64,000 nucleotides of DNA from Candidatus Thorarchaeota archaeon (lineage in GTDB: Archaea; Asgardarchaeota; Thorarchaeia; Thorarchaeales; Thorarchaeaceae), in the NCBI GenBank assembly GCA_008080745.1, contig SHMX01000001.1, positions 159,359 through 223,358 on the forward strand. The letters are read 5' to 3'. Each line of letters starts with the position of its first letter. The stretch's first letter is position 1. Made by a program: the position numbers and the translations under genes. Below are positions 1 to 64,000 of the stretch, piece by piece. The notes beneath the pieces were generated by a model. It saw only the letters and a program-made list of their open reading frames with translations, had not been told where the DNA came from and made no database searches.

Positions 1-43
1 AAGCGGACTCTGTGTCGTCGATCGGAAATACGGAAAAGCCGAC

Positions 44-583
44 ATGGACCCTAATCTCATCGCCGGATTCTTAACAGCTCTTATTCAATTTGGAAGAGAA
101 TTGGCAGAAGGTAATCGTGTACATGTCATTGATTTTGGTGCCTTCGATATCTGTCTATCTCTGAAAGACAATGTCATCGTTGCCGCCACCGTTGACAAAG
201 TAGACGATGGTAATGCTGCAATGGCAGTTCTTGCTGATGTAAACAATGAGTTTGTGGATATGTATGAGGATTATCTAATAGACTGGGACGGAAATCTAGA
301 ACCCTTCGAGAAATTCGTTGAGAAAATCGATGAAATCACTAAACATGGAAAGGCATCAGAACTAAGAACAATAGTGCCAATCCTTAAAGGGAAAGTTTCA
401 CCCATGCTGGTTCGTCTTGGTCAAATGACTCAGAAAGTTTATGATGTTGCAAAAATGTGTGACGGAAAACTTACAACACGCTCAATTGCAGACCAACTTG
501 GTATTGAAGTGAAAGATGTACAGCGAGCCCTGAATACTTTAGAAGACATGAAAATGCTAGAATGGAAAGAAATAGGAAACTAA
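44..583 (+). CDS. hypothetical DNA-binding protein: C-terminal winged helix (MarR/TrmB-like) fused to an N-terminal ~100-aa domain of unknown type (possibly Roadblock/longin-like)
   Basis: 179-aa ORF; C-terminal segment TTRSIADQLGIEVKDVQRALNTLEDMKMLEW has a helix-turn-helix plus wing pattern; N-terminal domain guess is based only on hydrophobic periodicity. Confidence 0.5.
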   Translation: MDPNLIAGFLTALIQFGRELAEGNRVHVIDFGAFDICLSLKDNVIVAATVDKVDDGNAAMAVLADVNNEFVDMYEDYLIDWDGNLEPFEKFVEKIDEITKHGKASELRTIVPILKGKVSPMLVRLGQMTQKVYDVAKMCDGKLTTRSIADQLGIEVKDVQRALNTLEDMKMLEWKEIGN

Positions 584-618
584 TATCCATTAATATTAAA
601 CATTCAAGAAACTTATGG

Positions 619-639
619 GCTCAGGCACAATGCCTGAGC
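619..639. terminator. perfect 9-bp stem / 3-nt loop hairpin between convergent genes
   Basis: gctcaggca-caa-tgcctgagc lies in the 79-nt spacer between the stop of the + gene (583) and the stop of the - gene (663). Confidence 0.4.
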
Positions 640-662
640 TCATGTACAATTTTAGTAGTCGA

Positions 663-1385
663 CTACTGAGCCTGTCCCCATTCGTTGCCAGTTGCAATTA
701 GAATCAAACCAATCACAATTAGACCAGGAGCGAGTACTCCAGGAATCGTATACGTACCAAATATCACATCAGCTAAGTAATGTCTAGCAGCATGGATTAC
801 TCGGCCAGCAAACAAAACCATAAATCCTAATCCAAGAAGGAAATTGGATTTTCGAAGAATTCCTCCAGATTGATATGCCAAATACCAGAACAACAGAGGT
901 ATGAATAAGGCATAGACTGCTCCTGCACCACCTGAGAGAAGACCTCGTGTAAGTGGTTCAAGAGGAACAACAGCAAGGATGATACCAACGGCAATCGCAG
1001 GTACTGCAAAGGCAATTTCAGCCCATCGTTTGCCAAAAATCATGAATCCAGCTGTTGCTGAAAGTGTTGCTAACGCCATCCATTGGAATAATGCACCTAC
1101 TGCTAACCAGGGATTTGCATCAGGTAAGAATGGTGTCATTCCATATACTGTTGTGAGGTCGTTATACAATGACGAGGGATCAGCATAAAAGTCGCCCACG
1201 AAGTAGAAACATCTACCTATTGCTAGTAAGAGAAAGAACAATGCCATGGCCAGTTGAAAAGGATTTCTTGAGTTTCGCCACCTAAACATCAAAAGAAAGG
1301 TGAAGACATAGAAATAATATCCCACAACTAGGAACCAGAGCCCAATGTGTACCTCTCTAATGGCTAGATCGATTGGTTGTAGCAT
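663..1385 (-). CDS. integral membrane protein, multi-pass, unknown function
   Basis: 240-aa ORF with about 7 hydrophobic helix-length segments (e.g. IGLWFLVVGYYFYVFTFLLMF, LVIGLILIATG). Confidence 0.55.
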   Translation of the reverse strand: MLQPIDLAIREVHIGLWFLVVGYYFYVFTFLLMFRWRNSRNPFQLAMALFFLLLAIGRCFYFVGDFYADPSSLYNDLTTVYGMTPFLPDANPWLAVGALFQWMALATLSATAGFMIFGKRWAEIAFAVPAIAVGIILAVVPLEPLTRGLLSGGAGAVYALFIPLLFWYLAYQSGGILRKSNFLLGLGFMVLFAGRVIHAARHYLADVIFGTYTIPGVLAPGLIVIGLILIATGNEWGQAQ

Positions 1386-1523
1386 AATCTTCGTACTCCA
1401 TGAAGCTTTCGAAAGTACCTATGAAACAGTCAACGTCCTGCCAAATAAAGATATTCCGCGCACAAACACCATATAAGAAGCAGTACAACAAACATACTTC
1501 TATATTTGTTATAGTGCAGCAAA

Positions 1524-1943
1524 ATGATAGGTGTTGAATTGAGTTCGAATCGATCTTGGAAACTTAAGCTTGAAGATGGAACCATTGAGACCTTCACCGA
1601 TATCAGACGAAAGGTTGGAAATCGGATAATTCGCGCATATCTACTCAAACCAATAATGGAGCAGTCTAGAATTGAGAGAATAAAAGCAACACTACGAGGT
1701 CCAAAGGATGAATTCAAGGATTTTGACAAATTCTTCATTCTCAAAGGAAAGACCGATATAGGAGATTTCCGAATGCTTGTAGAATCGGGAGTATACGAGA
1801 ACCTTAGAATTGTTGGCACAGATGAGGAATATATTGCATCGAAAACGCCCGATGAAGTCATACAAATTCTAACTGACTCGCTATCTAATCCAGTAGATTC
1901 ACTCATAGTAGTTAGTACAGACACAAAGGTTCGTGCTGAATAA
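1524..1943 (+). CDS. hypothetical protein
   Basis: 139-aa ORF with balanced charged composition; preferred over the overlapping Ser-rich antisense ORF 1430..1924; AT-rich TATA-like element about 20 nt upstream. Confidence 0.45.
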   Translation: MIGVELSSNRSWKLKLEDGTIETFTDIRRKVGNRIIRAYLLKPIMEQSRIERIKATLRGPKDEFKDFDKFFILKGKTDIGDFRMLVESGVYENLRIVGTDEEYIASKTPDEVIQILTDSLSNPVDSLIVVSTDTKVRAE

Positions 1944-1995
1944 TTTAAAAACAGGTTGAGTACGGAACTATACCAAGCTCTTGAGGGAGATAATT

Positions 1996-2184
1996 ATGAA
2001 AAGGTACGCAAAATGCCCAGTCTGTGGAATAAGAACAGTACTTGATGTTCCACCACATATTGTTGAGGGCGCAAAGAGATTTCCCTATACCATTCGTGTT
2101 AAGCACAAAGATCACTATTTCTATATCAATTTAGATAGTAATGCATGGATAACCGATATACTGCATCCAGAATTGGTAGAATAA
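1996..2184 (+). CDS. small protein with single CxxC (possible zinc-ribbon) motif
   Basis: ATG at 1996 preceded by GAGGGAGA; MKRYAKCPVCG...; the ORF track starts it at an upstream TTG (1981). Confidence 0.35.
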   Translation: MKRYAKCPVCGIRTVLDVPPHIVEGAKRFPYTIRVKHKDHYFYINLDSNAWITDILHPELVE

Positions 2185-2190
2185 CAGAAT

Positions 2191-2982
2191 TTAGCCGATA
2201 TAACGATCGGGTGGGCTCTCATCACCCTCTTTTGGGGGAATTCGTTCGGATATCTCACTCTTTGCCCACTCTATGAACTCCATTACTTTCTGTACATCGT
2301 CGTCTATGATACTGAAATCCAATTGGATGTCCAATAGAATCATCAATTTTTCCAACAATGTTTTGGAGGCACGATAGTCTCGTTTTATAACACCCATTGT
2401 TTCACCGAGAAGACAAGCACCCTCCATGTCATACATCGAGGAAACCCAGGCAGGAATGAATCCATTTGCCCCATTAATTACACCCTCCTTTGTTGGCACG
2501 GTGCCATCCAGTTGTGTTAGACTCTGTAACATTTTATCCGATCCAGCTGAAACAAAAACTCGTGGAGGATTTGGATACGAATCGAAAAATGCCTCGTAAC
2601 TTACTTCATAAGCTGCAAGGGCATAAACCGAAGACACATCCAGGGTAGCGAATTCTTGTGCAAGAAACTCAGCATACTCAAATATACCAGCACCAGAGGA
2701 TGGTTGGTAATCTGCAGTTACGATTAGAATATCATGAGGTTCATCCGGGGCTGCACGATATAGATAGAGTGAGGATTTGGGAAAATGAGTGATTCCATTT
2801 TTTACAATGATTCTAGGTGGAAAGTCCTCACTGAAGAAATCAAGCACTACTTTTGCGTCTAATATTTTTGTCAGAGCTCTGACTGCAATTGTACCCACAT
2901 TTGCAATGCCAGGGAGACCTAGAACGACAACAGGATCTTTAAGAGATTCAGATGAGATATCTATGTAGCGCCTTGAATACAT
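2191..2982 (-). CDS. PAC2-family protein (proteasome assembly chaperone-like, COG1938-type)
   Basis: 263 aa; N-terminal VVVLGLPGIANVGTIA and downstream ILIVTADYQP segments are characteristic of archaeal PAC2 proteins. Confidence 0.6.
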   Translation of the reverse strand: MYSRRYIDISSESLKDPVVVLGLPGIANVGTIAVRALTKILDAKVVLDFFSEDFPPRIIVKNGITHFPKSSLYLYRAAPDEPHDILIVTADYQPSSGAGIFEYAEFLAQEFATLDVSSVYALAAYEVSYEAFFDSYPNPPRVFVSAGSDKMLQSLTQLDGTVPTKEGVINGANGFIPAWVSSMYDMEGACLLGETMGVIKRDYRASKTLLEKLMILLDIQLDFSIIDDDVQKVMEFIEWAKSEISERIPPKEGDESPPDRYIG

Positions 2983-3034
2983 TTCATTTCAGTCCAAGTA
3001 CTACTGCGGTAGTTTCCATTTAGGGGCATCGATT

Positions 3035-3787
3035 TCAGAGATTATAGAAAGAAATTGAATTCTGCGTAGTAATTTCTCCAGCCTTTTCAACAGATATTCC
3101 TTTAATATCCGCAAGTGAGCGCGCACCGTAGATGATATTTGCTGGTTCGTTTCTGCCCTCAATTGGCGAAAGATAGGGACCATCCGATTCGAGTAGAATC
3201 TGATTGATGGATAAAATCTCTGCGGCTTTTACTCGATTTCGATAGCTTCCAAAATTTGCAGGTAGAGTAACTACCCAACCATTTTCAGCAATTCGTTGAG
3301 TAACATCAGGAGGGCCATCATAGCAATGCATCAAAACTTTTGACATACTATGAGTTTCAAGAATATCAGCTGCTCTTCCTTCTGCCTTTCTAGCATGAAC
3401 AACAATAGGTAGATCAAGCTCTTTTGCAATGGAGATGAACATCTCAAAAAGAGGTTCCTGAGCCTTTCTTTTTTTGGAATCTTTGACCCAGTGATAATCC
3501 AACCCAGCCTCACCAATAGCCACGATTTCATTGGGATATTTTTTGATAAGACTGATGATTTTTTCCGCTTCGTCTTGCTTCAGGAGTGAAGGTTGACAAC
3601 CAGCGGTATGATACACATAACCTTCGTGTTTTTCGACTATTCCAAGTGTACGTCGAAAAGAGCCGGGATTTATCGATGACGAAACCATACCAACAAGTCC
3701 TGTATCTTTTGCTCGTTGAATGACCTGTTCTCGATCATTTTTGTAGTGTTTCATGTCGATGTGAGTATGTGCATCAAATAACTTCAA
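3035..3787 (-). CDS. TatD-family metal-dependent hydrolase (DNase)
   Basis: 250 aa; N-terminal FDAHTHID, internal AIGEAGLDYHW, PIVVHARKA and LESDGPYL metal-ligand motifs typical of TatD. Confidence 0.85.
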   Translation of the reverse strand: MKLFDAHTHIDMKHYKNDREQVIQRAKDTGLVGMVSSSINPGSFRRTLGIVEKHEGYVYHTAGCQPSLLKQDEAEKIISLIKKYPNEIVAIGEAGLDYHWVKDSKKRKAQEPLFEMFISIAKELDLPIVVHARKAEGRAADILETHSMSKVLMHCYDGPPDVTQRIAENGWVVTLPANFGSYRNRVKAAEILSINQILLESDGPYLSPIEGRNEPANIIYGARSLADIKGISVEKAGEITTQNSISFYNL

Positions 3788-3853
3788 GATGATAACCTCG
3801 TTGTATTGATTCCGAACTAGATTTCCTTTTAATCTTCGAGGAATGAATATGTT

Positions 3854-4765
3854 GTGGGATTAGCAATGAGTGACCTACAAGATAGACTTCGTGATAAGAC
3901 CCTTCAGATTACCGCGCTTCAACAAAAAGTGGGTTCCTTGGAGGCACAGCTAAGTGGAGCTCATAGAAGAGCACACCAATTAAACGAAACAGTTCAATCA
4001 CTGGAACGTACGATAGCTGAAAAAGATGGTGAAATACAAATGCTCCGTTCCGAACTTCAGAAGACTAAGGGAGCATTAGACACTGTGGGGGCAGAGATTC
4101 GTGGAATGAAAGCAGAACAAGTTGCAAGTATGTCAAAGCAACGTCCTGGTGGTGCAGAATTCTCTACAAAAGAGAAACTAGAAACAGCTGAACGAAAACT
4201 AAGCGCTACCAAGGACGATATAAAATTACTAAGTGAAGCAGCAACAGATGTACTTAATCAAGAACCTGGGGCAATAGAAACACTTCGAGATGCAGTACTT
4301 GCTGTGGGAGACCCAAAATTCAAAATTCTGAACATAGTACTGAATAGTCGTTCGGTAAGGATTGACGAACTTGCTTCGACCTTGGTGATTGATGTGTCGG
4401 AAGCACTTCAAATTGTGGATGAACTCCAATCCGCTGGAGAGATAGAACTTCGTGAGGGTACTACTGTGATACCAGGAAAGAAATATCGCGAAGTAAAAAT
4501 ACCAGCTGAGGAATGGAAGACTTGGGAGCCATCAGATATCTTTGACAATTTAGAAGATATTGTTGAAAAGGCCGAAGGAAAGGAAAATATCGTAAAAGCT
4601 CTTGAAACTGCGGTAGACATTCTAGAAACAAAAATGGCACGTGGTGGAGCACTAATATTTCAGATGAGAAGAACAGCAGGGGACTGGAAGAAGAAAGAAG
4701 GAGATCGAGAGGAGCTAAAATATACAATTCGTGAATGGAAAGGACGAGCAGAAGCGCTCGCTTAA
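3854..4765 (+). CDS. coiled-coil protein with internal winged-helix-like segment
   Basis: 303 aa; N-terminal ~100 aa strongly heptad-like (LQDRLRDKTLQITALQQKVGSLEAQL...), middle segment ILNIVLNSRSVRIDELASTLVIDVSEALQIVDELQSAGEIEL resembles a winged helix. Confidence 0.5.
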   Translation: MGLAMSDLQDRLRDKTLQITALQQKVGSLEAQLSGAHRRAHQLNETVQSLERTIAEKDGEIQMLRSELQKTKGALDTVGAEIRGMKAEQVASMSKQRPGGAEFSTKEKLETAERKLSATKDDIKLLSEAATDVLNQEPGAIETLRDAVLAVGDPKFKILNIVLNSRSVRIDELASTLVIDVSEALQIVDELQSAGEIELREGTTVIPGKKYREVKIPAEEWKTWEPSDIFDNLEDIVEKAEGKENIVKALETAVDILETKMARGGALIFQMRRTAGDWKKKEGDREELKYTIREWKGRAEALA

Positions 4766-4772
4766 GATTTTG

Positions 4773-5195
4773 TTACTCTTCCCCTTTCTTTATTGCTTCT
4801 CTCACATAGGAACCAAAGTCTGATGTTTCTCCATCTCGATGGACACGGATTTTGGGTCCTTCGCCCTTTATCTGTCGTTCAATGTACCGAATATCTAACT
4901 GCTTGATTGTTTGCCGAAATCCTCGATATACAATAAGATAAAGAAGAATCTCTTCTATCCGTTTAGCTACATCAGGTTCAGTCTTAGCAAGGCCCTCAAG
5001 ATATTGAACTGCATCAGGAGCTGTGAAACGTTTGAGAAGCCGATCGCGTTCATTCTGAACTTTTTCGGCGTGTTCTCGCTTCTCTTTAGCTTCTTTCTCT
5101 TTAGCCATCATTTTGGCCATTTTCTTTCTACGAATCAGAGCCAATTCTGAATCATCATCAGTCAAGCTAGGAACCTCGTAATCAAACCCCTGCAA
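4773..5195 (-). CDS. PDCD5/TFAR19-like dsDNA-binding protein
   Basis: 140 aa; Lys/Glu-rich N-terminus followed by a helical core (AVQYLEGLAKTEPDVAKRIEEILLYL...IKQLDIRYIERQIKG) matching the archaeal PDCD5 pattern. Confidence 0.5.
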   Translation of the reverse strand: MQGFDYEVPSLTDDDSELALIRRKKMAKMMAKEKEAKEKREHAEKVQNERDRLLKRFTAPDAVQYLEGLAKTEPDVAKRIEEILLYLIVYRGFRQTIKQLDIRYIERQIKGEGPKIRVHRDGETSDFGSYVREAIKKGEE

Positions 5196-5297
5196 ATACT
5201 TGTTAAGCTTACCGATACAGCGAGAATTGGTTTTTTAGGGCTTGGTGTTATTGAGTGAATAGATATACTGTTAGGTTATCTTCAAGGGGTTGAAAAA

Positions 5298-6227
5298 ATG
5301 TCGGAAGATTGTGAGTATCTTAGTGCTTCGTCAACGGGACTATCCTGTAAACTTCGAAATCAGGTGATATCTCATGCTGAGGCGAAAGCGAAGTGTAAAC
5401 GACCAGACCTATCAGTAATATGTGTGGATGCGTATACCTCTTTATCTAGAGGGCAAGAAGCAATAACACAGAAGAGCACAGATGCTTTTCCATGGTTGGT
5501 AGACTCTGCTACTCATTTCGAGAACCTGAAAGAAACAGATAATGCGATTATGGCAATTTCAAAGGCAATTAGATATGCCACCAAAATGGGTTTACCAGAC
5601 AAGGCCTATGAATTTTTTGTCTATGCGAGAATGATGTTAGAAAACGCACTTGAAGAAGGAGACCCAACAGTTTTACAACCAGGGCCAAAAATAACATTGA
5701 TCGAAGCAGGAAATGGGCTGATTGAGGCAGTCAAGCAACAACTTACCTCTGCTGCAGTATCAGAGGTTCAGGCGGAATTAAAAGCTAGCCTGCTAGAAGG
5801 GGTCAGTCTCAAAAAGGCCGAGGTGGATGATACCAAAGACTTGGTCATCTATCATGGTCGTGCGCTCTATGCAAAGAAATTGAAGGAATACAAAGAGGGC
5901 GCAGAGAACTATATCAAATCAGGAATTGTTCAGAATGCCGTGACCTTTGCATGTATGGCTGCACTGGCAGAGCTTATGCTCGGCAGACCAAAAGAGGGGA
6001 TAGCTTATCTTACAAAGACAGCAAACCAATCAGAACAAAAAGAGAAATGGCACAAAAGCAAGATGTTCAAGTGGACCAAACTGATCTTCAAAGCATTTGT
6101 AACACGAGAAGAAGAACCCATGAACGATGCTCAGAAATTATTCTTCCAACTAGCATGGGCTTTCAAAGATGACAAGCAATTCGCCCAGAGAGTGATGGAT
6201 TCCGTTCAGCGTAGAGTTAGTCAGTAA
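5298..6227 (+). CDS. hypothetical protein (predominantly helical)
   Basis: 309-aa ORF with no recognisable motifs; its 3' end overlaps the stop region of the convergent gene by 11 nt. Confidence 0.45.
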   Translation: MSEDCEYLSASSTGLSCKLRNQVISHAEAKAKCKRPDLSVICVDAYTSLSRGQEAITQKSTDAFPWLVDSATHFENLKETDNAIMAISKAIRYATKMGLPDKAYEFFVYARMMLENALEEGDPTVLQPGPKITLIEAGNGLIEAVKQQLTSAAVSEVQAELKASLLEGVSLKKAEVDDTKDLVIYHGRALYAKKLKEYKEGAENYIKSGIVQNAVTFACMAALAELMLGRPKEGIAYLTKTANQSEQKEKWHKSKMFKWTKLIFKAFVTREEEPMNDAQKLFFQLAWAFKDDKQFAQRVMDSVQRRVSQ

Positions 6228-7548
6228 TTCTCAGATGTGAGATAAAGAAACCACTTGTGTTATGTATATGGGGGAAGTACCGCTGTATGTGATCCTTGCA
6301 TTTGAAAGATGTATAGCCCATACTTCCAATATGCTGATGTTTGACTAATTCCAGAAATGAATATCGATCCATGACAGAATCAATCTGTGACTCCCCCTCA
6401 TGAGGTAGAATGGAGCAGGTAGCATAAACAATCTCAGTGCCCGGACGATTTTGATAAGCTTCAATAATACTATCGAGAATTTTATTCTGAACTGCCATAA
6501 GAGCCATTAGAGAATTTTTGTTCAACTGCCATTTGAATGAGGGATAACTCCAAATTATGCCTGTAGAACTACATGGTGCATCTATGAGAATCTTATCTGC
6601 ATTCTCAATAGGCACTGATGAAGCATCTGCAAGAAGCCACTTAACAGAGGAATAACCCAGTATATTTGCCCTTTTCTTTGCAATTTCAATTCTTTCAGGA
6701 GAGCTTTCACTTGCATATATTGTTCCAATCGAGTGGGTTAACTCTGAGATTAATTGCGTTTTCATCCCTGGGGCAGCACAGGCATCCCAGATTATCTCTC
6801 CAGGTTTGGGATCTAGAGCAAGGACCGAAAGCATACTTGCTTTATCTTGAACAAGAACATTGCCTTCTGTGAATAGCTTTGAACGAACGAGATTATCAAT
6901 GCCATTCTCGACCAAAAAAAGGTCTGAAACATCAGAATCACGAGTTAGATGGACATCTAGACTTCCAATCATTTCAATCATCGATTCCGTAGAGGAAACA
7001 AGCTTGTTTGGTCTAATGAAATAACTCCGTGGACCATTGTTAGCCCGCATCAATTGAATTACTTCCTCTTCGGGGAGATTATCTAGTAGAGTTTCTACGA
7101 GAAATGTGGGATGCGCGAATTTTATACTTAAACGATTCACAATAGGCAGAGAGAGGATAGCTTTATCCAAATGGCTATCGAGAATTTTTCGTACTGTTGA
7201 TACCATTTCAGGAATCTTATACAAGTAACTCTCTAACAATGTCCTTATTGAAGTCTTTAGCCACCTACCCTCGTATATTACAAGCCGTAACAGATTTCGC
7301 TCATAAACAGACATTTGTTTTGCAGATTTAGCCCCATAGCGCGAGATTAGCCAATCAATGGTATTGAGATACTTTATTGTTTCAAAAGTCAAAGATTCAA
7401 CTAGCCCACGATATTGATGAAGTTCTTGATAAGAGTCATACTTCTCTCGCAACAAGGATTTTAGAGATTGTGATGATTTGTCATATTCGACTAGTATTCT
7501 TATCGCATGCTCTCGAGCAATCTGCTCGGAATCTTCCTTTTCTGCCAT
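6217..7548 (-). CDS. RsmB/NOP2/Sun-family RNA cytosine-C5 methyltransferase
   Basis: 443 aa; NusB-like N-terminal region, SAM-binding ILDACAAPGMKT-like segment (IIWDACAAPGMKTQ) and catalytic DAPCSSTG plus YATCSI motifs. Confidence 0.8.
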   Translation of the reverse strand: MAEKEDSEQIAREHAIRILVEYDKSSQSLKSLLREKYDSYQELHQYRGLVESLTFETIKYLNTIDWLISRYGAKSAKQMSVYERNLLRLVIYEGRWLKTSIRTLLESYLYKIPEMVSTVRKILDSHLDKAILSLPIVNRLSIKFAHPTFLVETLLDNLPEEEVIQLMRANNGPRSYFIRPNKLVSSTESMIEMIGSLDVHLTRDSDVSDLFLVENGIDNLVRSKLFTEGNVLVQDKASMLSVLALDPKPGEIIWDACAAPGMKTQLISELTHSIGTIYASESSPERIEIAKKRANILGYSSVKWLLADASSVPIENADKILIDAPCSSTGIIWSYPSFKWQLNKNSLMALMAVQNKILDSIIEAYQNRPGTEIVYATCSILPHEGESQIDSVMDRYSFLELVKHQHIGSMGYTSFKCKDHIQRYFPHIHNTSGFFISHLRITD

Positions 7549-7560
7549 TTTAGGTCACAA

Positions 7561-9300
7561 TCATGTGAAATCTACTTCTGGACCAATGTGAACGTACTTC
7601 ATTCTGGTGAGCATCTCTGGGAAGTACTTACCACCAATTATTCCCGAGTCCTTATAGCCTCCAAGATGGGGCATATATGGGTCAAAATATAGATGATCTT
7701 GACCAAGAGTGACACCCGCTGCTTTTATTTTCTTAACCCACTTGTTTCGAATTTTTACATCGTCTGTAAAAATAGAGGAACGTAAGCCAAATCGAGATGC
7801 ATTCGCTATCGAAATTGCTTCGTCAACACTGCTTACTTTCATGACTGGTAGTGCAGGAGCGAAAACCTCCTCCTTCATTATTCGCATGTCCTGATTGACA
7901 TTTGTTAGTACGGTAGGTTTGTAGAACATTCCTGCAGGGTCCTTTTCGTCAAGATAGTTACACCGAAATCCACCTGTTTCGATCTTTGCACCTTTCGCAA
8001 CGGCATCTTCCATTTGATCGATTAAGATGTATAACGCAGTGAGTCCCACGGGAGGAAGACCCACCTTTGGATCAGAAGGACGACCCACTTGCAATTTCTC
8101 TGCTTCTTCAATAACTAAATCCAATAAATCATCATGGAGAGTATCCTGAACAAGTAGCCGCTTAATTGCCATGCACGCCTGACCACTTCCCAGATATCTT
8201 CCCTTCACAATCATCTTTGCAGCAAATTCAAGGTCAACATCCGAACCCCAGACCAGACTAGCATCACTACCAGCGAGCTCTGGAGCCATCTGTATTCGTT
8301 TGCTGACAGCCTCAGACCATAACATCAATCCTGTATCACTATCACCATACCAGACAATAGCACCAACTTGTGAATCGGACATGAACCGATTCATCATACG
8401 TTTTCCACCACCAGTGAGTAGTTGAAGCATTCCCGGTGGCAAATCCATGTCCAAGAATTTCTTCATAAAGATGCGCCCAAGTAGAATGGTACTCAGGGGA
8501 ACTTTACTAGGTGGCTTGAGAATGGTTGAATTCCCGGCAAGTATCGAAGAAGTGATGCTTAGAATTCCAAGTGCCAAAGGAGAGTTGTATGGAGTGAATA
8601 GACATGATACTCCATAAGGTTCGCGGAACCGATAGTTCTTTCCTCCATCGCGTCCTGGGTCTTCATGGATATCCAGAGCAGTTCCCCATAGTTCAAAGGT
8701 TTCTCGTTCAAGATATTCGGTAAACATCTTCCAAGTCCATTCAAAGGTCTTGATAGGAACACCCTCTTTTACGGAGATTTCTCTAACTTTTTCAAATTCG
8801 TCTTTCACAGCCAAGCCAGCTTCATACAATGCATCAATGCGTTCATCTAAAGTCACACCCATATCGGGTCTTCTGAATGGGTTGAACAGAGCCTCGTGAT
8901 CACGTGCTCCAGCTGCAATAGCCTCCGAAATATCAGACTCGCGAGAAAGAGCAACTTTTGCATAGATTATGTCATCCAGCTCATCATTACTATATTTAGG
9001 AATACCATGATGCTTACGATAATCCCGTAGATATCGCATCTCAGCTGTCTTCTTTGGAATTAGTCCTGGCGTACGTGAGAAAACGAAACGTTGACTTCTT
9101 GAAGCTGTACGCATCTGTAATGCAATTGCAAGACCAGGTTCCGTAATCACCTTGTCCATATCTGGAAAGAAGGTATACTTTCCAGTGTCTATTTCTTTTC
9201 CATCTACGAGTATAGGATGTGTATCCATAGCAAAAGCCCCATTCTGAGTGTGAAATTGTTGCCAATCGGCGTGTCTTATAGTTTTTCGGGAGAGTACCAA
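7561..9300 (-). CDS. aldehyde dehydrogenase family protein with N-terminal extension
   Basis: 579 aa; catalytic-Cys context GSGQACMAIKR and APELAGSD (ELGG-like) motif of the ALDH superfamily. Confidence 0.7.
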   Translation of the reverse strand: MVLSRKTIRHADWQQFHTQNGAFAMDTHPILVDGKEIDTGKYTFFPDMDKVITEPGLAIALQMRTASRSQRFVFSRTPGLIPKKTAEMRYLRDYRKHHGIPKYSNDELDDIIYAKVALSRESDISEAIAAGARDHEALFNPFRRPDMGVTLDERIDALYEAGLAVKDEFEKVREISVKEGVPIKTFEWTWKMFTEYLERETFELWGTALDIHEDPGRDGGKNYRFREPYGVSCLFTPYNSPLALGILSITSSILAGNSTILKPPSKVPLSTILLGRIFMKKFLDMDLPPGMLQLLTGGGKRMMNRFMSDSQVGAIVWYGDSDTGLMLWSEAVSKRIQMAPELAGSDASLVWGSDVDLEFAAKMIVKGRYLGSGQACMAIKRLLVQDTLHDDLLDLVIEEAEKLQVGRPSDPKVGLPPVGLTALYILIDQMEDAVAKGAKIETGGFRCNYLDEKDPAGMFYKPTVLTNVNQDMRIMKEEVFAPALPVMKVSSVDEAISIANASRFGLRSSIFTDDVKIRNKWVKKIKAAGVTLGQDHLYFDPYMPHLGGYKDSGIIGGKYFPEMLTRMKYVHIGPEVDFT

Positions 9301-9320
9301 GTTAGGAGAAAAACGGGGAA

Positions 9321-9809
9321 CTAATCAAGAGGTCGCTCATAACATTGAACCAACATACCCTTAGCCTGTTCAAAAGGCTCACCCCAGGGTCGGAAACCAA
9401 ACTTCCTCATCAGACGCTCAACTGCTTTCTGTCCTACCAAAACATTACAGTAGTTTCGTTTACATCCATGAGATTTTCCGTATTCGGCAAATTGTATGTA
9501 CATTGCAGACGCTAGACCTGAGCGCCCACACTGAGGAGATACAGTTTGATGTTCCCCATAGAGGCCCTTCTCAGTGATTTTTGCTTTGTATACTCCAACA
9601 ATCTTTCCTTCTAAGCGAGCACCAAAGTAGTGAAATCCTTCATGTATCTCTTCAATAATTTGCTCAGGAGAATACATACGATGTTTGCGCCATTCTTCAG
9701 GATAATCCGTGCACAATGGCCAGACCCGCTTAAACAATGCAGATATTTCTTCTGCATCATCTTCGGTGAATTCAACGATGCGAATTTCTTCAGCTGGCAT
9801 CTCGCTCAT
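9321..9809 (-). CDS. GNAT-family N-acetyltransferase
   Basis: 162 aa; acetyl-CoA binding motif A-like QCGRSGLASAMY (Q/R-x-x-G-x-G/A). Confidence 0.55.
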   Translation of the reverse strand: MSEMPAEEIRIVEFTEDDAEEISALFKRVWPLCTDYPEEWRKHRMYSPEQIIEEIHEGFHYFGARLEGKIVGVYKAKITEKGLYGEHQTVSPQCGRSGLASAMYIQFAEYGKSHGCKRNYCNVLVGQKAVERLMRKFGFRPWGEPFEQAKGMLVQCYERPLD

Positions 9810-9859
9810 TGTTATTCAGGTCTCTACTATCCATACAACTTCATAAAGCTAGGTGTAGC

Positions 9860-10981
9860 TCACCGTCTGTATTTTGCAAGGTCGTAAGCCTCTTGGATAG
9901 GTGTACATCCACCACATCGATGACATCCTGCGGAGGTTTCTTTTGGATTCAAGCCCTTTTGAACCAGAAGTCTTCCAATTATCCTTACAAAATCAAGATA
10001 CTTTTCCGATTCTTTGATATAAGAAGGGGTGAAATTAGCTAACTGACTATTGGGAGCAGGCCGAATAGGAGCAACTACAGGTAAGATTCCTTTTGATATG
10101 ATTTCTTCTAGCTTAGAAAGGGTCAGACTAAGATCTTCACCAAGTCCATACAATAGAAAGGTGCTTACATTTCCAGATCCGAAAAGATCCAATGCATATT
10201 CCCAAGATTCCATGTACATTTCAAACGAACCATAATCGGTCTTGCCTGGGCAGTATAATTCTCTTACATTTGGATCGACACTCTCAATGTGAATACCTAC
10301 AGCATTCACTCCAGCATTATATACCTCGTAGATCTTTGCTGGATCTACCGGAGGCTCAAATTGTACGCCAATTGGAATATCAGAAAAATCTCTAATTGTT
10401 TTCACAATCCTAACAAGTCTGTCAATTCCAACATCTTGTGAGTCAGGTGTTCCAGTTGTCAAAAGTACATCTTTCACCACACCCTCATCGAGACCTGCTT
10501 GCAGAACTTCTACAAATTGCTCAGGAGATTTCTCCAAGAGTGCGTCTTGTGTCTGATGAGAATGTGGAATGGTGCAGAATTTGCATTGTTGTCCGGTGAG
10601 CCAATATCTGCAATGTTGATACACCGTTGTTGCAAGAGTTTCCTTACCGTGTAGAAGGGCAATTTTTTGGTATGGAATACCATCCTCGGTCGTCAAATCA
10701 TAGAATGCAGGTTTCGGAACAAGATCGAGTGGAATAGAATGGTCGTAAAGCCAAATCCCAGCTTCATCGGTTGGTCGCAAATCTGCAGAATGGAATCTTT
10801 CAGCCATTTCACCCTGTCGTATTGGTACACCTACAGGACGATTATTGGGAAGTAAGAAGTATCTGCCACCTACTGGTCCAGCACCCCCTTTTCGACCCGG
10901 ATATTCAGACTCGGGTATACGAGCACCTTCGGTGAGTAGTTTCACCTTTAGTCGGAATATCTCTTCTAGATTCATTCTCAT
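9860..10981 (-). CDS. radical SAM-like protein with non-canonical Cys spacing
   Basis: 373 aa; CRYWLTGQQCKFC (C-x8-C-x2-C) followed by glycine-rich LLTTGTP and TIM-barrel-like pattern; additional C-terminal CHRCGGC cluster. Confidence 0.4.
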   Translation of the reverse strand: MRMNLEEIFRLKVKLLTEGARIPESEYPGRKGGAGPVGGRYFLLPNNRPVGVPIRQGEMAERFHSADLRPTDEAGIWLYDHSIPLDLVPKPAFYDLTTEDGIPYQKIALLHGKETLATTVYQHCRYWLTGQQCKFCTIPHSHQTQDALLEKSPEQFVEVLQAGLDEGVVKDVLLTTGTPDSQDVGIDRLVRIVKTIRDFSDIPIGVQFEPPVDPAKIYEVYNAGVNAVGIHIESVDPNVRELYCPGKTDYGSFEMYMESWEYALDLFGSGNVSTFLLYGLGEDLSLTLSKLEEIISKGILPVVAPIRPAPNSQLANFTPSYIKESEKYLDFVRIIGRLLVQKGLNPKETSAGCHRCGGCTPIQEAYDLAKYRR

Positions 10982-11015
10982 CGGTCCATTATTGCTCTTC
11001 CTAACTTAATTGCTT

Positions 11016-12122
11016 TCAGTTAACGTCTTTTGTATACTTATCAACAAATTCCACTAAATCAAGCACCTCAATTTCATCCCCTGCTTGTTGTTTTAGTAGA
11101 TTTTTACAAAATGGACAGGTGCTAAGAAGTAATTTAGAGCCAGTCCGGAGTGCTTGTTCGATACGTTCTCGTCCAATCTTCTTTGATGCATCTGGATACA
11201 TCAACCTTAGCCCAGCCCCATTTCCACAACACATCGCATTTTCTCGATTGCGTTCCATTTCACTAGGAGGAATTCCCGATATGGATTCAATCACTCTACG
11301 GGGTTCATCATAGACATTGCAATGACGGCCAAGATGACAAGGATCATGATAGGTTACCTGAATTGATGGATCTGTTTCACCCAGACCATCCCGATGCATA
11401 TCCAGAAATTGGCTAATATGGTAGATAGGTTTGGTAATTTCCAACCCGTGTTTTGGATAGTCTATGGTAAGAGCACGAAGACAGCCGGGACAGGAAACAA
11501 CTATTTTCTCTGCCGAATGAGCATTAAGAATTTCGACATTATGATTGGCTTGTTCTAAAGCAGCTTCTAGAGAGCCGGTTCTGAATAATGGCGAGGCACA
11601 ACACCACTCATCTTCTAACAAAGCTACTTTGAAACCAAGCCGTGAGAGTACATTGATGGTTGAGTTAGCAATCTCCTCCTCCTGATAAGCAGAAGTACAA
11701 CCAGTAAAGTAGACAATATCAGGATTTTTCGATGTGGGTAATTCCAACTTTTCTAGTCTTTTTGAGTGGGGTTCATCGAATGGGTTGTGATTTGATCTCA
11801 CAATGGATACCAAGTCTTTGATAGCGGTAGGCTGACGACCTTCCTCAGCAAGTTCGGTTCTTCTAGATTCTACAATAGAAGCTATGTCAATCTCTGGTTT
11901 GCACCAAGTTAGACAATGACTACATTCCAGACACTGATACAGAACCTGAATCGCCCGTTCGTCGAGCTCACGTACGCCTTTAATTTCCTGATGGAGTAGG
12001 AGTGCTCTTCCGTGGGGAGTTGGGGCATCAGATCGCCATGCAAAAAAGGTTGGACAAACATGTCTGCACATTTTAGGACATGCCGCACACATCCGCACAT
12101 CAGAGGCCATTTCATCATTCAT
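11016..12122 (-). CDS. (Fe-S)-binding CCG-domain oxidoreductase subunit (GlcF/HdrD/GlpC-like)
   Basis: 368 aa; two ferredoxin-type clusters (CAACPKMCRHVCP, CLECSHCLTWCKP) and CCG-type cysteine motifs (CCASP, CCGNG). Confidence 0.75.
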   Translation of the reverse strand: MNDEMASDVRMCAACPKMCRHVCPTFFAWRSDAPTPHGRALLLHQEIKGVRELDERAIQVLYQCLECSHCLTWCKPEIDIASIVESRRTELAEEGRQPTAIKDLVSIVRSNHNPFDEPHSKRLEKLELPTSKNPDIVYFTGCTSAYQEEEIANSTINVLSRLGFKVALLEDEWCCASPLFRTGSLEAALEQANHNVEILNAHSAEKIVVSCPGCLRALTIDYPKHGLEITKPIYHISQFLDMHRDGLGETDPSIQVTYHDPCHLGRHCNVYDEPRRVIESISGIPPSEMERNRENAMCCGNGAGLRLMYPDASKKIGRERIEQALRTGSKLLLSTCPFCKNLLKQQAGDEIEVLDLVEFVDKYTKDVN

Positions 12123-13549
12123 TATTTTCGCACCTCCAAACCTAATTTTCCAGGATTCATAATCCCATTGGGATCGAGTTTCTCCTTTATACTCTTTAAG
12201 ACTGAAAACGCAGATTCCAGTTCGTCAACAACATATGTGCTTCTAGAAAGTCCGACTCCATGCTGATGGGACATTGTACCACCCTCTTTTAGACATGCAG
12301 CAACCCCATCATCCCAGATTTTTTTATAGGTTGCCCAGGCACTTTCTGCATCGGGCTGAGCAGTAAAGAAAATCATGTATATACTCCCACCATTGGGATA
12401 CATATGTGAGAAGTGGGATAGCACAACTGCTTCATGTGCTTCCATAGCAGATTTCATAGAATGATAGACATTCTCCAATTTGTCATATGTTGCAACCACA
12501 TCAATGGTGTCACCAATGGCATATCCTGAAGTTGTGAAGGGACTTGGATAGTACATATCAAATCGATGATTCCACCATCTCTCTGCAGGTCCTGCCCCAA
12601 AGTCATTTCCACCTTCTGCAATGCATATTTCCATAACGGTTGCCTCATCTAAATCATTTTTGGAAGTAGACCCATCAAAGGCTAACATAAGCATACAATC
12701 CCCCTCTGCTACATCAAAATGAGTACTAACACTAAAAGCTGTATCTTCAGGATCATATAATCTAATAATTGAAGGACTAATTCCTGCACGGAATATCTTT
12801 CTAATAATTTCTAATCCCGTTGAAACATCTTTTACGCTGACACTACGAAAACGTCTCTCTTCAGGCAGAGGAAAAATTCTGAGTGTTGCCTTTGTAATAA
12901 CACCCAAAGTACCTTCAGAACCAATGAATAACTGACGTAAATCAGGACCAACAGAATGACGGGGCACGGGTTTGCAGAATATCACTTCACCACTAGGTAA
13001 AACAAATTCCAATCCCAAGGTCAAATCCTCAATTTTTCCATATAATGAGGACATAGATCCACCAGACCGAGTTGCGATAAATCCACCAATATTGGATGAT
13101 CTGACTGAGGTGGGTGTATGACCAGATGTGTACCCATGACGATTCAAATACTCCTCCAAATCTACCCCTACAACCCCAGCCTCTACATGGACCATCATAG
13201 AGGTCTCATCAATTTCGAGTATCTTGTCAAATCGTTTCATGTCTAGTTGAATTCCACCGTAAATAGCAAGGGTGCCACCACAGGTTCCAGCACCACCACC
13301 AACAGGGATAACCGGAATTAAGAACTTGTTAGCAATTTTAAGAATCTCAGATACCTCTCTGGTAGTTGATGGAAAGACAATAATATCAGCAAGAGGCAAC
13401 AACTCCCCAGCTCGAATTTTTGCCTCACTGAGAGGCCAAGCATCATGTGCATTGAGGACTTTATCGGTCTGTTGCACAGTGACATAATCAGATCCAAGTA
13501 GAGTATGTAATTTTTCTACTAACTCTCCAAACTTATCAGAATCAATCAT
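12122..13549 (-). CDS. FAD-linked oxidase (GlcD / D-lactate dehydrogenase-like)
   Basis: 475 aa; FAD-binding PCMH-type N-terminal domain (PVGGGAGTCGG) and C-terminal oxidase domain; 1-nt overlap with the downstream Fe-S subunit gene. Confidence 0.8.
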   Translation of the reverse strand: MIDSDKFGELVEKLHTLLGSDYVTVQQTDKVLNAHDAWPLSEAKIRAGELLPLADIIVFPSTTREVSEILKIANKFLIPVIPVGGGAGTCGGTLAIYGGIQLDMKRFDKILEIDETSMMVHVEAGVVGVDLEEYLNRHGYTSGHTPTSVRSSNIGGFIATRSGGSMSSLYGKIEDLTLGLEFVLPSGEVIFCKPVPRHSVGPDLRQLFIGSEGTLGVITKATLRIFPLPEERRFRSVSVKDVSTGLEIIRKIFRAGISPSIIRLYDPEDTAFSVSTHFDVAEGDCMLMLAFDGSTSKNDLDEATVMEICIAEGGNDFGAGPAERWWNHRFDMYYPSPFTTSGYAIGDTIDVVATYDKLENVYHSMKSAMEAHEAVVLSHFSHMYPNGGSIYMIFFTAQPDAESAWATYKKIWDDGVAACLKEGGTMSHQHGVGLSRSTYVVDELESAFSVLKSIKEKLDPNGIMNPGKLGLEVRK

Positions 13550-13555
13550 AACATT

Positions 13556-14785
13556 TCACTCCATAGAGAGATGGGTTGCGATAAACACGGTCAAATCATC
13601 AACATCGATAGGAATACCACTTCGATAGAGATTATCTTCTAATGTTGCAGTACATAATGGACAGGGAGTCACAACTCGCGATGCAGATGTAGCATCTATT
13701 GCCGCAAGATTAATCCCAACAACTGATTTTGCAACACTTGGTGCATGATATGCAACCATTCCACCACCACCGCAACAAGAATCTCTAGCAGAAGAAGTAA
13801 TAACTTCAACATTTGGAATAGCTTGCAGAATTTCCACGGCATAATCCAATATCTGTCGAGAGGTGTGCTTGATAAGATGGCAGGGCTCATGAATAGTGAT
13901 TTTTGTTGCGGATGTGTCTGATGCCATTTCTGCTTGGAGTCTGTCGATACCGATGTGTTCAATAAGATATTCAATCATATGATAGATAGGAATATCCCAG
14001 TTATCTCGTACTGCTATATCACTAATATTGGAAGTACAGCCAGCACAAGTTGTAACCAACATTTTTACTCCAAGAGATTTTATTTTCTCCTTCAGGGATG
14101 TATTCAACTCTCTAGCAGTCTTCTCATCACCAATTAAGCGAGCAGGCAGTCCACAACAGCTCAATTCATCAAGGACTGCAAAGTTCACATCAAATCGTTT
14201 TAGAATTACTTTTGCGGCTTCTTTAACTTCCTGAGCCATTTCTTCTGCTTGACAACCAGGATAAAATAAAACATCAGCACTTTCTTTGCTCTCAATATCA
14301 ACTAGAGGTAGACCCAACCGTTCCAATCTCATATCACGGCTATCAATCTTATCTTCAGGATCATCCCAAGGTGCAAATGCTTTCTCATGTGCATGAATGG
14401 TTTCTAGTACTTTGTGTAATTCTTTTGGAACAAGATCAGGACGGTGTTCGAAAATTCTAGCTCGAATCATATTGACAATCTCAGGGATATTGACGGATTG
14501 CGGACAGACTTCTCTACAGGTTCCACAGCCCGTACAAAGATAGACCTTGTCACCAGTGGTCCAGAATTCAGGAGGGGAGCGGCTTAGCTCAACTGCAATG
14601 CTACGAGGACCACTAAATTGATCAACTCCTACTCCAGCCACAACAGGACAGTGATTAATGCAAATCCCACAATTTATGCACTGTTCAATGGACTTGATTA
14701 TTTCCAATTCATCCTCTTTGTAAGGAATGATTCTTTCTTCTTTCAGGGTTCCCTTAACAAATTCATAAGCTTCTTCTTCGCTCAT
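13556..14785 (-). CDS. glpC: anaerobic glycerol-3-phosphate dehydrogenase subunit C-like Fe-S protein
   Basis: 409 aa; CINCGICINHCP and CTGCGTCREVCP ferredoxin motifs plus CCG domains; abuts glpB. Confidence 0.65.
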   Translation of the reverse strand: MSEEEAYEFVKGTLKEERIIPYKEDELEIIKSIEQCINCGICINHCPVVAGVGVDQFSGPRSIAVELSRSPPEFWTTGDKVYLCTGCGTCREVCPQSVNIPEIVNMIRARIFEHRPDLVPKELHKVLETIHAHEKAFAPWDDPEDKIDSRDMRLERLGLPLVDIESKESADVLFYPGCQAEEMAQEVKEAAKVILKRFDVNFAVLDELSCCGLPARLIGDEKTARELNTSLKEKIKSLGVKMLVTTCAGCTSNISDIAVRDNWDIPIYHMIEYLIEHIGIDRLQAEMASDTSATKITIHEPCHLIKHTSRQILDYAVEILQAIPNVEVITSSARDSCCGGGGMVAYHAPSVAKSVVGINLAAIDATSASRVVTPCPLCTATLEDNLYRSGIPIDVDDLTVFIATHLSME

Positions 14786-16153
14786 TTAGAGTTCCTCCTT
14801 GATATATTTCATAGCGTTTAATCCGGTAGTATAACCTGTAGTGAGACCTACACCCAAACCACTCTTTTCAACGAGATAATTATATCCGGCTAGAACGGAA
14901 CCCGCAGCAAAGACATTCTCATATACTACTTGAGAATCGTAATTGATAGGCCTGAAGTATCTATCAACTGGAACACCCACACTGAAAACAGCGTGACCTT
15001 CGTATTGCACATTAACCCGATCGGTTAACTTCTGAGGTCTCAAATCATCCGTTGGATTATAGTTCAGATCTACAGTGTCTAGATTAAAAATAGATTCTTT
15101 GAAGCCACTCTCTGTTCCTTTAATTCCCCCACCTATGAATTTCCCAGTCGCAAGTATTGTTGAGGTAGCAGATATTTTCATCTTTCTATGGGGACTTTTC
15201 GCAATAATCCGACTCACTCTATCATCAGCTGAATCATATCCTACAACCTCATGACCAACAATCATCTGTCCTCCAGATTCTAGATACATAGCATCCAGTG
15301 ATTGTTGGAGTCGCATTCCAGGTACTGACGGTGGAAAAGAAAGAACCTCAAACGGATGTACGCCAAGTTCAGCTATTTCTTGTAAGACAGTATTGGCGGA
15401 TTCAATGCCCATGACAGGAGGTAGAGCCACATGTGTTGCACCAGTATTTTCAATGTTCTTTCTCAGCTCAGAGAGGGCCTCCTTAGGTAGTCCTGAATGA
15501 TCAAGATGACGGGCAACCTCAACAGATGAAATGTTGTAAGGTTTGCCAAACGGAGTTATTGTTATTGAACAGCTTGATACTCTCTTGACAGGTTTATCCG
15601 CGTACCTCTGAAATTCTGCATAAGTCCGTGCAGCAAGCCTACCATTGAAATCAGGATGCCCCACTATGTCAACGAAGAGGAGATTGCTATCGTCATGATC
15701 CTTTACAAGATTCCCCATATCCATCGTCTTCTGGACAAAGCATGTGGGTTTTGTTGTACCTAGAACCGTTATTGCCTCCATGGCTTGGTCCAAAGCCCCA
15801 GTAAACTCAGCACATAAACCATCCAGGTTCCTCTGTAACCATTTCACAGAATCTTTGACCCTCTGAACAATTAATTCAGTGTGGACTTCTCGATTGTTCT
15901 CTGAAATACCCAAAATGACATAGGGATGGGTAGATCGAATCACTCCAGTAGTAGACAAGGCATCAATAGGACTCAGAGGGAATTGACTCTCAACAAGATT
16001 TCCTAGAATATCAATAGCACCCGATGAGTAGGACGTTGCTCCTCGACCTTTCCTGATCAAGATAGTTTTTAGACCCGATTCAGAAGCGATAGTTCCTGCA
16101 ACGAGACCAGCAATACCACCGCCAATAACAGCTAAATCATATTCGTGTTCCAT
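14786..16153 (-). CDS. glpB: anaerobic glycerol-3-phosphate dehydrogenase subunit B
   Basis: 455 aa; N-terminal FAD dinucleotide fold DLAVIGGGIAGLVAG followed by GATSYSSGAIDILG, the GlpB signature region. Confidence 0.7.
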   Translation of the reverse strand: MEHEYDLAVIGGGIAGLVAGTIASESGLKTILIRKGRGATSYSSGAIDILGNLVESQFPLSPIDALSTTGVIRSTHPYVILGISENNREVHTELIVQRVKDSVKWLQRNLDGLCAEFTGALDQAMEAITVLGTTKPTCFVQKTMDMGNLVKDHDDSNLLFVDIVGHPDFNGRLAARTYAEFQRYADKPVKRVSSCSITITPFGKPYNISSVEVARHLDHSGLPKEALSELRKNIENTGATHVALPPVMGIESANTVLQEIAELGVHPFEVLSFPPSVPGMRLQQSLDAMYLESGGQMIVGHEVVGYDSADDRVSRIIAKSPHRKMKISATSTILATGKFIGGGIKGTESGFKESIFNLDTVDLNYNPTDDLRPQKLTDRVNVQYEGHAVFSVGVPVDRYFRPINYDSQVVYENVFAAGSVLAGYNYLVEKSGLGVGLTTGYTTGLNAMKYIKEEL

Positions 16154-16154
16154 T

Positions 16155-17816
16155 CTACGACCAATCCTCCCATGGCTTACGAGTATAGACAGACCCGAGG
16201 GTCAGATCAAGATTTCCAACGCAGGCGTACATTCCCTGAGCGACCTCTTCCTGAATGATCTGTTCCCGTCTGAAGGAGGGGCGTTTCCCTTTCCATCGCT
16301 CTGAAAGAAAATCAAGTATATCCAACTGGAAATCATGCCCACTTAGCTCCCGTTCGTCTGCTAAGATAGCAGCAGCTTTATACGTGCAAAAAGTTGCTTG
16401 GCAAGGGCCAGTACCCAGTCTAACTCGACGACGTAAATCGTTGAGAGTCTGGGGAAACTCGTGTCTTATGCTGTATCGAATTTCAGCCTCTATCACAGGT
16501 TCACAGGTACAGATTGTTGTCTTCCAGTCGGGGTGATCTTTTGTCAGTTCCAAAATCATTCTTGTTTCAGTTCCGCGTCTAGCCCTCAAACGCTCTACAG
16601 CATGTTGTGATATATCGAACTCTTTAGCAAGAGCAAGAACATCCACATCATCTTCGTTGCCTGGTAATGGTTCCAGATGAGTTTTGCATTCAGTTTCAAC
16701 TCTCAACATTTCTGCGGCTAGATCAGTGGCTGCTTCAGCCATATGTCTGCACATTACCAGTTTTCCACCGGTGAAGCTGATAAGACCTTTAATATTCTGT
16801 GAAGAATGATCAATTATCTCGTAGCCACGGGTGACTTTTCCCTCAGGAATCTTCCAATCTGCAACGAGAGGCCGGACTCCTTCCATTGTCCGAATTATTC
16901 GAGCATCACGAATAGAGGGAATAACCCATTCCATACTCTGCAGCAAGTATTCTATCTCATCGTGACTTGCGGTAAGGGTGTCTGGGTCCTCCCAAGTATC
17001 AATAGCAGTTGTTCCAAGAAGAGTGGTATTTTCATGAGGAAAAAGATAGATCATCCGTCCGTCAACAGCTTTCGCAATGACGCCCACATTGACTACTCTT
17101 CGGTCTAAAATTACATGTGCACCCTTGTTCAGACGTAAATCAACCTTGGCTTCAGCAAATTTAGCAACTTTTGATGCCCAGGGACCAGCTGCATTGATGA
17201 CAATATGTGTTGAAACCCGTTTTTCTTCACGCGTAATCCTATTGAAATAGACAACTCCAACAATCTTCCCGTCTTTAACATCAATATCTACCAGCTCACA
17301 ATACGTTTTGACATCAGCACCATGATTCTTCGCATCTAGTGCTTGCAAGATACATAAACGAAAAGGATCTATGAAGTATTCTTCAAAATATAACGATGCA
17401 ATAATTTCCGGATTTAGAGATGGTTCAATCTCACGAGAGTCTTCAGGAGTGAGAAACAACACAGGAGGAACATCTCGTGATTCCGCCCGTTTAGAATATT
17501 CCTCTGCAAAATTCCCTCCACTTGAGAGGTCACTCATCTCAAGCATAGGAGTCAGTATGGGGTTTTTCATAATGATATGGCGAGCAATCCGAAGAAAGTG
17601 GACTACCTCATCAGAACACATATCGACAATTTCAGGTTCATCCATGTATTTCAGACCGGAGGATATCATTCCCGCACAGGTGCCAACTGTTGCAGAAGCA
17701 ATATCATCTCGTTCTAGAAGCAATGTACGAAGACCTCTCATTGCACAGTCACGGGCGACAGCTGTACCAGTGCTACCAGCACCAATGACTACAACATCAT
17801 AATCAGCCATTTTCAC
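16155..17816 (-). CDS. glpA: anaerobic glycerol-3-phosphate dehydrogenase subunit A (FAD-dependent, with C-terminal BFD-like 2Fe-2S domain)
   Basis: 553 aa; DYDVVVIGAGSTGTAVARD FAD fold; C-terminal Cys cluster CTCEPV...GTGPCQATFC. Confidence 0.8.
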   Translation of the reverse strand: MKMADYDVVVIGAGSTGTAVARDCAMRGLRTLLLERDDIASATVGTCAGMISSGLKYMDEPEIVDMCSDEVVHFLRIARHIIMKNPILTPMLEMSDLSSGGNFAEEYSKRAESRDVPPVLFLTPEDSREIEPSLNPEIIASLYFEEYFIDPFRLCILQALDAKNHGADVKTYCELVDIDVKDGKIVGVVYFNRITREEKRVSTHIVINAAGPWASKVAKFAEAKVDLRLNKGAHVILDRRVVNVGVIAKAVDGRMIYLFPHENTTLLGTTAIDTWEDPDTLTASHDEIEYLLQSMEWVIPSIRDARIIRTMEGVRPLVADWKIPEGKVTRGYEIIDHSSQNIKGLISFTGGKLVMCRHMAEAATDLAAEMLRVETECKTHLEPLPGNEDDVDVLALAKEFDISQHAVERLRARRGTETRMILELTKDHPDWKTTICTCEPVIEAEIRYSIRHEFPQTLNDLRRRVRLGTGPCQATFCTYKAAAILADERELSGHDFQLDILDFLSERWKGKRPSFRREQIIQEEVAQGMYACVGNLDLTLGSVYTRKPWEDWS

Positions 17817-18001
17817 TAGGGCTCCCTTTGTATATTACACTTTGATTTAGGGGAATTATGGGATAAGACTTTGGAAATAATACAAGCTTTTCGTTTATTA
17901 TATGAGGAAAGACTTTATTGGGATTAATTCTGCGAATCATGTAGGTATTCAGTCTATCTAGTATCCAAGCGAGCTATATAGATAAGGAGACTACCAAATT
18001 A

Positions 18002-18268
18002 ATGAAAATATTGGTGAAATTAATGCCAACATACAACTTAGGTACGCTAAATATTGTATCACACGATGCATCAAAACTAACCGAGGCTATTGGTATTCCT
18101 GAGCATCGGTTTGACGACTTGGTTCAACTTGCACGTGCAGCATGGGACTATGAGGATACTATCTCAGAAAGTATTGAATATGTAGCCCAGCGAGTAACTG
18201 GTTCTGAAGCAGTACTTGCTCTTATTATTCTTGGTAGAATCTGGGAGCAGAATTCTGATAGTAAGTAA
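18002..18268 (+). CDS. hypothetical small protein
   Basis: 88-aa ORF in the spacer between the kinase gene and glpA; AGGAG about 12 nt upstream of the ATG. Confidence 0.35.
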   Translation: MKILVKLMPTYNLGTLNIVSHDASKLTEAIGIPEHRFDDLVQLARAAWDYEDTISESIEYVAQRVTGSEAVLALIILGRIWEQNSDSK

Positions 18269-18329
18269 TATGCCACTTGTGACTCATGGTCCTCGGTAAT
18301 CGAGGACCTTTCAGAGTCAGGTATTTTTT

Positions 18330-19796
18330 CTAGGAGGTTAGCTCGATGATATCGGCCATCTCTGCTAACATGAGTTTGTTAAATATCCCAAACTGTTTTT
18401 CATAAATCGCTACATTTTCTGGAATTGGTTCTCGGCGTTCCTCAATTCTGAGCATATTGGAAGCCGCTTCTTCATAAGACCCATAGACACCAGTACCGAT
18501 AGTACCCAGAATAGCCGCGCCAATTACGGTTGAGTCTCGAGATCTAGGTAGTAGGACGGTCTTATTGGTACAATCCGCCATGATTTGACGCCATAATGAA
18601 GAGTTGGCCCCACCACCGTCAATACGCATCTCGTTAAATTCTATATCAAGAATACCCTCCATCATCTGTACATACATGTTGATACTGTAACCATTTGCTT
18701 CCATTATTGCTCTAGCAATATGGGCTCGAGTATGTTGGAAACCAACATTATAGAAAATTCCCTTGTTATATGCCATAAAGGGAAAAATCACAAGGCCGTC
18801 ACTTCCTGCTGGAACCTCTCTTGCAGAGCGTTCCATGAGGTCATATGCAGCCGCATCACTTTGTGCTGCCATCATTTTTTCTGGTTCACAGTAGTTATCC
18901 CTATACCATCGGTAAGCTAATCCTGTACCTGGGGTAACGCCCTCTAAAATCCATTTTCCTGGAATTGCAGAGGGATTCGAGAACATTACATAGGGATCTT
19001 CGATGTGTTCCTCTGTATGTGTAATTACAAATGTACCAGTACCAGTTGTGGCTTTCAAGACGCCTTTCTTAATCGTCCCAGTGCCCAGAGCAGAACACTG
19101 CTGGTCTCCACTGCCCATAATAACGAGCGTACCCTTTCGCAGAGATGTTCGTTTTGCGGCTTCAGCAGTAATACCTCCAATTGTAGTCCCGGGAGGTTTA
19201 ATCTCTGCTAGATTATCGATGGGAATCCCAGTCTGTTCACATAATTCTTCGGACCATTTGAGTGTTTCATGATCAATGGGTCCATAACGCGCATTGGACG
19301 GTTCACTTACCATTTCACCACACAATCGATAATTCAGATATGCATCAAGATGGATGAATTTGTATGCGCGGCTAAATAACTGTGGACGGTTTTCTTTGAA
19401 CCACATTATTTTATTGACACTCTTCCGAGGGCCAATATCTTCAGCCATTTCTTTTGCAGTCTCAGTAGACCGGTTATCCACCCACGTTACAGTGGGGGCG
19501 AGAGGTTTTCCTTCTTTATCAACAGGGGTGACACAATCCCGAGTGGTTGCTAAAACGACACCCACAATGCCCTCAGCAGAACCAAATTCCGAAATGGCTC
19601 TCTGCATAGTATTGCATGCAGTACGCCAATAGGTTTCAGCAAGCTCTTCATGAATTTTTATATCGCGAGGTTTTTGGGGATATTCTTCATATGCTTTGGA
19701 TAATTCCCGACCCTCTTCATCCACCACCACTGATCTAGTACCAGTGGTTCCAACATCAAATATTGCAAATAATCTCTGACTCATTAATAGCACCAA
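18330..19796 (-). CDS. FGGY-family carbohydrate kinase (glycerol kinase-like)
   Basis: 488 aa; N-terminal AIFDVGTTGTRSVV ATPase motif and C-terminal IDGGGANSSLWRQIMAD motif of FGGY kinases; sits upstream of glpABC. Confidence 0.75.
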   Translation of the reverse strand: MVLLMSQRLFAIFDVGTTGTRSVVVDEEGRELSKAYEEYPQKPRDIKIHEELAETYWRTACNTMQRAISEFGSAEGIVGVVLATTRDCVTPVDKEGKPLAPTVTWVDNRSTETAKEMAEDIGPRKSVNKIMWFKENRPQLFSRAYKFIHLDAYLNYRLCGEMVSEPSNARYGPIDHETLKWSEELCEQTGIPIDNLAEIKPPGTTIGGITAEAAKRTSLRKGTLVIMGSGDQQCSALGTGTIKKGVLKATTGTGTFVITHTEEHIEDPYVMFSNPSAIPGKWILEGVTPGTGLAYRWYRDNYCEPEKMMAAQSDAAAYDLMERSAREVPAGSDGLVIFPFMAYNKGIFYNVGFQHTRAHIARAIMEANGYSINMYVQMMEGILDIEFNEMRIDGGGANSSLWRQIMADCTNKTVLLPRSRDSTVIGAAILGTIGTGVYGSYEEAASNMLRIEERREPIPENVAIYEKQFGIFNKLMLAEMADIIELTS

Positions 19797-19880
19797 ATGT
19801 CATTATGGGAGTGTTTTTGATAGGATGTCCTAAGATATGAATTGTGTGGAAAAACAAGTAGCTGAATATATGAGGTAACT

Positions 19881-20819
19881 ATGATGTCAGAATACCCAGT
19901 TTTCAAGAAAATTTCACCCCATGTATATCTAATAAGGGGTGAAAACAAATCTAGATTTCCAGAGGCCAATTCAGTTCTAATTGATGATGAAATTCTGACA
20001 CTAGTTGATGCTGGCTCTAATTTATCACATATTGAGCAGACACTCCGAAGCCTTCAGCATCAAATAGAAGATATAGAGCAGATTGTATTGACTCATTTCC
20101 ATATTGATCACAAAGGTTATGCACAGCAGATTTTAGAACGAGCTGATTGTGAGGTCATGTGTCATCCTGCTGGAAAAGAGGCGGTCGAAACATTTGAAGG
20201 AATGATGCGATATTATGGTGTGGAAAACCATCAATATCGGTCATACTGGGAAAATATTTTGGAAGAATGGCTTCCACATGTCAAGAGTAGTTACAAGATA
20301 ACAGACTACTTGAAAGAGGGCAGGGAGATCGACTGTGGTGAAACTAGTCTGGTGCCAATTCATACGCCTGGACACACTCCAGATCATACATGCATCGGTA
20401 TCAATGGTACAGAAACAATTCTCTTAGTTGATATTGATCTCACAAGATTCGGTCCTTGGTATGGAAATAAGGTTAGCGTCATAGATGAATTCAAAGAATC
20501 GGTGCGAAAAGTCATCAATCTACAACCCAAAATAGGTATTAGCAGCCATCTTCTGAATCCAGTTGAGGATGCTCTGCAGGAAAGACTAGAAGAATTCTAC
20601 ACTGTTTTCAATCAACGCGAAAAGAGAATTATCGAGAACATAAAGAACGGACTGGATACTGTAGGGAAACTATCCAAAGCTCCAACAATATACCCAAGAA
20701 TACCTCTTGATCTTTTTTTGATTTTTGAAGAATTTATGGTGCGAAAACATGTAGATCAACTAAAATCTAAAGGTATAATCAGACAGGAAGAAGAAAAACT
20801 AATGATAGAAAGAAAATGA
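19881..20819 (+). CDS. MBL-fold metallo-hydrolase
   Basis: 312 aa; THFHIDHKG (HxHxDH) and downstream HTPGHTPDH metal-binding motifs; GAGGT 5 nt upstream of ATG. Confidence 0.65.
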   Translation: MMSEYPVFKKISPHVYLIRGENKSRFPEANSVLIDDEILTLVDAGSNLSHIEQTLRSLQHQIEDIEQIVLTHFHIDHKGYAQQILERADCEVMCHPAGKEAVETFEGMMRYYGVENHQYRSYWENILEEWLPHVKSSYKITDYLKEGREIDCGETSLVPIHTPGHTPDHTCIGINGTETILLVDIDLTRFGPWYGNKVSVIDEFKESVRKVINLQPKIGISSHLLNPVEDALQERLEEFYTVFNQREKRIIENIKNGLDTVGKLSKAPTIYPRIPLDLFLIFEEFMVRKHVDQLKSKGIIRQEEEKLMIERK

Positions 20820-20845
20820 GAGGCCATGATGGCCTCTTTGTGCGT

Positions 20846-21658
20846 CTATTTGTGTTTGAAAGACGGTTCGCGTTTCGCTAAGAAAGCATCAACACCTTCT
20901 TGTTTGTCTTCAGTGTTAAAGACTGCTGAAAACTGTCTGACTTCGAATTCGAGATTCTTTTCCAAGGTCATTTCAAACGCATTATTGAGAGACTCTTTAG
21001 CAAGTCTAATAGCCACACCAGGTTTTGCTGCGAGATTGGTAGCGAGTTGTTTCGTTCCTTCCATTAGCTCTTCTACGGAAACAAACATTCTATTGATAAG
21101 CCCTATTCTAAGTGCTTCTTCAGCTTTGATTTGATCACCAGTATAGACCAGCTCCTTTGCAATTCCCATTCCAACAATTCTTGGGAGTCTAACGGTTCCA
21201 CCAAAACCAGGAATAATACCCAGATTTATCTCAGGTTGTCCAAAGCGCGCGTTAGTAGAGGCATACCGAATATCACAAGCCATTGCGATTTCACAGCCAC
21301 CACCGAGAGCGAAACCATTCACTGCAGCTATAACGGGTTTACTCATCGATTCAATGAACTTACAGAGATTTTGACCATTCTCCGCAAGTGGCAAAACAGT
21401 ATTGCCATCCTTGTCCTGAAACTCCCCGATATCCGCACCTGCTGCAAATGCCTTCTCACCAGCACCTGTCAAGATTATAACACGTACATCTTGGTCATCT
21501 TCAGCTTTATTGAATGCCTCATGTAGTGATTTAACTACCTCACTATTCAATGCATTGTACTTTTTTGGTCGGTTAATAGTTATTGTTGCTATACTACTAT
21601 CGACACTATAGAGAACTACTTCTTCAGACATGGTATACTCCACTCCGGGATGATGCAA
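20846..21658 (-). CDS. enoyl-CoA hydratase/isomerase (crotonase)
   Basis: 270 aa; AFAAGADIGEF and NGFALGGGCEIAMACDIR crotonase-fold signature. Confidence 0.85.
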   Translation of the reverse strand: MHHPGVEYTMSEEVVLYSVDSSIATITINRPKKYNALNSEVVKSLHEAFNKAEDDQDVRVIILTGAGEKAFAAGADIGEFQDKDGNTVLPLAENGQNLCKFIESMSKPVIAAVNGFALGGGCEIAMACDIRYASTNARFGQPEINLGIIPGFGGTVRLPRIVGMGIAKELVYTGDQIKAEEALRIGLINRMFVSVEELMEGTKQLATNLAAKPGVAIRLAKESLNNAFEMTLEKNLEFEVRQFSAVFNTEDKQEGVDAFLAKREPSFKHK

Positions 21659-21717
21659 AAAATCGGGGGGAGCTTGGTAATAAGGCTTCGGAGGAAGGAA
21701 AAATCATATTTTAGAGA

Positions 21718-22125
21718 TTGAAATCAGAACAACGAATCTTTATCAATCAGATTCATACTAATTATACTAATTCGCTGAGGGACCGGCGAACGAACGGGGA
21801 CCTAAACTTGATAGAAGAGAAGGTTAGTTATGTATGTAAAGAGTCGCTTATTGCGATGAAAAGTTCACTGCAAAATTCCTATGCCTTTGACATGGCAATT
21901 TTTGATCAGAGAGAGTTTCTAAAAATTTGGACGTATCATTCTAACGATGGTAGAAGACGTCTGAAGGACATTATCGATGTTATTGATGTTGCTCTGCAAA
22001 AACTGAACTATTGCGACAGTAAAAAAGCCTCGAGAATTTACCTAGACACGCTAAAGGGTGTAGCTCTTGTGCAAAAATGGACAAGGATTCTGGAAAAAGC
22101 ATCTCTTACCACTTCAAAGAATTAG
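21718..22125 (+). CDS. hypothetical protein, paralog A of a tandem pair
   Basis: 135 aa; shares KESLIAMKSSLQNSY and ASRIYLDTLKGVALVQKWTRILE with the downstream paralog. Confidence 0.45.
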   Translation: MKSEQRIFINQIHTNYTNSLRDRRTNGDLNLIEEKVSYVCKESLIAMKSSLQNSYAFDMAIFDQREFLKIWTYHSNDGRRRLKDIIDVIDVALQKLNYCDSKKASRIYLDTLKGVALVQKWTRILEKASLTTSKN

Positions 22126-22255
22126 AAAATATACCAAATAACGAGATAATCAGTGGTTTGATGTCTGTTTTTGTACATCAACGTAGATATAGTGAGGATT
22201 TAAGTAGTAGAAATACTACGAACAAAATGTATTCGAACACATTAGAGGGGTCAAA

Positions 22256-22633
22256 GTGGAACTAGCTGACAAACGCCATGTCTGGAAGGATTCACTCTTA
22301 GCAATGAAAAATTCCTTGATGACAACATACGAAATGATCACATCGATAGAAGAGGAACGCTCCCTGATTCGTGCCCTCACTGGAAATGGATATGACTACA
22401 TTAAATTTTCAGGATATCGAAGAAATGAAGGGTTCAGAAGATATACTGATGTTGCAGAGATTATTGATAATGCAATAATGGAAATTGAAGCAAGCACACT
22501 CCAACAAGCATCAATGATTTATCTTCGTACACTTCGCTCAGTGGCTCTACTTTCTAAATGGGCAAAAGTTCTAGAAGAGAGTTCAAATGGTTTTGATTTT
22601 CTACAAGCAGACTTTAGCACATATCAAAGATAA
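22256..22633 (+). CDS. hypothetical protein, paralog B of a tandem pair
   Basis: 125 aa; KDSLLAMKNSLMTTY and ASMIYLRTLRSVALLSKWAKVLE align with paralog A. Confidence 0.5.
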   Translation: MELADKRHVWKDSLLAMKNSLMTTYEMITSIEEERSLIRALTGNGYDYIKFSGYRRNEGFRRYTDVAEIIDNAIMEIEASTLQQASMIYLRTLRSVALLSKWAKVLEESSNGFDFLQADFSTYQR

Positions 22634-22740
22634 ACGAATTAACTATTTCCAGCAACTCCACCGAAGGACTTCTTTTTACAGAGTCTAAAAATTAGATTGA
22701 GTTATAAAAAATGTAGAGGGAGGGCAGGTGCCCTCTTAAA

Positions 22741-23175
22741 CTATACAAGCCACTTGTAAGTAATCTTCTTTGCGTCAATCTTGTCGAAGGCTAGTTTCAG
22801 ATTCATACCGACTTCAGGCATACTCATCAAGTTTGTAATATGGGCTGTTAGGCGAAGCCCTGAGGGAAACTCACCAATAGCCACAACATAAGGGGCCTTT
22901 GATGAAAGGGTCTCAGGGGCAAAGTCCACAATAACATAACTATAGAGCTTTGCCTCTTTTTCGGTATGTTCTTCCAGTTCACATTTGGATAGGTCCTTCT
23001 GGCAGTATTCACGAGGGGGAAGATACTCTGTACCACACTTAGTACACTTGCTCTTCATGAGTTTCTCCTGTTCCAAGGCCTCCAAAAAGTCTTGGAAAAA
23101 GGGAGTAATTGCCTTGTCAGTAGTATATCCCAAATAGAGTTCTTTCTCTTCACTCATTTTACCAACCTCTCTCAA
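22741..23175 (-). CDS. DUF35-type OB-fold/zinc-ribbon protein (thiolase-associated)
   Basis: 144 aa; rubredoxin-like CTKCGTEY...C...C ribbon followed by OB-fold-like region; overlaps the thiolase gene stop by 17 nt. Confidence 0.65.
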   Translation of the reverse strand: MREVGKMSEEKELYLGYTTDKAITPFFQDFLEALEQEKLMKSKCTKCGTEYLPPREYCQKDLSKCELEEHTEKEAKLYSYVIVDFAPETLSSKAPYVVAIGEFPSGLRLTAHITNLMSMPEVGMNLKLAFDKIDAKKITYKWLV

Positions 23176-24325
23176 AGATGAATACGTTCACAAATTGTCC
23201 TGACTGACCTACATTATGTGCCAGACCAAGCTTTACATCCTCTATTTGACGTGACTGATTCTCAGCCTCACCGCGCATCTGCTTCATAATCTCATAGGTC
23301 ATAGATACGCCCGTAGCACCTAGGGGGTGACCCTTACTCTTGAGACCTCCATCACAGTTTACAGGAATGCGACCAGTGTGATAGTTCTCCTTGTTCTCAA
23401 CTATCTCTCTGCCTTTTCCTGGTTCTGCAAAACCGAGGTCCTCATATGCAATGAGTTCCGCAATTGTGAAACAGTCGTGTACTTGAGCCATATCGATATC
23501 ATCTGGACCCACCCCAGCCATTTCATAAGCTGCTTTTGCAGCATGTTTTGCACCAGGAATCGAAGTGAGTGACTCACGATCTTGGATTTTCATGGATGAA
23601 GCACCAGCTCCAATTCCTTTGATCCACATTGGACGATCTGTAAATTCGTTCACACGATCTTCAGCAGCAATCACAACTGCTGCTGCTCCATCAGTGATAA
23701 GACTACAATCATATAGATTCAATGGTCTACAGATAGGAATTGCATTATTTGCTTCCTCAAAAGACACCTCTCTTGGTAGATGTGCCTTTGGATTTTGAGC
23801 ACCATAGTGATGGGATTTCACTGCAATCTTAGCTAAAACATCATGAGGCATATCATATTCATGCATATACCTTGATGCCATAAGAGCATAAAAAGCAGGG
23901 AAAGAGATACCGTAGGGATACTCCCACCGCATATCACCCGCTTGTGACATATATTCTGTAGCTGTAGCAGATGAAACACGATTCATCTGTTCTACACCTA
24001 GTACTAACATAACATCATAGAGACCAGCAGCAACCATTCCCCAAGCAGCTCTCAACGAAGCAGTTCCCGTGGTACATGCAGACTCAACCCGTAGATGGGG
24101 CTTATCGTAAAGACCGATATAGTCTGCAATTAGAGCTGAACCAGCTCCTTGACCTGTGAACTGTGATGCTGCGTATGATAGAACAGTGGCATCAATCTTG
24201 TCTTGAGTAATGCCTTCATCGTATATTGGCTTGTATGCCTCTGCAGAGAGTTCTCTCATTGTAGCATCGTAACGTTTTCCGAACTTGGAATGGCCTCCGG
24301 CCACAACTGCAACCTTTCTTGCCAT
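23159..24325 (-). CDS. thiolase-family protein (acetyl-CoA C-acyltransferase-like)
   Basis: MARKVAVVAGG start with GGAGG 8 nt upstream (ORF track starts 10 codons earlier); internal ACTTGTAS and C-terminal catalytic-region motifs of the thiolase fold. Confidence 0.8.
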   Translation of the reverse strand: MARKVAVVAGGHSKFGKRYDATMRELSAEAYKPIYDEGITQDKIDATVLSYAASQFTGQGAGSALIADYIGLYDKPHLRVESACTTGTASLRAAWGMVAAGLYDVMLVLGVEQMNRVSSATATEYMSQAGDMRWEYPYGISFPAFYALMASRYMHEYDMPHDVLAKIAVKSHHYGAQNPKAHLPREVSFEEANNAIPICRPLNLYDCSLITDGAAAVVIAAEDRVNEFTDRPMWIKGIGAGASSMKIQDRESLTSIPGAKHAAKAAYEMAGVGPDDIDMAQVHDCFTIAELIAYEDLGFAEPGKGREIVENKENYHTGRIPVNCDGGLKSKGHPLGATGVSMTYEIMKQMRGEAENQSRQIEDVKLGLAHNVGQSGQFVNVFIFERGW

Positions 24326-24515
24326 GTGATTTCCTCCGGATAATCCTGGAGTCAATTCTTCCAGTTTCCGAATTATATGATAATTTATGTTCCATTTGCA
24401 GTCCTAGTCTTAAGGTTGACGTTTCAGCAAAAATTCAAACAAATATCACATTATCTATAGTTATGCTCTGGAAAAAGAGAAAAGGAATGACTACCAGAGT
24501 AACAGAGGTGTTAGC

Positions 24516-24824
24516 ATGGTCAAACATCCAAAATATCAAGCCATGGACGAAGCAAGACAGATAGCCATTCCAAAGGCATTTGAGAAATTCTGCCCAGATG
24601 ATTTCGTACTAGATGTAATCGAACCAAAGAGTGATTCGCGTCCTGGACCGATACCAAGACCTACTTTTAGGGTATTCAGTCCCCAAGAAGTTCTCCTTGC
24701 GCATTTCCACCCTAATGGTTATTCAGAGTGTCATGATGTTTCTTTTCAAGAAATATACGAGAAAATGAAAGTAATGATTGAAGAAGCTGCAAAAAGAGGA
24801 TATGAGGAATTTCAGGGGCTCTAA
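24516..24824 (+). CDS. hypothetical small protein
   Basis: 102-aa ORF; GAGGTG 8 nt upstream of the ATG; followed by a terminator hairpin. Confidence 0.4.
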   Translation: MVKHPKYQAMDEARQIAIPKAFEKFCPDDFVLDVIEPKSDSRPGPIPRPTFRVFSPQEVLLAHFHPNGYSECHDVSFQEIYEKMKVMIEEAAKRGYEEFQGL

Positions 24825-24835
24825 AAAACAGAATT

Positions 24836-24855
24836 GACCCCGGAGTTCCGGGGTC
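24836..24855. terminator. hairpin (9-bp stem, 2-nt loop) between convergent genes, with T-tract on the minus-strand side
   Basis: gaccccgga-gt-tccggggtc; on the minus strand it is followed by tgttttttag, directly after the crotonase gene stop at 24868. Confidence 0.5.
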
Positions 24856-24867
24856 ATCATTGAATCA

Positions 24868-25680
24868 CTATTCTCCTACGAATTTTCCACGACGCTTCTC
24901 AAAGACTGCAGAAATACCTTCTGCTAGGTCTTTTGTTCCAAAGCATTCAACAGCAGCTTCAACCTCAAATTCGAGATTATCGTCGTAGTCATCCTCGAAA
25001 GCCATGTGAGTAGCTTTCTTTGCAAGCTTCAAAGCTATAGGTGCGTTTCCTCCAAGTTTGGCGCCGTACCACAATGCTTGACTCATGAGCTCGTCAACAG
25101 ATGTAACTTTGCTAACAAGTCCAATATCAAGTGCTTCTTGTGCGGTAATCTGCCCACCTGTAAGAATTAGCTCCATTGCCTTCCCAAGCCCAATGATTCT
25201 TGGTAGTCTGACACAACCACCCCAAGCGGGGATAAGTCCCAGACTGACTTCAGGGGTACCAATTTTTGCCTCATCATCTGCAATACGAATATCGCAAGCA
25301 AGGGCAATCTCTGTACCACCTCCAAGACAGAGGCCATGAATTGCTGCAATGACTGGTTTACTGAGGGTCGCAATCTTGTCAATAGCCTTCTGGCCTTGAG
25401 CAACAAGATCCTTAACTTCATCAGGCTTTCCAATCAGGCCTTGAGCCATCTTCAAATCCGCACCAGTACAAAATACTTTGTCATGTGCGGAAGCAAGAAC
25501 CACTGCACGAACTTCAGAGTCGTTCTCTGCCTCTTCCAAAGCGGCAACAAGATCCGTGATAAACTGGTCGTTAATGCTGTTCAGTGCGTCCACTCGATTG
25601 AACTTGATCACAGCTACATTCTTTGAAGTAGAAAGGAATGAGCCTTCCTTACTGTATAACATTGTCTCATATTCTGGCAT
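24868..25680 (-). CDS. enoyl-CoA hydratase/isomerase (crotonase), second copy
   Basis: VFCTGADLK and HGLCLGGGTEIALACDIR motifs; start placed at MPEYETM (GAGG about 9 nt upstream) because the first 45 codons of the ORF-track reading look non-coding. Confidence 0.8.
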   Translation of the reverse strand: MPEYETMLYSKEGSFLSTSKNVAVIKFNRVDALNSINDQFITDLVAALEEAENDSEVRAVVLASAHDKVFCTGADLKMAQGLIGKPDEVKDLVAQGQKAIDKIATLSKPVIAAIHGLCLGGGTEIALACDIRIADDEAKIGTPEVSLGLIPAWGGCVRLPRIIGLGKAMELILTGGQITAQEALDIGLVSKVTSVDELMSQALWYGAKLGGNAPIALKLAKKATHMAFEDDYDDNLEFEVEAAVECFGTKDLAEGISAVFEKRRGKFVGE

Positions 25681-25786
25681 TGATGTCATCCTCAAGAGAC
25701 TATGACTAGCCAGTGGAGATGCCACCTTAAAAACCCAATCTATGGTAAGAAAAATATTGGAAAATAAAAAGAAAAATAGAGAAAGA

Positions 25787-25802
25787 GGGCTCTGTTGAGC
25801 CC
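25787..25802 (-). terminator. hairpin plus T-rich tract downstream of the V4R-like gene
   Basis: gggctc-tgtt-gagccc; on the minus strand it is followed by a long T-rich run (complement of aaaataaaaagaaaaatagagaaaga). Confidence 0.45.
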
Positions 25803-25817
25803 AATTCCCAAAGCACA

Positions 25818-26384
25818 TTACCAATCAGTAATGTGTAGGTTGAAGAAGTGGTGCTTCTTCTCGACATGATGGTCTGCTGTGTTAATGTGTAGGTGTTTAC
25901 CATATTTCTCTTCTACAAGAGCATATAGTACAGCAATCCACGGGCATAGTGGGATATCACCTTCGTGATGTCGCTTGTTTATTTCGCAGGCTTCAGAAAA
26001 TACACATCCACCCATCTCGACATCGATTTCCTCATCGTCAACTCGATGTATCTCTATGTGTGCAGCCAGTTTGTTTTTCTCAACAGCTTCAGCCCAATTT
26101 TCAACAAGCTCTTTCATATCAGCAGCCTGTTCAATTTTGGTTAGATCTAATCCATCGCGTGTCAAAAGATCACGGCATTCGCCTTCGAATGACCGTGCCA
26201 TTCCCGCAAACATGAGATCTGGGCTAACACCAAGGTCAACCATTGCGTCCATCATTGCTGCAAACAAAAAGTTTGAAGTGTCTTTTAGATGTTGAAAGTC
26301 CATTGTTATTTTGTCCCCTAGACGTTCGTTAGGCGTAATGTATGCACTAGTTCTCAATAGTACATTCACAACCGAACGGTCCAA
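25818..26384 (-). CDS. hypothetical protein, possibly V4R-domain (hydrocarbon-binding-like)
   Basis: 188 aa; C-terminal GGCVFSEACEI...LCPWIAVLYALVEE cysteine pattern resembles V4R domains; the true start may be the internal MDFQHL. Confidence 0.35.
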   Translation of the reverse strand: MDRSVVNVLLRTSAYITPNERLGDKITMDFQHLKDTSNFLFAAMMDAMVDLGVSPDLMFAGMARSFEGECRDLLTRDGLDLTKIEQAADMKELVENWAEAVEKNKLAAHIEIHRVDDEEIDVEMGGCVFSEACEINKRHHEGDIPLCPWIAVLYALVEEKYGKHLHINTADHHVEKKHHFFNLHITDW

Positions 26385-26470
26385 GGTTTATTGTTTCGTT
26401 TTGATTAATATACATATGTTGTTTAGATTTAGGAAGATTATTACGAGTTATGAACAGAAAAAGAAGAAAA

Positions 26471-26490
26471 ATGCAGGATTTATCCTGCAT
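26471..26490 (-). terminator. hairpin plus oligo-T terminator downstream of the 3-hydroxyacyl-CoA dehydrogenase gene
   Basis: atgcagga-ttta-tcctgcat (8-bp stem); on the minus strand it is followed by tttttcttcttttt. Confidence 0.5.
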
Positions 26491-26499
26491 TCTGTTTGC

Positions 26500-27645
26500 T
26501 TATTGAAGCATCTTAGGGATACTATAGCATTCTCCATGTTTTTCATGGAGTTTTTCCATCTCAGCCTTGACTGTATCCATCCCCATCTTCTCGGCCATCT
26601 CAAAAGGACCGATAGGGAAACTTGCACCGAGTTTCATTGCTTGATCGATGTCATCCTTCTCAGCAATGCCTTCATCAACGAGAAGCATGGCCTCACGGAT
26701 CACTGGGATGGTTATTCGAGTGACAAGCCAATCGGCATCTACGCCTTTAGGTGGCTCAGGCTCCTCAGCTTTACCTCCATAATTATAGAAGCCCTGCTTG
26801 GACTTGGTACCGATATGCCCCTCTTCAACCAATTTCTCAAGAGTTTCTGGTGGCTTGAAGCAATCGCCTAATTCACGATAGAGCGTACTCATCGCATTGT
26901 AGGCAATATCAAGTCCAACAAAGTCTCCTAAAGCAAAGGGTCCTGCTGGAAACTTGGCCTTCGAAGTCATTGCTGTATCAATCTCTTCTTTGGTGGCAAC
27001 ACCCTCCTCATAGAGAAGGATAGCTTCACGAAGAACAGGCATAAGAATTCGGTTAACGATGAATCCGGGGCTATCTTTAGCCTTGATTGGGACCTTTTCC
27101 TGTTTCTCTCCAACCTTCATGGCCGCCTCAATGGTTTCATCACTAGTCTTTTCGCCAATGACAATCTCGATGAGCTTCATTGCGGCAACGGGAGAGAAGT
27201 AGTGCATACCAATGAACTTCTCAGGGCGCTCAGTTGCTGAGGCAAGTTCATCAATACTGAGAGAAGAGGTGTTGGTAGCGAGGATGGTATGTTCTGGAGC
27301 TGCCTTATCTACAGTTCCAAAGACCTTCTTCTTGACCTCCATATTCTCAAAGATGGCTTCAATAACTAGATCTGCATCTTTGACTGCCTCCTCCATATCA
27401 GTAGTAGACTTGAGTCGACCCATCAACTCTTGAGCTGCGGATAGACTAATCTTGCCTTTGTCAATACCAGTCATGACATCGGTTCTGATACGTTCCATTC
27501 CAGCATCCAGCGCCTCTTGGTTAATATCAACAAGTGTGACCTCATATCCATTCCATGCAGATACATATGCAATACCAGAACCCATCAATCCAGCACCGAT
27601 GACTGTGATCTTTTTGATATCCAAAGAGACCACCTCACATTGCAC
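26500..27645 (-). CDS. 3-hydroxyacyl-CoA dehydrogenase (NAD-binding)
   Basis: 381 aa; KKITVIGAGLMGSGIA Rossmann motif and duplicated C-terminal helical dimerisation domains typical of the HADH family. Confidence 0.8.
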   Translation of the reverse strand: MQCEVVSLDIKKITVIGAGLMGSGIAYVSAWNGYEVTLVDINQEALDAGMERIRTDVMTGIDKGKISLSAAQELMGRLKSTTDMEEAVKDADLVIEAIFENMEVKKKVFGTVDKAAPEHTILATNTSSLSIDELASATERPEKFIGMHYFSPVAAMKLIEIVIGEKTSDETIEAAMKVGEKQEKVPIKAKDSPGFIVNRILMPVLREAILLYEEGVATKEEIDTAMTSKAKFPAGPFALGDFVGLDIAYNAMSTLYRELGDCFKPPETLEKLVEEGHIGTKSKQGFYNYGGKAEEPEPPKGVDADWLVTRITIPVIREAMLLVDEGIAEKDDIDQAMKLGASFPIGPFEMAEKMGMDTVKAEMEKLHEKHGECYSIPKMLQ

Positions 27646-28018
27646 CCATAAGAGCCTGTAAGATGAGGTTTGCTAATGGATCACTTTCATGAGCATTACC
27701 AATGACCTCAAGTCTTCCGTCCTTCATGGTGTCTTTAAATTTGACATCTCCAGTGAAGATTCCCAGAAGTACATCAGCTTTAGCTTTGTAGATGACATCA
27801 GGGCTTGGATAGGTACCTTCATGCATCGTCATACCATCATGAGTGATAACAATATACTGGTCTCCATCTTCGGTATGTACCTGCAGGATTTTTCCATCAT
27901 AAGGCCCAATCCAATCGCTAACAAACTTCTTGATATCATCCTTCTCATTGACCTTTGATTGCAAGAACTTGAAGAACTCTTGTAATTGACTCAATTTCAG
28001 TCCTCCTTCTTTAGCCAT
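27635..28018 (-). CDS. SCP2 (sterol carrier protein-like) domain protein
   Basis: 127 aa; ADVLLGIFTGDVKFKDTMKDGRLEVIGNAH resembles the SCP2 lipid-binding fold C-terminus. Confidence 0.55.
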   Translation of the reverse strand: MAKEGGLKLSQLQEFFKFLQSKVNEKDDIKKFVSDWIGPYDGKILQVHTEDGDQYIVITHDGMTMHEGTYPSPDVIYKAKADVLLGIFTGDVKFKDTMKDGRLEVIGNAHESDPLANLILQALMGAM

Positions 28019-28269
28019 TCATCAATGGCTTCGTGTATGGCATCATCAACGGAGCTTGCCCAGATGTTACCCTTTCTTTCTTTCACCTTAGCTAGGAATT
28101 TGTCGTATTTCTCTCCATCCATGAGAACAACCACTCTTCCCTTTCTATCATTAATGAAGGCCTGATGAGCCATCTTTTTGGATGTCCAATACTCGTGCTC
28201 AATATCGCCTTCTTTCAAGCGGGGATAGAAGGGCCATTCTCCACTTGGATGATCTCTGTACTTAGCCAT
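27997..28269 (-). CDS. hypothetical small protein
   Basis: 90-aa ORF immediately downstream of the RHH-like small gene. Confidence 0.4.
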   Translation of the reverse strand: MAKYRDHPSGEWPFYPRLKEGDIEHEYWTSKKMAHQAFINDRKGRVVVLMDGEKYDKFLAKVKERKGNIWASSVDDAIHEAIDEWLKKED

Positions 28270-28270
28270 T

Positions 28271-28528
28271 CTACTCTAACCTCCATTTCTTTACCATATC
28301 ACCTGGCGCTTCAATGAAGCCAGGTTTAAATGGCCATTGCACAACATAGCGGAATCCCTTAACACCATCAACCTCACCACCGGACCAACGTCCTGTGTAA
28401 ACCCTAGAACCAGTATTGTTGGCCCATTGATGCATAACAACCTCAATCAAACCCTCAGTAGAGAGATTAGCTTCTTCTGCAAGTTCTTTGAGTTTAGCCT
28501 CGGTTTCTTTGTCAAATGAAACATCCAT
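28271..28528 (-). CDS. small protein with N-terminal ribbon-helix-helix-like segment
   Basis: 85 aa; DVSFDKETEAKLKELAEEANLSTEGLIEVVMHQW fits the strand-helix-helix pattern of RHH (CopG/Arc) domains. Confidence 0.4.
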   Translation of the reverse strand: MDVSFDKETEAKLKELAEEANLSTEGLIEVVMHQWANNTGSRVYTGRWSGGEVDGVKGFRYVVQWPFKPGFIEAPGDMVKKWRLE

Positions 28529-28529
28529 T

Positions 28530-29303
28530 CTACTTTTCCTCCTTCTTGAAAGCTATTCGCTTGTAGGGGTTACCCCATCGCTCCTCATACATCAATCCTT
28601 CAAGAGGAACTCTGCTAGGTCCAAGAGCTCGTGCTGAAATCCTCTCGCCAATACAGAATGCTGTGAGAGGTGTCCAAATAGGTGGAATACCCAGTCGGTC
28701 ACGAATCAGCTCCGCATGTCTTGGGTCTGAACAGACCAATGCCTCATATCCACAGCCATACCCAAGATCAGTGGCAACAAGCCACATGTTCTGGATAGCC
28801 ATTCCCGCTACAACGGAACCAAATAGTTCATTGGGGTAGAGGTAGCCTGCATCATGCCAAGAGTCGCTTGCACAAACAATGATTACAGCATCACTCTTCT
28901 CAGGATATCTGAAGAGTTCACCATCACGCATTCTTGCATACACTGCGGCACGATAGGGGTCGGCAATAAACCAGTTTCTCCCTGATGTCAGTTCAAAAGG
29001 GGCCCCACCAAAAGCGGTCTCAGCCATCTCTTGAGCAATATCAGCAAGAAACTCCTTAGTTTCCTGATCATCACGAATAACCACAAAACGAATCATAAGC
29101 ATGTTTTCAGGACTTGGAGCATGCCGAGCAGCTTCAAGTATTAGTTCAATATGTTCATCCGGTATTTTGTTACCAGTAAATTCTCGGATTGAGCGTCTTG
29201 CTCGAACGAGTTCGATTGCGCGTAAATTCAACGCGGTCTTCGAATCCTCCTGAGCCTCGCCGCCGGAATCCGATTTGGTCTTAGCAGCACTGCCAGCCAT
29301 CAC
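28530..29303 (-). CDS. nitroreductase-family (FMN-dependent) protein
   Basis: 257 aa; RRSIREFTGNKIPDEHIELILEAARHAPSPENM is the classic nitroreductase N-terminal signature. Confidence 0.7.
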   Translation of the reverse strand: MMAGSAAKTKSDSGGEAQEDSKTALNLRAIELVRARRSIREFTGNKIPDEHIELILEAARHAPSPENMLMIRFVVIRDDQETKEFLADIAQEMAETAFGGAPFELTSGRNWFIADPYRAAVYARMRDGELFRYPEKSDAVIIVCASDSWHDAGYLYPNELFGSVVAGMAIQNMWLVATDLGYGCGYEALVCSDPRHAELIRDRLGIPPIWTPLTAFCIGERISARALGPSRVPLEGLMYEERWGNPYKRIAFKKEEK

Positions 29304-29401
29304 TTAACCTCTTTATTATATGAATAATATGTCCAGTCAGAAAACTAGCATAAATCCTTTCCGAGAGAAAGAGGGGCCCCTTATAAAGAGGCCAGAAGAT
29401 A

Positions 29402-30205
29402 TTACTCTAAATCTTCGATGTCAACAATGCCATCTATACGTTTTGGAAATCCAAATCGCAAAAACATTATTGCAAAAAGACCTAACTGAACGAGTAGTAC
29501 GATGGGAACGACAAAACCAATTCCGCCAAGAACTAATGCAATGATCCCTTCAATCTGTCCATAACCTAGGTACTCTTGTAGAATTAAGAGTGATATGCCG
29601 AAAAAGACGGTGGTAAGTCCACCCAGCATCATTATAGTAAATCTAACAAGGAGATATCCAAAAATTTCAGAGTATACAATTAGTCCGGTTTCAGAATCAT
29701 AGTAAATTGGGTTACTACCGATTGAATTCAACCAGATTGCAGATCCTAAAAGAAGAGCTCCAGTTACAACCGAGAGAATACCAGTTAGAAGACCTATTCC
29801 TTCGTTATAATTTCTAGATACTGCAATAAACCCAATCGAAGAACCGAGAAAACCAATTGATAGTACAAAAAATGAATTTACTACCCACATGTAGTCTATG
29901 TTACAATAGAAATAGAATGCAACAGCCTCCCAAGTGGGTGAGAAAAATCTCGGCAGCCATCCAGATGATACAACAAGACTGAGAATTGGAAGAGTCAGCA
30001 AAATAGCAACCAAAGGGCCAATAGCGCCTATTTTGAATAAAATGGGACTAAATGTCTGTTTACTTTCTTCCACAGTTTGTCGTGCACAGGTTTTGTGTGC
30101 AATCCAGTCATTATATCTTACAATATCAGATTTCGCAATAGACTTCCCGCAAAAAATGCATGTCGCAGCAGTCTTTTTGTCCGAATCAACGGAGTCTTGA
30201 ACCAT
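29402..30205 (-). CDS. membrane protein with N-terminal zinc-ribbon
   Basis: 267 aa; CIFCGKSI...HKTCARQ followed by about 6 hydrophobic helices. Confidence 0.5.
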   Translation of the reverse strand: MVQDSVDSDKKTAATCIFCGKSIAKSDIVRYNDWIAHKTCARQTVEESKQTFSPILFKIGAIGPLVAILLTLPILSLVVSSGWLPRFFSPTWEAVAFYFYCNIDYMWVVNSFFVLSIGFLGSSIGFIAVSRNYNEGIGLLTGILSVVTGALLLGSAIWLNSIGSNPIYYDSETGLIVYSEIFGYLLVRFTIMMLGGLTTVFFGISLLILQEYLGYGQIEGIIALVLGGIGFVVPIVLLVQLGLFAIMFLRFGFPKRIDGIVDIEDLE

Positions 30206-30468
30206 TTCTTTTCATCTCAGCATAAAATATGATACAATTTCAATGCTAGTATACTATTAACCCGAACAAAGAAAAATATATGGCAAATCAATAATCAAAT
30301 CATTTTCTCGATGATAACATCATAATACAGTGTCAATATTAGCTGGGTAAGAGGAGGAACATACAAGATAAGATATTCAAGAGGATAATCAAATGTATTG
30401 GAGCACATAATACTCCCGGATACAAATGTGCTCCTTTTGTTTTGAAAAGGGAGCGATTTCGCTCCTCT

Positions 30469-31536
30469 CTAGATTCCAAGATGAGAAAGATTCAGGGCTT
30501 CGCCAATTATACGCTCAACCAAAGCTATCTTTTCTTTATTCTCGGGAGTAACAGTAGCAACGAGATTGTCAACAATTTGACCAGTAGTATAAGTGTCATG
30601 TGCGGTCATGATAATGGGGATACCAAGTTCTTTCGCACGAGAAACGGTTCTGATATCGGGACCCATTCCACCAGTCAGAATAAGCAGATTAGTGTCAGTC
30701 TCCATTGCTGCGAGACAGATATCACTGCGATCTCCGCTTGTGATAACAGCCTTATGTTTAGCACGACGGAACCATTTTAGGGCGTTCTCAGGAGCCATAC
30801 TGCCCACCATGAATTGATCCACAATAACTGAATCAATATGGTCTTCACCAGTGATAATCTGTCCATCTAATGCTCTGAGTATCTCTCGAACCGACGGACT
30901 GAATAGTTCACGGTTCTGATATATTGCACCACCATAATGCATTCCATTTTCTTCAATAAATTCACGAATATGATTATGAATAGTACCCTTCAACATGGGT
31001 GGGACTAGGTTCAAAACGACGGTTATTTCCTCCACACCATAACTCTTGAAGAATTCACGTTGAAGAAGGATATCATCAATTGCTGTTATATCGGGAAAAT
31101 TGACCAAACAAATTACTGAGGCTTCTAGTTTGGTGGCTATTTGAGCAGTGGATAGACCGACATGAAGTAAATGCCACGGAGCCTTGGTTCCCTCGATAAG
31201 CATTATATCTTTTCCACTTGATAATTTAGTATAACAGGTCATTATTTGATCAAGTAATTTATCGTGACCAGCCCGTAGGAATTCGTCATAGCTTGATTTT
31301 GTCCTTATTATGGGGCAGATGCAGGACACTTCAGATTTCAATTCGAGAACGCTCTTCATCACAACTGCATCCTCATCCGCATCATGATCAATTGTACTAT
31401 GGTCGAAACTCTTTGTTCCAACTGGTTTGAAATAACCAACTTCTTTCCCGGCAGTTCGCAACTTAGCAGCAATGCCCAATGCGATTAGTGTCTTTCCTGT
31501 GATTGTGTCGCCTGTAATCACTATGTTCTTGACCAT
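30469..31536 (-). CDS. DRTGG-domain protein (phosphotransacetylase N-terminal domain-like, P-loop NTPase fold)
   Basis: MVKNIVITGDTITGKTLIALGIA start with GGAGG 9 nt upstream; resembles the CobQ/MinD-like plus DRTGG N-terminal module of Pta; 1-nt gap to the upstream gene stop. Confidence 0.6.
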   Translation of the reverse strand: MVKNIVITGDTITGKTLIALGIAAKLRTAGKEVGYFKPVGTKSFDHSTIDHDADEDAVVMKSVLELKSEVSCICPIIRTKSSYDEFLRAGHDKLLDQIMTCYTKLSSGKDIMLIEGTKAPWHLLHVGLSTAQIATKLEASVICLVNFPDITAIDDILLQREFFKSYGVEEITVVLNLVPPMLKGTIHNHIREFIEENGMHYGGAIYQNRELFSPSVREILRALDGQIITGEDHIDSVIVDQFMVGSMAPENALKWFRRAKHKAVITSGDRSDICLAAMETDTNLLILTGGMGPDIRTVSRAKELGIPIIMTAHDTYTTGQIVDNLVATVTPENKEKIALVERIIGEALNLSHLGI

Positions 31537-31537
31537 T

Positions 31538-33655
31538 CTAGCTGCCTCCAATGGTAATCTTTACATCTACCGCGGAAATACCCTTTCCTTTCTCATAAGC
31601 AAAACATGGGTTGATATCTAATTCCACTATTTCCTCAAAATCTGTGACCAACTGGCTTATCCGAAGAATAGTATCTTCAATTGCTTTGATATCACTCGGT
31701 GGTTCTCCACGTACCCCTTTCAGAAGGGTGCCCATCTTAGTATCATCAATCAACTCTTGGACATCCGTCCGTGTCATTGGTGCTAATCTAAAGGATATGT
31801 CTTTTAGATAATTAACAAAGATACCCCCTGCACCAAACATAATCATAGGACCGAACTGAATATCTCTAGAACAGCCAATAATGACTTCTTTACCCTTCTC
31901 AGCCATTTCTTGCACATCGACACCATAAACAATTGCTTTAGGTCTGTGAGTCTGGGCATTTTCCAATATCTCAAGAAATGCTTGTTCGACCTCCTCCGGT
32001 GTCTCAAGGCCTATTCGAATACCCCCAATATCGCTCTTATGTACAATATCGGGACTAGCAATCTTCAGAACTACCGGATATCCTAGCTCATTAGCAAGAT
32101 CCACTGCCTCTTCTGAACTAGTTGCTAATCGAATCTTGGCAACCTGAATTCCATATGCCTCAGCTATAGCATGAGCCTCACTACCAAGAAGAACAGTACG
32201 GTTATCTTCACGTACCTTCTCAATGATTTCTGCAACTTCCTTCTTCTTCACTCTAAACTTGGGGATGGTTTCGTCTTTCAAACTATCTCGATGTACCGTG
32301 TATTTGTACAACTCCGCTAAAGCATAGACCGCTCGTTCTGGAAAGTCGAAAACTGGAATATCACCCTCATTAAGAACAATGCGAGGATACACCATGGAGT
32401 TTCCACCCATAAATACAGCAACAAGAGGTTTTCCCGGGAATTTTTTGTGCGATTCCACTAGTATTTGGGCTGTGCCAGTCTCATCGGTCATAGCTTGGGG
32501 AGTAACCAATACAATGACGGAATCTACATTCTCATCAGCAAGTGCAGTCTCGACACATAGTTCGTAGTCCTCAGGTTGTGCGGTTCCTAGTGCGTCAATT
32601 GGATTATAGACCGCTGCCGCGGGGGGAAGTCCCTCTTTTAGAACTTCAATTGATTGTGGAGTAAGCTTTGCAATCTCAAGGCCATTGGATTCACAGGCAT
32701 CTGTGGTAAGAATACCAGGACCACCAGCATTAGTAACAATGGCAACACGATTACCTGCTGGAAGATGCATATCATCAAAGACATTAGCTACATCGAATAG
32801 ATTAGCCATACTTTCTGCTCTGCTCACTCCCGATTGTTTAAATGCCACGTCATATGCAGTATCACTTCCAGCTAAAGAACCAGTATGAGATGAAGCTGCT
32901 CTTGCTCCAGCTTCACTAACACCCGATTTCACCACGAAGATGGGCTTTTTCGGTACAACCTTTTTGCACGCCTCCATGAATTTTCGACCATCTACAACAG
33001 ATTCAATGTAAAGTAGAATGAACGTTGAATCAGGGTCGCTCCCAAATGCCTCAATGAAATCGGCCTCATCCAAATCTGCCTTATTTCCAAGGCTGACAAA
33101 CTTCGAGAAACCGATCTTTTCCATGAGGCTCCAGTCAAGGATTCCTGTCATCAGAGCTCCTGATTGAGATGCAAAGGCGATGGTACCCTTTGAGGGGGTT
33201 CCAGCTGAAAAGGATGCATTATAGGGAGCACTGGTATTGATAATTCCAAGACAATTAGGTCCTTGAATGACCATATCATATTTCTTTGCAAGTTCTACCA
33301 GTTTCTTTTCTGCTTCTTGTCCCTCATGTCCAATTTCTTTGAAGCCAGCGGTTATGATAACAAGAGCCTTAACTCCTTTTTCGCCACACTCTTCAACAAC
33401 AGGAAGAACAAATCTAGCGGGAATGACAATAACTGCAACATCAACATCTCCAGCTATATCTCCAACTTTACGGTAGACCTTCAAACCAAGAATTTCTCCA
33501 CCCTTTGGATTTATGGGGTATATCCTTCCTTGAAAGCCACTCTCAATTAGGTTTCTCAGAACATCATTTCCTAGTTTACCTTTAGTTTCCGAGGCACCGA
33601 TTACTGCGATTGAACGCGGATTGAATAAAACATCGATTAGTTCTTGGCGGTCCAT
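31538..33655 (-). CDS. acetate--CoA ligase (ADP-forming), fused alpha/beta subunits
   Basis: 705 aa; N-terminal CoA-binding LFNPRSIAVIGASETKGKLG, central succinyl-CoA-synthetase-like domain, C-terminal ATP-grasp. Confidence 0.85.
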   Translation of the reverse strand: MDRQELIDVLFNPRSIAVIGASETKGKLGNDVLRNLIESGFQGRIYPINPKGGEILGLKVYRKVGDIAGDVDVAVIVIPARFVLPVVEECGEKGVKALVIITAGFKEIGHEGQEAEKKLVELAKKYDMVIQGPNCLGIINTSAPYNASFSAGTPSKGTIAFASQSGALMTGILDWSLMEKIGFSKFVSLGNKADLDEADFIEAFGSDPDSTFILLYIESVVDGRKFMEACKKVVPKKPIFVVKSGVSEAGARAASSHTGSLAGSDTAYDVAFKQSGVSRAESMANLFDVANVFDDMHLPAGNRVAIVTNAGGPGILTTDACESNGLEIAKLTPQSIEVLKEGLPPAAAVYNPIDALGTAQPEDYELCVETALADENVDSVIVLVTPQAMTDETGTAQILVESHKKFPGKPLVAVFMGGNSMVYPRIVLNEGDIPVFDFPERAVYALAELYKYTVHRDSLKDETIPKFRVKKKEVAEIIEKVREDNRTVLLGSEAHAIAEAYGIQVAKIRLATSSEEAVDLANELGYPVVLKIASPDIVHKSDIGGIRIGLETPEEVEQAFLEILENAQTHRPKAIVYGVDVQEMAEKGKEVIIGCSRDIQFGPMIMFGAGGIFVNYLKDISFRLAPMTRTDVQELIDDTKMGTLLKGVRGEPPSDIKAIEDTILRISQLVTDFEEIVELDINPCFAYEKGKGISAVDVKITIGGS

Positions 33656-33887
33656 CTGCTATAACTCCATCCCAAGAGTCTTCACGTTCATTCGAATTCA
33701 TACTTTGTTATAATTGCTATGCTAATGGCTAATATGAAAGAGAATTGTTGGAAAAATTCGAGCTTCTTAATATAACCGAGTAATACTAGGTATCAAATTT
33801 ACGTATGACCCAGAGAATATCTAGCGAATATGGACGTATCTTACCAAAAATACAGGGGTAAGATAACAAATTTGCGGAGAGGAAAAA

Positions 33888-34028
33888 ATGAAACTTGTAA
33901 CACTACACTGCCCATCACAATATCTGGAGGGTTTAGAGAAGCTTGTTGAGAGTGGCCTCTATCCTAACAGATCTGAGGCTATTCGAATTGCAATTCGAGA
34001 CCTATTGAAGAGAGAATTATGGGGTTAA
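33888..34028 (+). CDS. ribbon-helix-helix (CopG/Arc family) transcriptional regulator, 46 aa
   Basis: Not in the ORF track (below 60 aa); MKLVTLHCPSQYLEGLEKLVESGLYPNRSEAIRIAIRDLLKRELWG matches the RHH strand plus SRSEAIR helix signature; weak hairpin and T-run follow at 34028..34044. Confidence 0.6.
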   Translation: MKLVTLHCPSQYLEGLEKLVESGLYPNRSEAIRIAIRDLLKRELWG

Positions 34029-34194
34029 AGGCATTTTTTGCCTTCCCCATTTGTCTTTTCATATTAACGGCCAAGGAAGTTTAATATTCATTCATATCAG
34101 CTCTGATTCTTAGAGAGGATGAAAACCCTCCAATTGTGCATTGAGGACAGACATAAAAGCAGAGGTTTCCGATTTGAAAGTGGGTTCGTCCCTT

Positions 34195-35133
34195 ATGGCA
34201 TCAATGGATGATGACGACAAGGGATTAGTGAAAGGTTGTCCATGCTACAAAGAATTTGGGAAGGACCAAGTTTGCGTGAACAACGACGATGTCCAACCAG
34301 TTAGTACTATAATTGTAGACCCTACATTTTTCCCAGCTGATTCCGTTGAAGATCTTGAGGAATTTAAAAGCGATAACGAGAGCATGTGTTATCTTTTGAT
34401 TTATTTAGACGATACATCAGACACTGCTTATTGTGTTAGTCAGGGAAAACGAATCAAGATCAACAATCGGCCTGTACGAGCATCGGACATTCGAGAAGCA
34501 CTTCAATTTGTGACAGCAACCGAAAAGGCAGGTTCAGGTGTCATATGCTCCACTTGTCTCTACAAGTACCTTGTGACTATGGGAGATGTGTTCGAGGACC
34601 TTCTTAATGAAACAGAAAGAGCCAAAGTAATTTCGGAATATATACAGAAAATTGCAGCCAAAATGGCGGTAGATATGACGAATGCTACTGAAGAGCAAAT
34701 GGCTGATAAAGAAAGCTATAATCAACATCTAAAAGAATACATCAAACAACTCATAAACATCAGAAGTGAATGGTCTTCACTAATATTTCTATATCAGAAA
34801 AAGGATACGAATCAAGACCTTCTAGATCTAATGGAACAGTATCGTACTTTATCCCGTCTTGAGGGTATTTTTCTATTCCAAGTCCTTACTTTGCGAGATG
34901 CTACTGATGAGCTTGTAGCATTAGGCCTATTACGATTCATGATTGAAGTTGCAGAAAAGGTAGTAAAGGTTATTGATGATATTAGAGATGGACATTTGAA
35001 AATCCAGCCGCTAAAGAAAATACCAACAGATATCAAAGAGATGCTGAAGGAAGAGAATAGCCGAAGAATGACAATAGAACAGAGATTTACTAATGTTCTA
35101 AAAGTATTGAGCCAAGTAGATGTTGGAGCCTAA
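34195..35133 (+). CDS. hypothetical Cys-motif protein, paralog 1
   Basis: GCPCYKEFGKDQVCVNNDD...CVSQG...VICSTCLYKYL; the ORF track begins at an upstream TTG (34141), so the first ATG is used here. Confidence 0.5.
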   Translation: MASMDDDDKGLVKGCPCYKEFGKDQVCVNNDDVQPVSTIIVDPTFFPADSVEDLEEFKSDNESMCYLLIYLDDTSDTAYCVSQGKRIKINNRPVRASDIREALQFVTATEKAGSGVICSTCLYKYLVTMGDVFEDLLNETERAKVISEYIQKIAAKMAVDMTNATEEQMADKESYNQHLKEYIKQLINIRSEWSSLIFLYQKKDTNQDLLDLMEQYRTLSRLEGIFLFQVLTLRDATDELVALGLLRFMIEVAEKVVKVIDDIRDGHLKIQPLKKIPTDIKEMLKEENSRRMTIEQRFTNVLKVLSQVDVGA

Positions 35134-35198
35134 AAATCAACAATAAGAACACCTATTAGAATTAGTATCCATTTTGAAATTGATTAGTTAATGGGGCA

Positions 35199-36176
35199 GT
35201 GCCAATCTTGTTAGAAAGCCAAAAATCCACAGAACAGCAAGGTGAAATCAGACTTGTAAGAGGGTGCCCTTGCTTCAAGGTTTTTGGCGATGAGAAACTA
35301 TGTGTCAATGATGATGAGATATTAGAAGTAGATGCGATTGAAGTTCATCCATCTCTCTTTGCATTTCACTCCAATCGTGAAGGGATGAAACAAGAGATGG
35401 CAAAAGAGGATAATGTATGCTATTGTGCCATATATATCAACTACCCAGATAACAAAGTCTATTGTATATCCCAAGGATGGGTGCTAAGAATTCATGGAAA
35501 GGATGTTCCTGGAACAGACTTAGAAGATGCGCTCCAATTTCTATCGACAAAAGACATGGATGCTAGTGCTGAAATCTGCTCTGAATGTCTCTATAAATTT
35601 CTCCTCACACTAAGTGACATATTTGCTGACATGATGAGTAAGAAAGAAAAGACGGATGAGATTAAGCGTTATGTAGATAAATTCTCCCTCATGATTGCAG
35701 TTAAGCACAGTCAGATGGAGGGCATGAAACCTATTGGTACTGAAGATGACATAGAAGAGGGTGTTGATCATTTTGGTTTTCTTAGAGAATATCTAGTCCA
35801 ATTAATAAATCAACAGAAAGCATGGTCTCAGCGTGCGGAAAATACTGATGACACGGATATAGGAGAATGGAAACAAAAACTCTTCAAGATGCGAGAGAAA
35901 CTTGCTCGGTTGGAATTCCAATTCTACAGTCAGACCCTACAATTACGTGATATCAATGATTTCCACCTTCTCATCAAAATGCTGGAGTATATCCTTCATT
36001 CATCTGATGAGATACTAAATCTGAATGAAGAAATTCACTCTGAAATAAGAAGTAAGCAATTTCAGGAACTTGTCGATGATGATGAACAGCTTGCTTCCTT
36101 GTCTGAGTATGCAGAGAAGAGCCGAACTGTTGAACATAATTTTGGAAACATTCTTCAAATTCTCAGCCGACTCTAA
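35199..36176 (+). CDS. hypothetical Cys-motif protein, paralog 2
   Basis: GCPCFKVFGDEKLCVNDDE...CISQG...EICSECLYKFL, collinear with paralog 1; GTG start. Confidence 0.5.
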   Translation: MPILLESQKSTEQQGEIRLVRGCPCFKVFGDEKLCVNDDEILEVDAIEVHPSLFAFHSNREGMKQEMAKEDNVCYCAIYINYPDNKVYCISQGWVLRIHGKDVPGTDLEDALQFLSTKDMDASAEICSECLYKFLLTLSDIFADMMSKKEKTDEIKRYVDKFSLMIAVKHSQMEGMKPIGTEDDIEEGVDHFGFLREYLVQLINQQKAWSQRAENTDDTDIGEWKQKLFKMREKLARLEFQFYSQTLQLRDINDFHLLIKMLEYILHSSDEILNLNEEIHSEIRSKQFQELVDDDEQLASLSEYAEKSRTVEHNFGNILQILSRL

Positions 36177-36181
36177 TTTTT

Positions 36182-37141
36182 CTAAGAAACGTCACCAAAT
36201 TCGGACACTAACCATTTCACATACTTACGAATACCATCTTCCAATTTCGTAGAGGACTTCCATCCAAAGGATTTGAGTAATGAAATGTCAATATCAGTAA
36301 TGGTAACGTCGCCTTTCCAACCACGTTTTGTTCCGGTATACTCAATTTTTGCATCCGGAAGGCCAAGGCTATCTGTGACAAGCTCTGCAATTCTTTTCAC
36401 AGTCAAACGTTCACCAGAACCCACATTAACAGGTGTATAACCAGATTTCATTTTTTGGTCCAGTAAACAAACAGCATCTACCGTATCCTCTACGTACATG
36501 TATGCCTTCTCCTGTGTTCCATCTCCCAACACCTCCAATCTGGTAGAGTCTCTTTTCAATTTCATATAGAAATCGTATATTACTCCATGAGTGGATCGTG
36601 GACCAATGATGTTGGCAAAACGGCAGCTTATCGCATGAATGTCATACAATTCTGTAAATGAAGAGAGATACATTTCAAAGGCACCCTTAGCCGCTCCATA
36701 GTTGCTGATGGGCCGGAAAGCAACAGATTCAGGGGTGGGAAATATATCAGTTTCACCATAAACTGTTCCACCCGATGATGCAAAAAGTATGCGCTTTACA
36801 TCATTTCTTCTCATACAATCGAGGAGATTCATGCTTCCGGAAACATTGATTTCAAAATCCCAAATCGGTCGATCCACACTTAGACGCACATCAGGTTGAG
36901 CAGCAAAATGAAATACTGTAGAAACATCATCAAGTGCCCTTGTAACATCCGTATCAGAGGTGATTGATCCCTCGATGAAAGTGAATCTATCATTGTCTTT
37001 GTGAGCATCTATGTTTTCTAGTCTTCCCTCAGAAAGATCGTCCAAAACTACAACTTCATTTTCTTCTATCAGTCGGTCAACTAGATGGCTACCAATGAAA
37101 CCAGCGCCTCCAGTTACAAGTACTCTTCTCATTTGAACCAT
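36182..37141 (-). CDS. NAD-dependent epimerase/dehydratase (UDP-glucose 4-epimerase-like)
   Basis: RRVLVTGGAGFIGSHLVDRL Rossmann motif and short-chain dehydrogenase YxxxK region (NYGAAKGA); start may be 3 codons inside. Confidence 0.8.
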   Translation of the reverse strand: MVQMRRVLVTGGAGFIGSHLVDRLIEENEVVVLDDLSEGRLENIDAHKDNDRFTFIEGSITSDTDVTRALDDVSTVFHFAAQPDVRLSVDRPIWDFEINVSGSMNLLDCMRRNDVKRILFASSGGTVYGETDIFPTPESVAFRPISNYGAAKGAFEMYLSSFTELYDIHAISCRFANIIGPRSTHGVIYDFYMKLKRDSTRLEVLGDGTQEKAYMYVEDTVDAVCLLDQKMKSGYTPVNVGSGERLTVKRIAELVTDSLGLPDAKIEYTGTKRGWKGDVTITDIDISLLKSFGWKSSTKLEDGIRKYVKWLVSEFGDVS

Positions 37142-37174
37142 GTCAAGGGAACCAGAGAAAGCGAATAAGTCTTA

Positions 37175-37786
37175 CTAGGCATAGAATACAGGTGATTCTA
37201 GAATTGATTTTATGAATAGTCTAACAGTGTGTCGTTTATTGATGCTATTCCAATCCTTGACAAAATCAGTGTATATGCTCAGGTTCTCTAATACTTCAGT
37301 TCCCACTGCCTCAAGATATGATTTTTTCACTGCATTCCCCAATCCAATACCAGGGCAGATATCCTTCATTGCATTCAGACCCCAAACCAGTTCTCCTGAC
37401 TTTCTTTGAAAAGAAAAGGGAAATGAAGCACAGACTGCAGGTCTGACGGGGTGAATCATGCATTTGTTATCCTTTAGAAAAATACAAGATCCGTCCTCCA
37501 TTTTTTTCAAAGCCATGTAGGCAGGACCCTTCTCTGTTGTTACAAGCGGAAAGTCCCTCATGCCTTCAGGAGTAGCACGGTCCCCTTTAAGTAGATAAAA
37601 ATCGAGAGCTTTTAGAATCTCATCGGGGCCGAAATCTAATACTCTTGCAATCCTTACAATATCCGTGCCAGTTACAGTAATGACCAAATTTTCTACTTTA
37701 CAACATCGACCACACATGATACATTCAAAATGTAAATCCACAGAATCGGAATTTTTGGAATCACCAGCTGTCAGAAAAATCACCAT
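37175..37786 (-). CDS. YkgJ/UPF0153-family protein (CxxCxxCC zinc- or iron-chelating domain)
   Basis: 203 aa; CIMCGRCCK motif plus downstream CPGIG and C-x-x-C pairs. Confidence 0.55.
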   Translation of the reverse strand: MVIFLTAGDSKNSDSVDLHFECIMCGRCCKVENLVITVTGTDIVRIARVLDFGPDEILKALDFYLLKGDRATPEGMRDFPLVTTEKGPAYMALKKMEDGSCIFLKDNKCMIHPVRPAVCASFPFSFQRKSGELVWGLNAMKDICPGIGLGNAVKKSYLEAVGTEVLENLSIYTDFVKDWNSINKRHTVRLFIKSILESPVFYA

Positions 37787-39024
37787 TATCTAAGAGTCTG
37801 ACAATATTTTTTCAAGTGAGAAAGGCCTTCCTCTATAATATCAATAGATGTAGCATAAGAGAATCGGAGATTGTAATCAAAATGCTCACCAAATATTTTT
37901 CCTGGTGTGCAGGTCACACCAGTATCTTGTAAAATCTGCTCAGCTAACTCTTCTGATGGGATTCCGTAGGCAGAAAAATCAGGAAATACGTAGAAGGCAC
38001 CCATTGGGTTTACACATGTTACATCTGGAATAGAACAGAAAATTTCAGTAATCCTGTTTCTTCTCTCTTGATATGATGCCCTCATCTCATCAATGAAGCT
38101 TTGGTCGCCTTTTAGAGCCTCTACACCAGCATATTGGACAAAGGAAGTTGCACAGGATGTGGTATTTTGTTGAATTCGAACCATATTACTAATAGTTTCA
38201 GGATTACCAACAGCATATCCCAGACGCCATCCTGTCATTGCATAGGCTTTGGAGAACCCATTAATCACAAGGGTCCGTTCCATTGCAGGGTCGATTTCCA
38301 ACATGGATATCTGCTTAAAACCTTCATACACAAGAGACTCGTATATCTCATCACTGAATATCACGAAATCATGATCACTGGCTAAATCAAAGATGATTTT
38401 CAAATCCTCACGGGATAATACCCCGCCCGTTGGATTATTAGGACTGTTAATCACTATACAGGTAGTCTTGCTAGTGATTTTCTCCTTGATTGCTTCTTCA
38501 TTTATGGTATAACGTGAATCAGTTACCACATCAATAGGTTTTCCACCAGCATGCTCAATCATGACTCTATAGCTGGGCCATGCAGGTGTTAGAAGCATTA
38601 CGTCGTCTCCTTTGTCTATAGTAGATAAAAAGCCCATGAACAATGCCATTTTTGCTCCAGGCGTTACGATTACATTCTTTCTACCAGACACACCGATACC
38701 TCTAGCCGCGTACAAATCACGAATTGCGTCAAGTATTGGATTAATTCCTCTGGCTGAAACATAACGAGTAAGACCACCATGAAGTGCTTCTACTGCAGCT
38801 TCAACAATATTGGGAGGAGTTGGAAAATCGGGTTGTCCAACTTCAAAATGGTATATCTTGCGTCCTTCAGATTCAAGACGACTTGCTAGCTCAAATATCT
38901 TGAGTGTGCCAGAGGCAGGGATTCTGCGCATGTGATGAGATGTCCAGTCCATGGGAGTACCACCTAGATGCCGAACAATATCAATCCAATTACAATGAAC
39001 ATAAATTGTTTGTGGATATGTCAT
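37786..39024 (-). CDS. PLP-dependent aminotransferase, class I/II (aspartate aminotransferase-like)
   Basis: 412 aa; FSKAYAMTGWRLGY with lysine in the SKA context, NPTG motif. Confidence 0.8.
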   Translation of the reverse strand: MTYPQTIYVHCNWIDIVRHLGGTPMDWTSHHMRRIPASGTLKIFELASRLESEGRKIYHFEVGQPDFPTPPNIVEAAVEALHGGLTRYVSARGINPILDAIRDLYAARGIGVSGRKNVIVTPGAKMALFMGFLSTIDKGDDVMLLTPAWPSYRVMIEHAGGKPIDVVTDSRYTINEEAIKEKITSKTTCIVINSPNNPTGGVLSREDLKIIFDLASDHDFVIFSDEIYESLVYEGFKQISMLEIDPAMERTLVINGFSKAYAMTGWRLGYAVGNPETISNMVRIQQNTTSCATSFVQYAGVEALKGDQSFIDEMRASYQERRNRITEIFCSIPDVTCVNPMGAFYVFPDFSAYGIPSEELAEQILQDTGVTCTPGKIFGEHFDYNLRFSYATSIDIIEEGLSHLKKYCQTLR

Positions 39025-39025
39025 A

Positions 39026-39847
39026 TTAGTTTTGAATTATCTCTATCAATTGTTTCTGATATTCTGTACCCAGAACTCTTATCTTCTCACTCATAATTTC
39101 GCCCAGACCGAGAGTATGGGCGGTAACTAGATGGGGTACATCCAAAGGTTCTATGTCAATCAATCGGGCTCCAAATGAATCAATGGCAACAGGATCATAT
39201 CCCACCACTACACCATTCGTACGAGTGGTGAGTTTTTCTTTTCTCAGACCGGAGACCATCTGTGTAAGGTCCAAAATGGTTATTTTCGGACGATATGCGA
39301 TTAGAAGGTCGATAAGGACGCTGTGGATGTTATCGTGATATACGGACTTGTCTACTTCAGGAAGGAGACCGAATAGATTCTTTATACTGGCACCCATGAC
39401 CCTAGCATCCGACTCACGTTTGATAGTTGCAGCATTAACAAGGAGAATATTTCCATCTAATATCTTAGGCATATTATGCTCTCTGAAATAATGCCCGTTC
39501 ATCTTGACAGTATGTAGCGGTTGATGGGAGAGATTCACTAATTCTGCACCATGATCCAATAACCGGTTATAGCCACACTTGGCAAAAGCCTCTTCGGTGG
39601 TTCTGACAGGATTATCACTTTCCACCACATATACGGGTGCTGTGCTTTGAAACATTTTTACCAGGCCCTCCACTAATTCAATATCAGTATTCCCAGGATA
39701 ATCAGGATTATAGATTGAAGGTTTGATAATGACCCTCTCGATTTCTCCAGATATTTGTAAAGGATCAGATAACTTTGACAATGCGGTAACAAGAGCTCCC
39801 TTTGTATGTCTTTCTACGGCAACTGCAACTTCGGACATGGATTCCAT
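39026..39847 (-). CDS. DUF362-like protein
   Basis: 273 aa; VIIKPSIYNP..., GASIKNLFGLLP and DPVAIDSFGARL segments follow the DUF362 pattern. Confidence 0.5.
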   Translation of the reverse strand: MESMSEVAVAVERHTKGALVTALSKLSDPLQISGEIERVIIKPSIYNPDYPGNTDIELVEGLVKMFQSTAPVYVVESDNPVRTTEEAFAKCGYNRLLDHGAELVNLSHQPLHTVKMNGHYFREHNMPKILDGNILLVNAATIKRESDARVMGASIKNLFGLLPEVDKSVYHDNIHSVLIDLLIAYRPKITILDLTQMVSGLRKEKLTTRTNGVVVGYDPVAIDSFGARLIDIEPLDVPHLVTAHTLGLGEIMSEKIRVLGTEYQKQLIEIIQN

Positions 39848-39909
39848 AAGTAAATCGACAATTTACAAGGCTTTAAGTCACACTCTATGACATAGTGAGT
39901 TGGATAATA

Positions 39910-40656
39910 ATGACTCTGACTCTAAAACAAAAAGAGCGGTACTCGCGATTCCTTCGATTAAACGAGATACAAAAGGAGGATATGGAATCAATTGTACGCA
40001 CGACTGTTGGTGTTGTTGGGGCAGGAGGTCTGGGAAGTTCTTCCCTAAGACTACTCACTGCTATAGGTTTTGGAAGAATCATAATTGTTGATTCAGACGA
40101 AGTTGAATTATCTAATATTCAGAGACAGACACTCTATAATACAGAGGATGTGGGAAGACCCAAGGTAGAAGCCGCAGTAGAGAACCTGATGAAGCTAAAC
40201 CCAGAAGTGAAATTTGAACCGAAGAAAGTGAGGGTTAATGAGGATAATGTTGAGGATATACTTCGGGATACAGACATTATTATTGATGGACTCGATTCCT
40301 TCAAAACACGGAAAATAGTCAATAAATTCAGCTTGGAAAGCAAGAAACCCTACATTTTTGCGGGTGCTGTAGAATTTTATGCAAATACTACGACCTTTCA
40401 GCCCGATAGTACGGGTTGTTTCCATTGTATTATGGGGGATGCTAAAGATAATCCAGAAATGACATGTGCGTCTATTGGTATAACCCCGGAAATACTACCA
40501 ATGGTCACCAGCGTTCAGGTTCGAGAAGCGGTACTAATTGCAACAGATAGAAAACCCAACCTTGCCAATAGATTACTGTCTATTGATATTGGCACTCTTG
40601 TTTTTGAAATGTTTGATATAAAAAAGAATGAGGAATGCGAAGTCTGTGGAGTTTAA
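39910..40656 (+). CDS. ThiF/MoeB/UbaA-family E1-like adenylyltransferase
   Basis: ERYSRFLRL...VGVVGAGGLGSS nucleotide-binding motif, DSDEVELSNIQRQ, and C-terminal CFHC...CEVCG zinc pairs; start at the first ATG (ORF track uses GTG at 39895). Confidence 0.8.
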   Translation: MTLTLKQKERYSRFLRLNEIQKEDMESIVRTTVGVVGAGGLGSSSLRLLTAIGFGRIIIVDSDEVELSNIQRQTLYNTEDVGRPKVEAAVENLMKLNPEVKFEPKKVRVNEDNVEDILRDTDIIIDGLDSFKTRKIVNKFSLESKKPYIFAGAVEFYANTTTFQPDSTGCFHCIMGDAKDNPEMTCASIGITPEILPMVTSVQVREAVLIATDRKPNLANRLLSIDIGTLVFEMFDIKKNEECEVCGV

Positions 40657-41798
40657 GCTCCAAAGAACAGTCTTCGCGCTCTTCTCTTCCTCTCCTCATC
40701 ACTCTGATCATCTGGTGGTGGTGGAGGTGGAGGTGGTGTGGTCTTGTCCGCTTCGTCTTTGGACTCGACTTCTTCATCTTCTTCCTCGTCCTCACTGCCT
40801 TCTTCGGATTCATCCTCAGAATCGTCAGGAATAGATGGTTCATCATAGGGACTCCATACTCGCTTAGGATCAGTAGGAACTTCATCTTCAGAATCGGATG
40901 TTTTGGATTCGACTGATTCCTCTGAATCTGGAGCTATAGTTTCTTCATAGTCACTCCAAGTAAATTCAGGTCCCTCGGAAGGTTTTGAGGGGGATTCTGG
41001 TGAAGCGCTCTGTTCGAAGTCATCAGTTGGAGGTATACTTCGCTCTGGCATAGAAGTCCTTTCAAAACTGGATTCTGGAGTAATTTCCGTATCGGTTTCG
41101 GTTTCTTCGGATTTTTCAGGTATCGGTGGTAGTTCTGATTCAGAACGAAGAGATTCTACACCTAATGGACTGGGTTCAATCAGTTCAAAGTCATCTTCAA
41201 AATGTCGTGATGAGGAACTGAAGGAGTAATCATCTGATTCTTGCTTGTCGGATTTACCTAGAGATTCGACAGATAATGGTTCAATATCCTCACTCTCAGA
41301 TTCGATAGGAACTTCTGATTCAATAGGTTCAGTTGACTCAGTAGGAATTTCAAATTCGTCGGTTTCAGGAGATTCAGCTCTTTCAACTTTTTCACGAGTT
41401 ATAGACTCAGAATAACTAGTGGTATCAGATGAAGTTTCGTAAGAACCTCTCTCTGGTTCGTAAGCAGAACTTTCCGGGATTTCCGATCCACTTTCTGTGT
41501 GTTGATAATCCTCGGTTACTTCATCTCTTGCTGTTTCGGTCTTTTTGAATTCGACTCCCAATTTCCAGCTAAGACACTCTTCACATTTCTTTGCAGCCGC
41601 TATTAGTCCGTCCGCTATGAAATCTTCAAGCGATTTGGCTTGTTCAGGATTGCGTCGCGACCATCTCAGAAAGCTATCTACCATACGTAAAGCGTCACGA
41701 ACGCCTAACCAATACTTCTCGTCCTTCTCCGAGCTCAATGGTGACACCTGAAGATGGAGATATGTAATTATGACAAAAGCCTTTGCATTACATACCAA
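40653..41798 (-). CDS. hyper-acidic Ser/Glu/Pro-rich low-complexity protein with C-terminal Pro8 tract and basic tail
   Basis: about 100-aa structured N-terminus, then about 250 aa of SE(P)-rich repeats, ending ...TTPPPPPPPPDDQSDEERKRRARRLFFGA; the start may be an internal Met (MVDSFLRWS). Confidence 0.5.
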   Translation of the reverse strand: MVCNAKAFVIITYLHLQVSPLSSEKDEKYWLGVRDALRMVDSFLRWSRRNPEQAKSLEDFIADGLIAAAKKCEECLSWKLGVEFKKTETARDEVTEDYQHTESGSEIPESSAYEPERGSYETSSDTTSYSESITREKVERAESPETDEFEIPTESTEPIESEVPIESESEDIEPLSVESLGKSDKQESDDYSFSSSSRHFEDDFELIEPSPLGVESLRSESELPPIPEKSEETETDTEITPESSFERTSMPERSIPPTDDFEQSASPESPSKPSEGPEFTWSDYEETIAPDSEESVESKTSDSEDEVPTDPKRVWSPYDEPSIPDDSEDESEEGSEDEEEDEEVESKDEADKTTPPPPPPPPDDQSDEERKRRARRLFFGA

Positions 41799-41806
41799 AA
41801 TACATG

Positions 41807-42259
41807 CTACAACCCGCGTGTCGTAAGCAATTCTTCCACGAGACCTTCAAAAGCTGAGATAATCCTCTTCCGCTCATCATCATCAAGGGGTTCATCAAGA
41901 ATGAGCAACCTGCATGGAACACTTCCAATTTTTTCCTTGACTTTGTTTTTGTATTTCGCCTCAAGATCCGGGTCGGTCTTCTCTAATACAACCATAGCCC
42001 CATGAGCGCCAGTATAAGTCATAGTCAAGAGGATATCCAGAGCTGAATGTTTGGAAAACATAAAGACAGCTCTAACGTCTGCTCCGTGACTCTCCCGCTC
42101 AATAGATCCTATACTTATTCCATCAACAGATACTAGATCTTTATTGAAGATCCTCACAACTTCCTCTAATAGATCTTCATCGGGGCCAAGTAGGGTAATC
42201 TTAAACAGAAACCTTTGCCCTTTCCTTTCCGAGGCTGGTGACATCAATAATTTCTCCAT
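41807..42259 (-). CDS. hypothetical alpha/beta protein (weak resemblance to a P-loop-less Ras-like GTPase or a pseudo-receiver domain)
   Basis: 150 aa; FKITLLGPDED...ALDILLTMTYTGAHGAMVVLEKTD...VPCRLLILDEP strand-helix alternation; no GxxxxGK[ST] P-loop and no phospho-acceptor Asp. Confidence 0.35.
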   Translation of the reverse strand: MEKLLMSPASERKGQRFLFKITLLGPDEDLLEEVVRIFNKDLVSVDGISIGSIERESHGADVRAVFMFSKHSALDILLTMTYTGAHGAMVVLEKTDPDLEAKYKNKVKEKIGSVPCRLLILDEPLDDDERKRIISAFEGLVEELLTTRGL

Positions 42260-42387
42260 AGATGTTAGAGATTTCTCTCTTGGATATTACACCACTACTA
42301 GTTGATATGTGTTATGTGGTTTGTTAGATTGTCAGGACTACAAATTAATAAGCAAAATTCAACGCATTTGTGTAATAGGCGATATCA

Positions 42388-42732
42388 GTGACCTCTGTTG
42401 ATGATGTTTTTGAAGCCTTGAAGCCTGTTATGGACCCAGAGCACCCAGTCAGCATAACGGACCCTAGAATGCAAATTGTTAAGAAAGAATACATCTCAGT
42501 TGATGATGGCATCCAAGTTCAGTTTAAACCCACTGTGCCATATTGCCCAATGGGAGGACTCATTGGAATCCTTATTCGTCATAGACTTGAAGAAGTATAT
42601 CCTGATAAAAAAATCCATGTGAAGTTGGTGCCAGGAACACACTCTCAAGAACAAGCTGTCAATCTAATGATAAGTGACAATGAACGCTATCGACAAATAG
42701 TTGAGCAGCTCAAAGAGAAGGATATGCTCTAG
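42388..42732 (+). CDS. DUF59/MIP18-family Fe-S cluster assembly-related protein
   Basis: 114 aa; VFEALKPVMDPEHPVSITD...TVPYCPMGG matches the DUF59 signature with the conserved Cys; GTG start. Confidence 0.6.
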   Translation: MTSVDDVFEALKPVMDPEHPVSITDPRMQIVKKEYISVDDGIQVQFKPTVPYCPMGGLIGILIRHRLEEVYPDKKIHVKLVPGTHSQEQAVNLMISDNERYRQIVEQLKEKDML

Positions 42733-42737
42733 AGGGT

Positions 42738-43106
42738 TTGCAATATTTGAAAGCTTCCGAAAATCTGATTCAATTAGGAATCATTCTCCTGTTCATGGGT
42801 TTTGGCATATTACTACTGACAAGTCCAACTGAAGGACAGACTTTTTTCTTTGTGTTCCCATTCTTCTTTTTTGGAGAGCTGACGGGTATTGGCTTCGTGA
42901 TTAGTCTAGCAATTATAGGAATCATGATCTGGTACTTCGTTGCAGGATTCCCAAAATCGATCAGTAGACAGGGAAGATTGGAAAATGAGAGAATCTATCT
43001 TGAAGTTGAGGGGATATGTGATTATTGTGGGTCAGCAATACCAACAGGTGCATCTTTCTGCCAAGTCTGCGGCAGGTCAATAAGGAATGAAAGAGAAAGT
43101 TGGTAG
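42738..43106 (+). CDS. small membrane protein with C-terminal zinc-ribbon
   Basis: 122 aa; two hydrophobic helices then CDYCGSAIPTGASFCQVCG. Confidence 0.45.
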   Translation: MQYLKASENLIQLGIILLFMGFGILLLTSPTEGQTFFFVFPFFFFGELTGIGFVISLAIIGIMIWYFVAGFPKSISRQGRLENERIYLEVEGICDYCGSAIPTGASFCQVCGRSIRNERESW

Positions 43107-43127
43107 AATAGGTGGGAGGCACTCGGA

Positions 43128-43592
43128 TTGGGTAGAATCAGACCAATTAAGTCAACGGATGTCGAGAGCGTGGTAGGGATAGAAAGTCAATGCTTTCCTA
43201 CACCGTGGGACAGAAGCATCTTTGAAGCAATCTCGCAATGGAGAGGTAATATTCCACTGAAGCATAAACGGATAATTAGAATGCGTGTATTGGAATTCAA
43301 GGAACAGGTTGAGGGATACATTGTATGGGAGGAAGACAAGATAACTGAAAATGGGCATGTGATGAATTTGGCTGTTTCTAATGCTCATCGAGGTAAAGGA
43401 TGGGGAGAAAAACTCCTAAGATATGCAATTGAGTTAATGCGCGATCATGAAATGAAACTTTGTTTTTTAGAAGTCAGGGAGAACAATACGACTGCTCAGG
43501 CATTATACAAGAAAATTGGCATGGTCAAGAGCGATGTTAGGGTCGGTTACTATGAGAGTGAAGACGCTTACATCTATACTCTTGACCTTTAG
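43128..43592 (+). CDS. GNAT-family acetyltransferase (RimI-like)
   Basis: 154 aa; LAVSNAHRGKGWGEKLLRYAIE (motif A); TTG start with GGAGG 8 nt upstream. Confidence 0.65.
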   Translation: MGRIRPIKSTDVESVVGIESQCFPTPWDRSIFEAISQWRGNIPLKHKRIIRMRVLEFKEQVEGYIVWEEDKITENGHVMNLAVSNAHRGKGWGEKLLRYAIELMRDHEMKLCFLEVRENNTTAQALYKKIGMVKSDVRVGYYESEDAYIYTLDL

Positions 43593-43595
43593 GAA

Positions 43596-46500
43596 TTATT
43601 TCGTTGGACGAATTATTTGGGGACCAACTATATCATGGAAGAGCTCTAGATAGGAAGAATCACTAGATAGCAAACTAAAGGGCTCATCAGAGTCTGTACC
43701 TAAGAGTATAATTTTATTGTCAGCAACCGCCATTAATGGAACATCTTGGGAATAGATAATCCTCCAACCCGGCAGTTCTTCAATACTGGGTTCACCATCT
43801 TCGGGTAAGGGAATGATCAATATCTTTCTTCGAGGTTTGGAAATCTTGGAAATCTTCTTTAGGTCTAAATCACCAGGATTTGGACTTGCAATCACTATTG
43901 ATTCTTCAGCTTGATTAGCCAGAGCTAGTATCTGTGAATAAATTGCCTCTTTTCCTTTGATATACCAAGTCTTACCAGATTGTGATAGAATTTCTCGACT
44001 GGCTTTTTGGATAACCTCAAGACTCTCAATCGATTTCTCTGTTACTGATTTCACACTCTCGAATGATGAATCTAAATTCTTCTGAAAATCAGTGTATTGT
44101 TTCTCCAGCTTGGTCACCCACCTTCTGATTGATTTATCCATCTCGGTGCTCATAGCTGTCAATACTTCGGACCTAGTTTGTTTCAGTTCTGAAGTTGTTT
44201 CTGTCATGACTGTGTTAGTCGTGGCTGTCGTTTCATTAATCTCAATATTCTTTGTAGCCACGTCAGCACGGATAGATTCCATTAATTCATAGGATTTTGT
44301 ACTCACATCAGTTTTTAATTCAACACCAAGGGACTCAAATTTCCTCGAAGCTTGCTGATTGGCAACAAGAACATTTTGACGAGTTTTATCAAGTATGTCA
44401 TCACAATTGGATCGCAGTTTCTTAGCAGTTCTCTCAAGGAGAGTAGTTATTTCATCATGGGCTGATTCCAACGAGAGGGAATAATCATGAAGTGAAGTAT
44501 TCAGTTCCGAGTTAGCTTCGGAATGAACCGCAGCTACTCCCTTCTTTATCGATTTTGTAGCTTCTTCAACACCAACTTTTGCACTCTCTGGCATAGCATC
44601 AATGGACTCCTTAACTCGCTCTAGAGCTGTTGCAACCATTGATTCAAAGTCCGTAGCTTGTGAACGAAGCTTCGATTCAGTTTTATCAAATAGACCAATA
44701 CTCATAGCTTCTAGTTTTTCAATAGTTTCATCACCCTTCGATAGTATATTCTCGGTTGCCTGTTCAGAAGTTTTGGAAAGTTGTTGTTGGACCAAGGTAA
44801 GCTCATTATCCAATTTACTTCCGAGAGCGGTAAGCGATGACTCTACATTAGAAACTGCAGATTCAACCCAGACAGAGGCAGCGTCGAAGGCTAAAGCAAC
44901 TTCGTTCTTTCTGGTTTCTAAAGTCTTCATGATATCCTCCTTAGACTTGCTTCTTGCTTTCACAGCTTTTGATTCCGCTTCCGTGATTGAACTTTGATAG
45001 TTTTCAAGACGTTCAGAGGATACCCTCGCTCTTGCACTGTATAGTGCATCCAGTTTCTTACTAGTTTCAGCTAGTGTTCTCTGTTTGGCATCACTTTGAG
45101 ATGAAAGGAATGACTCTGCCTTTGTTTTGATAGCACCAGTTGATTTGGTAATGAAAGTCTTGGCATCATCACGTGCACCCCCAATCCTTTCAACCACAGT
45201 ATCCCTACCACTACTGATTGAAGCATTGAACTCTCGAGATACCTGAGTAAGATTTTCTCCAAGCTGCCGAATTGTGCCACTGCTCATCTCTCTTAATGAC
45301 TCAGCAGTTGTGATCATTGATTGTTCAAGATTATCTATAGCGGTGTTAACCATTGAGGTAATTGAAGTACGCTTCTCAGAGCTCACCGTCTGAAGTGTTT
45401 CTCGAATCTCCTCCGCATGTTCAGCTACTTCATCAACTCGACTCTGTAATTGTATTGTGTACTCCTCTTGTATTTTGAGTGAATCGGATTCTAGGGAGGA
45501 AATCTCTGTTCTAATAGCATTCTTAAATTCGGTATGAGCTGAACCAATAAGATCAGTTGCTTCCAAGGTCTGACTAGAAATTAAGGCATTGAAAGACGAC
45601 TCTGTGCTCTGGGTTAGAGTGATGAATTGACGAGTTATCTCTTCAAGTTTGACATGGAATTCCTCCTGGATCCCTTTCGCCATTCGCTCTATTCGTCCCG
45701 TCTGATCTTCAATGGTGGAATCAATTTCTTTTTGAATCCGAGTAGCATGGCTAGTTAAGGTTGACACACTCTGAGCGAGTCTTTCATTCAGAGTTGTCCC
45801 AAGTTCTTGGTAGAGTGTCTTCGTGACATCTACCTGTGTCTTTGTAGTAGTTGCAAAATCGTTTATGATATCTGTAAATGTACTCTCAAGAGAGGACTCA
45901 AACTCTGTAGACATAAGTTTTGCATCAGAAAGAATTGCTTCACTTTGACTTGCTGATTTAGATATAATGCTGTCAAATGCAGTCTTTAGTCGACTATTCA
46001 TATTAGTAACAAGAGAATTAAATTCTGACGATTCTGTATCAAGAACTTGAGAGATTTCATCTACAGCACCAGTTAGTTTCTTCTCAATTTCTTCTCCGGC
46101 AATTGAAGCCCAATCATCAATATCAGCATTGAGTGTTTCACCATCTTCCTGTATTCTAGCATCATCAGCTTCAAGTTGGCCTTGTAGTAGGGAGAGTATG
46201 GAATTCCGCACCTCGCTGACATGAACATCGAAATCTGAATTAATCGATTTTGCAAAAGATTTCAAGCGGGCAAATTCATCACTCAGAAATCCACTCGCCT
46301 TGTCAAAATAGGTATTCACCGAGGTTCGAATAACTTCATGATAAGAATCGTCAGTGTCAGACACCTGTTCAAGTTGAGCGGTGACAGACTGATTTGCAAC
46401 CTCCATAAATCCTGTCACTTCTTTCTTCCAAGCTGAAATGTCACTTAGGACTGAAATAGTAGCGTCAATTGCAGTCTGAATTTCATGCTGAACGTGTTCT

Positions 46501-47489
46501 GCTTGTTCACGAGGAATCTCTTTAGCACTTTCAAGCATGCCATCAAGAGACTCCTTCGCACCGAGGTAGGATTCACCTAGAGTACTATCAAACTCACTAA
46601 GACTGGTTTTCAAATCTGAGATGAGTTGGTTTAGCTGTTTTACGCTTTTCTTTGAGATATCTGTCGATTTTGCAAGTACTACCTTTACAATTTCTTTTGA
46701 TGCATCATCAAGAGCTCCCTCTGATTCTGATAGTGCTTCGTTTATTGATGACCTAATTTGCTCTACTAATTCAGCTATCTTGTTGCTTACACCATCTATC
46801 GAATCTGAAACGGAGGTGGTCTCATCATTAAGCCAATCATCGAATTCGGTGGCAATCTCATCGGTGGATTCGATTAATTGTTTTTGGCTGGCATCTAATG
46901 ACTTCTGCAATTCTGACAATAAAACTCCTAGGCGATTGTCCAATCCAGTATCGATTTCTGTAAGTACAGTTTCTAGCTGTTCAACCAAAGAATTGAGAAC
47001 ATTAGTTACAGTTCCAGATATCTCTTCAATCTGGTCACGAACAGTAGTAACCATCTCGTTTTCATATTCGTCTAAAGCATTGGTTACTTTGAGATCTCGT
47101 TCTTTATGAGACTCGAGTAAATTCTGGGCAAGTGAGCTTGTTGTTTTTTCTTGCTCACCAATGACATTTTCAGAAACCTCTTTGATTGAGGAAAATTCGT
47201 CAAGCATCTCTTGGAGAGATGATACCACCATCGTATCAAGGGGTACAGCCCGATAAACCGGAATTACACCCTCTAGCTCTACCACATAACCTTTCTCAAT
47301 CAATTTCTTCAGTGTTGATTTTACTTTTGAGGTCTTTTCACCAATTAATAGAGCTACTCCCTCAGCAGTAATATTACCACTCGCAAGTATGGGATAAAGC
47401 ACAGAAGCTTCAAGTTTGGTGAGACCAAGATTGGATTTCAATACAGGAACAGTTTCAGTCATCAAATTGCCACTCACTACTAATACCAC
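43596..47489 (-). CDS. giant (1297-aa) protein: N-terminal TrmB-like winged helix, about 1000-aa Ser/Thr/Glu-rich helical (coiled-coil-like) region, C-terminal globular domain
   Basis: N-terminus LTKLEASVLYPILASGNITAEGVALLIGEKTSKVKSTLKKLIEKGYV is helix-turn-helix-like; long helical low-complexity core; C-terminal about 130 aa (WYIKGKEAIYSQILALANQAEESIVIA...) is not low complexity. Confidence 0.6.
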   Translation of the reverse strand: MVLVVSGNLMTETVPVLKSNLGLTKLEASVLYPILASGNITAEGVALLIGEKTSKVKSTLKKLIEKGYVVELEGVIPVYRAVPLDTMVVSSLQEMLDEFSSIKEVSENVIGEQEKTTSSLAQNLLESHKERDLKVTNALDEYENEMVTTVRDQIEEISGTVTNVLNSLVEQLETVLTEIDTGLDNRLGVLLSELQKSLDASQKQLIESTDEIATEFDDWLNDETTSVSDSIDGVSNKIAELVEQIRSSINEALSESEGALDDASKEIVKVVLAKSTDISKKSVKQLNQLISDLKTSLSEFDSTLGESYLGAKESLDGMLESAKEIPREQAEHVQHEIQTAIDATISVLSDISAWKKEVTGFMEVANQSVTAQLEQVSDTDDSYHEVIRTSVNTYFDKASGFLSDEFARLKSFAKSINSDFDVHVSEVRNSILSLLQGQLEADDARIQEDGETLNADIDDWASIAGEEIEKKLTGAVDEISQVLDTESSEFNSLVTNMNSRLKTAFDSIISKSASQSEAILSDAKLMSTEFESSLESTFTDIINDFATTTKTQVDVTKTLYQELGTTLNERLAQSVSTLTSHATRIQKEIDSTIEDQTGRIERMAKGIQEEFHVKLEEITRQFITLTQSTESSFNALISSQTLEATDLIGSAHTEFKNAIRTEISSLESDSLKIQEEYTIQLQSRVDEVAEHAEEIRETLQTVSSEKRTSITSMVNTAIDNLEQSMITTAESLREMSSGTIRQLGENLTQVSREFNASISSGRDTVVERIGGARDDAKTFITKSTGAIKTKAESFLSSQSDAKQRTLAETSKKLDALYSARARVSSERLENYQSSITEAESKAVKARSKSKEDIMKTLETRKNEVALAFDAASVWVESAVSNVESSLTALGSKLDNELTLVQQQLSKTSEQATENILSKGDETIEKLEAMSIGLFDKTESKLRSQATDFESMVATALERVKESIDAMPESAKVGVEEATKSIKKGVAAVHSEANSELNTSLHDYSLSLESAHDEITTLLERTAKKLRSNCDDILDKTRQNVLVANQQASRKFESLGVELKTDVSTKSYELMESIRADVATKNIEINETTATTNTVMTETTSELKQTRSEVLTAMSTEMDKSIRRWVTKLEKQYTDFQKNLDSSFESVKSVTEKSIESLEVIQKASREILSQSGKTWYIKGKEAIYSQILALANQAEESIVIASPNPGDLDLKKISKISKPRRKILIIPLPEDGEPSIEELPGWRIIYSQDVPLMAVADNKIILLGTDSDEPFSLLSSDSSYLELFHDIVGPQIIRPTK

Positions 47490-47534
47490 CGGATAATTCT
47501 TGTAAATGCGTAAACGAGATACTGTTTTAATCAG

Positions 47535-48374
47535 TTATTCGGACCCAGAAACCATCGTGAATAAACGGTTGAGTTCTCCCACCTTTATTCTGGCTCCTTT
47601 CGAGTCGGTTACTAGCTCCACCTCAAGTTGAAACTCTCCATCATCAAGTATATGAATTTCTTCAAATTGATTCTCAAATTTGCTAGCAATTTCTTTGAGT
47701 TTCTTGGGAGGTAGTTTATCCGAACCTAGTTTAAGTATCCACCAATTGGTTGTCAGATCATTGAGAGCGTATTTCACATTATAATGCTCAGAAAAGACTT
47801 CTACATAGATCTTAAACATATTAAGTGTACTGATAATAAGATTCCGAGGATTAACAACAACTACCCCTCTTGAAAGGTCAAAATGAAATAGTAGGTCATC
47901 CCCCACTACTACTTTGACGTTAAAAACTCTTAGAACAGACATTTTCGTCCAGATTTTTTTAAATCGAGTAAGAAAATGCTTGATGGAACTCACACGGAGT
48001 GTGGAGAGAAGGTCCTTGATGGGAACACGCCGGTCATATAACGAGCGTCCTTTTCGCTCAAGAATGTACCGTTTAACCTGGTCCAAATACTGAGAATAAC
48101 AGAAGCTTGGAAGGTCTTGCGGTTCTACGCCAATCTCTATTAGTGCATTTAGAAAATTACGATTTTTGCATGATGGGCGTACTGTGCAGGCTAGTCTGTC
48201 TTCTTGGCATTCGGAACATTTTGTCTCATAGAGTTCAATAATCTCGCTTGCAAGACTGCCATCAGCGATATCATCCAATATCTCCAATCTGATAGCAAGA
48301 TCGTCCTTGTGCTTCTTTAGTTCCAAATGCGATTCCAGCTCCGTTGTATCATAACTTCGAGGAGAGGGGGCCAA
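47535..48374 (-). CDS. hypothetical protein with N-terminal Cys cluster
   Basis: 279 aa; CSECQEDRLACTVRPSC near the N-terminus; co-directional with and 45 nt upstream of the giant gene. Confidence 0.45.
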   Translation of the reverse strand: MAPSPRSYDTTELESHLELKKHKDDLAIRLEILDDIADGSLASEIIELYETKCSECQEDRLACTVRPSCKNRNFLNALIEIGVEPQDLPSFCYSQYLDQVKRYILERKGRSLYDRRVPIKDLLSTLRVSSIKHFLTRFKKIWTKMSVLRVFNVKVVVGDDLLFHFDLSRGVVVVNPRNLIISTLNMFKIYVEVFSEHYNVKYALNDLTTNWWILKLGSDKLPPKKLKEIASKFENQFEEIHILDDGEFQLEVELVTDSKGARIKVGELNRLFTMVSGSE

Positions 48375-48483
48375 GTAGCATATGGACTGCTTGGTCCGAA
48401 GTCTCTATGAAAACTAAAACGACGAGTTATTTTATACTTATCTTAAGGATACACAAATACATGGCTTGTAAGAGTGTTTCGGA

Positions 48484-49593
48484 TTAGCCACTATGCGCTT
48501 CTTTCAATTTCGGAATCCAAGATCGAAACTCTTTATTCAAACGAGCAATATCGTTCTCATTTAGAGTCGCTGTAGCAGGATAGGACTTTAGCTCACGTGC
48601 AACTTTACCAAACTGAAATAGAACGGGAGAATGTACCTTGATCATCTCCGTGAGGGTGTCACGAGCTTTTTCGAGTGCCTCTGCCATTTTTACAGCCTCT
48701 GTCTGAGGTTTAACCATATCCAATAGAGATTGCATAATTTCGTCCATTGTTCCCTCAGGTTCATAATCCACAGAAGGTTCTTCTTCTCCAGAATCTTCAG
48801 CTTTCTTCTGTTTTTTTGATTTCGTTTCTTTTTCTTCAGGTGCATAACCGGTATCTACGAATTTGCCAATAACAGCAAGAGCCTCATTAACCTCTTTGAG
48901 GGTCTTGTTATACTTTCGTTCAATATCATCAAGCTGACGAACGATTATTCCTACAATCTCCTTGGTTTCCCCAAAACTGTCAGACAAATCACTAATTCGT
49001 TCTTCAAGAGTGGAAAGACTTGCCACATAGGACTGGAGTTCATCAATTTTCTTGGAGATGACCTCTGTTTGAGACCCGGAAGTGTCACCTACCTCTTTTA
49101 CACTGGTACACAGACCAGCTACCGAATTGATGATGTCATCCATCTTTTTGCGAATTTCCTTCTCACCCTCATCAGAAGAGGCCTCTTTAAGTCGCTCATC
49201 AACATCTTTCATTGAGATAAGAACATCATCTATTTTCTTGATAATGACTTCACCCTCTTTCGCATCAGTCATAGTCTTAATTCCAGTATCTATGCTCATT
49301 ATAGTGTTGGCAATATCTTCCATCTTTTGTCCCAAAGTTTGAATATCCTTAGATTCCTGAACCTTTTTGAGACCTGTATCTACATTTCTAACAGATGAAA
49401 GTAATTCATCAATTTTTGTTACTGGACTTATCTCCTTTTTCACAGCGTCCAAGTCAGAATCGATAGCATCAACTTTCTTAGCCAAGCTTGGAATAATGCT
49501 TACCGCCTTCAGCACCTCTCTAATAGCTGCAAGCTCCTCTGATATTCTATCTACTTTCTTTTCCAATTTCCCGATTGATGCTTCGTCCGACAT
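48484..49593 (-). CDS. coiled-coil repeat protein
   Basis: 369 aa; recurring about 20-residue units (LAKKVDAIDSDLDAVKKEI, IKKIDDVLISMKDVDERLKE, RKKMDDIINSVAGL, SKKIDELQSYVASL). Confidence 0.5.
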   Translation of the reverse strand: MSDEASIGKLEKKVDRISEELAAIREVLKAVSIIPSLAKKVDAIDSDLDAVKKEISPVTKIDELLSSVRNVDTGLKKVQESKDIQTLGQKMEDIANTIMSIDTGIKTMTDAKEGEVIIKKIDDVLISMKDVDERLKEASSDEGEKEIRKKMDDIINSVAGLCTSVKEVGDTSGSQTEVISKKIDELQSYVASLSTLEERISDLSDSFGETKEIVGIIVRQLDDIERKYNKTLKEVNEALAVIGKFVDTGYAPEEKETKSKKQKKAEDSGEEEPSVDYEPEGTMDEIMQSLLDMVKPQTEAVKMAEALEKARDTLTEMIKVHSPVLFQFGKVARELKSYPATATLNENDIARLNKEFRSWIPKLKEAHSG

Positions 49594-49695
49594 AGAGATC
49601 CCTACTCCAAGACTATGAAATCATCTTGTCTTATTACAATATTTAGGCTTTTGGTAAAAATCATCCGCGTATTAAAATTCTGATGATAGTATTAT

Positions 49696-50529
49696 TTAAT
49701 CTGATTTCAGTTCCTTTGCACGTATTATTTCAATCCCTAAAGATTCAATCATTGGAATGATACGATCACGTTGGTCAGAAGTGGTACCTTTCCAGTCAAG
49801 TATTGCTTGATTTACAGATTCGTGGGTTCTATTAACCATCTGAGATACCAAATCTTGGTTGATTTCATCAAGTACGTATTTTGGAGCCATATGGCTTATG
49901 TGAATATTTTCTTCTAGGACAAGACGATTGAATTTCGAGGCATAATGATTTCCCCCAAATGCAATAGATGCCCCTTTATTCATGGATACAGTGAGACAGT
50001 CGATAGCAGCAGCCGCTACTGCTTTAGCACCTTCAGGATGCTCCCAATATTCTTCATCAGAGCCAAGTTCAACAAATAACAGAGGTGTTTTCATACTGGT
50101 TGGACCATGATGAGTAACCTCAAGTGAAACATCAAATTCCGAAAGGTTACGATGATTTCGTTCTGAAAATAACCGTTTGTAAGCGGTTGAAACCAATGAT
50201 GCTGTAGATATTGAGAGCTCGTAGGGCTGTCCACCGAATGAGTCATCGGAGAGATAATTGCCAGTGCTATGCACCAGTAGAGCTGGTTTTGCTGATTTTG
50301 ACCTATGACGTGAGCAAAATATGAACACTTCTGCATCAAAATGCTCATCCAAATGGTCACACCGAATCAAATCACGTTCACTAGTGATAAGAATGGAATC
50401 TGGTTCGTGTGTATAGATTTCATTCCCTTCAAAAATTTCGCCATTTGAATGGAAACCATATTCATCGATTAGGACTTGCTTGATATTTTGACTAGCTGGA
50501 TCTTTTACTGAGGTTACTATTACCCTCAA
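49696..50529 (-). CDS. dtdA: D-aminoacyl-tRNA deacylase, archaeal type (DtdA/DTD2-like)
   Basis: 277 aa; FIFCSRHRS, VTHHGP, FVELGSDEEYW and FGGNHYA segments match the pattern I recall for the DTD2 family; recalled from memory, not searched. Confidence 0.55.
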   Translation of the reverse strand: MRVIVTSVKDPASQNIKQVLIDEYGFHSNGEIFEGNEIYTHEPDSILITSERDLIRCDHLDEHFDAEVFIFCSRHRSKSAKPALLVHSTGNYLSDDSFGGQPYELSISTASLVSTAYKRLFSERNHRNLSEFDVSLEVTHHGPTSMKTPLLFVELGSDEEYWEHPEGAKAVAAAAIDCLTVSMNKGASIAFGGNHYASKFNRLVLEENIHISHMAPKYVLDEINQDLVSQMVNRTHESVNQAILDWKGTTSDQRDRIIPMIESLGIEIIRAKELKSD

Positions 50530-51851
50530 ACTGCCTCACCTGATACAGGCTCGATACTACATTTCTGAAGAAGCGGTTCGAGGGTCTCACCATATTCAAT
50601 TGAAACCTTAGCACTAAAGGATTTTAGAAGTTCTTTCTCAATCCGAGATTTGTAATCTTTCATCTTTTCTAATTCACGTTCGATATCATCTTTCACGCGT
50701 AGCAAATCATTCTGATGATACTCTAGGTTCTTTCGAGCCTCCTCCACTTCAACCTTCAGTTTTGCATCTTTAGAGTAAACATCGGAGTCGGCAAATTCTT
50801 TTCGTTTGCGTTCTATTTCCTTTGCTTGTTCCTGAAGTTCAAAGAGTTCACCCTTCTTGATAGATTCAGCTTCTTCAATAGCACGCCTACCTAATCTGTC
50901 TTTCAGTGGAAATGCATCGGTCTCAACAGCTTGCTTCAATGCTTCAAGTCCTTCGATGAGACCTGGTTGTCCATCTGGCTCTTCTATTATTGCTTGGTAA
51001 GGATCTTCAAAATAGTCTAGTAATGCCTTTGATCCTGCTGGACTAACTCTAACCCCGTGATCGTGCTGAAGGAACTTTTTAACTGGTTTCTTAAGGGTGT
51101 TTAATTTCATTCGTAATAAGGTAGCAATACGATCGGCTTCGTCATCAAGATTTAGCAGGTCTCCAACATTGGACTTTTCAACAAAATCACTGTATTTCTT
51201 TTTAGCAGCCATATACTCTCCACGAGCATGGTCAATCTTCAAACGAACTTGTCTAATTTGCTCCTCGAATACGTCTCGACTGTATGTCATGTCGCGCAGA
51301 GTGTTAATCCTGGCATCTATTCGTTCCAAATCCTTAACCCAACTGTATTCGTATAGAAGTTTGCCAAGTATTTTCATATCGCGTGATAGGTCTTTCATTA
51401 GATTGTCCAATACTTTAATGGTGCTCTTGTGTTTCTTATCCATACGTTTAATCCATCGAGCACCTGCACCCCAAAGATCATTGATGAATTGTTGAATCTC
51501 CGCTTGCATATCCTCAGTACTTTCATAAGTAATATCTTGGTCAACCTCAAAACCATCCACTAACTCACGTAATTTCAGACCAAATCTAGTTGCAGTGCCT
51601 TCGCTATCCTCCTCGGTAGCCTCCTTCAGCAAATCTTTGGATAATTCTTCAATATCTTTCAGAGTTCGACCTACAGATTTGTAGCTCTTTTCTGCATTTT
51701 TTCGAAAGTCCTTAGACTTTTTCTTTAACTGTTTCCTATACCATTTAGACAAGGAGTCGATATCAAGTTGCGTCATAAGAAATGAACACCCATCAAACGG
51801 AAATTCTTCAAGCACTTTATCAACTTTACGAAGCATGTAGAATTGTTCCAT
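50526..51851 (-). CDS. coiled-coil protein, unknown function
   Basis: 441 aa, highly charged helical sequence; 4-nt overlap with dtdA. Confidence 0.5.
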   Translation of the reverse strand: MEQFYMLRKVDKVLEEFPFDGCSFLMTQLDIDSLSKWYRKQLKKKSKDFRKNAEKSYKSVGRTLKDIEELSKDLLKEATEEDSEGTATRFGLKLRELVDGFEVDQDITYESTEDMQAEIQQFINDLWGAGARWIKRMDKKHKSTIKVLDNLMKDLSRDMKILGKLLYEYSWVKDLERIDARINTLRDMTYSRDVFEEQIRQVRLKIDHARGEYMAAKKKYSDFVEKSNVGDLLNLDDEADRIATLLRMKLNTLKKPVKKFLQHDHGVRVSPAGSKALLDYFEDPYQAIIEEPDGQPGLIEGLEALKQAVETDAFPLKDRLGRRAIEEAESIKKGELFELQEQAKEIERKRKEFADSDVYSKDAKLKVEVEEARKNLEYHQNDLLRVKDDIERELEKMKDYKSRIEKELLKSFSAKVSIEYGETLEPLLQKCSIEPVSGEAV

Positions 51852-52113
51852 TAGTCGATATCCGTAGTCTTATATCAATCACAGAGTACTCGTACACAAC
51901 AAACAAACAGTGATTATCATGTCTGAGCTCTTAGATACGGGAAACCAATATCCAAGGCTCGATATAGAATATGCTGTCGAATGTGCCTCATGAGGAAAAG
52001 GTCGCAAAGGCTTCTATTTCAAACGCCTAAGTCTGATAGACGAGTCCAATGAGAATTGTCTACTACTTAGAAATCCTGCGGACTACAAAGCAGGTTTCTG
52101 GGTATCATACATA

Positions 52114-52719
52114 ATGAATGGTGAAATCCAAGTGTGTGGTTCAACTGATAGTGAAAGATTGAATCTCATCAGTCAAGAATATGATAAAGAACGGTATCAC
52201 TTCACATTGGAGAATACCCCGCTGTTTAAGGAATCACCAGTTCTGAAATTTGACATTGATGTGTGGAGTTACAACGAACCCTTCATGCTTATTCGTCATG
52301 TTACACGAAATGTTGGCGAAGAACAAATAGAGGATTTGAAAATCTACAACATCATGGACTTTGACATTGGAGGCCCCATAAGTTACAAAGATGATATGGG
52401 ACTCTATAATACCGATACAGGGGTCATTATGGTATACGATCTAAGCTCACTTACCGTAGCAATGACTGGTATACCACAACCAAATGGTTGGGACTTGGAC
52501 AAACCCACTAGTTTCAAACTAGAAGCAGACCGCGACCTTAGAGGAACCACAAAATTAGGACCACAAGATATTGCTACGGGATTGCAATGGGATCTCGGAA
52601 ATCTTGATCCTTGCGACTCGAAAAAATTAGAAATTGTTCTTGTTGCAGCCAAATGCCCTAATGAGGTAAATTCGCTCATAGAACGAGCCAAGAATATGTT
52701 CGATAAGAAGATGCAATGA
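52114..52719 (+). CDS. hypothetical protein
   Basis: 201-aa ORF, likely beta-rich; no motif recognised. Confidence 0.4.
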   Translation: MNGEIQVCGSTDSERLNLISQEYDKERYHFTLENTPLFKESPVLKFDIDVWSYNEPFMLIRHVTRNVGEEQIEDLKIYNIMDFDIGGPISYKDDMGLYNTDTGVIMVYDLSSLTVAMTGIPQPNGWDLDKPTSFKLEADRDLRGTTKLGPQDIATGLQWDLGNLDPCDSKKLEIVLVAAKCPNEVNSLIERAKNMFDKKMQ

Positions 52720-52878
52720 TGTAGCTGTGTAAAGCTAAGCAGCAGCTAAGGAGCAACGGGAAGCCCCCAATATCTTCTTCCGAACATCTTCCCATATGGA
52801 TAAATATCATTCCGAAATTGTATGAATTCTTCTATTTATTGGATAATAAAAAAAGGCTTGAAGGGACCTCAGCCCCTT

Positions 52879-53133
52879 CTATTCTTTCTGTTCTTCCAAA
52901 TACGACACCAATAGCATTGCTGGCGGGGTCAATTTGGAGGGCTCACCCTTGTTTTCAGAGTTTCCACCGGTGACAAGACCAAGATTCATCAAGGCACGAA
53001 GATTCCATTTTGCAGTAGAATAAGGAACCTTTGTTTTACAAGATAGAATATCTGCTAACCCGGTGATTGTTAGAACACGTGTTCTAAGAATTTCAGCACT
53101 AGCTACTAAGATGGTCTTTTGAGTGTCAGACAT
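52879..53133 (-). CDS. small winged-helix transcriptional regulator (ArsR/MarR-like)
   Basis: ITGLADILSCKTKVPYSTAKWNLRALMNLGLV helix-turn-helix pattern; start placed at internal MSDTQK because the upstream 48 codons of the ORF look non-coding. Confidence 0.4.
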   Translation of the reverse strand: MSDTQKTILVASAEILRTRVLTITGLADILSCKTKVPYSTAKWNLRALMNLGLVTGGNSENKGEPSKLTPPAMLLVSYLEEQKE

Positions 53134-53404
53134 TTTTTCTATTGCCAGACGGAAAAAAGCCTCAGCTAGACAATCAAAGGATATTTGAGATTCAGAACAA
53201 GTATTATTCGAGTAGACCTTCTGGCTACTGGAGAACACACTCACCTGGTAAGCGGATTTCGCACTCACCTGATGCATTCGTGACCCGATATCGATGGGCT
53301 TCTGAGTTGGTTTCGGTACCCATTGCGTTTTTCACCTCATTTTTCATTTGGGTCTAATCATGAAATAGGAAAGTGGACACTTAAGCATTACTAGTAATGC
53401 AGGT

Positions 53405-53899
53405 TTAGAGCATCTCTTCAGGTATCTCAAGTCCTAGAGTCCCCAACTTTGCAAATCCTTGTGAAAAGAGACTCATTTGATGACGTATCTCTTCCTCAGT
53501 ATCAATGATTCCCCGGAGATAATGTATTGCCTCCTCCAGACCCTCTGTCTTGTATTCTTCCATCATACGACCAAATTGATCGCTCATACCAAGCATGCTA
53601 TCCTGAATTAGCTGAGTAAGATCAATCATTGAGCGAACTGTGTTTCTGGCCTCATCTCCTGGCATGTATGGGAGGAAATCCTCTAAGGCTACTGCAGCGC
53701 CCTGGCACATATCTACTCGACCGGGGATAAGTTCGTCTTGCATCTTATGCATCCAGCCAAGAATTTCTCTGCTGGTTAGAGAACGAAGATTTTCCAAGTT
53801 GAAATATCCAGTCCAAGGACCGAATTCCTCAGCTTCATAGGATATCCAATCCTCGAAAGCGGTCAATACCCGTGCCCATCCTTCTGCGGTTTCAGACAT
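53405..53899 (-). CDS. hypothetical protein (helical)
   Basis: 164-aa ORF, no motif recognised. Confidence 0.4.
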   Translation of the reverse strand: MSETAEGWARVLTAFEDWISYEAEEFGPWTGYFNLENLRSLTSREILGWMHKMQDELIPGRVDMCQGAAVALEDFLPYMPGDEARNTVRSMIDLTQLIQDSMLGMSDQFGRMMEEYKTEGLEEAIHYLRGIIDTEEEIRHQMSLFSQGFAKLGTLGLEIPEEML

Positions 53900-53968
53900 A
53901 TATATCCCATTTTTGTGTCTGCATCCGAGGATATAAAGTAAAGCCCCAATAAAAATGAGTGATGAATT

Positions 53969-54631
53969 ATGAGTAAAAAGGAGTGGTTACTAGAGATATT
54001 GGAGAAAACAAAAAACGATACACAATTTGACGATCCACCAAAGTATATCATAGAGATATGCAATGAAATTGGTCTAAGAGGGTTAACGGATAATAGTATC
54101 GAATTATCACGGGAGCAGCGCATGGATGTAGCTAGATACACAGTGGCACAAGGAGTGCAAATAGAAACTGTAGTTGAAGGACTTACCTGGAAAGATTTTG
54201 AGGGGTTTATTGCATCCATCCTAGTAGAGAACACATACAAGTGTACGGAGAGCCTTCGCAGGATAGGTAATGAAACAGCAAAAGGAATGGAGATTGATGT
54301 TGTAGGAGTTAAGGGACGAACCATTCTGTCAATCGATGCAAAGATGTGGGGAATGAGAACAGGGAAGGCATCCGCTTTGAGAAAAGCTGCTGAAAAGCAA
54401 TTAGAAAGATCGTGTGAATTAGCCTCACAGTTATCTCTTATTCACAACCGAATACAAACACTACCTAGGGGACAATACACCATATTTCCCGTACTCACAA
54501 CATGGCTTGTGGAAGATATAATGATTCATCAAGGAGTTCCTATTGTCCCAATATTTCAAATCAACTCTTTCATATTGAACTTTGAAAATTATCAACATCT
54601 GATTCAATCATTTCAAGGAGAATTAAAATAA
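53969..54631 (+). CDS. PD-(D/E)xK nuclease-fold protein (Mrr-like restriction endonuclease catalytic domain)
   Basis: LTWKDFEGFIASIL...GMEIDVVGVKGRTILSIDAKMW follows the FE...(D/E)xD...K pattern of Mrr/Hjc-type nucleases. Confidence 0.45.
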   Translation: MSKKEWLLEILEKTKNDTQFDDPPKYIIEICNEIGLRGLTDNSIELSREQRMDVARYTVAQGVQIETVVEGLTWKDFEGFIASILVENTYKCTESLRRIGNETAKGMEIDVVGVKGRTILSIDAKMWGMRTGKASALRKAAEKQLERSCELASQLSLIHNRIQTLPRGQYTIFPVLTTWLVEDIMIHQGVPIVPIFQINSFILNFENYQHLIQSFQGELK

Positions 54632-54664
54632 AATTGAGGAGGAATTCCTCCTCATACTGTAGAA

Positions 54665-55660
54665 TTAATCAAAATCTTTAATCTCACCAGTTACGGTATC
54701 AATCATTCCTAGCCGGATGACCTCGATCTTGCTCTCATCGTAAGCAGGATATGTAGAGAGATTTTTCTTAATTGCTTCTGCTAATGAAAGAAGTCTCTTT
54801 TCAGGTGATTCAGGAGGTTCATCTTCAAAGCTCGATGCCTCTTGATTCAGAGTTTCAATAACTGGACGTAAATAGGTTCCATGAACATCTGACGGATTCA
54901 GAGATGCCTTGCCAGCACCACAGTGTTGTCCTTCTTCCTCAATCTTACCGTGTGGAATGAAAACAATATATTTCTTTGAACCTCCTGTCGCTTGCCAAGT
55001 TTCTAAGAATGCATTAAATTGGGCAGTTTCATCATCATCACCAGTATAGGCGGGAACATGACCACCTAAGGTTTGGATTGCATATGGTAATCCAGCATAT
55101 GTTAGCGGTGGGTGGACTCTTGAATCAGAACACACCAATATCATTACATCATCATTGACTGTAGTAGGTATTGTTGTTGCTCGTGATATAAGATGTTGTT
55201 CCACGGCCTGATTTCTATGGTATGAATGAGAGTGTGGAGAAACCTCTCCACTATTGTAGTTTATCTTGAGAGCTACAATAGGAATACCCTTAGTATCAGG
55301 ATTCTCAGAGACATTCTTCAATGATGCTTCAATTACGGCATCATCTTCGTCGTGTTCAAAGGTTATCACGATTCCATTCTTCTCGGGAAAGTGCTCATTA
55401 TATGCAGCCGGACCACTGAAAAAGATAGGCGTCTTATCACTCTCAGGTATTGATCGACCAGGCACTCGTGTACCTGAAAAAGCGTCACCCTGTTTGAGAT
55501 CAAAGAGCTGAAGGTCCTGGGCACCTCTCTTAATCGATGAGATTAGAAGAAAGCGTGGCTGTTGACCATTTGCTGCAATGTTCATTTTTTCTCGCAAAAT
55601 TGGATTGTTTTTACGTTCAACCCTAGTTGCTTTTGATATCTCGATAAGTTCGTTTATCAT
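54665..55660 (-). CDS. internally duplicated protein with beta-carbonic-anhydrase-like CSDSR motif in the second repeat (tentative)
   Basis: 331 aa; second half has ILVCSDSRVHP and IVFIPHGK...QHCG; first half has the degenerate equivalents LLISSIKRG and IVITFEHDED; spacing of the His/Cys pair deviates from canonical HxxCG. Confidence 0.3.
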   Translation of the reverse strand: MINELIEISKATRVERKNNPILREKMNIAANGQQPRFLLISSIKRGAQDLQLFDLKQGDAFSGTRVPGRSIPESDKTPIFFSGPAAYNEHFPEKNGIVITFEHDEDDAVIEASLKNVSENPDTKGIPIVALKINYNSGEVSPHSHSYHRNQAVEQHLISRATTIPTTVNDDVMILVCSDSRVHPPLTYAGLPYAIQTLGGHVPAYTGDDDETAQFNAFLETWQATGGSKKYIVFIPHGKIEEEGQHCGAGKASLNPSDVHGTYLRPVIETLNQEASSFEDEPPESPEKRLLSLAEAIKKNLSTYPAYDESKIEVIRLGMIDTVTGEIKDFD

Positions 55661-55961
55661 GTTTTGTCCCCATTTGTGTTATTGTGCGTAGAATCTCACA
55701 CCATGGACAGTAAAGGTCCCAGTTCTCTATGTGTTCAATTCTAGGTCCCAAGTAACAGATGAACATCGTGTTTTTGGTTTATAATGATTTTTTGTTGGTA
55801 AGTTGCCTTTTGCAAGTTACAGGTTATTTGGGTACCAATGAGTACCGGTTATATTATTTAACCTTCAATCATTAAATATTCTTGGTTTTTTTTACTAAAG
55901 GAAACTAGAAAAGGGAGGCACTCTGAGAATTCACAACGATATTATCTAGGGGTATCTGACC

Positions 55962-56846
55962 ATGCTGTTCTCAATATCATATCACGAAAATGTCAATAAT
56001 TGGGCAACCAAAAGTCTCATTGAGGCCATAAGAGGGAAAGGACACGATGTCCGACCTATCAGACTGGCAGATTTAGGTGCAGAGATTCCTCACAAATTTG
56101 TTCATCTTGATGAAGACATCTCAGATATTGCAGGTCTCATCGTGAGAACCATTGGTTTTGGAACAGGCGATCAGATTACATTCCGAATAAGTGTATTGGA
56201 ACAGTTTGAGGATGCTGGTGTCTATGTTATGAATCCAGCTTATTCTTTTAGAAGGGCCAAGGATAAGTATGCCACATTAACATCTCTCCACAAAGCTGGA
56301 ATATATGTTCCAAAGACATATGTTGGAGAGAATCTTGAGGCTGCAATGGAGTTTGTTGAGGAGGTAGGGGATGTGGTAATCAAACCACTTATCGGTTCTA
56401 GGGGTTTGGGTGCAATCAGAGCGGGTATGCCTGAATTGACATACCGTGCCATGAAATTCATCCATCAACTTGGGCAGGTTCTTTACGTGCAGGAAATGAT
56501 AGAAAAGCCCGATAGAGATATTCGAGCTTTTGTTATTGGGGGAAAACTTGTTGGAGCAATGTATAGATATCTACCAGAAGAGAATAGAGATGAATGGAGA
56601 ACTAATGTTCATGGCGGAGGAAGAGCGGAACTTGCTCAACTTGAACCAGAGTATGAAGAATGTGCAATCAAAACAGCAGAGGCACTCAATCTTGACTACA
56701 CTGGTGTGGATATAATTGAGTCAGAAAATGGTCCTTGTGTTCTTGAGGCAAATGCTTCTCCATCTTGGAGTGCTCTATCACGTGTCACGGATTTGGACGT
56801 TGCAGGAATGATAATTGACCATTTTATTGAAAAGTGTAGAAGATAG
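55962..56846 (+). CDS. RimK-family ATP-grasp ligase (alpha-L-glutamate ligase-like)
   Basis: 294 aa; ATP-grasp layout with VVIKPLIGSRGLG and central/C-terminal domains typical of RimK/LysX/MptN/CofF. Confidence 0.7.
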   Translation: MLFSISYHENVNNWATKSLIEAIRGKGHDVRPIRLADLGAEIPHKFVHLDEDISDIAGLIVRTIGFGTGDQITFRISVLEQFEDAGVYVMNPAYSFRRAKDKYATLTSLHKAGIYVPKTYVGENLEAAMEFVEEVGDVVIKPLIGSRGLGAIRAGMPELTYRAMKFIHQLGQVLYVQEMIEKPDRDIRAFVIGGKLVGAMYRYLPEENRDEWRTNVHGGGRAELAQLEPEYEECAIKTAEALNLDYTGVDIIESENGPCVLEANASPSWSALSRVTDLDVAGMIIDHFIEKCRR

Positions 56847-56944
56847 TATAATCAAAAGGTGATTGCAGGTATCTATCGTCTTATAAATTGTCAGAGAGCC
56901 GCTCCCAATGCAGTAAGTTGCAGACGAAAATTGGGGACTAAGCT

Positions 56945-57241
56945 ATGACATTATGCGGAAGGCCTGCCTGTATTTGCCTCTACAGAACACGTGATTGTTA
57001 TTTCTGTGATGTTGCAAGAGAGGTATTGGTCCGTGCAATCAAGGATACTGGAATTAAAGGTGTCAGTTATACTGAAGTAGATATAGACAAAAATCCTATG
57101 AATGGATTAGATGAGAGTCTTGCTCTGCCAGCAATCAGTATCTGCGATACAATTCTAACAGGTATACCAGATTTAGACTCGCTAAGTACAACATTAAATC
57201 GTTATATTCACAAAGATTGTTTTGCTGAATCGGGAATATAA
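56945..57241 (+). CDS. glutaredoxin/thioredoxin-fold small protein
   Basis: 98 aa; CYFC redox motif followed by TEVDIDKNP and LPAISI...TILTGIP as in small glutaredoxin-like proteins. Confidence 0.45.
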   Translation: MTLCGRPACICLYRTRDCYFCDVAREVLVRAIKDTGIKGVSYTEVDIDKNPMNGLDESLALPAISICDTILTGIPDLDSLSTTLNRYIHKDCFAESGI

Positions 57242-57268
57242 AAGTGAAAAACACTATAGACATGAAAT

Positions 57269-58003
57269 CTATAGTGTCTTGAGGATTTCTTCTACCTCAG
57301 AATTCTCAAGAATTTTGAATTTCTCTTCCTCTGTTGTGACTCGTCCAATCTCTACAGATTTAGCCTTCTCAACAGGATCAATTTCTGCTTTCTCACCAGT
57401 TGCTTTCAGCAGACCTTCAAGGGCAAGTTTCATTGCACCTTCGACATTGATTGTTGGATCGTACTTTTCCTTGAAGAAATCACGAACAACATCAGCATCT
57501 TTTCCGATAGCTGTGGCTTTCCAACCCCAGTATGAACCCGAGGGATCAGTAGTAAAGAGTTGGGGGCCTTCAAAATCTACACCACCCACAAGTAGAGATA
57601 CACCAAAGGGACGTACTCCACCATACTGTGTGTGAGCTTGTTTAGTATCACAGATGCTGACAACAAGTGACTGAACAGAAATCGCCTCGTCAAAGTTGAG
57701 CCGATACATCTGAGCCTGTCCCCGAGCCTCACCAATGAGTTTTCTTGCATCTGCATGCAGACCTGCAATGGCAGTTCCAACATGATCATCTATGAGTAAG
57801 ACCTTCTTCAGAGTGTCCAAGTCAACAAGAGCGTGTGGAGAACGTTTCTCACCAGCCAATACAACCCCATCTACACCTTTGACACCGACAGCAAGAGGTC
57901 CATAGCGAACAGCCTCCATGGCGTATTCGACCTGATACAGACGGCCTTCTGGCGAGAACATTGTTATGGCTCGGTCATAATTCGTGCTCTGTGCGGAAAA
58001 CAT
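57269..58003 (-). CDS. psmA: 20S proteasome alpha subunit
   Basis: 244 aa; N-terminal YDRAITMFSPEGRLYQVEYAMEAV is the alpha-subunit signature. Confidence 0.9.
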   Translation of the reverse strand: MFSAQSTNYDRAITMFSPEGRLYQVEYAMEAVRYGPLAVGVKGVDGVVLAGEKRSPHALVDLDTLKKVLLIDDHVGTAIAGLHADARKLIGEARGQAQMYRLNFDEAISVQSLVVSICDTKQAHTQYGGVRPFGVSLLVGGVDFEGPQLFTTDPSGSYWGWKATAIGKDADVVRDFFKEKYDPTINVEGAMKLALEGLLKATGEKAEIDPVEKAKSVEIGRVTTEEEKFKILENSEVEEILKTL

Positions 58004-58114
58004 GCTTTACTGACACTCCATTTGGTTTGACATCTTCCCAAGAGTCAATCAGTGAAAACCAAAGGGTGTGGCGTTTTTAAGGTTGTCTGTGTGTTTGTTC
58101 AACTCAAATTATAT

Positions 58115-58810
58115 CTATCGCCACTCAAGATTGATAGTAATAGTAGGGGGTATCAAATCCAAGATTTCAGTGATTTCTGATTTTTGTGGTTCCCTAAGAT
58201 GTATTTTCTCTTCCGCACGAACGCCCGTCGATGCTATGTAATTCTGAACGGTATACTTACCTGAAAAATCAAGTTTCTGTAATTCTTCTGCAATACGAAC
58301 AACATCTTTGGGTTCCATAAGTATACCAGTGTAAGTCGTTCGAGGCCATAATTCTACTGAGGATTGAAGAATCATTTTTAGGCTCTTGACCACTTTGTCC
58401 CACGGATTCTGTTTTGTTCTACTTATGGACTTATAGGATTCAGGAGAGGTTTTGATATCAAACCATACTGAATCCAGATAGGGTAGGCACTTTTCCAGAA
58501 TATTAGGAACCGATCCTTGCGTATTGAGGTTAATATGACCATCAGTTGATTCTCTGAGAGAAGCTAAAAGATCTGGTAATTCATTCTGTAGTGTGGGCTC
58601 ACCGCCAGTTATGCAATAGCCATCAACAAAATGTCCCGACACTCTCGAAATAATCTCAAGAATACTCACTTCAGAGCCAGAGTCATGGGATATCAAATCT
58701 GCATTCTGACAATAGGGACAATTAAAGTTGCATCCACTAGTAAAAATCACTGAAACAGGTATACCCGGTACATCAACTAGACTGACATCAATAATAGAAC
58801 CAATCCGCAT
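58115..58810 (-). CDS. radical SAM protein (NrdG/PflA-like small activase family)
   Basis: 231 aa; VIFTSGCNFNCPYCQN (C-x3-C-x2-C) close to the N-terminus, GGEP-like ITGGEPTLQ. Confidence 0.6.
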   Translation of the reverse strand: MRIGSIIDVSLVDVPGIPVSVIFTSGCNFNCPYCQNADLISHDSGSEVSILEIISRVSGHFVDGYCITGGEPTLQNELPDLLASLRESTDGHINLNTQGSVPNILEKCLPYLDSVWFDIKTSPESYKSISRTKQNPWDKVVKSLKMILQSSVELWPRTTYTGILMEPKDVVRIAEELQKLDFSGKYTVQNYIASTGVRAEEKIHLREPQKSEITEILDLIPPTITINLEWR

Positions 58811-58878
58811 TGAGATTATACCTCACATTAGATAGCCAAACCATTGGTTATATCACCAACGGTATGGCTTTTGTATTT

Positions 58879-60612
58879 CTAAGACTCGCTAAAACAAGAC
58901 TGCAAGTCTTTGATTATTTTTTCTTTTGCTATTCCAATATATTCGGAGTTTGCCTCAATAGTCAAATCGTTAATTATGCCATTCCGCCGGTCATAATGTA
59001 ATGTGACTTTAGTGTCATCCTCGCCTTTTGAAGGAAGAATGTAATGAACACGGACGTCCTCTGAATCGTCTTGGAACTCCTCATCAATCGATATTATTTC
59101 TTTGTTTGCTAGATACTCCTCGATGGCAGCAACGTCACATTTTTGATTCAGGGTCACCCGTACTAGATGACTTTTCTCGACCTTTGATTCAAGCCAGTCC
59201 ATTCCCTTCTTTAGGACAATAACTATTGCGGTCCAAAGAGTAACAGCTAAGGTGAAGAATAAAATTGGATTGCTTTCTGGAAACAGATGGAAATCTGTTG
59301 AATACTCTCCAGTGATTGCTAAGACAATGTCGAAAGCAATGGTACCAGAAAGAATCAATTCAATGACATTGAGAACATTACCTGTTCTTTCGCTTGCACG
59401 AATGACTTCGCTTGTGCTTTGGGTATTGTCACGAAGTGCACTATAGACCCTTCGCATCTGTTGTTCAATTTGTGTAGAAAGCAAGGTCTGAAGACCTTCG
59501 ACTTCACTAGAAAGGCTCTGGAGATCAATGTCGGTGTCACTAATACGGTTCATGAGACGATCAAAGGTATTTTGAAAGTTTAGTACAGACACAGCTTCTT
59601 CATCGACACCCTCTCGTTCTGAAAGCCACTTTTCTTTGAGTAGAGCAAAACCTCTCTTTAGATAGCTGCCTATCGATTGAATTATGGTGAAGTTTGCTGA
59701 GGCTTCGGTCAATATATTTTGTGCTCGAGTAATGACCGAATGATCACCACTAGCAGTCTTTTCAATAAGTATTCTTACTTGAGCTAACTCATCCCAGAGC
59801 AATGACATCCTGTGGTAGAGGCCATCAACAAACATTTCAGCACTTCGTACTAGTGCATAAAAGGATACAAGAGATTCATATTTGCTCCAGTTTTCAGAAA
59901 CAAGAATGAGGCCAGCATCTCCAACAAGAAGCAGACTTCCATCGTTTAGTCGATGTGTGATGATTAAATTATCTAGTAGTTGCTCCAGTTCGTTCTGATA
60001 TTCTTCTCCATCCATATACTGTGTTATATCATCAAAATTTGGAGCCATTGAACTAGCAAGCATGCCAACAAATTTGTATCGACTTCTCGATTCACCTTTG
60101 TAAATACAATCCATTAGACGTCGTTGATGATGAGTGAGTAGTGTTTCCATCATTAAAGAGCTATCGTATATTAGATCAACCACTACTCTGGATATTTTGT
60201 CCAAGGAAACCCCATTGATATTTGTTTCTTCTCCACAAGTTTCGAATATCTCGGCGCCATAGACAACATGACCATCATGGCTGATGTACATTCCAACGGT
60301 TTCTTCCTGTTCTATAGATGAGTCATCGTCAGGGTCTTGTATCTTAATCTCACTTGCAATATATTCAGAATTAGCAGCATCGATTACTCGGACAAAGTTG
60401 ATTTCAGACTCGCTGGTAAAAGTAGTACTCTCAGGAAACTTATCAACCAACATAGTGACAAATTCGCCATGCACGTGACGAGTTGACATCAATTTGTTTC
60501 CAATGTCTTCTAGTATATTTCGATCACAGGGTATGTACTCACTCAGCAGAATTCTTACATCCTTTAGTATCATAGATTCTGTTAGGTCATCTCGAATGTT
60601 GCCTCCACTCAT
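58879..60612 (-). CDS. membrane-anchored protein, unknown function (C-terminal two-helix hairpin reminiscent of CorA-like topology)
   Basis: 577 aa; large soluble N-terminal region, hydrophobic segments NVIELILSGTIAFDIVLAI and ILFFTLAVTLWTAIVIVL near the C-terminus, then about 95-aa tail. Confidence 0.45.
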   Translation of the reverse strand: MSGGNIRDDLTESMILKDVRILLSEYIPCDRNILEDIGNKLMSTRHVHGEFVTMLVDKFPESTTFTSESEINFVRVIDAANSEYIASEIKIQDPDDDSSIEQEETVGMYISHDGHVVYGAEIFETCGEETNINGVSLDKISRVVVDLIYDSSLMMETLLTHHQRRLMDCIYKGESRSRYKFVGMLASSMAPNFDDITQYMDGEEYQNELEQLLDNLIITHRLNDGSLLLVGDAGLILVSENWSKYESLVSFYALVRSAEMFVDGLYHRMSLLWDELAQVRILIEKTASGDHSVITRAQNILTEASANFTIIQSIGSYLKRGFALLKEKWLSEREGVDEEAVSVLNFQNTFDRLMNRISDTDIDLQSLSSEVEGLQTLLSTQIEQQMRRVYSALRDNTQSTSEVIRASERTGNVLNVIELILSGTIAFDIVLAITGEYSTDFHLFPESNPILFFTLAVTLWTAIVIVLKKGMDWLESKVEKSHLVRVTLNQKCDVAAIEEYLANKEIISIDEEFQDDSEDVRVHYILPSKGEDDTKVTLHYDRRNGIINDLTIEANSEYIGIAKEKIIKDLQSCFSES

Positions 60613-61184
60613 TCTTTTTCACCTCTAGCTAAATCACCAATACCAAGATATTTTGGGAGATAAGATCTGGACTTGTACGGAATGTCCTCAAGGTCATCAA
60701 TAGAAACTCTTTCGCGAATTCCACATGCAGTACAAAAGAGATAGAACTGACGATTTTGAATTTCTACAAATCTAAGGTGTTCTGAGTTGCAATAAAGTAA
60801 CTGGTTAACTGTTTTCTTAATCTCTTCTGAGGCTGATGAGAGAAAACTTGCCCCCCGTGGAGTAACTCGATAAGCGGTTATGTATCCATAATTACCAGTA
60901 CTCAAACGAAGTATAGAAATTAACCCGAGTCTCAAGAGGTCTTCAAGATCGTCTTTCGCCTCACGACTTACATTTAACCATTGTCGGGTACCATCCAGCA
61001 TTTGTACACTCCAGGGAGCATAGTCATATGTTTCAAAAAGACCAGTGATGATACCCTTGTAAATAAGGGTGGCAAGTGGAAGTTCTTTTATCCATTTAGG
61101 ATCCTTTTCTTTCTCTTCTTGAAGCGTATACTTGTGGATGATATGCAATAACTTGATCATATCCTCAGTTATTTCGTCCTGCAT
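60609..61184 (-). CDS. hypothetical protein with possible winged helix and Cys pair
   Basis: 191 aa; 4-nt overlap with the downstream membrane-protein gene. Confidence 0.45.
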   Translation of the reverse strand: MQDEITEDMIKLLHIIHKYTLQEEKEKDPKWIKELPLATLIYKGIITGLFETYDYAPWSVQMLDGTRQWLNVSREAKDDLEDLLRLGLISILRLSTGNYGYITAYRVTPRGASFLSSASEEIKKTVNQLLYCNSEHLRFVEIQNRQFYLFCTACGIRERVSIDDLEDIPYKSRSYLPKYLGIGDLARGEKE

Positions 61185-61314
61185 GATATACCTCCAGTAT
61201 TTGTAGTCGAAATAGTAGTCAGAAATCCTCCTAAAGAGTCTATTGTGAAAATAATCGAAGAGGTTTTCTAGAACGCTTAATTATAATGCTGCATATGGTA
61301 TTCTGGGGACCACT

Positions 61315-61587
61315 ATGGAGTCATTGATAATATCACGTGATGAGATTCTTAAAAGCACACTTTTTCATATTCAGGTCAAAAGATGTCAATTCATTGATAA
61401 TTTTCCTGAAGTCGTGACCGAAGTGATTCACGAATCTATGGTTGAAAAAGGAATCTCAGACTACGCAAAATTAAAGAGAAAGCTCTACAGGATAGATACC
61501 AATTTCTTCACGATCAACAAGGATAAGATCAAGAAGAAAGACTTCTATGAAAGCCTATATTCAAGAATACAGGCCAGAGCTAGCTGA
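61315..61587 (+). CDS. hypothetical small protein
   Basis: 90-aa ORF with GGGGA upstream of the ATG; no motif. Confidence 0.3.
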   Translation: MESLIISRDEILKSTLFHIQVKRCQFIDNFPEVVTEVIHESMVEKGISDYAKLKRKLYRIDTNFFTINKDKIKKKDFYESLYSRIQARAS

Positions 61588-61642
61588 TTTTTTCAACCAT
61601 GTTGAGTCGAGAGAGCGGGATGGTGGGGACCAATCTGAGCTC

Positions 61643-63421
61643 TCAGACCTCAACAAGATTCAAAGTTACCACAAATTTTGCACCAAGATTAGGATTATCC
61701 TCCACTCGATTTTGGACCGAAATATTACCACCGTATTTTCTAATCATCGAAGCTACAAGTGTAAGTCCAACTCCACCATAACGTCGACTCTTATCGAAAA
61801 CAGACTGTTTCTTTGCATCACTTATTCCAGGCCCGTTATCCTCGATAATGAGGTCCACCGAATCATCTCTAGAAAAACATGAAATCCATACTTTTTTCTC
61901 GTCTTTGGGATTATGTCGTGCTGCATTCTCAAGCAAATTCCAAATCAATTCTCCAAGAAGGGTGTCAGCCTCTACATAGACGGGCCCATCAGGGAGGTCC
62001 AGATCTATTATAGCATTGTATACCCTCTTCAAAACAGCAGCTTTCTCATGGACCACACTAATCAGGTCAATCTCAGATTCTGGAAGGGCTGATAACTGAC
62101 TGGCTCGCTTTACCTTTGTAATCAGTCGATTGCATCTTTGGGCAGCGTCAAGCACATCATTCCTAGCATCATCAATGTAAGATGTTGGAAGTTCGGAATC
62201 AAGAAGACCTGCTGAGGTGATGATTATTTGTAACTGATTGGCAATATCATGAGATAAGAGATCGAGATAAAACTGAACAGTTTCTTCTGCGTTCTTCTGT
62301 TTCGTAATGTCTGTAATCACTGCAAAGGTGCCTTGGAATTCATTATTTGAGTCAAAGATTGGCATTGCAGAAACAACACTATGGATTACTTCACCCTGTT
62401 TACTAAGCCATTGTAATTCGTAGTGTTCAGATATTCCTTTTGTACGGTCGGTATGTTTTCTCCTTGCATCCGCCTCATTCATCGATAAAGCAAAGTCAGT
62501 CCACCTATTACCAACAATCTCATCTTGGTCGTATCCTAACATCTCACAGAATGCCTTGTTGGTATAGATAAGAATACCATCTTCATCATCTATGACTAGA
62601 CCATCATTCATAGTTTCTACAAGCATACGATACCGAGATTCAGTCTCTCCAAGAGCCTCTAGTTCCTGTTCCTGATGGGTAACATCTAGAAAATGAGCAA
62701 CTGTTTTTACCGATCCATCACTCAAATGGATGACCTCAACATTTACCTCAATCGTCTTTAATTCTCCATTTGGGGTCTCAATCTGTAGGTGATAAGATGA
62801 AGGAACATCAATTCCATCCTGTCTTTTCCTGAATATGGGTTCTAACTTAGCAATTTGTTCAGGTGTAAGAAATTCATCGAAACGATGACCTAGAGTTACT
62901 TCAGCCGGTCGCTCCATGACATCAACTGCCCTTTTGTTAACATATTCAATTATTCCCTTGTCATCAAGTACCAGAATACCATCGTGTGAATAATCGATTA
63001 TCACACTTTGGACTTCTCCTAACGATTCAACCGATGAAGTAGAATCTTGCCAGTCCTTCATTTCAACTACGACATAGAATCGATTAGTATCATTGTCATT
63101 TTTTTTGTAATGGATTTTTAGAACTGCAGAACTGGAATCAGTATCATTTAGAAGTACAGGTAAATCGATTTCCGAGCCGGATTTTTTTAGTTTCTCAAAC
63201 TGCTCTATTACAGAAGGATGATAATTTGTGTTAATAACATCCAATAATGTGAGAGAAGATATATCCTTCTCAGAAATATAATCAAAAATATTTCTAGCAT
63301 ATTGATTCATTTCTATGATTGATAGGTTCTCGTCTAAGAACAGAATTGCAATCGGAATATCAGCCAATTGAACTAAGGTGTCCTCTGAAGAAGTGATATT
63401 TCTCTTCGATTTCTTAGACAT
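61643..63421 (-). CDS. PAS-domain sensor histidine kinase
   Basis: 592 aa; PAS-like repeats, H-box LSHDIANQLQII, N-box NLLENAARHN, G1 DNGPGIS, G2 GGVGLTLV. Confidence 0.85.
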   Translation of the reverse strand: MSKKSKRNITSSEDTLVQLADIPIAILFLDENLSIIEMNQYARNIFDYISEKDISSLTLLDVINTNYHPSVIEQFEKLKKSGSEIDLPVLLNDTDSSSAVLKIHYKKNDNDTNRFYVVVEMKDWQDSTSSVESLGEVQSVIIDYSHDGILVLDDKGIIEYVNKRAVDVMERPAEVTLGHRFDEFLTPEQIAKLEPIFRKRQDGIDVPSSYHLQIETPNGELKTIEVNVEVIHLSDGSVKTVAHFLDVTHQEQELEALGETESRYRMLVETMNDGLVIDDEDGILIYTNKAFCEMLGYDQDEIVGNRWTDFALSMNEADARRKHTDRTKGISEHYELQWLSKQGEVIHSVVSAMPIFDSNNEFQGTFAVITDITKQKNAEETVQFYLDLLSHDIANQLQIIITSAGLLDSELPTSYIDDARNDVLDAAQRCNRLITKVKRASQLSALPESEIDLISVVHEKAAVLKRVYNAIIDLDLPDGPVYVEADTLLGELIWNLLENAARHNPKDEKKVWISCFSRDDSVDLIIEDNGPGISDAKKQSVFDKSRRYGGVGLTLVASMIRKYGGNISVQNRVEDNPNLGAKFVVTLNLVEV

Positions 63422-63529
63422 TATAACAACACCAGTTCAATATTCAAGTCATTCATTCAGTCAATAACTCTATTGGATTTGTAAGGACACTATTTCATTC
63501 CGTGTAATATCAATCTCAGGATGGAAATA

Positions 63530-64000
63530 TCAGCTTTTCTCGATTTTCCTCCAAAATCGTGTCGCACTTCTCTGACGACCATATCCAATAAGATCATCCA
63601 TTAATACAATCATTCGGTTCAACCAAGGCATATGTCGAACCATCCAAAGAACCATTTTGTGAAGAACGTTGTTTGGTTTGTTGTAAGGGCAGCTACGAAT
63701 GCAGTTTGAGCATTCACCACCATTTTGTACCCAGAAATCGTAACAGCTCTCAACGTCCACATACCATTTCTTTACTCCTGGATTGTTAGATTTTGACGTT
63801 CCTTTCCAACTCTGTTCTTTATCATAGGGGATAGACTGTGAAGGGCAATCTTTTGCGCATCTTTTACAGGTTTTACAAAACCGGATAACAGAATCACAAA
63901 AACCCTTGTCGGGTTTATCGGGAATAAGAGGCATATCAGTTAGAATTTTAGCAAGTCTGACCCTTGGACCATATTCCTTTGTTATAAGTAAACCATGACG
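63530..64000 (-). CDS. reductive dehalogenase / epoxyqueuosine reductase-like 4Fe-4S protein, C-terminal part (5' end lies beyond the window)
   Basis: Reading frame is open to the window edge; ...ITKEYGPRVRLAKILTDMPLIPDKPDKGFCDSVIRFCKTCKRCAKDCP...CSNCIRSCPY carries the two ferredoxin-type motifs typical of RdhA/QueG C-termini. Confidence 0.55.
   Translation of the reverse strand, partial: RHGLLITKEYGPRVRLAKILTDMPLIPDKPDKGFCDSVIRFCKTCKRCAKDCPSQSIPYDKEQSWKGTSKSNNPGVKKWYVDVESCYDFWVQNGGECSNCIRSCPYNKPNNVLHKMVLWMVRHMPWLNRMIVLMDDLIGYGRQRSATRFWRKIEKS

Follow-up and report, generated by a model that had tools for sequence, protein, structure and literature searches.

A putative cytoplasmic reductive dehalogenase of Thorarchaeota with an N-terminal ferredoxin domain, encoded beside a soluble multi-PAS histidine kinase

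The window analysed here is a stretch of 64,000 nucleotides of Candidatus Thorarchaeota archaeon DNA (contig SHMX01000001.1), whose last positions fall within a gene of the reductive dehalogenase (RdhA) family, transcribed ahead of a gene for a PAS-domain sensor kinase. The locus raises several questions: whether the truncated gene encodes an RdhA or a QueG-type tRNA-modification enzyme, whether such an enzyme would work at the membrane or in the cytoplasm, and whether the adjoining kinase controls it. On the minus strand, translation gives 156 stop-free codons from the window edge down to a closing TGA at 63530-63532, and the other two frames are stop-rich. The listing of ATG-started ORFs holds only a 134-aa version (63530-63934), shorter than the true ORF because the latter overruns the window edge. 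The fragment matches the NCBIfam model TIGR02486, 'reductive dehalogenase', over profile positions 167-314 of 314 (E = 4.2e-38), with 131.9 bits, a score that stays below the model's cut-off since only half of the protein lies inside the window. The QueG model TIGR00276 (NCBIfam) gives 9e-9 and 34.8 bits, and Fer4_7 and Fer4_16 (Pfam) score above their cut-offs. The first-pass annotation had described an RdhA-like gene interrupted at the edge of the window, with twin ferredoxin motifs in the last 470 nt and a frame open to 64000; the open frame, the TIGR02486 match and the two cysteine motifs bear this out, and the coordinates were accurate.

The missing 5′ part, which that annotation had proposed to recover by extending the contig, was obtained from a public contig (L001) carrying an identical kinase. 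Positions 9422-12421 of L001 are identical to window positions 61001-64000. The whole gene spans L001 8540-9892 and encodes 450 aa, of which the first 294 residues lie outside the window (L001 8540-9421). Full-length RdhA reaches 217.5 bits against TIGR02486, above the cut-off of 160.35. Both C-terminal motifs, CxxCxxCxxxCP and Cx2-12CxxCxxxCP, are present, starting at residues 336 and 380, respectively (Table 1); among 48 homologues, seven of their eight cysteines never vary, the exception being C339, conserved in at least 90%. Residues Y250, N276 and R309 align with Y246, N272 and R305 of PceA (4uqu). In the same 48 homologues, Y250 and N276 are invariant and R309 is at least 90% conserved; R309 is the sole member of the trio encoded within the window.

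Table 1. Features of the RdhA-kinase locus, in window coordinates
Feature	Position	Strand	Basis
Conserved 90-aa ORF, convergent with the kinase, same syntenic block	61315-61587	plus	tblastn
Multi-PAS sensor histidine kinase (soluble, 592 aa; TXT57506.1)	61643-63421	minus	PAS_9, PAS_4, PAS, HATPase_c (Pfam)
HATPase_c, kinase residues 487-589	61655-61963	minus	60.6 bits; N NLLENAARHN, G1 DNGPG, G2 GGVGL
His391 codon, H-box LLSHDIANQL, presumed phospho-acceptor	62249-62251	minus	motif and NCBIfam kinase alignments
Third kinase PAS, residues 263-380	62282-62635	minus	PAS_9, best stretch 272-374, whole-protein E = 2.7e-32
Second kinase PAS, residues ~142-250	62672-62998	minus	Diguanyl_cycl_sensor, best stretch 142-231
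N-terminal region of the kinase, probably PAS-like, residues ~20-125	63047-63364	minus	PpsR-CrtJ match, residues 31-186 (NCBIfam)
Spacer from RdhA stop to kinase start, 108 nt	63422-63529		
RdhA-family gene, 3′ part	63530-64000	minus	residues 295-450 of 450 and TGA 63530-63532
Second C-terminal cluster motif CYDFWVQNGGECSNCIRSCP, C380-x10-C391-x2-C394-x3-C398-P399	63686-63745	minus	
First C-terminal [4Fe-4S] motif CKTCKRCAKDCP (C336, C339, C342, C346, P347)	63842-63877	minus	Fer4_7/Fer4_16
Arg309 codon, counterpart of PceA Arg305	63956-63958	minus	alignment to 4uqu, codon mapping

The relationship to known enzymes is consistent across methods. In a PDB sequence search, the full protein is closest to the PceA enzymes of Sulfurospirillum multivorans (4UQU, 6.4e-60) and Desulfitobacterium hafniense (8Q4H, 2.5e-58), followed by NpRdhA (1.9e-26) and QueG (6.6e-7). 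Fold comparison used AF2 models of a full-length homologue (P0002, 73% identical; pLDDT 87.3, pTM 0.82) and of an nr entry (P0001, 100% identical) whose 350 aa cover residues 101-450. In Foldseek, the former retrieves PceA at ~1e-25 (TM ~0.6), NpRdhA at ~1e-19 and QueG at ~1e-7; the latter, modelled with lower confidence (pLDDT 71.6), leaves this order unchanged, with PceA at E ~1e-17 to 1e-15. The models thus place the corrinoid-binding core with PceA as far as the fold is concerned, and PceA is the best solved match in both sequence and fold. QueG belongs to the same superfamily and likewise has a corrinoid-binding core and two [4Fe-4S] clusters, but its fold similarity is weak (TM ~0.3), its C-terminal part has no alignment to the thorarchaeal protein, and TIGR00276 gives the full protein 49.5 bits where its cut-off demands 200, over profile positions 113-199 of 337 only. 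Identity with QueG is therefore ruled out by the HMM scores and by the order of matches in PDB sequence and fold, and the full-length protein, whose grouping with QueG the first-pass annotation had left to be checked, falls on the RdhA side in profile, PDB and Foldseek rankings alike.

A broader version of the same idea is that the protein is no dehalogenase but a corrinoid/Fe-S reductase of this superfamily acting, in a QueG-like manner, on some other, housekeeping substrate. Archaea use archaeosine and are not known to use queuosine, which speaks against such a role, as do the failure of the QueG model, the retention of the catalytic Tyr, Asn and Arg of PceA, and the position of the two PceA enzymes as the closest solved structures. 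The idea nevertheless draws on the surroundings of the gene: its neighbours are housekeeping genes, and GC content is even across the locus (0.34-0.45), so that it does not look like a recently acquired catabolic island. The gene also occurs in almost every Thor- and Lokiarchaeota genome analysed by Manoharan et al. (2019, PMC6737245), in a conserved neighbourhood. In the literature searched, no Asgard RdhA proven to dehalogenate was found, and the label 'dehalogenase' is for this protein a homology call. Full-length RdhA further lacks a match to the N-terminal 'Dehalogenase' domain of Pfam (PF13486), even at E <= 1; this points to the limits of a single profile and not to a defining biochemical feature, since TIGR02486 aligns from profile position 81, and among the 120 homologues listed only P0099 carries the domain. 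On balance, a housekeeping, non-dehalogenating reductase appears distinctly improbable. Recent horizontal transfer was considered separately and leaves no compositional sign in the even GC content.

The protein differs from PceA in its N-terminal part. The polypeptide consists of an N-terminal ferredoxin domain, a disordered linker and a PceA-like, presumed corrinoid-binding core with two C-terminal Fe-S clusters. The N-terminal domain holds two groups of cysteines (C8, C13, C17, C21 and C47, C50, C53, C57), all eight of them invariant in the 48 homologues. It gives weak matches to RLI-type Fer4 profiles, and ABCE1 appears at rank 50 in the fold search; the domain thus resembles the ABCE1/RLI type and would hold two [4Fe-4S] clusters. 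The nr entry WPM93861.1 (350 aa) begins at Met101, 100 residues late, and has lost this conserved domain.

The same region bears on the cellular location of the enzyme. The first-pass annotation had suggested looking for a TAT signal and an rdhB-like anchor gene, and neither turned up. There is no RR within the first 80 residues of RdhA, and no membrane helix in the protein (maximum 19-residue hydropathy 1.3). The called neighbours of the gene, a histone-deacetylase family gene, the kinase and the 90-aa ORF, include no rdhB-like anchor gene; the spacers flanking RdhA measure 179 nt and 108 nt, and none of the real ORFs within L001 6500-12500 has a membrane segment. With a folded Fe-S N-terminus whose invariant cysteines begin at residue 8, a signal peptide would have no place. 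Lacking export signal, membrane helix and RdhB anchor, RdhA should therefore stay in the cytoplasm, and classical membrane-bound organohalide respiration by this enzyme is unlikely. One may still imagine a respiratory dehalogenase, tethered to the membrane through an archaeal partner that escaped recognition or exported by a signal that did so. The catalytic core is indeed nearest to quinone-dependent respiratory PceA enzymes, a cold-seep study of 2025 places RdhA-like proteins of Heimdallarchaeia with N-terminal ferredoxin domains among the 'quinone-dependent' types, and archaeal signal peptides are poorly characterised (Manoharan et al. 2019, PMC6737245). Against the missing twin-arginine motif, hydrophobic segment and adjoining membrane-protein gene, the folded Fe-S domain at the N-terminus and the failure to detect rdhB in Thor- or Lokiarchaeota genomes (PMC6737245), this hidden export or attachment seems very improbable.

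Comparison with the two characterised classes clarifies what kind of enzyme this would be. With PceA, the thorarchaeal protein shares both C-terminal Fe-S motifs, the Tyr/Asn/Arg active site and the C-terminal helices, the similarity being strong only from about residue 170 on. PceA itself has a TAT signal, is anchored by PceB outside the membrane and receives electrons from menaquinol, whereas the thorarchaeal protein is without TAT signal and PceB and carries the two-cluster ferredoxin domain instead. The NpRdhA/BhbA-type enzymes (4RAS) resemble it in being cytoplasmic, without TAT or RdhB, and in having an electron-input module fused to the catalytic domain, but the relationship is more distant than to PceA. 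NpRdhA has Lys488 at the position where PceA has Arg. The fused module also differs: according to the literature, NAD(P)H is the electron source of NpRdhA/BhbA-type enzymes, some of which draw on it through fused FAD/NAD- and 2Fe-2S-binding domains, while in the thorarchaeal protein the module is a 2x[4Fe-4S] ferredoxin domain. Pfam and NCBIfam models find no NAD(P)H-reductase module (flavin, 2Fe-2S) in it, and the 4Fe-4S domains stand alone outside the core.

We consider it likely that the gene encodes a cytoplasmic, four-cluster, corrinoid-dependent reductase, the putative reductive dehalogenase of Baja_Thor. Counter to this explanation, the core is nearest to the respiratory PceA enzymes and not to the known cytoplasmic class of NpRdhA. 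For such a reductase, we infer corrinoid binding, an electron path and a substrate class as follows. A low-potential donor, either reduced ferredoxin or a partner oxidoreductase, would load the N-terminal clusters, from which electrons would reach the cobamide by way of the two C-terminal clusters. Its cobalt, once reduced and aided by Tyr250, Arg309 and Asn276, would then strip the halogen from an organic substrate, a reaction that could serve in detoxification, in the salvage of halogenated aromatics or as a fermentative electron sink. A further point against this explanation is that complete corrinoid biosynthesis is apparently absent from the genomes analysed by Manoharan et al. (2019, PMC6737245).

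The gene is already known. RdhA and the kinase have exact GenBank matches, TXT57507.1 and TXT57506.1 (locus tag BAJATHORv1_10208), both 100% identical, and the gene is the published putative dehalogenase of Baja_Thor, the single one in that genome. The first-pass annotation had called dehalogenase-like genes in archaea ecologically interesting, but whatever novelty this implies is absent: Manoharan et al. (2019, mBio, PMC6737245) described putative reductive dehalogenases of Thor- and Lokiarchaeota, Baja_Thor included. They reported that a TAT signal and a B protein are lacking, that an additional 4Fe-4S domain stands at the N-terminus in Thorarchaeota, and that equivalents of Tyr246, Arg305 and Asn272 are conserved, as is synteny; all these features of the Baja_Thor gene are reproduced in the present analysis. 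The term histidine kinase is absent from that paper, and the search for literature on RdhA together with a histidine kinase in Thorarchaeota returned nothing relevant. The GenBank product name of RdhA, '3-chloro-4-hydroxyphenylacetate reductive dehalogenase', is over-specific for the evidence; the kinase is named 'hypothetical protein'.

The kinase is, as the first-pass annotation had it, a multi-PAS protein encoded directly downstream on the same strand, with two confident PAS domains and an HATPase_c domain. It has no membrane segment (maximum 19-residue hydropathy 1.27), and its residues 251-589 align with PnpS, AtoS and WalK in NCBIfam. PAS families match two stretches, the best of which is located at about residues 263-380; the other probably corresponds to the second PAS domain. 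The region ahead of these, PAS-like as far as can be inferred, is missing from many thorarchaeal orthologues, whose alignments begin at about residue 136-141. No match to Pfam HisKA is found in the kinase, so that the assignment of the H-box comes from the motif together with the NCBIfam kinase alignments.

How closely the two genes belong together can be judged from related loci. The kinase adjoins RdhA in 34 of the 48 that could be assessed, and the spacer between them measures 69-160 nt in all but one measurable locus. The pair sits inside a collinear block with genes for the proteasome alpha subunit, NrdG and a RimK-family ligase. The 90-aa ORF belongs to the same block: tblastn hits to it come from 34 related loci, in each of them right behind the kinase and on the opposite strand. 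Four loci (L042, L043, L044 and L048) keep the block without the kinase, as RdhA-orf90-NrdG, and all of these but L042 retain PsmA, the proteasome alpha gene, as well. Ten further loci lack the kinase, five in a ferredoxin/acyl-CoA-dehydrogenase context, four without block genes and one too short, and among 28 more distant loci none has it. The complete Thorarchaeota chromosome CP070761 has RdhA in the alternative context. In two loci of different context, a small PAS_10 protein adjoins RdhA. No response regulator (Response_reg) is encoded by any gene listed for the window or its extension. Two annotations of this neighbourhood were tried and rejected. The radical SAM neighbour is not QueE, an identity that would have pointed to 7-deazaguanine chemistry, but NrdG2 (142.4 bits, cut-off 131.15; QueE models reach about 40). 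PADLOC returned nothing for the MJ1566/MJ1567-like pair, the 90-aa ORF or the kinase as defence genes, and the 90-aa ORF has no Pfam or NCBIfam match either.

The spacer itself is compatible with more than one transcriptional arrangement. A GGTG lies about 10 nt ahead of the kinase ATG, and an element at window positions 63460-63500 on the minus strand is conserved in L002, the closest relative, too. The 108-nt spacer contains no run of five or more T, and such runs occur in 0/33 RdhA-kinase spacers, 4/30 after the kinase, 3/28 after the proteasome alpha gene and 1/29 after NrdG; being equally rare after the other genes of the block, they make the test uninformative on co-transcription. Many orthologous kinases have their own upstream TATA-like box CCTTTAATT and a GGAG, so that an operon with RdhA is not required.

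It had been proposed that the kinase is a substrate-responsive sensor for RdhA. The adjacency on which the proposal was built holds; the regulatory link is unproven, because the adjacency lies inside a housekeeping block, the two genes also occur apart and the window encodes no response regulator. A dedicated sensor controlling RdhA expression by substrate or redox state would suit a soluble kinase with several PAS domains encoded directly downstream at a mostly short distance, and it would agree with the spacer element conserved in the closest relative and with the PAS_10 protein beside RdhA in different contexts. There are bacterial precedents: pceA of Sulfurospirillum is under the control of two-component systems, and in Dehalococcoidia putative cytoplasmic variants of the sensor lie near rdh genes (PMC7755780). 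The thorarchaeal arrangement resembles both PceS/PceP of Sulfurospirillum and the rdhAB sensors of Dehalococcoidia in having a histidine kinase gene beside an RdhA gene, and the latter also in a kinase predicted to be cytoplasmic. It differs from both in that the kinase is downstream, sits in a housekeeping block with no response regulator nearby and is separable from RdhA in relatives. The pair is moreover embedded in a block with NrdG2, the proteasome alpha subunit and the RimK-family ligase, and synteny runs along whole Thorarchaeota genomes (Manoharan et al. 2019, PMC6737245); the kinase-less loci and the separate CCTTTAATT boxes with GGAG of many orthologous kinases likewise argue against a dedicated partner. 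We therefore regard dedicated control of RdhA by this kinase as possible but doubtful. The downstream kinase is in our reading a vertically inherited neighbour, which may sense a cytoplasmic signal, such as redox state or a small ligand, relevant to RdhA.

The question for the field is whether Asgard RdhA-like enzymes dehalogenate, on which substrates and with which electron donor, and here the window adds no advance. It is useful in showing that behind a 'hypothetical protein' stands a soluble multi-PAS histidine kinase, complete and often, though not invariably, encoded next to RdhA, and in identifying an nr entry with a late start and an over-specific GenBank product name. A bolder reading, which we hold very unlikely, is that in Thorarchaeota the soluble multi-PAS kinase and the cytoplasmic, four-cluster RdhA form a functional pair, in which the sensing of a cytoplasmic organohalide or redox signal would switch on a ferredoxin-fed dehalogenase serving as an electron sink for fermentation. 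Were this true, archaea would have in the pair their first organohalide-responsive signalling system, and RdhA enzymes a new energy role, one outside respiration, in relatives of eukaryotes.

At the end of the window, one minus-strand frame reads through 156 codons without a stop before reaching a TGA, and translation shows the remaining two frames of this segment to be closed. The ORF listing of the window gives only a 134-aa, ATG-started piece, because the real RdhA ORF extends past the window edge. Extension of the contig, proposed earlier as the way to recover the N-terminal part, was achieved by exact look-up of the kinase, an identical copy of which lies on a 120,754-bp public contig (Logan SRR10018917_218807) whose positions 31999-95998 are the window. 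In the locus taken from it (L001), positions 9422-12421 are identical to the reverse complement of window 61001-64000, and the complete RdhA gene occupies 8540-9892, encoding 450 aa from a GTG start. Frame, profile matches and ORFs show that the first-pass annotation described and placed the RdhA fragment and the kinase accurately.

Features at the RdhA end of the window
Feature	Position (nt)	Strand	Remark
RdhA-family gene, 3' part	63530-64000	-	residues 295-450 of 450
Arg309 codon	63956-63958	-	only one of the catalytic trio inside the window
Spacer element, ~40 nt	63460-63500	-	common to L002
PAS/HATPase_c kinase, 592 aa	61643-63421	-	108-nt spacer from RdhA stop
orf90, conserved 90-aa ORF	61315-61587	+
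MJ1567/MJ1566_N pair	58879-61184	-	191 aa + 577 aa, overlapping by 4 nt

The window fragment matches the NCBIfam 'reductive dehalogenase' profile TIGR02486 at E = 4.2e-38 (profile positions 167-314 of 314), versus only 9e-9 for the profile of the epoxyqueuosine reductase QueG. The full-length protein scores 217.5 bits and passes the curated RdhA threshold of 160.35. QueG identity was rejected, the score being 49.5 bits against a threshold of 200 with only profile positions 113-199 aligned. Among all PDB sequences, the ranking runs from PceA of S. multivorans (6.4e-60) and D. hafniense (2.5e-58) through NpRdhA (1.9e-26) to QueG (6.6e-7). Foldseek returned the same order, PceA, NpRdhA, QueG, for an AlphaFold2 model of a full-length homologue 73% identical to the window protein (P0002; pLDDT 87.3, pTM 0.82) and for a lower-confidence AlphaFold2-type model of residues 101-450 of the window protein itself (P0001; pLDDT 71.6). 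The RdhA-like identity first read from the fragment is thus borne out, and on the question of RdhA versus QueG, profile scores and the PDB and fold rankings favour RdhA. In the PDB sequence alignment, Y250, N276 and R309 align with PceA Tyr246, Asn272 and Arg305, and they are invariant or nearly so among 48 homologues. A motif search of the window fragment finds the C-terminal Cys motifs CKTCKRCAKDCP and C-x10-CSNCIRSCP.

A sequence scan detects no twin-arginine motif in RdhA, and the protein shows no hydrophobic segment, its hydropathy over 19 residues peaking at 1.3. The search for an rdhB-like anchor gene found no membrane-protein ORF in the flanks; RdhA is preceded by a histone-deacetylase-family gene and followed by the kinase. 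The Pfam N-terminal RdhA model PF13486 does not match. Residues 1-70 form an additional ferredoxin domain whose eight Cys (C-x4-C-x3-C-x3-C and C-x2-C-x2-C-x3-C) are all invariant; it has a weak likeness to the ABCE1/RLI Fe-S domain (profile matches; Foldseek rank 50) and is connected to the core by a linker (residues 68-83) of low confidence in the P0002 model. Such an architecture suggests that the enzyme is cytoplasmic and has a putative four-cluster electron path to a corrinoid; we infer both the path and corrinoid binding. The nr entry WPM93861.1 (350 aa, 'uncultured prokaryote') begins at Met101 and so lacks the eight-Cys domain (L001 8540-8839).

The gene is already known: it is a published gene of the Baja_Thor genome (Manoharan et al. 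2019, PMC6737245). Exact look-up identifies the protein as TXT57507.1, '3-chloro-4-hydroxyphenylacetate reductive dehalogenase' (MAG, Candidatus Thorarchaeota archaeon), and the kinase as TXT57506.1, 'hypothetical protein BAJATHORv1_10208'. The GenBank name of the former ('CprA-type 3-chloro-4-hydroxyphenylacetate dehalogenase') is an over-specific transferred annotation. The same study reported that its putative dehalogenases lack TAT signals and B proteins, that those of Thorarchaeota carry an extra N-terminal 4Fe-4S domain, that Tyr246/Arg305/Asn272 are kept, that identity to PceA is ~30-33%, and that synteny is conserved, with the Baja_Thor gene as reference. A 2025 cold-seep study, too, describes Asgard RdhA-like proteins with 4Fe-4S ferredoxin domains at the N-terminus. 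Among the 2454 relatives found, the best 120 are Asgard proteins, most of them ~430-510 aa long, and 'reductive dehalogenase' is the label of many. The literature searched contains no biochemical test of any Asgard RdhA.

The kinase has an H-box, LLSHDIANQL (His391), N, G1 and G2 boxes, no membrane segment and two confident PAS domains (Pfam/NCBIfam); its N-terminal region is taken to be PAS-like too. The multi-PAS histidine kinase recognised initially, downstream on the same strand, is upheld by these domains and boxes. Its relation to RdhA was followed in 80 related loci from species-representative genomes, searched with every gene of the RdhA neighbourhood. RdhA of at least 48% identity occurs in 52 loci, 48 of which have enough downstream sequence, and 34 of these 48 carry an orthologous kinase directly 3' of RdhA on the same strand. 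Where the flank suffices, the block runs histone-deacetylase family ... RdhA - kinase - orf90 (opposite strand) - NrdG2 - proteasome alpha - RimK-family ligase. Four loci keep the block without the kinase (L042, L043, L044, L048). Ten more are kinase-less: in five (L013, L021, L026, L032, L060) RdhA has an alternative context, with a divergent ferredoxin/acyl-CoA-dehydrogenase cluster upstream and, in four of these five, a methyltransferase directly 3' of it (the L026 copy lies ~3 kb away); L025, L033, L041 and L046 have no block gene in common, and the flank of L037 is too short to judge. None of 28 more distant loci (Hermod-, Borr-, Bathyarchaeia, bacterial) has the kinase, and no response regulator is encoded within the window. 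The adjacency is real and common; genome collinearity explains it equally well, and the two genes are separable. Dehalococcoidia and Sulfurospirillum offer a precedent (PMC7755780), and control of RdhA by this kinase is a possibility that we rate as rather unlikely.

Upstream of many orthologous kinases, a TATA-like CCTTTAATT at ~-55 and GGAG at ~-12 suggest that they have their own promoter. The spacer element of the window is shared, with GAATGAAATA and ACAAATCCAATAGAGTTATTGAC kept, with L002 (RBin_111, a 73%-identical relative), the remainder of the spacer being unlike L002, and might serve the kinase as promoter or operator. An oligo-T terminator test on RdhA-kinase spacers was uninformative about co-transcription.

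Among the neighbours, orf90 (63-91% identity in best matches, 34 related Asgard loci; no Pfam, NCBIfam or PADLOC match) is always found just past the kinase, in the opposite orientation; in loci that lack the kinase it lies just past RdhA instead. The pair carrying precomputed Pfam labels MJ1567 and MJ1566_N, the 577-aa product having a hydrophobic C-terminal segment, sits between orf90 and NrdG; L002 and L004 have it in the same place, and L027 and L009 do so at least partly. The majority of Thorarchaeota loci are without it, PADLOC gives no match, and it looks like an inserted cassette. Elsewhere in the window, a ~1290-aa protein (43596-47489, minus) that carries a TrmB-type DNA-binding domain at its N-terminus and has long coiled-coil-like regions stands beside a 369-aa coiled-coil protein (48484-49593, minus) with weak Spectrin, ATG17-like and CENP-K matches; for an archaeon, both architectures are large and unusual. 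FAD-oxidase/GlcD-like, CCG-domain (HdrD-like) Fe-S, glycerol-3-phosphate-dehydrogenase-like and FGGY-kinase genes (~9860-17816, minus) and beta-oxidation genes (~20.8-27.6 kb; thiolase, enoyl-CoA hydratase, 3-hydroxyacyl-CoA dehydrogenase) are ordinary metabolism, unconnected to RdhA.

A stand-alone 144-aa PAS_10 protein lies divergently beside RdhA in L026 (L085 7407-7841) and L060, in the alternative context; it is a second, independent PAS-RdhA association, of two cases only. In several Thorarchaeota loci, the divergent cluster upstream of RdhA comprises ferredoxin, acyl-CoA-dehydrogenase and nitroreductase genes. A class-I SAM methyltransferase gene directly 3' of RdhA on the same strand is found where the kinase is not adjacent (L013, L021, L032, L060, L068, L075, L079), a pairing that spans Thor-, Hermod- and Promethearchaeota MAGs and might say more about function than the kinase does. 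What is left as new is the candidate kinase-RdhA link, together with the biochemistry of the Asgard RdhA enzymes as a clade.
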